In this document: piece after piece, positions 1 to 21,231 of the stretch
Layout: each line of letters begins with the position of its first letter
Numbering within the stretch: position 1 is the first letter of the stretch
IMG/VR virus record: IMGVR_UViG_2698536518_000005
Reading direction: 5' to 3' (one strand)
Length of the DNA stretch: 21,231 bases
DNA from: a virus
Lineage: Duplodnaviria > Heunggongvirae > Uroviricota > Caudoviricetes
Notes under the pieces: generated by a model
Told to the model about the DNA's origin: nothing
Database searches by the model: none
Seen by the model: only the letters and a program-made list of their open reading frames with translations
Made by a program: the position numbers and the translations under genes

Positions 1-461
1 AATCGCAACGGAGTGCGTATGAGCACCAATACCGACAGTATGTGCATGTGCGCCTGCGCTTGCAGCAGTGCCGGACAGCGAGTGGGTATGAGCACCATCT
101 GATGATGTCTTCCCTGCATTACGAGTCTGGCCACTACCGCTTGTTGTGCTCATAATCCCCGCGCTTAGATTTGAAATCGCGGTATAACCATTAGGGAAAA
201 TGCTCGTGTTCGTGCCACCAAATGCACCGGAACTCTTGTGTTGGTGCGCACCGGCACTATTTGCGGTCCCGCTAATACTATGGGTATGCGCCCCGGTGTT
301 ATTCGTGGATTTGGTTCCGTAATCAAACGACGATGTGGTTTTCGTCCCCAAATCCGTACTGGATGCGCTGGCGCTGTGGGTGTGCGATTTAATGCCGTCC
401 TGTTCCTGAGATAATACGGCCCGACCACTGGCGGGCTTGCCCTTAATCGTCCAGCCACGCA

Positions 462-462
<1 letters not shown>
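1..462 (-). CDS. stf: Side tail fibre protein (Stf-like), internal/C-terminal portion; frame runs off the window start
   Basis: Minus-strand frame is open from 462 to 1 and reads MRGWTIKGKPASGRAVLSQEQDGIKSHTHS...GAHTHSLSGTAASAGAHAHTVGIGAHTHSVAI, matching the internal region of lambda Stf as I recall it, with its HxH repeats. ATG at 460-462. Absent from the ORF track because it has no in-window stop. Confidence 0.7.
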
Positions 463-2686
<2,224 letters not shown>

Positions 2687-2706
<20 letters not shown>

Positions 2707-3020
2707 TCTCCCGCATATTGCCAGCATGGCTTTTAATGAGCCGCTGATGCTTGAACCCGCCTATGCGCGGGTTTTCTTTTGTGCGCTTGCAGGCCAGCTT
2801 GGGATCAGCCGCCTGACGGATGCGGTGTCCGGCGACAGCCTGACTGCCCAGGAGGCACTCGCGACGCTGGCATTATCCGGTGATGATGACGGACCACGAC
2901 AGGCCCGCAGTTATCAGGTCATGAACGGCATCGCCGTGCTGCCGGTGTCCGGCACGCTGGTCAGCCGGACGCGGGCGCTGCAGCCGTACTCGGGGATGAC
3001 CGGTTACAACGGCATTAGAC
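2687..3020 (+). pseudogene. C: Capsid assembly protease gpC, N-terminal ~110 codons only
   Basis: GTG at 2687 preceded by GAGGAGGAG. Translation VTAELRNLPHIASMAFNEPLMLEPAYARVFF...SGMTGYNGI matches the lambda gpC N-terminus, then diverges at ~3017 and hits a stop. Confidence 0.85.
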
Positions 3021-4499
3021 GGATGCCCCTTTAATGGGGATCACCCGGAACAGCCCATGTTTTTTCGAGCGTTCATACACAATGGTCGGGTCAATCCCGC
3101 CAGTATCCCAGCAGATACGGGATACCGACATTTCTGCACCATTCCGGCGGGTATAGGTTTTATTGATGGCCTCATCCACACGCAGCAGCGTCTGTTCATC
3201 GTCGTGGCGACCCATAATAATCTGCCGGTCAATCAGCCAGCTTTCCTCACCCGGCCCCCATCCCCATACGCGCATTTCGTAGCGGTCCAGCTGGGAGTCG
3301 ATACCGGCGGTCAGGTAAGCCACACGGTCAGGAACGGGCGCTGAATAATGCTCTTTCCGCTCCGCCATCACCTCAGCATCCGGACGTTCGCCGATTTTCG
3401 CTTCCCATGTCTCACCGAGCGTGGTGTTCACGAAGGTTTTACGTTTTCCCGTATCCCCTTTCGTCTTCATCCAGTCTTTGACAATCTGCACCCAGGTGGT
3501 GAACGGGCTGTACGCCGTCCAGATGTGAAAGGTCACACTGTCCGGCGGCTCAATCTCTTCACCGGATGACGAAAACCAGAGAATGCCATCACGGGTCCAG
3601 ATCCCGGTCTTTTCGCAGATATAACGGGCATCAGTAAAGTCCAGCTCCTGCTGGCGGATGACGCAGGCATTATGCTCGCAGAGATAAAACACGCTGGAGG
3701 GGTCATCCGGCGTCCATTTGAGGCCAAACGGCGTCTCTTTGTCGCCAAATTTAAGATACTGCTCCTCCCCGCAGTGCGGGCAGGCAACATGAAAACGCAT
3801 AAAATGCAGGGATTCACTGGCTGCACGCTCAATCTGGCAGGTGCCTCTCACTTTGGGCGTGGAGCCACGGATGGACTTTGGCCAGACCGAGCCTTCAATA
3901 CGTTTGTCGCCAAGGAACGTCGGAGAGCCTTCCTGTTCAATATCCTCATCAAAGGCAGCAAGTTCATCATAACCCGCCACATCCACCGACTTTTCACGGT
4001 AGTTTTTTGCCGCTTTACCGCCCAGGCACCAGAAGCCACGACCATTGGAAAAACGCTTCATAGTGAGCGTGTTATCCCGGTGCTTTTTGCCATACCACGG
4101 AGCCAGCGCCAGCAGCGACGGAATATCGCGGATGGTCGGCTCAACGTGGGTTTTCATAAAGTTCTCGGCATCACCATCCGTCGGCAACCAGATAAGGGTG
4201 TTGCGCTGCTTATGCTCTATAAAGTAGGCATAAACACCCAGCAGCATTTTGGAATAACCGACACGGGCAGACTTCACCACATTCACCTCACGGATGTAGT
4301 CGCTGCCCATCGCATTCATGATGGCCCGCTGAAAGGGCAGTGTTTCCCAGCGCCCTTCCTGGTATGCGGATTCTTTCGGGAGATAGTAATTAGCATCCGC
4401 CCATTCAACGGCGGTCTGTGGCTCCGGCCTGAACAGTGAGCGAAGCCCGGCGCGGACAAAATGCCGCAGCCTGTTAACCTGACTGTTCGATATATTCAC
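3015..4499 (-). pseudogene. A: Terminase large subunit gpA, N-terminal 494 residues, ended by a stop created at a rearrangement junction
   Basis: Translation MNISNSQVNRLRHFVRAGLRSLFRPE...RVIPIKGASV matches lambda gpA residues 1-494. Lambda continues YGKPV, which is found instead at 462 on the plus strand. Confidence 0.9.
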
Positions 4500-5019
4500 T
4501 CAGCAACCCCGGTATCAGTTCATCCAGCGCGGCTGCTTTGTTCATGGCTTTGATGATATCCCGTTTCAGGAAATCAACATGTCGGTTTTCCAGTTCCGGA
4601 AAACGCCGCTGCACCGACAGGGGGATCCCGTCGAGAATACTGGCAATTTCACCTGCGATCCGCGACAGCACGAAAGTACAGAATGCGGTTTCCACCACTT
4701 CAGCGGAGTCTCTGGCATTTTTCAGCTCCTGTGCGTCGGCCTGCGCACGCGTAAGTCGATGGCGTTCGTACTCAATAGTCCCTGGCTGGAGATCTGTCTC
4801 GCTGGCCTGCCGCAGTTCTTCAACTTCCCGGCGCAGCTTTTCGTTCTCAATTTCAGCATCCCTTTCGGCATACCATCTTATAACGGCGGCAGAGTCATAA
4901 AGCACCTCATTACCCTTGCCACCGCCTCGCAGAACGGGCATTCCCTGTTCCTGCCAGTTCTGAATGGTACGGATACTCGCACCGAAAATGTCAGCCAGCT
5001 GCTTTTTGTTGACTTCCAT
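4474..5019 (-). CDS. nu1: Terminase small subunit Nu1 (181 aa)
   Basis: Translation MEVNKKQLADIFGASIRTIQNWQEQGMPVLRGGGKGNEVLYD... matches lambda Nu1. Its stop overlaps the A start, as in lambda. Confidence 0.93.
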   Translation of the reverse strand: MEVNKKQLADIFGASIRTIQNWQEQGMPVLRGGGKGNEVLYDSAAVIRWYAERDAEIENEKLRREVEELRQASETDLQPGTIEYERHRLTRAQADAQELKNARDSAEVVETAFCTFVLSRIAGEIASILDGIPLSVQRRFPELENRHVDFLKRDIIKAMNKAAALDELIPGLLSEYIEQSG

Positions 5020-5029
5020 TGTTCATTCC

Positions 5030-5225
5030 ACGGCCAAAAACAGAGAAAGGAAACGACAGAGGCCCAAAAGCTCGTTTTCAGCACCTGTCGTTTCCTTTCT
5101 TTTCAGGGGGTATTTTAAATAAAAACATTAAGTTACGACGAAGAAGAACGGAAATGCCTTAAACCGGAAAATTTTCATAAATAGCGAAAACCCGCGAGGT
5201 CGCCGCCCCGTAACCTGTCGGATCG
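5030..5225 (-). other. cos: cos site: cosB between Nu1 and cosN; 12-nt cohesive end at 5197-5208
   Basis: Reverse complement of 5021-5208 reads GGGCGGCGACCTCGCGGGTTTTCGCTATTTATGAAAATTTTCCGGTTTAAGG..., near-identical to the lambda left end as recalled. Flanking 5209-5235 matches the lambda right end (CGTAACCTGTCGGATC...). Confidence 0.85.
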
Positions 5226-5407
5226 CCGGAAAGGACCCGCAAAATGATAATAATTATCATCTGCATGTCACAACGTGCATCTACGCCATCAAACCACGTC
5301 AAATAATCAATTATGACGCAGGTATCATATTAATTGATCTGCATCAACTTAACGTAAAAACAACTTCAGACAATACAAATCAGCGACACTGAATACGGGG
5401 CAACCTC

Positions 5408-5641
5408 ATGTCAACGAAGAACAGAACCCGCAGAACAACAACCCGCAACATCCGCTTTCCTAACCAAATGATTGAACAAATTAACATCGCTCTTGAGCAA
5501 AAAGGGTCCGGGAATTTCTCAGCCTGGGTCATTGAAGCCTGCCGCCGGAGACTGTGCTCAGAAAAAAGAGTTTCTTCTGAAGCAAACAAAGAAAAGAGTG
5601 ACATTACTGAATTGCTCAGAAAACAGGTCAGACCAGATTGA
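5408..5641 (+). CDS. ynfO: Small prophage protein of unknown function (77 aa), YnfO-like
   Basis: Complete ORF in the position expected for ynfO in Qin-type prophages. Basic N-terminus MSTKNRTRRTTTRN. Name assigned by synteny and recollection. Confidence 0.55.
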   Translation: MSTKNRTRRTTTRNIRFPNQMIEQINIALEQKGSGNFSAWVIEACRRRLCSEKRVSSEANKEKSDITELLRKQVRPD

Positions 5642-5698
5642 AGCAATTTAGATAATCGTGCAGACTACGCCCCCTCATATCATATGGAAGGTTTATCT

Positions 5699-6109
5699 AT
5701 GGATCAGGTAGTCATTTTTAAACAAATATTTGATAAAGTTCGAAACGATTTAAACTATCAATGGTTTTATTCTGAGCTAAAACGTCACAATGTCTCACAT
5801 TACATTTACTATTTAGCCACAGAGAATGTTCATATTGTATTAAAAAATGATAATACAGTGTTATTAAAGGGCCTAAAAAACATTGTGTCTGTCAAATTTT
5901 CAAAGGATAGGCATCTTATAGAAACGACCTCTAATAAGCTGAAATCCAGAGAGATCACATTTCAGGAATACAGAAGAAACCTTGCTAAAGCAGGAGTTTT
6001 TCGGTGGGTTACAAATATCCACGAACAAAAAAGATATTACTATACCTTTGATAATTCATTACTATTTACTGAAAGCATCCAGAAAACTACACAGATCTTA
6101 CCACGCTAA
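5699..6109 (+). CDS. ydfO: YdfO-family prophage protein (DUF1398-like), ~136 aa
   Basis: ORF 5684-6109. The second ATG at 5699 has GGAAGG 7-8 nt upstream; the first ATG has no RBS. Confidence 0.65.
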
Positions 6110-6260
6110 ACCATAACGTCCGGCTTCTCTCACTCCTGAGCCGGACTGCATTGGTTTAATAAAAACCATCAACAATTGTGATTTAGATATTCGGAACCAT
6201 TCAAATATAACAAAACCCCGTAAAAACGAGGTTTATGGATAAATTTTATTATTGAATACA

Positions 6261-6437
6261 TCAGATTAAATTAATCTTGACATCATAGCTTTCAAGACCC
6301 GTCATTTTTTCCCGTGCGGTAAACTGAATACTGGTAACTTCTTTCCCGGTCTTTTTCTTAAGTTCAATAATTTTTTTTGTTATATATTCAGAAATATCTG
6401 CTTCTGCTTTTGTTTTTAAGTTTTCAATATTCATCAT
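6261..6437 (-). CDS. gnsB: GnsA/GnsB-family small protein (57-58 aa)
   Basis: Hand translation of the minus strand gives MMNIENLKTKAEADISEYITKKIIELKKKTGKEVTSIQFTAREKMTGLESYDVKINLI, close to GnsA/GnsB. AGAGGA RBS upstream; tandem ATGs at 6437 and 6434. Too short for the ORF track. Confidence 0.75.
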   Translation of the reverse strand: MMNIENLKTKAEADISEYITKKIIELKKKTGKEVTSIQFTAREKMTGLESYDVKINLI

Positions 6438-6605
6438 TTCCTCTTTTAGTCTGTTATGACTTTCCAGTTACACAGTAAGTCGATTATATGGTGCAAACGT
6501 GTAAAAGATAAGATGAAACATCGCAATAATCAACATACGATAGTCTAAATTTTACACAAACAGACAAAGAGAATTTTCCTGAATTATCAATGCAATAGCA
6601 TCAAA

Positions 6606-6836
6606 TCAACTCAAGAGCCTTATTGCTGCTTCCAGAATTTCTTCTGAAGTAACATGTCGATCCGCGGCTACATAAATGACTTTATGATCTCCGGTCAGAG
6701 ATGGAAACCCTGCGGCCATTACAGTAAGGTGTGTTTTTTCGCCATTTGGATATTCACGCATGATGGTGTTAACTCCAGTCATCGCTGGCACTACCACTGC
6801 TGGTTCAGAGTTAAAAAAAACTATGATTTTTTTCAT
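6606..6836 (-). CDS. Small hypothetical protein (76 aa from MKKIIVFF...), possibly YnfN-like
   Basis: ORF 6606-6878. The start at the internal ATG (6834-6836) is preferred because a terminator hairpin sits at 6878-6900. Identity is uncertain. Confidence 0.45.
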   Translation of the reverse strand: MKKIIVFFNSEPAVVVPAMTGVNTIMREYPNGEKTHLTVMAAGFPSLTGDHKVIYVAADRHVTSEEILEAAIRLLS

Positions 6837-6877
6837 GATGTTACCGTAGTATGTGAGTATCCATCGAATAGACACCA

Positions 6878-6900
6878 AGCAAAAAAGCTCCCGAAGGAGC
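6878..6900 (-). terminator. Rho-independent terminator (GCTCC-CGAA-GGAGC hairpin with T-run on the minus strand)
   Basis: Stem 6887-6891 / 6896-6900. The minus strand reads GGCTCCTTCGGGAGCTTTTTTGC. Lies downstream of cspI. Confidence 0.5.
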
Positions 6901-7107
6901 CTTCATTTTCACTTTTTTAAATCCAACGACAGACGGCTGGCATTTAAGTATTGTGAAATATTATCAAATGTAATCATCATTGATTTACAAAAGATACATT
7001 TTGCCCCGAAAGGATTCATGTCAGAAACATCAAAAGATGATGTTCTATACTGGGAACCATGACAACACGGGCATCTAAAGTGAATATGGTTTGTAATATT
7101 GTCTACC

Positions 7108-7320
7108 TCAAAGCGCCACTACATGAACAGCGGCAGGACCTTTAGGTCCGTTCTCAATACCAAATTCAACTTCCTGATTCTCAGTTAATGTTTTGAAATC
7201 GTTGCTCTGAATTGCTGAGAAATGGACAAACACATCTTTGCTGCCATCTTTCGGCGTGATGAAACCAAAACCTTTTTCAGGGTTAAACCATTTCACTAAA
7301 CCAGTCATTTTGTTAGACAT
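7108..7320 (-). CDS. cspI: Cold-shock protein CspI (70 aa)
   Basis: Translation [70 protein letters not shown] carries the CspA-family RNP motifs. A ~160-nt untranslated leader lies upstream. Confidence 0.93.
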
Positions 7321-7682
7321 AATTATTACCTTTTGAAGAAATTAGCCCTTGGGCAGAATGGTCCGAAAAAAAATATCAGAGAGAAAAACCAACAAGGAAA
7401 TCTCAAGAGGTACAAATAATAAAATTATAACAATGACTGCTTCAGATAAATTTGTAACAAACCAGAACACCATTAACGCATGATTAACCACCCATAGCAA
7501 GGATTACTTTTGTAAAGAAAAACACAGCAATGAAAGAATAGCTTTATTTATTAATAAAACGTGTCATTCTGATTAAGACCTTTTATCTTACCCTTAAGAT
7601 TTCAGGAATTTTGGCTCATGGAAGAGTCCTTTTTATTTAAATTTTACATTCCGCGATGTAAATGTTCCGATTTAATATTACC

Positions 7683-8706
<1,024 letters not shown>

Positions 8707-8710
<4 letters not shown>

Positions 8711-9018
8711 AGATATTTATGATGAGGACGCTCGTGCTTATTGGCAGGATTTTCAATCTTAAAGGAGTACTGATGCTGCAGATAAGACTCAACTTTTTCT
8801 GACAATTTTTCTGCTACTTCCAGGAAGACTTGCCGGACGCTCCTTCTGGCTGCTGCCTCATAAAACTCCAGCGCAGCTCCTTCAACACGGTCCATGGCGA
8901 CATCCAGGTCAAAAATTTCACCGTCAAAGCGTTCTTTGTCCTGTAAGGCTACAGTTACCGTAACTTTATTCTCAAAATTACGGACTCCTTTCACAACCAG
9001 TTCATAGTCTTGAGTCAT
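8707..9018 (-). CDS. ydfR: YdfR-family protein (DUF1327-like) within the lysis cassette
   Basis: Complete 103-aa ORF between holin and endolysin with overlapping stop/start, as in Qin-type prophages. Confidence 0.65.
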
Positions 9019-9022
9019 TGGA

Positions 9023-9238
9023 TTACTCTCCTCTCGCAGCCTTACGCCTGTCTTCTTTAATCTTGAAATAAAGATTTGTCAGATACGTCAGCAGGCCAAA
9101 AACCAGGCTACCCAGCACACCGATTGCAGCCCACTGTGACGGAGTTACTTTATCGAGTAACTGCAATGCCCAGAAACCAGCATTACCCGCCGATGTGCCA
9201 TAGGCAACACCTGTTGTTAACTTATCCATTGATTTCAT
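9023..9238 (-). CDS. essQ: Class II pinholin (S21-like, 71 aa) with dual start MKSM
   Basis: From the internal Met: [71 protein letters not shown]. Two transmembrane domains and the dual-start motif typical of phage 21 S. Confidence 0.85.
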
Positions 9239-9457
9239 ATCCTCACCCCGATGTACACGGATGGTGCAATATGTTTGAAAAGATCGGAGTCTACGGGGTA
9301 GTTTTGACAGCACACGTTGTTCTCAACGGCGCTAAAAAAACATACACATTAAAAATGTGGGTAATTATTTTGAAAGAAAGTCATATATAAAATAATAATA
9401 CGAGAAATGTTTTCATATTTAGTGTACTGTATACGGCCATTTATACAGGAAAAGCCT

Positions 9458-9628
9458 ATGTCAGAACGTAAAAACTCAAAATCACGCCGTAATTATCTCG
9501 TTAAATGTTCCTGCCCAAACTGCACCCAAGAGTCAGAACACAGTTTTTCAAGAGTACAAAAAGGTGCCCTTTTGATCTGCCCTCATTGCAACAAAGTATT
9601 CCAGACAAATCTTAAAGCTGTAGCCTGA
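9458..9628 (+). CDS. ynfU: Small zinc-ribbon protein (56 aa; CxxC...CxxC), YnfU-like
   Basis: MSERKNSKSRRNYLVKCSCPNCTQESEHSFSRVQKGALLICPHCNKVFQTNLKAVA. AGGAAAAG RBS before the ATG at 9458. Name from recollection. Confidence 0.5.
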   Translation: MSERKNSKSRRNYLVKCSCPNCTQESEHSFSRVQKGALLICPHCNKVFQTNLKAVA

Positions 9629-9680
9629 TTGATTTTATTAGTAACAAGTATTTTTTATATTTTAATAATATATTTAAAGC

Positions 9681-9710
9681 AGATAATAAAAAACCCGCCT
9701 GAGCGGGTTT
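9681..9710 (-). terminator. Rho-independent terminator (AAACCCGC-CTGA-GCGGGTTT; strongest on the minus strand)
   Basis: Hairpin 9691-9710. The minus strand is followed by TTTTTTATTATC. The plus-strand side is weaker. Confidence 0.5.
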
Positions 9711-9991
9711 GAGATTGTGGTGCTTTTTGTGGGAGTCATCCACTTACGCACTTTGTTTTGCCATGCCAGCAGTTAGCTTCTGCTGTAAAACTATTCATGC
9801 AGCAAACCTGCACTTCACCACAATGGTTAGCATACTTTTCCTGATTAAGATTTTGCCAAATATGCTAGCCATTGTTTCATGTATTGGACCTCCTTACTTT
9901 TTATTAAAGAGATCCAATATTCACTACTCTGTCCGTATCTCTACTCAGGCATCAGCCTTCTTCGTTATCGTATACAGACGAGCGATGAATT

Positions 9992-10207
9992 TTAATCAGT
10001 AATGATGACATTTGCTGCTGCAGGACCTTTAGCACCACTCTCTATAGAGAAGGTAACCTTTTGACCTTCAAATAAGGTTCGATAATTATCATTCTGAATC
10101 GCAGAAAAATGCACAAACACATCTTTACTACCATCAACAGGAGAAATAAAGCCGAAACCTTTATCAGCGTTAAACCATTTTACTAAACCAGTCATTTTAT
10201 TTGACAT
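9992..10207 (-). CDS. cspB: Cold-shock protein CspB (71 aa)
   Basis: Translation [71 protein letters not shown]. Confidence 0.93.
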
Positions 10208-10507
10208 TCTACATTCCTTAACTTGAGCCTTTCGGCATAAATGGTTTGCATAACAGAAACGACTTCGTACTTAATTGGAGAGACTCAAAGAAGGAATAAG
10301 TGAATAACACCTGAAATGAGAACTGCTTTAGTAAACTACTTCGTATATCGTCTGTTCTTCAAACCGACGCAATCATTAACGCATAGTTGAACATATGAAG
10401 CAATGTTTATTTTAGACATCCAGCCATCTTCAACCCCATCAAAAAACTATAGCTTTCTTCAGGAACGTGTGTATAGTGCGCCAAGTTATCAGTATTAAGG
10501 AATTTTT

Positions 10508-10720
10508 TTGTCCCGTAAAATGACAGGAATTGTCAAAACCTTTGACGGCAAAAGCGGCAAGGGTCTTATCACCCCATCCGATGGTCGTATCGATGTCCAG
10601 CTTCATGTTTCAGCGCTCAATCTCCGCGATGCAGAAGAAATTACCACCGGATTACGCGTGGAATTTTGCCGGATAAATGGTCTGCGTGGCCCTTCAGCTG
10701 CCAATGTTTACCTTTCATGA
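10508..10720 (+). CDS. cspF: Cold-shock-like protein CspF (70 aa)
   Basis: Translation [41 protein letters not shown]...[10 protein letters not shown]. Divergent from cspB. Confidence 0.9.
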
Positions 10721-11010
10721 GCTATATTAAAGCTTTAATTTCAGGCCCCATCGGATCACACATGGAGAGTTTTTATGAATAACCCCGTCTGTCTTGATGA
10801 CTGGTTGATTGGCTTTAAAAGCTTATGCTGTACTTTGGCCGTAATAGCTCTGCTAATAATATAATAAGCAGACTCATTGTGTTTAGGGACATTGTACTGG
10901 AAGAAAACATTTTAAACATCAGGCAAATAACCAAGTCACCAGCTAAATAATAAGTTAACAGACATGAGTCCCGGGATGAGATTCAACATTACCATTGCCC
11001 CATTTAAAGC

Positions 11011-11048
11011 ACAAAACCCGCTCATCAGCGGGTTTTCTACTTTTTCTT
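11011..11048. terminator. Bidirectional rho-independent terminator (CCCGCT-CATC-AGCGGG with U-runs on both sides)
   Basis: Plus strand: hairpin then TTTTCTACTTTTTCTT. Minus strand: hairpin then TTTTGTGCTTT. Lies between convergent cspF and Q; candidate tR' for the late transcript. Confidence 0.6.
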
Positions 11049-11081
11049 AACGTCGGGTATACAAAGCCCATCGTTGAAAAA

Positions 11082-11110
11082 ATTTTATCCATATTTTTTG
11101 AAAAATGCAA
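11082..11110 (-). promoter_or_regulatory. Candidate late promoter pR' (-35 TTGCAT, 17-bp spacer, -10 TAAAAT on the minus strand), just downstream of Q
   Basis: Minus-strand hexamers at 11110-11105 and 11087-11082. Positioned like lambdoid pR' between Q and the downstream terminator. Not verified. Confidence 0.3.
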
Positions 11111-11141
11111 ACATCATGTCGCCATCTTCAGCAAAAATCAT

Positions 11142-11858
11142 TTATCTCGTCACCTTCCTCAATTGCGCTTCCGCGTATGCTTCTTCCTGCCAGCACTTTG
11201 TTACCAGTTTACCAATGACGTCCGCATACCCCTTATACCACTGATAATCGGTCAGGTCTGGTACCAGCTTCTGGACATGACGTCGTGCCAGCGTGGTCGG
11301 TAAACGACTAAACCGGTTTCCATTACAACGCCCACAAATCTTATATACCGGTACGCCATGAAACCGGGTTCTTTTTTCATCCAGAACAATCCCTTTACCC
11401 TTACACCCTCTGCACGCTGTGCTGGCTTCGCCCTTACCATGGCAATGCTGACATAGTTCCTTCACCCATTCTTCCTTGATTACAGATTCCCCGCGTCTGT
11501 AGTGTTTCACCACTTCGCGCAATACATTATAAAATCCCGTACCTGAACAATGCTCACAGCGAGCCTTACTTGCCGCAGACCTGGAGTAATCAGCAAAGGC
11601 AAAACTCACGAGGTAAGGAATAATCTGTAACCGGATTTCTTCACTCAATTTGTTCAATGTCGGGTTATCCAGTGCCATCGCGTAATTTAGCAGGCCTTCA
11701 ATCGCAAACTGAGGGTCCTGAACACCAACTTTTGCCAGAAATAAGGCCAACCCAAGTGGTGCTTTCGACTGCACCATCCCCTGCGCTGCCATTTCAACGC
11801 ACACAGCATAGAGGCCATCTTCACAAAAAATTTTACGCAGTTCTTCGATGTTCATCAT
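11142..11858 (-). CDS. quuQ: Late-gene antiterminator Q (238 aa) with four CxxC motifs
   Basis: CEHCSGTG / CQHCHGKG / CRGCKGKG / CGRCNG zinc motifs. Sits upstream of the lysis genes in the same orientation. Confidence 0.8.
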   Translation of the reverse strand: MMNIEELRKIFCEDGLYAVCVEMAAQGMVQSKAPLGLALFLAKVGVQDPQFAIEGLLNYAMALDNPTLNKLSEEIRLQIIPYLVSFAFADYSRSAASKARCEHCSGTGFYNVLREVVKHYRRGESVIKEEWVKELCQHCHGKGEASTACRGCKGKGIVLDEKRTRFHGVPVYKICGRCNGNRFSRLPTTLARRHVQKLVPDLTDYQWYKGYADVIGKLVTKCWQEEAYAEAQLRKVTR

Positions 11859-11971
11859 CAGAATCCTTCCGGATAATTAGCTCTCCCCTTTAAGGGACCA
11901 TCCCTCTTATCCCTGCGCGCTACTTAAGTATTTTTGATTCTATTCCGGCACCGTCCAGAACTTCAAACGCG

Positions 11972-12006
11972 TTGAAAATAAAAACAAAAACCCGCCGAAG
12001 CGGGTT
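11972..12006 (-). terminator. Rho-independent terminator downstream of hokD
   Basis: Hairpin CCCGC-CGAA-GCGGG at 11991-12004, followed on the minus strand by TTTTTGTTTTTATTTTC. Confidence 0.7.
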
Positions 12007-12074
12007 AAGTGCGGGTGCGTTGAGGATGCCTGCCACATCAGAGGTGGCGAGGGATTTCTCCCCCGCCGGGTCTC

Positions 12075-12230
12075 TTACTCCTCAGGTTCGTAAGCTGTGA
12101 AGACAGCGACCTCCGTCTGGCCGGTTCGGATTCGTACCTCGCAGAGGTCTTTCCTCGTTACCAGTGCCGTCACTATGACGGTTAAACAGATGACGATCAG
12201 GGCGATTAACATCGCCTTTTGCTGCTTCAT
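12075..12230 (-). CDS. hokD: Hok-family small toxin HokD/RelF (51 aa)
   Basis: Hand translation of the minus strand: MKQQKAMLIALIVICLTVIVTALVTRKDLCEVRIRTGQTEVAVFTAYEPEE. Too short for the ORF track. Confidence 0.9.
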   Translation of the reverse strand: MKQQKAMLIALIVICLTVIVTALVTRKDLCEVRIRTGQTEVAVFTAYEPEE

Positions 12231-12301
12231 AGCCTGCTTCTCCTGTCAACGCAAAGCAGAAGTGTCACCTTCGGTGCGAAACAGAGATGTCATGCTTTGG
12301 T

Positions 12302-12589
12302 TCAGAGAATGCGTTTGACCGCCTCGCTATATACTTCCGAGCGTTCTCTTTTCCCAACAGAAATCACGAAAACGACAACTTTCTCGTCTATAACCTGGTA
12401 TACAAGGCGATAGCCTGAAGACCGGAGCTTAATCTTGTAACAATCAGGCATACCACGGAGCTTGTTTGCTTCAATCCGGGGTGACTCAAGTACTTCAACC
12501 AGCTTCTTTTTCAACTGTTCACGTACCGTCGAGCCCAGCTTTCGCCATTCCTTTAGTGCCCGCTCGTCAAAATCCAGAAAATACGCCAT
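12302..12589 (-). CDS. relE: RelE mRNA-interferase toxin (95 aa)
   Basis: Translation MAYFLDFDERALKEWRKLGSTVREQLKKKLVEVLESPRIEANKLRGMPDCYKIKLRSSGYRLVYQVIDEKVVVFVISVGKRERSEVYSEAVKRIL. Confidence 0.95.
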   Translation of the reverse strand: MAYFLDFDERALKEWRKLGSTVREQLKKKLVEVLESPRIEANKLRGMPDCYKIKLRSSGYRLVYQVIDEKVVVFVISVGKRERSEVYSEAVKRIL

Positions 12590-12828
12590 CAGAGTTCATC
12601 CAGCGTCACACGTACTGGCTTAGGATTACGAAGCCGTTCTTTCACTATCTCCACAAGTTCAGCATCTTCATCACTCAGGAGTGTCTGTTTGAACGGCAAG
12701 CGTTCATTGTCAGCGATATACTCGAGCATGAGACGAAGCGCTTCAGAAGGAGTTACACCCATTTTTTCAAGCGCGGCGTAAGAACGCGCTTTAAGTTCAT
12801 CGTCAATACGCAGGTTAATGCTACCCAT
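12589..12828 (-). CDS. relB: RelB antitoxin (79 aa)
   Basis: Translation MGSINLRIDDELKARSYAALEKMGVTPSEALRLMLEYIADNERLPFKQTLLSDEDAELVEIVKERLRNPKPVRVTLDEL. ATGA overlap with relE. Confidence 0.95.
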   Translation of the reverse strand: MGSINLRIDDELKARSYAALEKMGVTPSEALRLMLEYIADNERLPFKQTLLSDEDAELVEIVKERLRNPKPVRVTLDEL

Positions 12829-12900
12829 GTCTTACACCTCTTGTAATTACAAATGTCATTACAAGTATCGCACTACAACATGCTTAGGGCAAGTCACGAA
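12829..12900 (-). promoter_or_regulatory. relBE promoter/operator (relO) with TTGTAAT/ATTACAA inverted repeats
   Basis: 12841-12865 reads TTGTAATTACAAATGTCATTACAAG, directly upstream of the relB RBS. Minus-strand -35 TTGCCC and -10 GATACT candidates at 12866-12895. Confidence 0.65.
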
Positions 12901-13158
12901 GGAAGTCAGAAAGTAGTCGTAAGAACGGTGATCACTGTCCGCTTTGTGCCAGGAGCAGCCATTGCTAAGTCCATCCTGTATTGTGCAGGTCAGCTCGTTT
13001 TTAAAGAGTCCGGCCATCATCTTACTGGTACAGACACCATATACTTTGTGACGGTCAGGCTACATATGCACAACTCAACTTATTCATCTATTTTTTGCTT
13101 TAGCATGTCAGTGTTGCTTTCTCGTCGGCGGGTGAGCGGTGACCTGACCTGTCGATAA
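12853..13158 (+). CDS. Hypothetical protein (101 aa), possibly YdfV-like
   Basis: Complete ORF in the position of ydfV between relB and flxA. No recognisable domain; overlaps the relB operator region, so it could be spurious. Confidence 0.35.
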   Translation: MSLQVSHYNMLRASHEGSQKVVVRTVITVRFVPGAAIAKSILYCAGQLVFKESGHHLTGTDTIYFVTVRLHMHNSTYSSIFCFSMSVLLSRRRVSGDLTCR

Positions 13159-13310
13159 AGGAACGTAACACGTTTTATGCAACACCCGCATGCGGCAGAA
13201 AATTATTGCCGAACGTTTACCCCTGTCAACAAGCTTTACTTTCTGAGGCGCGCCAGCCCGCGAGGAAAACAATCTGAACATCAAACAATTAATGACACAA
13301 GAAATACGAT

Positions 13311-13337
13311 TAAAGATTTTTTTGTGCATGCCGATAG
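13311..13337 (+). promoter_or_regulatory. Sigma-28 (FliA) class-3 flagellar promoter of flxA
   Basis: TAAAG at 13311-13315, 15-nt spacer, GCCGATAG at 13330-13337, against the consensus TAAA-N15-GCCGATAA. AGGAG RBS at 13351-13355. Confidence 0.75.
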
Positions 13338-13360
13338 TGCTTTTTTAAAAGGAGAAATCT

Positions 13361-13693
13361 ATGTCTGTCACAATTCAGGGAAATACCTCAACCGTTATTT
13401 CAAACAACTCCGCCCCGGAAGGAACATCAGAAATAGCCAAAATCACAAGACAAATTCAGGTGCTGACTGAAAAGCTTGGGAAAATCTCATCGGAAGAGGG
13501 GATGACGACACAGCAGAAAAAAGAAATGGCTGCATTGGTACAGAAGCAAATTGAAAGCCTCTGGGCTCAACTGGAGCAGTTGTTAAGGCAGCAGGCAGAG
13601 AAAAAGAATGAAGACGCGACAGTTCAGCCTGATAAAAAAGAAGAGAAAAAAGACGATACAAATACCGCTGGCACCATTGATATTTACGTCTAA
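13361..13693 (+). CDS. flxA: FlxA (110 aa), FliA-regulated prophage protein
   Basis: Translation MSVTIQGNTSTVISNNSAPEGTSEIAKITRQIQVLTEKLGK... with sigma-28 promoter upstream. Confidence 0.93.
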   Translation: MSVTIQGNTSTVISNNSAPEGTSEIAKITRQIQVLTEKLGKISSEEGMTTQQKKEMAALVQKQIESLWAQLEQLLRQQAEKKNEDATVQPDKKEEKKDDTNTAGTIDIYV

Positions 13694-13707
13694 GTGACAG
13701 CCGTATT

Positions 13708-13734
13708 GTGGCCCTCATCGGGCCACTTTTCGCC
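13708..13734 (+). terminator. Rho-independent terminator of flxA
   Basis: GTGGCCC-TCATC-GGGCCAC hairpin followed by TTTTCGCC. Confidence 0.7.
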
Positions 13735-14129
13735 ATCAGCCTTTTCTTTAAAGACATATTATCTTTGTATCATTTCTGATAGTTAACATTACAAGATATA
13801 AGTAATGGACGCACTCCCAATTAGTCTATTTAAATCGCCACGAGTTTAACTGACAACCCATGATCAATTATGAATTGCAACTATTTCTGTAGTCACTTTT
13901 GTGGGGACAGTCCACAAAACTGCCAACTTCCGCTTCTTGCTCTTAGCGGACATTAGCATAGGCTATTTACCATAACGCCTCATTACGCGCACCGCCCAGA
14001 CTGACTCAGCGCGTTTCTGGCATATCCCCGGTAAAACAAGTAACAAACCACCCGAAAATGAACACCAGAAACGCGACTTAAGAATCTACCCTATGAATGG
14101 ATATGCACTCAACCGAATCGATCTTGGTT

Positions 14130-14807
14130 TCAATCTTTTTTATCGGGATCAGGCTTCTTTTTAGGTAACTTCGGGGGCTTAACTTGCTGATGACTTTGCG
14201 TTCGGCGCGTAAGCCAGGGATGGTCAGCTTTAGGTTTAACATAGTATTTTGAGCGTAAATCAATACGGGCATTATCCACTCGTTCATGGACACTCTTTTC
14301 ATCATCCAGTGGTATAGGCTCCGGGCCATCAACATACTTTTCCCAGCCCAGCGCTTTCCCGTCATACAGAACGTTAATTTCACCGTCAAAGTTCTCGCAT
14401 ACAGTAACAACCGAATGCCTAAGTCGATATCCCCGGCCCTCACTGCGTACCTGAAACGCACTGCTTTTGTACTGGAAAGTGAGATTTTTAGACAGAACGC
14501 GCTTCGCCTGTAGGCTGAAGATATAACCCAGTTCCTCTTCAGAATGGTGCACATCAAGATGAGCATTATCAGTAGTACGAGGCGACGTAGCGAACCGGTT
14601 GTTATAGGCTTCAATAAAGGTCGGCAACCATGCATTTGCTGTTTCAATATCACTGATATTCTGAAGCCGCATTTCTTTGACCAGCCTGTCCTGTAGTGTC
14701 TGATTGGCGCGCTCTACCCGCCCTTTTGCCTGCGGGCTGTTGGCATGGATTGGCTCGATGCCCAGTGTCTTTATCGCACGAGTGAACTGGGTCAGCTCAC
14801 CTTCCAG
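14130..14807 (-). pseudogene. C-terminal fragment (~225 codons) of a DDE/rve-type transposase or integrase core; N-terminal part missing
   Basis: Minus-strand frame reads ...FTRAIKTLGIEPIHANSPQAKGRVERANQTLQDRLVKEMRLQNISDIETANAWLPTFIEAYNNRFA..., the signature region around the third catalytic E of rve domains. The frame opens right at the dicC junction with no upstream D-D region or start codon. Confidence 0.65.
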
Positions 14808-14893
14808 CTATAAAGCGAAGCCAAACGAATACCTGCTGCTTGTGCAAGTTTTGTTTTTGAACCGAAATACAAAAGAGCGTCAGTTTTAAGCAT
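14792..14893 (-). pseudogene. dicC: dicC (Cro-like regulator) truncated after codon 31
   Basis: Hand translation MLKTDALLYFGSKTKLAQAAGIRLASLYSWK matches the DicC N-terminus, then runs VS-stop where the transposase-derived sequence begins. Divergent from dicA. Confidence 0.75.
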
Positions 14894-14908
14894 TTAAAAC
14901 ACCTTTAT

Positions 14909-14974
14909 TGTTAGTCATAACTAACAAGATAGATGTTAACAAAAACATAGTCAATACGATTTAGCATTAGCTAA
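14909..14974. promoter_or_regulatory. dicA-dicC intergenic operator region with two TTAG-N6-CTAA inverted repeats
   Basis: TGTTAGTCATAACTAACA at 14909-14926 and TTAGCATTAGCTAA at 14961-14974. The same motif recurs upstream of ydfA. Confidence 0.6.
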
Positions 14975-14976
14975 CT

Positions 14977-15384
14977 ATGGAAACAAAAAATTTAACTATC
15001 GGCGAACGCATCAGGTATCGTCGGAAAAACCTCAAACACACCCAAAGGTCTCTTGCTAAAGCCCTGAAAATCTCCCATGTGTCTGTATCACAATGGGAAC
15101 GGGGTGATAGTGAACCTACAGGGAAGAACCTTTTTGCCCTCAGCAAAGTATTGCAATGCTCACCAACATGGATTCTATTTGGCGATGAAGACAAGCAACC
15201 AACACCACCTGTTGAGAAGCCAGTTGCCTTATCCCCCAAAGAACTAGAGCTCCTTGAGCTGTTTAATGCACTGCCAGAATCAGAACAGGATACCCAGCTC
15301 GCCGAAATGCGAGCTCGAGTAAAAAACTTCAATAAACTCTTTGAAGAATTACTAAAAGCCCGTCAGCGGACAAATAAAAGATAA
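14977..15384 (+). CDS. dicA: DicA, HTH (XRE-family) repressor of the dicB operon (135 aa)
   Basis: Translation METKNLTIGERIRYRRKNLKHTQRSLAKALKISHVSVSQWERGDSEPTGKNLFALSKVLQCSPTWILFGDED... Confidence 0.95.
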   Translation: METKNLTIGERIRYRRKNLKHTQRSLAKALKISHVSVSQWERGDSEPTGKNLFALSKVLQCSPTWILFGDEDKQPTPPVEKPVALSPKELELLELFNALPESEQDTQLAEMRARVKNFNKLFEELLKARQRTNKR

Positions 15385-15444
15385 CATCATCAATGAGTTA
15401 TCTTTTACCACATCAATTATGTTAGCTATAGCATACAAAATCAC

Positions 15445-15473
15445 TTGACCGATATGTTAGTCATGGCTAATCT
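15445..15473 (+). promoter_or_regulatory. Candidate dicB-operon promoter (-35 TTGACC, -10 TAATCT) overlapped by a TTAG-N6-CTAA operator
   Basis: TTGACC at 15445-15450, 17-bp spacer, TAATCT at 15468-15473. Operator TTAGTCATGGCTAA at 15457-15470. Confidence 0.5.
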
Positions 15474-15550
15474 TGTTTGCATCAACACACCGCACGGTGT
15501 TCTCAGCAAACAGTTCCGCTACCCCAGCGTTAAGGGGAAATGAGGTCAGC

Positions 15551-15706
15551 ATGGATACTATCGATCTTGGCAACAACGAATCTCTGGTGTACGGCGTGTT
15601 TCCAAACCAGGACGGCACGTTCACCGCAATGACGTATACCAAAAGCAAAACGTTTAAAACCGAAAATGGTGCCCGTCGCTGGCTGGAAAGAAACTCAGGT
15701 GAGTGA
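15551..15706 (+). CDS. ydfA: YdfA small protein (51 aa)
   Basis: MDTIDLGNNESLVYGVFPNQDGTFTAMTYTKSKTFKTENGARRWLERNSGE. GGGGAAATGAGG RBS. Confidence 0.8.
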   Translation: MDTIDLGNNESLVYGVFPNQDGTFTAMTYTKSKTFKTENGARRWLERNSGE

Positions 15707-15707
15707 T

Positions 15708-15836
15708 ATGGATTTCGACACAATCATGGAAAAGGCTTACGAAGAATACTTCGAAGGCCTTGCCGAAGGCGAAGAAGCTCTCAGCTTCAGTGAGTTTAAA
15801 CAGGCGCTTTCCAGTTCGGCAAAATCTAACGGCTGA
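15708..15836 (+). CDS. ydfB: YdfB small protein (42 aa)
   Basis: Hand translation MDFDTIMEKAYEEYFEGLAEGEEALSFSEFKQALSSSAKSNG. Start 2 nt after the ydfA stop. Confidence 0.8.
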   Translation: MDFDTIMEKAYEEYFEGLAEGEEALSFSEFKQALSSSAKSNG

Positions 15837-15865
15837 TAAGCGAAACAGCACCGCGAGGAATCAGT

Positions 15866-16084
15866 ATGCAGAAACGAGAACCCGTCATCATCGCGCCAGA
15901 CTATACCGATGATGAACTTTATGAGTGGATGCGCCAGAAAATTAATGCAGCGCAGGATCTGAAATGGGCTAATGAAGCCAGGGCTAAGCAGGCTGAAAAT
16001 CTGTCCGCTCTGGAGCAGGATATCACCAATCTGGAAAAAGCAGCGGCATTAAGCATTGCCAGAATGATTACATACCCGCGTTAG
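15866..16084 (+). CDS. ydfC: YdfC (72 aa)
   Basis: MQKREPVIIAPDYTDDELYEWMRQKINAAQDLKWANEARAKQAENLSALEQDITNLEKAAALSIARMITYPR. GAGGA RBS. Confidence 0.85.
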   Translation: MQKREPVIIAPDYTDDELYEWMRQKINAAQDLKWANEARAKQAENLSALEQDITNLEKAAALSIARMITYPR

Positions 16085-16424
16085 TAGCTAATCAACAAAG
16101 CTAAGGTTAGTAATTAAGGAGTTCTCCACGGGTGAGGTGGAGTGCGTGCGCCGGACACGGGTGCGCATCCGGAACTGACAGTTTACTGAAAGGATATTTC
16201 CCTGAAAAGTCAGACCATAACGCGAAAGCGCACGGCGAGGTAGCTGGTTCATAGATAGCCTGTCGTTAAATTTTCGTCGACCGTGCGCTTCCGGTTGTGG
16301 CAACCCGCGAAATGGCGCGGCGGTAAGTATGGCGGGGTTATTCCTTCCCCGTTGAGGACACCGGGTTGTCAGGTTGACCATACGCTTAAGTGACAACCCC
16401 GCTGCAACGCCCTCTGTTATCAAT

Positions 16425-16482
16425 TTTCTGGTGACGTTTGGCGGTATCAGTTTTACTCCGTGACTGCTCTGCCGCCCTTTTT
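16425..16482 (+). ncRNA. dicF: DicF small RNA (53 nt plus U-tract), antisense regulator of ftsZ and other targets
   Basis: Sequence TTTCTGGTGACGTTTGGCGGTATCAGTTTTACTCCGTGACTGCTCTGCCGCCC followed by TTTTT matches DicF. The 3' GC hairpin acts as terminator. Confidence 0.9.
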
Positions 16483-16651
16483 AAAGTGAATTTTGTGATG
16501 TGGTGAATGCGGCTGAGCGCACGCGGAACAGTTAAAACCAAAAACAGTGTTATGGGTGGATTCTCTGTATCCGGCGTTAATTGTTAACTGGTTAACGTCA
16601 CCTGGAGGCACCAGGCACTGCATCACAAAATTCATTGTTGAGGACGCGATA

Positions 16652-16840
16652 ATGAAAACGTTATTACCAAACGTTAATACGTCTGAAGGTTGTTTTGAAA
16701 TTGGTGTCACTATCAGTAACCCAGTATTTACTGAAGATGCCATTAACAAGAGAAAACAAGAACGGGAGCTATTAAATAAAATATGCATTGTTTCAATGCT
16801 GGCTCGTTTACGTCTGATGCCAAAAGGATGTGCACAATGA
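16652..16840 (+). CDS. dicB: Cell-division inhibitor DicB (62 aa)
   Basis: MKTLLPNVNTSEGCFEIGVTISNPVFTEDAINKRKQERELLNKICIVSMLARLRLMPKGCAQ. GAGGA RBS. Confidence 0.9.
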   Translation: MKTLLPNVNTSEGCFEIGVTISNPVFTEDAINKRKQERELLNKICIVSMLARLRLMPKGCAQ

Positions 16841-17028
16841 ATTCAGCATTTGTGCTTGTTCTGACAGTTTTTCTTGTTTCCGGAGAGCCAGTTGATATTG
16901 CAGTCAGTGTTCACAGGACAATGCAGGAGTGTATGACTGCAGCAACCGAACAGAAAATTCCCGGTAACTGTTACCCGGTCGATAAAGTTATTCACCAGGA
17001 TAATATCGAAATCCCGGCAGGTCTTTAA
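16837..17028 (+). CDS. ydfD: YdfD (63 aa), small membrane lysis protein
   Basis: MNSAFVLVLTVFLVSGEPVDIAVSVHRTMQECMTAATEQKIPGNCYPVDKVIHQDNIEIPAGL. ATGA overlap with the dicB stop. Confidence 0.85.
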   Translation: MNSAFVLVLTVFLVSGEPVDIAVSVHRTMQECMTAATEQKIPGNCYPVDKVIHQDNIEIPAGL

Positions 17029-17120
17029 AACAGTTCCGTAATAAATATCCGGTTTCATTCTTATATGCCAGCAATGGCAGGGATTTGTTCATCCTTAAAT
17101 CTGTCATGAGGTTAAAACAA

Positions 17121-19592
17121 ATGAGTAAAGTCTTTATTTGCGCCGCTATTCCTGACGAACTGGCAACAAGGGAAGAAGGCGCTGTGGCTGTAGCCACAGC
17201 CATTGAAGCTGGCGACGAACGCCGTGCTCGAGCAAAATTTCACTGGCAATTCCTGGAACATTATCCGGCTGCTCAGGACTGCGCTTATAAATTTATTGTC
17301 TGCGAGGATAAACCTGGCATACCCCGCCCTGCCCTCGATTCATGGGATGCTGAATATATGCAGGAAAACCGCTGGGATGAGGAGTCTGCTTCTTTTGTCC
17401 CGGTTGAGACTGAATCCGATCCGATGAACGTCACTTTTGACAAGCTGGCCCCTGAAGTACAGAACGCTGTCATGGTTAAGTTCGACACATGTGAAAACAT
17501 CACCGTTGATATGGTTATTAGCGCACAGGAATTGTTGCAGGAAGACATGGCAACATTCGACGGACATATCGTTGAAGCGTTGATGAAAATGCCAGAAGTT
17601 AACGCCATGTATCCGGAGCTTAAGTTGCACGCCATTGGGTGGGTTAAGCATAAATGTATTCCTGGTGCTAAATGGCCCGAAATTCAGGCAGAGATGCGCA
17701 TCTGGAAAAAACGTCGCGAAGGTGAACGCAAGGAAACCGGAAAATACACGTCTGTTGTTGATCTCGCCCGCGCCAGAGCCAATCAACAGTACACTGAAAA
17801 TTCAACAGGAAAAATCAGCCCGGTCATTGCTGCCATTCATCGCGAATACAAGCAGACATGGAAAACACTGGATGACGAACTGGCCTACGCTCTCTGGCCT
17901 AGTGATGTGGATGCCGGAAACATTGACGGCAGCATCCATCGCTGGGCAAAAAAAGAAGTTATCGACAACGACCGCGAAGACTGGAAGCGTATCTCGGCAT
18001 CAATGCGCAAACAGCCTGATGCCCTTCGCTACGACCGCCAAACTATTTTTGGCCTTGTCCGTGAGCGTCCGATCGACATTCACAAAGATCCCGTAGCACT
18101 GAACAAATATATCTGCGAATACCTGACGACAAAGGGCGTGTTTGAGAATGAAGAAACAGACCTGGGCACTGTTGATGTTCTCCAGTCATCAGAAACACAA
18201 ACTGATGCAGTGGAAACTGAGGTATCTGATATCCCAAAAAATGAAACCGCGCCGGAAGCTGAACCATCTGTAGAGCGTGAGGGGCCGTTCTATTTCCTCT
18301 TCGCAGATAAGGACGGAGAAAAATACGGTCGCGCAAACAAACTCTCTGGTCTGGATAAGGCACTGGCTGCTGGCGCCACTGAAATCACAAAAGAAGAATA
18401 TTTTGCCCGAAAAAATGGCACATACACGGGCTTACCGCAAAATGTAGATACCGCTGAAGATTCAGAACAACCAGAGCCGATAAAAGTTACCGCTGACGAA
18501 GTAAACAAAATTATGCAGGCAGCCAATATCAGCCAGCCTGACGCCGATAAGTTGCTTGCTGCATCACGTGGTGAATTTGTTGAAGGGATTAGTGACCCGA
18601 ATGATCCGAAATGGGTTAAGGGGCTCCAGACCCGCGATTCTGTGAACCAGAACCAGCATGAATCGGAACGGAACTACCAAAAAGCGGAACAAAACAGTCC
18701 AAATGCGTTACAAAACGAGCCAGAAACGAAACAGCCTGAACCAGTAGCGCAACAGGAAGTGGAAAAAGTCTGCACCGCCTGCGGTCAGACCGGCGGCGGC
18801 AACTGCCCTGATTGTGGCGCGGTGATGGGCGACGCAACATACCAAGAAACATTCGATGAAGAGTATCAGGTTGAAGTTCAGGAAGATGATCCGGAGGAAA
18901 TGGAAGGCGCTGAACATCCACACAAGGAGAACACTGGCGGCAATCAGCATCACAATAGCGATAATGAAACTGGCGAGACGGCAGATCACCCAATTAAGGT
19001 GAACGGTCATCACGAAATCACATCCACCAGCAGGACGTGTGACCATCTAATGATCGACCTTGAAACCATGGGAAAAAATCCTGATGCCCCGATCATCTCA
19101 ATAGGTGCAATATTTTTCGATCCGCAAACCGGAGATATGGGACCGGAATTTAGTAAGACTATCGATCTGGAAACTGCTGGCGGAGTCATTGATCGGGACA
19201 CCATTAAATGGTGGCTTAAGCAATCACGCGAAGCGCAATCTGCCATTATGACCGATGAAATCCCGTTAGATGATGCACTGTTACAATTGCGAGAATTTAT
19301 CGACGAAAACTCCGGTGAATTTTTTGTTCAGGTTTGGGGAAATGGAGCCAACTTCGACAACACGATTTTGCGCCGTTCATACGAACGGCAGGGGATCCCC
19401 TGCCCGTGGCGTTACTACAACGATCGCGATGTACGCACAATCGTTGAGCTGGGGAAAGCCATAGACTTCGATGCCAGAACGGCTATTCCATTCGAAGGTG
19501 AGCGCCATAATGCACTTGATGACGCCCGTTACCAGGCAAAATACGTTTCAGTTATCTGGCAAAAACTGATCCCGAGTCAGGCTGATTCTTAA
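17121..19592 (+). CDS. Large prophage exonuclease (~823 aa): YdfE-like N-terminal domain, acidic linker with a CxxC-x8-CxxC zinc ribbon, and a C-terminal DEDDh 3'-5' exonuclease domain
   Basis: ATG at 17121 with GAGG RBS. N-terminus MSKVFICAAIPDELATREEGAVAVATAIE... The C-terminal domain has exo motifs MIDLET, GNGANFD and H-x4-D (HNALDDA). Zinc ribbon CTACGQTGGGNCPDCG. Confidence 0.8.
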   Translation: MSKVFICAAIPDELATREEGAVAVATAIEAGDERRARAKFHWQFLEHYPAAQDCAYKFIVCEDKPGIPRPALDSWDAEYMQENRWDEESASFVPVETESDPMNVTFDKLAPEVQNAVMVKFDTCENITVDMVISAQELLQEDMATFDGHIVEALMKMPEVNAMYPELKLHAIGWVKHKCIPGAKWPEIQAEMRIWKKRREGERKETGKYTSVVDLARARANQQYTENSTGKISPVIAAIHREYKQTWKTLDDELAYALWPSDVDAGNIDGSIHRWAKKEVIDNDREDWKRISASMRKQPDALRYDRQTIFGLVRERPIDIHKDPVALNKYICEYLTTKGVFENEETDLGTVDVLQSSETQTDAVETEVSDIPKNETAPEAEPSVEREGPFYFLFADKDGEKYGRANKLSGLDKALAAGATEITKEEYFARKNGTYTGLPQNVDTAEDSEQPEPIKVTADEVNKIMQAANISQPDADKLLAASRGEFVEGISDPNDPKWVKGLQTRDSVNQNQHESERNYQKAEQNSPNALQNEPETKQPEPVAQQEVEKVCTACGQTGGGNCPDCGAVMGDATYQETFDEEYQVEVQEDDPEEMEGAEHPHKENTGGNQHHNSDNETGETADHPIKVNGHHEITSTSRTCDHLMIDLETMGKNPDAPIISIGAIFFDPQTGDMGPEFSKTIDLETAGGVIDRDTIKWWLKQSREAQSAIMTDEIPLDDALLQLREFIDENSGEFFVQVWGNGANFDNTILRRSYERQGIPCPWRYYNDRDVRTIVELGKAIDFDARTAIPFEGERHNALDDARYQAKYVSVIWQKLIPSQADS

Positions 19593-19664
19593 TGTTCAAC
19601 TGTCGCCGGTTGTGACTGGTATTCTGCAACCGGCGCTCGTCTGATGTAAGAGATAAAGAAATCG

Positions 19665-19916
19665 ATGAGCGAAGTAATCATGATTGTCTCTCCCGGCAAA
19701 TGGGTATCCGAAGAGCAGTTAATTGCGCTGAAAGGAATAAAAAAAGGTACGTTAAAAAAGGCCCGGGAAAAATCGTTTATGGAAGGAAGGGAATATAAGC
19801 ATGTCGCTCATGACGGTATGCCATGGGATAACAGTCCATGCTTTTACAACCTGGAAGAAATTGATCGCTGGATTGAGCGCCAGGCATCAGCGAGACCAAG
19901 ACGTCATCTTACTTGA
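19665..19916 (+). CDS. Excisionase-like small protein (83 aa)
   Basis: Small basic ORF immediately upstream of the integrase. Similarity to Rac-type putative excisionases is recalled only loosely. Confidence 0.55.
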   Translation: MSEVIMIVSPGKWVSEEQLIALKGIKKGTLKKAREKSFMEGREYKHVAHDGMPWDNSPCFYNLEEIDRWIERQASARPRRHLT

Positions 19917-19950
19917 CTAAAAGCCACACTAACTAATGAGAGAAGTTGAA

Positions 19951-21231
19951 ATGAAATATCCGACAGGCGTGGAAAACCATGGAGGGAAATTACGTATCTG
20001 GTTTGTTTATAAAGACGTAAGAGTCAGGGAAAATCTGGGGGTTCCTGACACAGCAAAAAACAGGCGCGTTGCAGGTGAACTACGCTCCTCTGTTTGTTAC
20101 GCAATAAAAACTGGTGTTTTCGACTATGCAAAACAGTTTCCCTCCTCACGCAATCTGGAAAAATTTGGTGAGGCCCGACAAGATTTAACCATAAAAGAAC
20201 TGGCTGAAAAATTTCTGGCACTGAAAGAAACTGAAGTCGCCAAAACATCACTCAACACATACCGTGCCGTCATCAAAAATATCCTGAGCATAATCGGTGA
20301 AAAAAATCTTGCCTCATCGATTAATAAAGAAAAATTACTGGAGGTTCGTAAAGAGTTACTGACTGGATACCAGATCCCCAAAAGTAACTATATTGTTACA
20401 CAACCAGGGAGATCGGCTGTAACTGTAAATAATTACATGACAAATCTTAACGCCGTGTTCCAGTTTGGTGTTGATAACGGTTACCTGGCAGATAATCCGT
20501 TTAAGGGGATCTCGCCATTAAAGGAATCAAGAACCATTCCGGATCCTCTTTCGCGGGAAGAATTTATCCGTCTTATCGATGCGTGCAGAAATCAGCAAGC
20601 AAAAAATTTATGGTGTGTTTCTGTTTATACTGGAGTTCGCCCTGGTGAGCTGTGTGCACTTGGATGGGAGGACATAGATCTGAAAAATGGAACAATGATG
20701 ATCAGGAGAAATTTAGCAAAAGACCGTTTCACGGTACCAAAAACACAGGCGGGAACCAATCGGGTCATTCATCTTATTAAGCCAGCAATCGACGCTCTCC
20801 GGAGTCAGATGACATTAACGAGACTGAGCAAAGAGCATATCATTGATGTTCACCTCAGAGAGTATGGCAGAACAGAAAAACAAAAATGCACCTTTGTTTT
20901 TCAACCTGAAGTGTCAGCGAGAGTAAAAAATTATGGTGACCATTTTACCGTTGACTCAATAAGGCAGATGTGGGACGCAGCGATAAAACGTGCCGGACTC
21001 CGCCATCGAAAATCATATCAGTCGAGACATACTTATGCCTGCTGGTCGCTGACAGCTGGTGCTAACCCGGCATTTATAGCAAACCAGATGGGCCATGCAG
21101 ATGCGCAAATGGTATTTCAGGTATACGGAAAATGGATGTCTGAAAACAATAATGCACAGGTAGCTTTGTTAAATACACAGTTAAGCGAGTTTGCCCCAAC
21201 CATGCCCCATAACGAAGCAATGAAAAATTAA
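19951..21231 (+). CDS. intQ: Tyrosine site-specific integrase with DUF3596-type arm-binding N-terminus (426 aa from MKYPTG; alternative start at 19936)
   Basis: N-terminus MKYPTGVENHGGKLRIWFVYK... resembles Rac IntR-type integrases. C-terminal catalytic region carries the R...HxxR...Y signature (RHTYACW, VYGKW). Stop at 21229-21231. Confidence 0.88.
   Translation: MKYPTGVENHGGKLRIWFVYKDVRVRENLGVPDTAKNRRVAGELRSSVCYAIKTGVFDYAKQFPSSRNLEKFGEARQDLTIKELAEKFLALKETEVAKTSLNTYRAVIKNILSIIGEKNLASSINKEKLLEVRKELLTGYQIPKSNYIVTQPGRSAVTVNNYMTNLNAVFQFGVDNGYLADNPFKGISPLKESRTIPDPLSREEFIRLIDACRNQQAKNLWCVSVYTGVRPGELCALGWEDIDLKNGTMMIRRNLAKDRFTVPKTQAGTNRVIHLIKPAIDALRSQMTLTRLSKEHIIDVHLREYGRTEKQKCTFVFQPEVSARVKNYGDHFTVDSIRQMWDAAIKRAGLRHRKSYQSRHTYACWSLTAGANPAFIANQMGHADAQMVFQVYGKWMSENNNAQVALLNTQLSEFAPTMPHNEAMKN

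Follow-up and report, generated by a model that had tools for sequence, protein, structure and literature searches.

In lambda-type packaging the terminase nicks cosN, stays on the cosB end of the cut DNA and docks on the portal, and the cosB end enters the head first (PMC4669245). The substrate consists of concatemers (PMC4669245, PMC4856287), and termination requires cosQ together with cosN at the next cos, failing which packaging runs on and fails (PMC4856287). The spacing between cosN and cosB was found to be critical by Feiss and colleagues (PMC9026076), and terminases of the phage 21 type discriminate more than 1000-fold (PMC4669245). A cloned lambda cos suffices for the transfer of a plasmid by lambda, which is the principle behind cosmids and has since been demonstrated anew (Fillol-Salom et al. 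2019, PMC6739421).

Chromosomal elements are also known to be packaged through cos. In O157 Sakai the terminase-defective prophage Sp4, whose cos is nearly identical to those of related phages, is amplified by the regional replication of a neighbouring prophage, excised and encapsidated by means of the terminase of the co-resident Sp14, as established by experiment (Asadulghani et al. 2009, PMC2669165). The cos-type PICIs, such as EcCICFT073 (Fillol-Salom et al. 2018/2019), reside in the chromosome, carry int and lambda-like cosQ and cosN sequences, depend on helper capsids and helper TerL, replicate, and encode, next to a divergent cosB, the protein Rpp that redirects the helper TerS. In addition, recombinants between lambda and the defective prophages Qin, Rac and DLP12 arise at measurable rates (De Paepe et al. 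2014, PMC3945230).

The 21.2-kb stretch of DNA analysed here in its entirety, hereafter the window, is a Qin-type lambdoid prophage inserted in the ydfJ gene of E. coli. An original prediction, made from its letters, held that it keeps an intact lambda-type cos next to Nu1 while being unable to package itself, and that a lambda-like phage could in principle package it in trans, in the manner of a cosmid, with relBE, dicBF and the csp genes as cargo. Here we set this locus beside the systems outlined above. The comparison suggests, with a probability of roughly 0.8, that the site is the cos of a recently decayed Qin-type prophage in ydfJ, still competent as a terminase substrate, and intact by recency rather than by purpose.

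Identity of the element and course of its decay

Membership of the Qin group is indicated by the integration in ydfJ and by the gene order nohA, ynfO, ydfO, gnsB, cspI, lysis genes, cspB/F, relBE and dicA/B/F. Between ydfJ' and rspB the window is 100% identical to strain N61 (NZ_AP028880), the genome closest to it, except for a 4.3-kb segment found only in N61, and it is 99.8-99.96% identical to Qin of K-12 MG1655 in the blocks common to both. As annotated in N61, the genes rightward of cos are ynfO, ydfO, gnsB, ynfN, cspI, Rz/R/holin, cspB and cspF, followed by the truncated Q, hokD, relBE, flxA, dicA, DicF, dicB, an exonuclease gene, xis and int. A scan of the window against Rfam returned DicF and two cspA thermoregulators (cspA-type leaders), all outside the cos interval, in which no RNA family was found. 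The excisionase gene xis (19665-19916, plus strand) and the gene for a full-length tyrosine integrase (19936/19951-21231, plus strand; Pfam Arm-DNA-bind_2 and Phage_integrase) are both intact in the N61 annotation, and no other function in the window could release the element as a circle.

The live counterpart of Qin is PhiR42.1 (Escherichia phage PhiR42_1, PV340562), an isolated temperate phage whose record contains the attP joint of both prophage ends and is therefore that of an excised genome rather than of a predicted prophage. In BLAST comparisons, three of the four large blocks of the window are 99.93-99.98% identical to it, the xis/int block (19665-21231) at 99.97%, and only five mismatches occur over 18.2 kb of collinear window sequence, a divergence of about 0.03%. 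Among the genes carried by PhiR42.1 are relBE, hokD, dicA/dicC, members of the ydfA-D family and three csp genes (the dicB/DicF locus was not confirmed).

Qin of K-12 occupies the same ydfJ site and has the same gene order (nohA-cos-ynfO) as the window, and the same holds for PhiR42.1. The two prophages have decayed differently. In K-12 Qin a larger deletion has joined nohA to stfQ, intQ is disrupted by IS2 and a lambda-type patch lies on the cosQ side of cos; the window, in contrast, retains gpA fragments, W, the portal gene, the exonuclease gene, xis and int, whereas ydfU, part of Q and the dicC-O region are gone from it. nohA and Qin have been annotated in K-12 for decades, and the lambda qin111 hybrid of Espion and co-workers (1983) reportedly carried the Qin late region (Q-S-R-cos) in working form.

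When aligned by BLAST to the whole PhiR42.1 genome, the window resolves into that genome minus three deletions plus one inversion. The largest deletion, of 17.5 kb (phage 28245-45750), reaches from codon 110 of C to distal stf and has removed the scaffold, capsid and head-completion genes and all tail genes. A deletion of 4.7 kb (phage 7494-12201) has taken dicC', cII, O and their neighbours, that is, the replication module, and one of 1.7 kb (phage 15222-16911) has joined rem' to Q'. The resulting in-frame rem'-Q' fusion (11142-11858, minus strand), in which Pfam Antiterm matches residues 143-230, corresponds to the late-gene antiterminator Q without about 33 N-terminal codons.

The inverted block (462-3015, plus strand) comprises gpA codons 495-641 (462-905), W (902-1108), the portal gene B (1105-2706) and the first 110 codons of C (2687-3016); by BLAST, window positions 462-3017 match PhiR42.1 25690-28245 in the orientation opposite to that of the neighbouring block. 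One breakpoint lies within the gene for the large terminase subunit, TerL. Residues 1-494 of gpA are encoded at 3016-4499 on the minus strand, where the ATPase domain and the first part of the nuclease are followed by an immediate stop, and are all identical to PhiR42.1 gpA; residues 495-641 lie in the inverted block on the plus strand. Pfam likewise places GpA_ATPase and positions 2-177 of the 294-position GpA_nuclease profile on one piece and positions 195-286 on the other, so that the break at codon 494/495 bisects the endonuclease domain. The split in gpA is caused by the inversion and not by a frameshift or an IS insertion.

As to the origin of the inversion, the neighbouring PinQ invertase was considered and rejected: the invertase crossover core AAACCNNGGTTT occurs only at chance level, with no match at the junctions, and the junction sequences are unlike gix/hix sites. 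The inverted block is 98.8% identical to PhiR42.1, as against 99.97% elsewhere. Derivation of the block from another prophage was also rejected, as the mismatches do not begin at the breakpoint but about 800 bp inside the block, within the portal gene; the lower identity is, to judge from this distribution, ordinary mosaicism.

The claim that the element cannot package itself is borne out by these losses: the gpA nuclease is cut in two, nothing remains between mid-C and mid-stf, and Q is truncated. The original prediction was also correct in describing gpA as split and Nu1 as intact, the former now explained by the inversion and the latter seen in a full-length product of 181 residues. This Nu1 gene, named nohA in the RefSeq annotation of N61, encodes TerS at 4474-5019 on the minus strand, with its ATG at 5019, and matches Pfam Phage_Nu1 over the complete profile (1-164/164, E=2e-101). 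It differs from lambda Nu1 by three conservative changes (K48R, A75T and L132I), with the recognition helix (residues 17-24) and the wing (31-39) unchanged.

Structure of cos and its predicted competence

A complete lambda-type cos occupies positions 5019-5260 on the minus strand, directly upstream of the intact Nu1 gene. As reference we used lambda NC_001416 joined across its ends. Subsite coordinates were taken from Murialdo & Feiss 2022 (PMC9026076) and from the annotated phage 434 record OL657226, which places cosN at 1-12, R3 at 50-65, the IHF site I1 at 74-86, the inverted R2 at 108-123, R1 at 151-166 and cosQ 24-30 bp before the right end; the extent of I2 was taken from PMC4856287. Against this reference the interval shows ten substitutions (at 48459, 48467, 48471 and 48486, and at bp 54, 73, 102, 134, 145 and 176) and one 1-bp deletion (bp 138), with a BLAST identity of 95.9%. 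Only one difference, that at 48486, falls between lambda 48472 and bp 53, and the stretch from cosQ to R2 contains no insertion or deletion, which preserves the critical spacing between cosN and cosB.

Seven subsites follow one another in the canonical order. The packaging-termination subsite cosQ (GGGTCCT; 5232-5238, minus strand), corresponding to lambda 48473-48479, stands 23 bp upstream of the nick, the distance seen in lambda and 434. The 12-nt cohesive end of cosN, GGGCGGCGACCT (5197-5208, minus strand), corresponds to lambda bp 1-12, has identical flanks, and is matched exactly only once in the window, at 5208..5197; by our calculation, chance alone would give about 0.003 exact copies in 21 kb, both strands counted. 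The spacer I2 between cosN and cosB (5160-5191, minus strand; lambda bp 18-49) shows no differences. Within cosB, the TerS binding site R3 (5144-5159, minus strand; lambda bp 50-65) carries a single change, G54A, at window position 5155; the IHF-binding core I1 lies at 5123-5135 (minus strand; lambda bp 74-86); the TerS binding site R2, TGTCGTTTCCTTTCTT (5086-5101; lambda bp 108-123), is on the plus strand and thus inverted with respect to R3 and R1; and the accessory TerS binding site R1 lies at 5043-5058 (minus strand) and equals that of lambda. All subsites other than R3, that is, cosQ, cosN, I2, the I1 core, R2 and R1, are identical to lambda, and the A-to-G change at bp 73, which adjoins the I1 core, is also present in phage 434. 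The three R-type repeats stand in the arrangement R3-R2(inverted)-R1, where 0.36 repeats would be expected by chance.

In cosN and its flanks, in the distance of cosQ, in the complex cosB, in the R3 contact bases and in the cognate TerS gene downstream, the site is that of a lambda-type phage: the subsites, their order, orientation and spacing, the Nu1 gene that follows, and the TerS helix and wing are the same as in lambda and 434. It differs from both in its setting, which is a remnant with no working TerL, capsid or tail genes. The near identity to lambda of cosN and its cosB- and cosQ-like flanks, as originally proposed, thus stands, and the alignment of 5019-5260 by which it was to be judged leaves cosN, R2 and R1 unmutated and R3 altered only by G54A.

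A multiple alignment of cos from lambda, 434, PhiR34.1, Kati, 2H10, an Stx1 phage and K-12 Qin puts this change in context. Every window-lambda difference except that at bp 54 is found in phage 434 too, while the A54 allele, and indeed the same cosB allele, is common to the window, PhiR42.1 and K-12 Qin. G54A is the only change within a protein-binding subsite, base 54 is G in all three R sites of lambda, of which R3 matters most (PMC9026076). It could therefore be argued that the site is a dead look-alike, in which G54A and the other substitutions abolish terminase recognition. We regard this as extremely improbable. The segment contacted in the NMR structure is bp 55-63 and the genetically defined functional bases in R3 are bp 56, 58 and 59 (PMC9026076); base 54 lies outside the former and is not one of the latter, and R3 bases 55-65 are identical to lambda. 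In the multiple alignment bp 55-65 are invariant, whereas the neighbouring base 53 varies in the viable phages 434 and 2H10 and in the Stx1 phage.

The strongest evidence for competence is comparative, in that the same sequence occurs in an isolated phage. Window positions 5000-5330 (331 bp) are 100% identical in PhiR42.1; from cosN across Nu1 as far as the breakpoint in gpA there are 0 mismatches in 2193 bp, and in the opposite direction 1 in 3493 bp, so that the phage has the same cos together with identical Nu1 and gpA N-terminal sequences. G54A is evidently tolerated by PhiR42.1, whose TerS DNA-binding domain is identical. On this comparison the cos of the window looks functional and is almost certainly a competent substrate for a terminase of lambda specificity; it would be recognised by a TerS with the lambda recognition helix together with IHF.

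Competence of this kind does not call for selection. At 0.03% divergence a neutral segment of 242 bp is expected to hold about 0.07 substitutions, and a remnant about 99.97% identical to a live phage needs no selection to have an intact cos. By this measure the element appears to be a young relic, a prophage that would have lost its morphogenesis genes so recently that its cos has had too little time to mutate. K-12 Qin, which is more degraded, also retains an intact cos, and the persistence of cos in more degraded copies could be a hint that it is lost more slowly than structural genes.

Packaging polarity and routes of transfer

If a heteroimmune lambda-type phage were growing in the cell, its terminase could nick the chromosomal cos. 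As the cosB end is packaged first, packaging from the integrated site would proceed leftward through Nu1, the left arm and ydfJ. In N61 this path runs through the remaining left arm, which ends with pinQ and ydfK, to ydfJ and then to ydfI, dcp and the mar region. The genes csp, relBE and dicBF all lie on the cosQ side, and leftward packaging would move away from them. No second cos was found within about 60 kb downstream in N61, and the 49 kb past the N61 prophage contain only host genes and only chance-level cosN matches with two mismatches. In N61, packaging in situ could therefore not terminate, and although it may start toward Nu1 and ydfJ, no infectious transducing particle would be formed.

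This polarity bears on the mobilisation proposal. Its premise, trans-packaging in principle, is supported by a complete cos of lambda specificity and by the precedents of cosmids and of Sp4/Sp14, but would require a chain of unlikely steps, and we consider the reading correct in principle and partly supported overall. The part that had relBE, dicBF and csp travelling as cosmid-like cargo is not supported as it stands, since packaging runs the opposite way and these genes lie on the cosQ side. Their transfer would need excision by Int and Xis and head-to-tail multimers, such as dimers of 2 x 24 kb; with the replication module gone, rare recombination would be the only source of multimers. The genes could instead enter the helper genome by homologous recombination, an alternative to dimers that is far better documented.

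The lengths involved have some bearing on this route. From the attP core of PhiR42.1 and the flanks in N61, the excised unit is calculated at about 24.0 kb, or 0.50 of the PhiR42.1 genome, and the N61 prophage at 28.3 kb. Lambda packages DNA of about 75-105% of its genome length, and cos cleavage itself is said, after work by Feiss and Siegele in 1979, to depend on chromosome length. Within this range a monomer of 24.0 kb would be too short, its dimer of suitable length, and the N61 dimer, at about 57 kb, too long. The choice of helper would be restricted as well: dicA lies in a block 99.97% identical to PhiR42.1, and with a near-identical repressor gene a helper of the PhiR42.1 type would be homoimmune, so that the helper would have to be heteroimmune and of lambda packaging specificity.

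These figures invite the view that the remnant is turning into a helper-dependent satellite, with cos, int and xis under selection and a 24-kb unit spreading csp, relBE, hokD and dicBF as a dimer. It would account for a cos that is intact and of lambda specificity, for int and xis that are intact, unlike those of K-12 Qin, and for a unit of half the PhiR42.1 genome, of which a dimer makes one headful; suitable helpers are common, a cos-carrying E. coli genome having a median of two lambda-type sites, and Sp4 of O157 Sakai provides a precedent. Yet the element has no replication module or origin, the O region being deleted, and no rpp-like redirecting gene or divergent cosB, a plain Nu1 adjoining cos instead. 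The N61 version is too long for its dimer to stay within the lambda packaging limit, the inversion and deletions resemble random decay, and at about 0.03% divergence from a live phage selection is unneeded. We therefore hold a satellite in the making to be very unlikely. Packaging of the excised half-length remnant as a dimer by a heteroimmune helper of lambda specificity, which would make the element a nascent satellite, is in our estimation a long shot; if it did occur, relBE, hokD, dicBF and the three csp genes would spread without recombining into the helper.

Comparison with described satellites points the same way. Like the cos-type PICIs, the element is chromosomal, has int and a lambda-like cosQ and cosN, and would rely on helper capsids and TerL. 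It differs from them in its size of about 24 kb, in having the phage's own cosB with Nu1 adjoining, and in the absence of a replication module: none is annotated in the window sequence, phage 7494-12201 being deleted, and in place of rpp with a divergent cosB the window has a full-length Phage_Nu1 and lambda R sites. By its gene content the element is not a PICI. It also has features in common with Sp4, likewise a defective lambdoid prophage with no functional terminase and with a cos nearly identical to those of related phages, but Sp4 was followed by experiment through replication, excision and encapsidation, whereas the window is known from its sequence and has no replication genes.

Nicking of the chromosomal cos would have another consequence. 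The nick could give rise to a double-strand end, and recombination could then be stimulated on the cosQ side. In an extension of this idea, cos-Nu1 would serve mainly as a recombination substrate, terminase cuts promoting exchange of late modules, and the remnant would be a gene reservoir that is not packaged. At DLP12, half of the recombination junctions lie next to cos, and a double-strand break at cos has been invoked (PMC3945230); in K-12 Qin, a lambda-identical patch starts from cosN and extends only on the unprotected cosQ side, while the cosB side keeps the Qin allele. Recombination of this sort, however, follows from the presence of a cos and does not show that cos is retained for that purpose; mosaic joints at cos may equally date from free-phage ancestors, and no such event is visible in the window itself. 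As an account of why the site is there, we consider it unlikely, and recent decay of a Qin-type prophage, with cos still competent, remains our preferred explanation.

Prevalence and significance

Of 5426 complete E. coli genomes, 4591 contain a match to this cos; the places matched number 8799, with a median of two per genome that has any, and the site is ubiquitous in E. coli. The feature is an ordinary leftover of an already-known kind and not a new mobilisation device. Nor is the idea of its mobilisation new: for defective lambdoid prophages, as for plasmids with a cos, there are earlier reports of packaging in trans.

That a common cryptic prophage still carries what is predicted to be a live terminase target has little importance beyond bookkeeping. 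It is relevant to the recombination, stimulated by cos, of incoming lambdoid phages with resident remnants, and to possible cutting of the chromosome during lambda-type infections; in the engineering of strains for cosmid or phagemid production, chromosomal cos sites would be unwanted substrates. A more useful by-product of the comparison is the recognition of PhiR42.1 as a fully functional living counterpart of Qin. This phage already moves most of the cargo genes, which therefore need no cosmid-like route.

Relation of the window to the Qin phage PhiR42.1

The isolated temperate Escherichia phage PhiR42.1 (PV340562.1) is a fully intact "Qin phage". The Qin gene set is whole in its genome, with int, xis, exoVIII, genes of the ydfA-D family, dicA/dicC, relBE, hokD, rem, ydfU, Q, cspF/B/I, the lysis genes, gnsB, ydfO, ynfO and cos, and the lambda-like head and tail genes are complete; dicB carries no annotation in the record. 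The entire window (1-21231) can be described as PhiR42.1 minus three deletions and with one inversion; over 18.2 kb the two sequences show 5 mismatches. Approximately 780 bp are repeated at both ends of the PhiR42.1 record (1-1030 and 47889-48668), with the attP core located at record positions 1013-1030. This terminal duplication is probably the untrimmed overlap of a circular assembly, and the true genome size would therefore be about 47.9 kb.

Deletion joints and RNA elements

At the joint at 14802-14809, the window lacks a 4.3-kb segment of the closest genome, that of E. coli strain N61, which spans most of an ISNCY transposase fragment through to the dicC-proximal replication genes. The window dicC is truncated at this deletion. 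An 8-bp overlap between the flanking sequences where they meet suggests a microhomology deletion. A separate 1.7-kb deletion created a rem'-Q' ORF of 238 aa (11142-11858, minus strand), in which the first ~23 codons of rem are joined in frame to Q minus ~33 of its N-terminal codons; the Antiterm domain is intact in the fused product. Rfam matches identified cspA-type thermoregulator leaders at 7081-7466, upstream of cspI, and at 9976-10368, upstream of cspB, both on the minus strand, as well as the DicF sRNA on the plus strand (16426-16477).

The inverted head-gene block

Both inversion junctions of the gpA'-W-B-C' block (461-463 and 3015-3017) carry a TA dinucleotide, the TA of gpA being present at both ends of the block, and the inferred C'/stf' deletion joint likewise falls on TA. 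A search for an invertase crossover motif that might account for this inversion found none. The junctions could be accounted for by two events, first an inversion between gpA and stf and then a deletion, with 2 bp of microhomology used in each. The block differs from PhiR42.1 at 30 positions, all within the portal gene and C' (1260-2995); the first mismatch lies some 800 bp inside the block, and the other parts of the prophage are nearly mismatch-free. The 1260-2995 interval has the appearance of localised mosaicism within the head genes.

Allele switch at cosN in K-12 Qin

Qin of K-12 MG1655 and the window have the same allele on the cosB/Nu1 side of cosN, where 719 bp show 0-1 mismatches. 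Across cosN, on the cosQ side, K-12 positions 6558-6900 of the extracted locus correspond to window 5209-5545; here the first 336 bp of K-12 Qin are identical to lambda and depart from the window at 11 positions between -17 and -119. K-12 Qin therefore switches allele at cosN, and the switch is on the side unprotected by terminase. Among the matches sampled, those at 100% to this chimeric cos version were largely K-12 laboratory derivatives. The arrangement fits either a conversion by lambda stimulated by cutting at cos or an old mosaic joint.

Follow-up and report, generated by a model that had tools for sequence, protein, structure and literature searches.

A truncated dicC adjoining a transposase remnant in a Qin-type cryptic prophage of Escherichia coli

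In an Escherichia coli Qin-type cryptic prophage, the Cro-like gene dicC ends prematurely right beside the tail of a DDE-transposase gene, raising the questions of how these two remnants came to adjoin each other and how the loss of dicC would affect the DicA/DicC switch. The DNA that we analyzed (the window) is 21,231 bp long and carries recognizable hokD, relBE, ydfV, flxA, dicA, ydfABC, dicF, dicB, ydfD, an exonuclease gene, xis, and int; the features around the junction are collected in Table 1. Its best match over the whole length was E. coli N61 (NZ_AP028880.1), a bovine mastitis isolate, which covered it to 100% in two pieces spanning 25,580 bp of that genome. Window positions 1 to 14809 matched 1001 to 15809 of the N61 locus (L004) with 6 mismatches, one of them within the overlap, and positions 14802 to 21231 matched L004 20151 to 26580 with 0 mismatches. 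Left of the junction there are 5 SNPs in 14.8 kb, and the right side is 100% identical (flanks, 99.96% and 100%). The window also holds two cspA-type thermoregulator 5′-UTR elements (Rfam RF01766) on the minus strand, at 7081-7466 and 9976-10368, upstream of cspI and cspB, the cold-shock genes of the prophage, as expected for Qin.

Table 1. Positions in the window of the features flanking the dicC junction
Feature	Position	Strand	Basis or comment
flxA 3′ flank, prophage DNA	13694..13924	plus	terminator hairpin, then spacer as far as the IS end; same as in undeleted relatives
Noncoding terminal IS segment downstream of the tnp stop	~13925..14129	minus	~200 bp; loss of similarity between contexts
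3′ remnant of ISEsa1-like (IS1202 family) transposase gene	14130..14801	minus	residues ~214-437 of 437
Truncated dicC ORF	14792..14893	minus	31 native codons, then Val-Ser and TGA at 14792-14794
Deletion junction	14802..14809		TTCC (14802-14805) present on both ancestral sides
dicC-dicA divergent promoter/operator region, intact, 83 bp	14894..14976		100% identity to dicA/dicC loci in many genomes
dicA, intact, 135 aa, CI-like repressor of dicBp and dicCp	14977..15384	plus	HTH_3, E = 1.3e-16
DicF sRNA gene, intact	16426..16477	plus	Rfam RF00039, 76.7 bits; target of the switch together with dicB

The two remnants

Translation of the minus strand from 14893 to 14792 gave MLKTDALLYFGSKTKLAQAAGIRLASLYSWKVS, a product of 33 aa followed by a stop codon. 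Its residues 1 to 31 are identical to K-12 DicC (76 aa), which reads MLKTDALLYFGSKTKLAQAAGIRLASLYSWK followed by GDLVPEGRAM…NHS; the window copy stops matching between these two parts, after codon 31. The sequence-only reading had reported a truncation after codon 31 and had placed the stop correctly, and the alignment to K-12 DicC leaves no intact 76-codon dicC; what that reading left out was the two foreign codons that precede the stop. Residues 1 to 59 of full-length DicC can be aligned with P22 Cro (PDB 1RZS), and the stub matched positions 2 to 30 of 60 in the Pfam P22_Cro profile (PF14549; E = 3.8e-5) with a score of 23.8 bits, below the cut-off of 30.2. At 33 aa and below the gathering score, the product falls short of a complete P22_Cro-type fold (about 58 to 76 aa). 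It has the N-terminal HTH feature of the family, and its gene and that of a CI-like repressor diverge from a common operator region. The stub holds helices 1 to 3 of the five-helix P22-Cro-type fold, and, with native sequence for just the N-terminal HTH half, it is very probably inactive. The dicC remnant is a pseudogene, not a working Cro-family gene.

The breakpoint in dicC (after nt 92; window 14790-14805, dicC nt ~92-105) lies about 1 to 12 nt from a mosaic boundary. From about codon 32 to 35 on, dicC and the downstream ydaT are ~96 to 97% identical to the cro-like/ydaT modules of other lambdoid prophages, e.g., those of E. coli B derivatives, from which the first 31 dicC codons have diverged. 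The closeness of breakpoint and boundary may be a coincidence. Many "partial DicC" database entries of 29 to 32 aa probably reflect assemblies that break at the repeat boundary.

Next to dicC, the minus-strand frame at 14130..14807 is open for 225 codons, contains ...SPQAKGRVERANQTLQ..., and reads LEGELTQFTRAIKTLGIEPIHANSPQAKGRVERANQTLQDRL…KKD from 14807 to its stop codon at 14130; the longest ATG-started ORF within it (14130-14672) encodes 180 aa. It matched Pfam rve_3 weakly (E = 1.6e-5; 25 bits, just below the cut-off of 26.5). However, in some 750 or more complete E. coli genomes, loci annotated as "ISNCY family transposase / ydfW" are 99.9% identical at the DNA level to window 13600-14809, and the transposase DNA is ~99% identical to plasmid genes annotated as "IS1202-like element ISEsa1 family transposase." Judged by this ~99 to 99.9% identity to annotated transposase loci, the frame is a real gene remnant and not a chance open frame, a concern that had been raised when only the letters were available. 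An in-frame DicC-transposase fusion can be rejected: the remnant lies in another frame than dicC, whose TGA follows two codons beyond the join.

How much of the transposase is left can be read from the N61 copy, which is intact, with 437 aa by translation, two N-terminal HTH domains (Pfam HTH_32/29/28), and the catalytic residues D140, D201, and E244. Their D-61-D-43-E spacing is close to that of TnpAjo2 (D142/D203/E247). The window remnant, the 3′ 680 nt of the gene, keeps E244, the beta-barrel, and the C-terminal part and has neither HTH1/2 nor D140 and D201, which bears out the earlier description of a C-terminal DDE-transposase fragment without the N-terminal catalytic part, the Glu being the only catalytic residue retained. 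A Gln at the seventh position after the catalytic Glu has been used as a defining signature of the IS1202 family (PMC10132070), and the remnant has it (GRVERANQTLQ). The full architecture of that family (HTH-HTH, RNaseH with D,D,E, beta-barrel, C-terminal part) is found in the N61 copy but not in the window. ISEsa1, a member of this family (formerly the ISNCY/IS1202 group), is 1,609 bp long with a 15/22 TIR, no TSD, and a 439-aa Tnp; besides the DNA identity to plasmid copies so annotated, the E…Q(+7) signature makes the window element resemble it. Unlike a whole ISEsa1, which would be bounded by two imperfect TIRs, the window has only the 3′ ~880 bp, i.e., tnp codons 214 to 437 and the one end downstream of tnp. 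With no catalytic Asp and one end missing, the remnant is catalytically dead and cannot transpose.

The last 49 transposase codons (14130-14279) correspond to K-12 "ydfW" (formerly intK), so that this K-12 gene is in fact an IS1202-family transposase tail. The N61 transposase ORF (L004 15130-16443, minus strand) is uninterrupted, yet RefSeq/PGAP presents it as a 49-aa "ydfW" plus a pseudogene, "ISNCY family transposase, missing C-terminus." This split looks like an annotation artifact inherited from the K-12 ydfW model.

The IS end and the stretch next to flxA

For the stretch at 13735-14130, the sequence-only reading had noted the lack of a convincing ORF and had suggested an IS end or a further deletion scar. 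The ORF listing had no frame longer than 31 aa there, an Rfam scan of the whole window for a hidden RNA gene found no family in it, and no feature is annotated at the equivalent place in MG1655. The suggestion of an IS end proved apt. The element and an 89%-identical relative occur in three independent contexts, namely, Qin, IncF plasmids with ncrY as the neighbor, and an IncHI2 plasmid of Salmonella, between which similarity ends at window ~13925-13937; the plasmid matches begin at query positions 276 to 286, i.e., window 13925-13935. Set by such a comparison of contexts at about 13925-13940, the outer boundary of the element is good to about ±15 bp. An imperfect terminal inverted repeat lies at about 13941-13966 (17/26 in the 89%-identical relative), and a repeat search with local alignment found no strong terminal inverted repeat bounding the element in the Qin copy. 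In N61, the other end lies at about L004 16575-16596, inside the segment deleted from the window, which implies an IS length of ~1.63 to 1.67 kb, near the 1,609 bp given for ISEsa1. The suggestion of a second scar was rejected, as the stretch is colinear with undeleted reference loci (99.9 to 100% identity to K-12-like and N61 loci). On its flxA side, an intrinsic terminator 3′ of flxA (GTGGCCC-TCATC-GGGCCAC) occupies 13708-13726 and is followed by TTTT (to 13730).

Several other features were observed around the element. A perfect 12-bp inverted repeat, AGTTAACATTAC / GTAATGTTAACT, flanks the IS in N61, with one copy ~140 bp outside one IS end (window 13781-13792) and its partner ~30 bp outside the other (L004 16618-16629); the window keeps the flxA-side copy only. 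About 0.2 such 12-bp inverted pairs would be expected by chance in 2.5 kb. The repeat loosely resembles the XerD-arm sequence, and some IS1202-family members target dif-like sites. An imperfect hairpin at 13889-13927 (GTAGTCACTTTTGTGG / CCACAAAACTGCCAAC; 81% complementary, 7-nt loop) borders the inferred IS end on its outer side and could be a remnant of the insertion target. Just past the other IS end, the DNA at L004 16518-16692, deleted in the window, resembles hok/sok-type loci of plasmids, annotated as hokD or Hok/Gef, at ~86% identity. On several plasmids, flxA is found together with the ISEsa1-like element at ~99% identity; therefore, a Qin segment has moved onto plasmids or came from them.

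A deletion between tnp and dicC

In N61 and full-length relatives, flxA is followed by the ISEsa1-like element, two pseudogenes, genes for a SAM-dependent methyltransferase and a DUF977 protein, a 966-bp hypothetical gene, a ydaT-family gene, and dicC. The window lacks 4,349 bp of N61 between its colinear flanks. At the join, the left parent reads …CTCACCTTCC / CGCTCTGG, the right parent …CCCCTTTCC / AGCTATAAAG (the slash marking the join), and the window …CTCACCTTCCAGCTATAAAG. The shared bases are a perfect 4-bp TTCC, or 7 of 8 over TTCCnGCT, and the junction lies inside the tnp ORF, 634 nt in, at about codon 213. Colinear flanks with few bases in common at the join are the marks of a microhomology-associated illegitimate deletion. 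A microhomology of 4 bp says little about which recombination pathway was at work.

Taken as a comparison of sequences, these data point to a single illegitimate, microhomology-associated deletion that joined mid-tnp to dicC codon 31, a reading to which we give a probability of about 0.88. A deletion, and not transposition, is indicated because the IS sits beside flxA in genomes in which dicC is intact, because the junction lies inside tnp, and because the flanks are colinear with N61. In the ancestral prophage, the ISEsa1-like element was already resident beside flxA, ~4.3 to 4.7 kb from dicC. The deletion, ~4.35 kb in size relative to N61 and ~4.7 kb relative to fully intact relatives, had both ends in unique DNA, one within tnp, and joined two remnants. 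It removed the 5′ 634 nt of tnp with the upstream IS end, dicC codons 32 to 76, and, from the early-right (PR-like) operon, the two pseudogenes, the SAM-methyltransferase, DUF977, and 966-bp hypothetical genes, and the ydaT-like gene. The outcome is a 33-aa DicC stub adjoining a dead transposase tail, with the DNA from flxA to the tail, including the surviving IS end, left untouched. The earlier notion of an arriving transposase fragment that truncated dicC does not hold on this account, the IS having been resident at a distance before the deletion joined the remnants.

Two other origins deserve weighing. Since IS elements commonly cause adjacent deletions and a DDE-transposase remnant directly adjoins the break in dicC, the IS might have transposed into dicC, or a deletion anchored at an IS end might have run into it, with the element later truncated itself. 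This is most improbable, as comparison with N61 found no IS terminus, terminal repeat, or target duplication at the junction, which lies at tnp codon ~213, while the same IS occupies the same site beside flxA in hundreds of genomes with an intact dicC 4 to 5 kb away, and both flanks of the window are colinear with N61. The junction might instead be an assembly or chimera artifact in a genome that is truly of the N61 type: it was present in 0 of 5,426 complete E. coli genomes (megablast of 13600-15000), and the exact junction was not found in GTDB representative genomes or JGI metagenome contigs. However, 2 Logan contigs encode the exact 33-aa product. In one of them, which another pipeline had assembled from SRA run SRR18398401, the 39-nt junction string is present, and a stretch of 1,801 bp across the join shows 100% identity to the window. 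The two sides share only 4 to 8 bp, far too little for a k-mer graph collapse, and the 5 SNPs elsewhere relative to N61 mark the window as a distinct relative, so that we give an artifact next to no credence. The two contigs might come from the lineage of the window, or even from the same isolate. We take the deletion junction to be genuine but rare.

Predicted effect on the switch and comparison with known systems

On the other side of the junction, dicB and ydfD are intact, like the features to the right of dicC in Table 1, and a promoter scan placed a dicCp-like −35 (TTGACT) and −10 (TATCTT) with 17-nt spacing at 14954-14926 on the minus strand. In K-12, DicA and DicC form a CI/Cro-like bistable switch, in which DicA has no RecA-cleavage site and Rem acts as a DicA antirepressor (bioRxiv 10.1101/2023.04.14.536235). 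Deletion of dicC in K-12 left the basal activity of dicBp unchanged, lowered the stably or spontaneously dicBp-induced cells from ~1% to 0.04%, and weakened dicBp induction by urea and 42°C (bioRxiv 10.1101/2023.04.14.536235), in line with the expectation from the sequence alone that the loss of DicC would change the switch. Without a Cro-like repressor to shut off dicA, the bistable switch would be unable to latch in the "on" state; dicBp (ydfABC-dicF-dicB-ydfD) would remain repressed by DicA, and its stable spontaneous or stress-induced expression would be much rarer. By analogy with the K-12 deletion mutants, the switch is probably locked in the DicA-repressed state, with the dicB and dicF division inhibitors off. 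In addition, rem keeps only codons 1 to 22 (MMNIEELRKIFCEDGLYAVCVE; window 11793-11858, minus strand, continuing downstream to ~11140); these run in frame into the C-terminal coding part of Q, the antiterminator gene, with ydfU absent, a scar shared with N61. With rem truncated and dicC lost, both known routes to dicBF de-repression are therefore predicted to be disabled.

Other views of the consequence differ in how much they leave to this deletion. It is possible, though we consider it rather unlikely, that the deletion is real but functionally silent, having removed only dead DNA from an ancestor that already had a 365-bp dicC-ydaT deletion of the N61 type. In N61, the nearest relative, dicC breaks off at codon 43, where a ydaT remnant is joined to it, and this scar lies within the segment missing from the window. 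However, most genomes with this prophage have an intact dicC (at least 80% of dicC is present in 841 genomes), the ancestry is unreadable where the scar region is gone, and the present state is dicC-null either way, so that only the history is at stake. The window could have arisen either in one step of ~4.7 kb from a full-length ancestor or in two steps via an N61-type ancestor; the functional prediction is moot if the ancestor was already dicC-null. There is a very small chance that the stub, with its residues 1 to 31 including the predicted HTH region and with the dicC promoter and start codon intact, still binds the operators weakly or as a dominant negative, so that the switch is altered and not simply lost. 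However, a P22-Cro-type fold needs about 58 residues and, going by what is generally known of Cro proteins, a stub devoid of the C-terminal helices is unlikely to fold or dimerize. Induction of DicC inhibits growth and affects many host genes, with binding at hundreds of host sites (PMC11430063), and the loss of dicC is plausibly neutral or mildly beneficial. The joint loss of dicC and rem might even be a selected "domestication" and not random decay, in which the two routes to de-repression of the toxic dicBF operon and a growth-inhibitory DicC were removed and dicA, dicF, and dicB kept for a low-level, DicA-controlled benefit, e.g., DicB-mediated phage exclusion; we regard this as doubtful. 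If it were true, the position of the dicC breakpoint near the boundary between the specificity-determining HTH module and the C-terminal half common to lambdoid cro-like genes would matter.

Strains carrying the allele are expected to offer natural dicC-null, rem-null backgrounds in which DicA alone would control dicBF, and such backgrounds could help in the study of the DicA/DicC switch. Beyond strain annotation, the significance is otherwise small. The observation of a truncated dicC is correct and its explanation ordinary, namely, prophage decay: the components (Qin dicA/dicC/dicBF, the ydfW/intK transposase remnant, the IS1202-family ISEsa1, and prophage erosion by deletion) are all known, and only this particular allele is new.

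The closest known counterpart is the Qin immunity region of K-12 (flxA - ydfW/intK - ydfX - dicC - dicA - ydfABC - dicF - dicB), which is the same prophage with the same gene order and near-identical sequence. K-12 MG1655 likewise has a deletion between the ISEsa1-like transposase remnant and the PR-like operon. However, that deletion starts deeper in the tnp tail and stops inside ydaT, which makes ydfX, and dicC is intact at 76 aa, whereas the window keeps more of tnp (224 codons) and has its other endpoint inside dicC. N61 and the full-length Qin-like prophages of ATCC 8739, W, and IAI1 have the IS at the same site beside flxA with near-identical flanks; unlike the window, they retain the 4.35- to 4.7-kb segment, in which the transposase ORF is intact (437 aa) and the methyltransferase, DUF977, and ydaT genes are found. 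The window allele is the third to have arisen by an independent deletion in the Qin immunity/early-right region, beside ydfW-ydfX in K-12 and dicC-ydaT in N61, and the segment between the ISEsa1-like element and dicC has therefore been repeatedly eroded. With DicA and DicC acting as CI and Cro, the predicted state of the switch is likewise reminiscent of cro-null lambda and P22 prophages, in which the induced state is not sustained without the Cro-like partner. Unlike lambda and P22, Qin is cryptic, and the output of its switch is the inhibition of cell division by DicB and DicF, not lytic growth.

Follow-up and report, generated by a model that had tools for sequence, protein, structure and literature searches.

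A RecE-related protein with a predicted DEDDh exonuclease domain encoded by the intact ydfE gene of a Qin prophage

The stretch of DNA analysed (21,231 nucleotides, hereafter the window) carries, between the dicB operon and the excisionase and integrase genes, a large open reading frame on the + strand. The ORF spans positions 17121-19592, begins with an ATG at 17121, ends with the stop codon at 19590-19592, and encodes 823 aa without internal stops. The features of the locus are the following.

16652..17028, +: dicB and ydfD, directly upstream (annotation and Pfam)
17108..17111, +: GAGG, Shine-Dalgarno-like, 9 nt 5' of the ATG (read from the sequence)
17121..19592, +: full-length ydfE-type exonuclease CDS, 823 aa plus stop, identical to RefSeq WP_000048342.1
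17121..17735, +: YdfE_N region, residues 1-205 (AF2 pLDDT above 90; PF27430 via P0122)
17853..18140, +: helical YdfE_C module, residues 245-340 (BLASTP against RecE; pLDDT ~96)
17887..17888, no strand: K-12 IS2E-associated deletion breakpoint (comparison with K-12 Qin)
18273..18425, +: small beta-beta-alpha-beta-alpha domain, residues 385-435 (EREGPFYF...GRANK...EITKEEYFARKNGT), within the acidic linker
18540..18617, +: conserved linear motif, residues 474-499, DADKLLAASRGEFVEGISDPNDPKWV (alignments with RecE and relatives)
18771..18842, +: zinc ribbon and GAVMGDATY, residues 551-574 (regular expression; RecE alignment; pLDDT ~75)
19038..19589, +: DEDDh (DnaQ-like, Pfam Rv2179c-like) exonuclease domain, residues 640-823 (PF16473, Foldseek)
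19665-19916, +: excisionase (DUF1233, E 2e-31), directly downstream
19951 (RefSeq) or 19936 (ORF list) to the window end at 21231, +: integrase, directly downstream

Both the intact multidomain ORF of about 823 aa and its placement between the dicB operon and xis/int had been proposed in a sequence-only reading of the locus, and are borne out, the latter by annotation and Pfam matches (DicB, E 1e-39; YdfD, recognized as DUF1482). The ATG start is the one used in RefSeq, in phage records and in the K-12 ydfE annotation; an alternative in-frame TTG at 17085 would make the protein 12 aa longer. No convincing promoter or terminator was spotted in the 92-nt gap upstream of ydfE, scan counts being within shuffle expectation. 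The product name of WP_000048342.1 in RefSeq is "exonuclease", the 100% matches retrieved by megablast of the CDS are labelled either "exonuclease" or "3'-5' exonuclease", and phrog_2082 covers the 823-aa protein end to end. The ORF corresponds to ydfE of the Qin prophage in its intact form, an already known gene, catalogued in thousands of E. coli genomes and in PHROG and Pfam families (YdfE_N, YdfE_C). No biochemical or genetic assay of the intact YdfE protein was found in the searchable literature.

The K-12 counterpart had been described, correctly, as fragmented. The first 256 codons of the K-12 ydfE pseudogene (b1577) are 100% identical to the window ORF, and the gene is broken thereafter by an IS2 (IS2E). 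Between K-12 Qin and the window, identity is 99.9% as far as position 17887, and the match resumes from 20072; the segment absent from K-12 comprises codons 257-823, xis and the 5' part of int. Matches covering at least 80% of the gene have been identified in 3537 of the 5426 complete E. coli genomes (~65%), at a median of 2 and up to 10 places per genome. In a strain matching the window at 100%, the annotation marks terminase, Q antiterminator and rem as pseudogenes, and the window prophage is a cryptic, partly deleted Qin with a degraded late region. In contrast, Tritos is a viable phage; its protein TRITO_27 is 99.0% identical to the window copy, and the gene order (cI, ydfABC, DicF, dicB, ydfD, exonuclease, xis, int) is the same. 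Comparison with alleles of three phages (mEp460, Evi and Tritos) gives a dN/dS of 0.02-0.2 for each folded module (YdfE_N 0.06; YdfE_C 0.11; residues 385-435 0.02-0.04; DEDDh 0.15-0.20) and 0.7-0.8 in linkers. All folded modules are under purifying selection.

The C-terminal domain is recognized by PF16473 over residues 642-813 (E 2.4e-67, 226.5 bits against a curated cut-off of 27, profile positions 2-177 of 177), and has an RNase H-like fold in the AlphaFold2 (AF2) model. The DEDDh motifs noticed in the translation are found where they had been placed. The Exo I D-x-E is DLE at 646-648, the Exo II aspartate is D746 within GNGANFD 740-746, and the Exo III H-x4-D of the "h" subtype is HNALDD 796-801, with H796 and D801 aligning with H186 and D191 of T4 DexA. 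Substitutions in the catalytic pentad (D646, E648, D746, H796, D801) would have counted against a nuclease; none of the five residues varies when the domain is aligned with DexA and four standalone homologues, and the domain is, judged by its residues, catalytically intact. The modelling suggested earlier for residues 640-823 yields a fold which best matches DexA (8kel) in Foldseek searches, followed by RNase T and Orn, REXO2 being also retrieved (probability 1.00 for all four). It had been claimed that both the fold and the polarity of the enzyme differ from those of the lambda and Rac 5'-3' nucleases. This holds for the fold, which is DEDDh and RNase H-like; a 3'-5' polarity, opposite to that of RecE, is predicted from the family, and DNA is the predicted substrate.

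T4 DexA (exonuclease A; PDB 8KEL/8KEN) is the one solved structure that a sequence search retrieved (E 1.5e-6), and also ranks first by structure (Foldseek E 2e-8), the pentad being conserved in both proteins. DexA is a 3'-5' DNA exonuclease (GenBank record; PMC12153337), but is a standalone protein of 227 aa from a virulent phage, has extra loops, lacks a RecE-type scaffold, and is only 21-26% identical to the window domain. Mycobacterium tuberculosis Rv2179c, the founder of PF16473, is a chromosomal 3'-5' exoribonuclease according to the Pfam description, and belongs to the same Pfam family as the window domain, which matches the profile end to end. Rv2179c is absent from PDB sequence-search matches and from the top Foldseek matches, and is therefore a more distant relative than DexA. 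The closest sequence relatives of residues 640-823 are standalone, single-domain proteins, namely DnaQ-type exonucleases of lambdoid and P22-like Rec modules (such as epsilon34 gp34 and Bas106_0031) and enterobacterial prophage proteins of ~185-190 aa annotated as "3'-5' exonuclease", encoded in the early-left operon of temperate phages and 56-76% identical to the window protein across the full domain (56-58% for epsilon34 and Bas106). The epsilon34 and Bas106 genes lie between Erf/SSB and Abc2 in P22-type Rec modules. The window domain, in contrast, is one part of a larger protein, joined to a 640-aa RecE-type scaffold, and is encoded without an annealase, SSB or anti-RecBCD gene alongside.

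The scaffold (residues 1-640) consists of two folded N-terminal domains, a small domain, a docking-type motif and a zinc ribbon, set on acidic disordered linkers. The YdfE_N region is modelled by AF2 as an alpha/beta subdomain (~1-100) followed by a helical subdomain (~105-205). PF27430 (YdfE_N) and PF27432 (YdfE_C) are precomputed on P0122, which is 100% identical to the window protein over residues 1-350; the Pfam assignment is carried over from P0122 across these residues, and from the identity with K-12 YdfE across residues 1-256. No informative fold or sequence match to the YdfE_N region was found in PDB, in keeping with the earlier reading, which assigned no function to the N-terminal domain. 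The YdfE_C module (M1) is homologous to RecE residues ~278-360 by BLASTP, and is present in YdfE-type and RecE-type proteins alike. The small domain at residues 385-435 (pLDDT 87-96) is flanked by disorder on both sides, and is conserved among YdfE_N-type relatives. The motif at residues 474-499 is common to RecE and to most aligned relatives with differing C-terminal domains. It is a candidate docking motif, and given the low pLDDT is probably not an independent fold. The zinc ribbon, described earlier as CxxC-x8-CxxC, is present, but the spacer measures 7 residues and not 8 (C551-x2-C554-x7-C562-x2-C565). The segment 551-574 is near-identical to RecE 518-541, and only a subset of the aligned relatives carries the ribbon. 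The linker had been rightly called acidic and of low complexity, net charge being -11 in residues 351-400 and -14 in residues 551-600, and pLDDT below 50 in residues 345-384, most of 439-547, and 572-637.

What the sequence-only reading missed is the homology to RecE. Residues 262-627 align with residues 278-592 of K-12 RecE (BLASTP, E 2e-61), and the last ~150 residues of the aligned region, zinc ribbon included, are near-identical. The string CxACGQTGGxNCPDCGAVMGDATYQETFDEE is conserved between the two proteins, and the likeness is seen in the DNA as well, 443 bp being 78% identical to recE. By these alignments the linker is not anonymous, but part of the RecE non-catalytic region, and the ydfE product is therefore a RecE relative with a swapped nuclease domain. 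BLASTP found no significant alignment past RecE residue 592, and thus no match to the PD-(D/E)XK domain; the NCBIfam RecE equivalog NF007259 scores 281.6 bits, below the cut-off of 1269, and covers residues 246-623 only (model 271-600 of 877); a Pfam scan of the window protein returned no match to Exonuc_VIII (PF06630).

RecE (exonuclease VIII of the K-12 Rac prophage) is encoded in the same setting, an early-left (pL-type) operon 5' of xis/int. The two proteins are similar in length, and share the helical YdfE_C module, the LAASRGEFVxGISDPNDPKWV motif, the CxxC-x7-CxxC zinc ribbon and an acidic disordered middle. They differ at both ends. The RecE C-terminus (~600-866) is a PD-(D/E)XK 5'-3' nuclease, whereas the YdfE protein carries a DEDDh domain, predicted as 3'-5'; the RecE N-terminus is Exonuc_VIII (PF06630), whereas the first 260 residues of the YdfE protein are YdfE_N. 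Among relatives, the scaffold modules occur with DEDDh, RecE-type PD-(D/E)XK, DUF3799-type PD-(D/E)XK or unassigned C-termini, and P0129 combines RecE-N (PF06630), module M2 and DEDDh. The N-terminal region of RecE is dispensable for nuclease function, and enhances linear-linear recombination (PMC11611040).

While recT follows recE, it does not follow ydfE in the window. The lack of a visible annealase partner had been pointed out from the letters, and stands: neither the window nor the matching annotated regions contain an annotated or detectable annealase (RecT, Beta, Erf or Sak type), and ydfE leads directly to xis and int. A gene order of this kind goes with the nuclease type in the handful of loci compared (4 PD-(D/E)XK, 7 DEDDh). 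RecT follows three of the four PD-(D/E)XK versions (K-12 RecE, P0132, P0144); in the fourth, P0234, the next gene encodes a 271-aa protein of unknown family, not recognizable as RecT. An annealase was found in none of the seven DEDDh loci (the window, PhiR42_1, vB_EcoS-813R8, P0129, P0123, mEp460 and Tritos), which lead straight to xis and/or int or to other non-annealase genes. The window locus does not conform to two-component recombinases of the lambda Exo/Beta or RecE/RecT type, as no annealase is adjacent and the nuclease is DEDDh, not PD-(D/E)XK. It conforms to the Tritos type. Tritos is the prototype of a nuclease-only, Chi-rich class of Rec modules in which SAP, SSB and anti-RecBCD are absent (Zheng et al. 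2025, Genome Res, PMC12315714, Table 1), and the exonuclease is the sole recombination-type gene in its early-left operon. The window has the same nuclease and the same gene order, and no SAP, SSB or anti-RecBCD gene. Two Chi sites, both on the - strand, are found in the 21-kb window, a number reached in 9 of 100 shuffles and hence not significant, in a prophage which is cryptic and partly deleted.

The likeliest role of YdfE, at about even odds in our judgement, would be that of a scaffold-tethered 3'-5' DNA exonuclease which trims DNA ends for host-dependent phage recombination. The gene is probably co-transcribed with the dicB operon from the early-left promoter, once the DicA repressor is relieved. 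The scaffold would recruit the nuclease to its site of action, DNA ends or a host partner, as presumed for the N-terminal region of RecE, and the DEDDh domain would take nucleotides off DNA 3' ends. The processed ends could feed the host RecBCD/RecA pathway, 3' tails or flaps being, for example, trimmed to usable ends; YdfE would not be a self-contained exonuclease-plus-annealase recombinase. This destination is likely because neither an annealase nor an anti-RecBCD gene is present, and such phages are reported as Chi-rich. A precedent is the DnaQ-type gene of epsilon34, accepted as a very likely Rec-module member (PMC12315714). The same study weighs against a role in recombination on two counts: 3'-5' nucleases of such type usually inhibit recombination, and DnaQ-type genes located near int, outside a contiguous Rec module, are not counted as Rec-module genes (PMC12315714). 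Moreover, a 3'-5' exonuclease would destroy the 3' tails used by annealases and RecA.

The likeness to DexA may also be read in terms of defence. YdfE would be a superinfection-exclusion nuclease similar to EcD ("HREX"), its DEDDh domain degrading foreign DNA, such as the 5hmC-modified DNA of T-even phages, and its scaffold sensing or targeting the invader. DexA is the closest solved relative both by sequence and fold, and its E. coli homologue EcD is reported to cleave T4 DNA but not unmodified dsDNA, and to confer protection on cells (PMC12153337). Auxiliary domains are frequent on DEDDh defence nucleases (PMC13344964), and the neighbouring dicB is reported as protective against phage. Yet ydfE resides in a repressed early-left operon, not in a position expressed in lysogens, and in free-living phages no other gene of the early-left operon is of recombination type. 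EcD (HAK9828821.1) begins with MIDTET, as deduced from supplementary primers, and no such start occurs among the 120 closest relatives of the C-domain. In the HREX/EcD-like signature of 5hmC specificity the equivalents of W152 and D169 are kept, and the tetramer residue D90 is lost (Kang et al. 2025, PMC12153337). For YdfE the alignment suggests the reverse, W152 pairing with Y766 and D169 with A780, and D90 appearing retained as D718, at 26% identity and with gaps around D169. The PADLOC match is weak, and concerns a CRISPR-associated DEDDh model (E 2e-5). We regard a defence function as unlikely. Still lower is the probability that we assign to an RNA-directed exonuclease, engaged in 3' trimming of phage or host RNAs, or in ISG20/TONDO-like defence against RNA phages. 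An RNA substrate is conceivable because PF16473 is named after the Rv2179c 3'-5' exoribonuclease; RNase T, oligoribonuclease and ERI1 are among the structural neighbours, the sRNA DicF is encoded in the same operon, and bacterial DEDDh enzymes with auxiliary domains, some of them prophage-encoded, block MS2 and Qbeta (bioRxiv 2026 preprint, PMC13344964). However, the closest characterized relative, DexA, is a DNA exonuclease, the nearest sequence relatives sit among the DNA recombination genes Erf, SSB and Abc2, and the scaffold is common to the DNA enzyme RecE. TONDO sequences are stated to differ from the remaining DEDDh domains linked to defence (PMC13344964), and no link between them and the YdfE family was found.

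Could YdfE rather be the exonuclease half of a split recombinase, the annealase being supplied in trans by another lambdoid prophage, or by a partner not yet recognized as an annealase? E. coli genomes have 2 matching places in the median case, and as many as 10, so that several lambdoid prophages are often present; the scaffold is shared with RecE, and standalone homologues co-occur with Erf. But the predicted 3'-5' polarity would leave no 3' tails on which an annealase could load, no DEDDh locus examined lies next to an annealase gene, and viable phages such as Tritos carry a ydfE-type gene with no annealase annotated or listed, so that a split recombinase appears improbable. It is very hard to credit, and already disfavoured, that ydfE is a decaying remnant, its frame open by chance or its nuclease inactive. 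The degraded state of the surrounding prophage and the broken K-12 gene fit this notion; the intact catalytic residues, the low dN/dS of every folded module, and the widespread occurrence of identical or near-identical copies do not.

The end-processing reading can be extended, tentatively and with considerable doubt on our part, to both protein families. The ~600-residue non-catalytic region of RecE and YdfE could be a general adaptor which brings interchangeable effectors to a single target, this being a host protein or else a DNA end. The C-terminal domains seen in the effector position are PD-(D/E)XK (5'-3') and DEDDh (3'-5') nucleases, and a third type to which no family is assigned. If so, the DEDDh version would be a one-gene strategy of recombination or end processing relying on host RecBCD/RecA and not on an annealase. 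Docking would then fall to the LAASRGEFVxGISDPNDPKWV motif and the zinc ribbon, which could explain why linear-linear recombination is boosted by full-length RecE, and not by the nuclease domain alone. The question has practical weight, full-length RecE being the working part of linear-linear "direct cloning" recombineering. At the ydfE locus RecT is gone and the nuclease has given way to one whose predicted polarity is opposite, yet the scaffold modules remain under purifying selection; this suggests that the scaffold does something in its own right, whatever the chemistry of the nuclease. Mutagenesis could start from the docking-type motif and the zinc ribbon.

The ydfE protein is the product of the sole recombination-type early-left gene in a common class of E. 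coli temperate phages, the Tritos type, and its activity could affect prophage recombination, mosaicism, and phage-host DNA transactions in natural strains. Such effects could have escaped work carried out in K-12 because this strain lacks an intact copy, while about two thirds of complete E. coli genomes have a match to at least 80% of the gene.

The ydfE-type gene at window 17121-19592 (+ strand) encodes, as computational evidence supports, an intact and constrained multidomain protein in which a DEDDh catalytic domain is mounted on a RecE-type scaffold. The 823-codon ORF is uninterrupted, as a sequence-only reading of this DNA had claimed, with zero internal stops, and a GAGG motif lies 9 nt 5' of the ATG. 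The product corresponds to RefSeq WP_000048342.1, labelled 'exonuclease' or '3'-5' exonuclease'. Residues 642-813 match the whole Pfam Rv2179c-like profile (PF16473; E 2.4e-67), and the exonuclease motifs DLE (646-648), GNGANFD (740-746) and HNALDD (796-801) lie where that reading had placed them. Aligned with T4 DexA and four standalone homologues, the protein shows no substitution at any of the catalytic positions D646, E648, D746, H796 and D801, which are the same in all. DexA (8KEL and 8KEN) provided the only solved structures retrieved by sequence search, and is also the best Foldseek match of the AF2 model, followed in order by RNase T, oligoribonuclease/REXO2 and ERI1. Computation thus supports a DEDDh exonuclease whose nearest counterpart is a 3'-5' exonuclease acting on DNA. 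Residues 640-823 have their nearest relatives among standalone proteins of ~185-190 aa (57-76% identity), annotated as 3'-5' exonucleases in enterobacterial genomes, and most of the 748 phage records matching the query do so over the DEDDh domain only. In the P22-like phages epsilon34 and Bas106 a standalone DEDDh gene resides within the recombination module, with Erf/SSB on one side and the anti-RecBCD gene abc2 on the other.

The region preceding the nuclease had been described as a long acidic low-complexity linker carrying a CxxC-x8-CxxC zinc ribbon. Acidic it is (net charge -11 at residues 351-400, and -14 at 551-600), but in place of a low-complexity linker we found homology to RecE, the PD-(D/E)XK exonuclease VIII of the Rac prophage; the ribbon is real, but its spacer measures seven residues (C551xxC554-x7-C562xxC565). 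The NCBIfam RecE model matches residues 246-623 with 282 bits, against a cut-off of 1269 bits, and by BLASTP residues 262-627 align with residues 278-592 of K-12 RecE (E 2e-61). The last ~150 residues of the alignment, zinc ribbon and flanks included, are near-identical, and homology ends near the start of the RecE nuclease domain. Precomputed matches on identical or close relatives assign the N-terminal ~340 residues to two newer Pfam families, YdfE_N (PF27430) and YdfE_C (PF27432). The structure of the N-terminal part and of residues 640-823, for which prediction had been proposed, was modelled by AF2 within the full-length protein (32-sequence alignment, mean pLDDT 72.8), and both parts are folded in the model.

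Folded units (AF2 model) and conserved islands of the ydfE-type protein (distribution from the alignment of scaffold relatives)
Residues 1-205: folded unit
Residues 245-340: folded unit
Residues 385-435, within window 18273-18617 (+): mini-domain EREGPFYF...GRANK...EITKEEYFARKNGT, beta-beta-alpha-beta-alpha, pLDDT ~90; found only in YdfE_N-type proteins
Residues 474-499: motif LAASRGEFVxGISDPNDPKWV; in most aligned relatives with different C-terminal domains
Residues 551-574, window 18771-18842 (+): zinc ribbon, modelled at ~550-570 with pLDDT ~75; in a subset of relatives only
Residues 640-820: DEDDh domain

A PDB sequence search with residues 380-640 returned zero matches. In the same alignment, the motif G-x-G-x-F-S-[IV]-[DE]-G-L is present in several members devoid of the zinc ribbon, and in two which carry it (P0249 and P0269). 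These islands look like candidate docking motifs along a disordered tether.

Codon-aligned comparisons were made with the alleles of phages mEp460, Evi and Tritos. In the mEp460 and Evi comparisons dN/dS is 0.06 for YdfE_N, 0.11 for YdfE_C, 0.02-0.04 for the mini-domain, 0.12-0.28 for the zinc ribbon and 0.15-0.20 for the DEDDh domain, and rises to 0.7-0.8 in two of the linkers disordered in the AF2 model; constraint thus falls on the very units that AF2 predicts to be folded. Degraded as the surrounding prophage is, the gene itself is no remnant in decay. The DEDDh domain (window 19038-19589) differs from the Evi allele (locus L017) with a dS of 1.12, against ~0.25 for YdfE_N, and from the mEp460 allele with a dS of 0.065. 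The contrast denotes intragenic mosaicism, the history of the DEDDh domain differing from that of the rest of the gene.

An exhaustive HMMER search of 1.84 billion cluster representatives with residues 1-640 as query (E <=1e-3) matched only 247, and the scaffold family is therefore narrow. Mapping the modules of its long members with phmmer and Pfam shows that they are assembled combinatorially. Proteins start with YdfE_N or with RecE-N (PF06630), share the middle modules (YdfE_C, the 385-435 mini-domain, the LAASRGEFVxGISDPNDPKWV motif and, optionally, the zinc ribbon), and end in a DEDDh, a RecE-type PD-(D/E)XK, a DUF3799-type PD-(D/E)XK, or a domain without a Pfam family. The database relative P0129 (805 aa), as an example, joins RecE-N to the zinc-ribbon module and DEDDh. 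RecT follows the PD-(D/E)XK versions K-12 RecE, P0132 and P0144. In a fourth, P0234, located in a Rac-like prophage, the next gene (locus L013, 7565-8380) encodes a 271-aa protein of no recognised family, with zero Pfam or PDB matches, belonging to phrog_3657, a PHROG without assigned function; RecT association thus holds for three of the four PD-(D/E)XK versions, and the 271-aa protein, sitting in the RecT position, could be an unrecognised type of annealase. DEDDh versions are directly followed by xis and/or int, or by other non-annealase genes, and an annealase is absent from all seven loci (the window, PhiR42_1, vB_EcoS-813R8, the Rac-like prophage of P0129, P0123, mEp460 and Tritos). Gene context tracks the type of C-terminal domain consistently, in a small sample, and nuclease domain and partner gene appear to travel together, the scaffold being independent of both. 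A third class (P0127, P0130, P0135, P0136, P0155, P0169, P0188 and P0190; loci L009 and L010) includes proteins of ~700-790 aa, whose C-terminal ~250-300 aa match zero Pfam families and only the PHROGs phrog_26058 (function unassigned), phrog_2489 and phrog_7838 (both 'exonuclease'). The P0127 gene leads straight to xis/int, and an annealase is absent there. The third class may correspond to the 'RecE-2 proteins lacking a nuclease domain' of PMC12315714.

The window represents a cryptic lambdoid prophage of the Qin type in E. coli. Annotation places relBE, flxA, dicC/dicA, ydfABC, dicF, dicB, ydfD, the ydfE-type gene, xis and int in that order; int is followed, in strain cq9, by chromosomal rspB and rspA. 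Both the location between the dicB operon and xis/int and the lack of an annealase partner had been correctly perceived: dicB and ydfD lie upstream, and the gene runs straight into excisionase and integrase. The statement that the K-12 counterpart is fragmented also proved right, MG1655 ydfE (b1577) being a pseudogene in which the first 256 codons, 100% identical to the window ORF, are followed by IS2E. The 99.9% match between K-12 and the window breaks at 17887 and resumes at 20072, hence K-12 is without codons 257-823, without xis and without the 5' end of int. The gene is common in E. coli, some match occurring in 4800 of 5426 complete genomes, and one covering at least 80% in 3537. Phage copies are found in PhiR42_1 (100% identity), HannyBb (99.8%), Tritos (99.0%), mEp460_ev081 (88.9%), PPompW/Stx2a phage records (84.9%) and Evi (84.5%), and gene order in Tritos and mEp460 is the same as in the window. 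A promoter and terminator scan from ydfD to the ydfE-type gene revealed nothing convincing, with counts no higher than in shuffles, and so does not support independent transcription of the gene; expression would probably occur with the dicB operon, on derepression.

How the protein acts is a matter of weighing. Zheng et al. (PMC12315714) regard the DnaQ-type gene of epsilon34 as very likely belonging to its Rec module; DnaQ-type nucleases are stated there usually to inhibit recombination, and sporadic DnaQ-type genes near int are not counted as Rec-module genes. Table 1 of the same source lists a 'Tritos' class of four phages, all Chi-rich, in which a nuclease is present, and SAP (single-strand annealing protein), SSB and anti-RecBCD are absent; Tritos encodes the ydfE-type protein. 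The gene is accompanied by neither an annealase nor an anti-RecBCD gene, and its phage class is described as rich in Chi; the processing of ends for host RecBCD/RecA is therefore the most parsimonious role. The RecE-type scaffold would probably localise the nuclease, and this in turn would probably trim DNA 3' ends, supporting RecBCD/RecA-dependent phage recombination and concatemer formation, a role to which we assign about even confidence. The window itself carries two Chi sites (GCTGGTGG), at 19024-19031 and 8285-8292, both on the - strand, and is not significantly enriched, since two sites were reached by 9 of 100 shuffles. The former site coincides with the junction between scaffold and DEDDh domain.

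A nuclease devoted to defence or exclusion, of the DexA/EcD kind, is an unlikely alternative. Kang et al. (NAR 2025, PMC12153337) solved the DexA structure and showed that EcD, a standalone E. coli homologue, cleaves 5hmC-containing T4 DNA and protects cells. EcD is retained as a rival mechanism. The residues by which that paper defines 5hmC-specific variants are unmatched, W152 corresponding to Y766 and D169 to A780, with D90 retained, in an alignment of only 26% identity. For known defence systems, the only PADLOC hit was a weak one, to a CRISPR-associated DEDDh model. Identity of the ydfE-type protein with EcD was rejected, since EcD primers specify a different N-terminus, with no match among the 120 closest relatives. 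An RNA 3' exonuclease is less probable still, for a domain placed closest to a DNA enzyme, and equally doubtful is a nuclease working in trans with the annealase of another prophage. An inactive remnant is highly improbable, the gene being under constraint by dN/dS. The probability left by end processing and these four rivals belongs to roles not listed.

The gene is already known, as the exact protein is found in RefSeq, PHROGs, Pfam and phage records, and a Rec-module class with this protein as its nuclease has been published. Searches on ydfE, on Rv2179c with phage and on PF16473 retrieved no experimental or functional study of the protein, and nowhere in the accessible literature did we find it described as carrying a swapped nuclease on a RecE scaffold, or the swap said to coincide with RecT loss. 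The swapped-nuclease framing is an incremental insight, useful for the open question of the role of the RecE N-terminal region.

The remaining prophage is degraded (window 1-5020 and 11142-11858). Annotation of strain N61, a 100% match to the window, marks several genes as truncated pseudogenes (terminase large subunit, a terminase gpA fragment, an S49 peptidase, Q antiterminator, rem); the portal gene (window 1105-2706) and nohA are intact. GC content is 55-60% in the late region, versus 35-49% elsewhere. Around window 14300-14980, N61, cq9 and phage-type relatives hold ~4.3 kb extra from ydfW to dicA, including an ISNCY transposase fragment, a methyltransferase, DUF977, a replication-protein-like gene and a YdaT-family gene; the 21,231 nt of the window align to N61 in two pieces across 25,580 bp, and track K-12 from 15000 on. 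Window 12075-12828 hosts the hokD type I toxin and the relBE type II toxin-antitoxin, known features, as in K-12 Qin.
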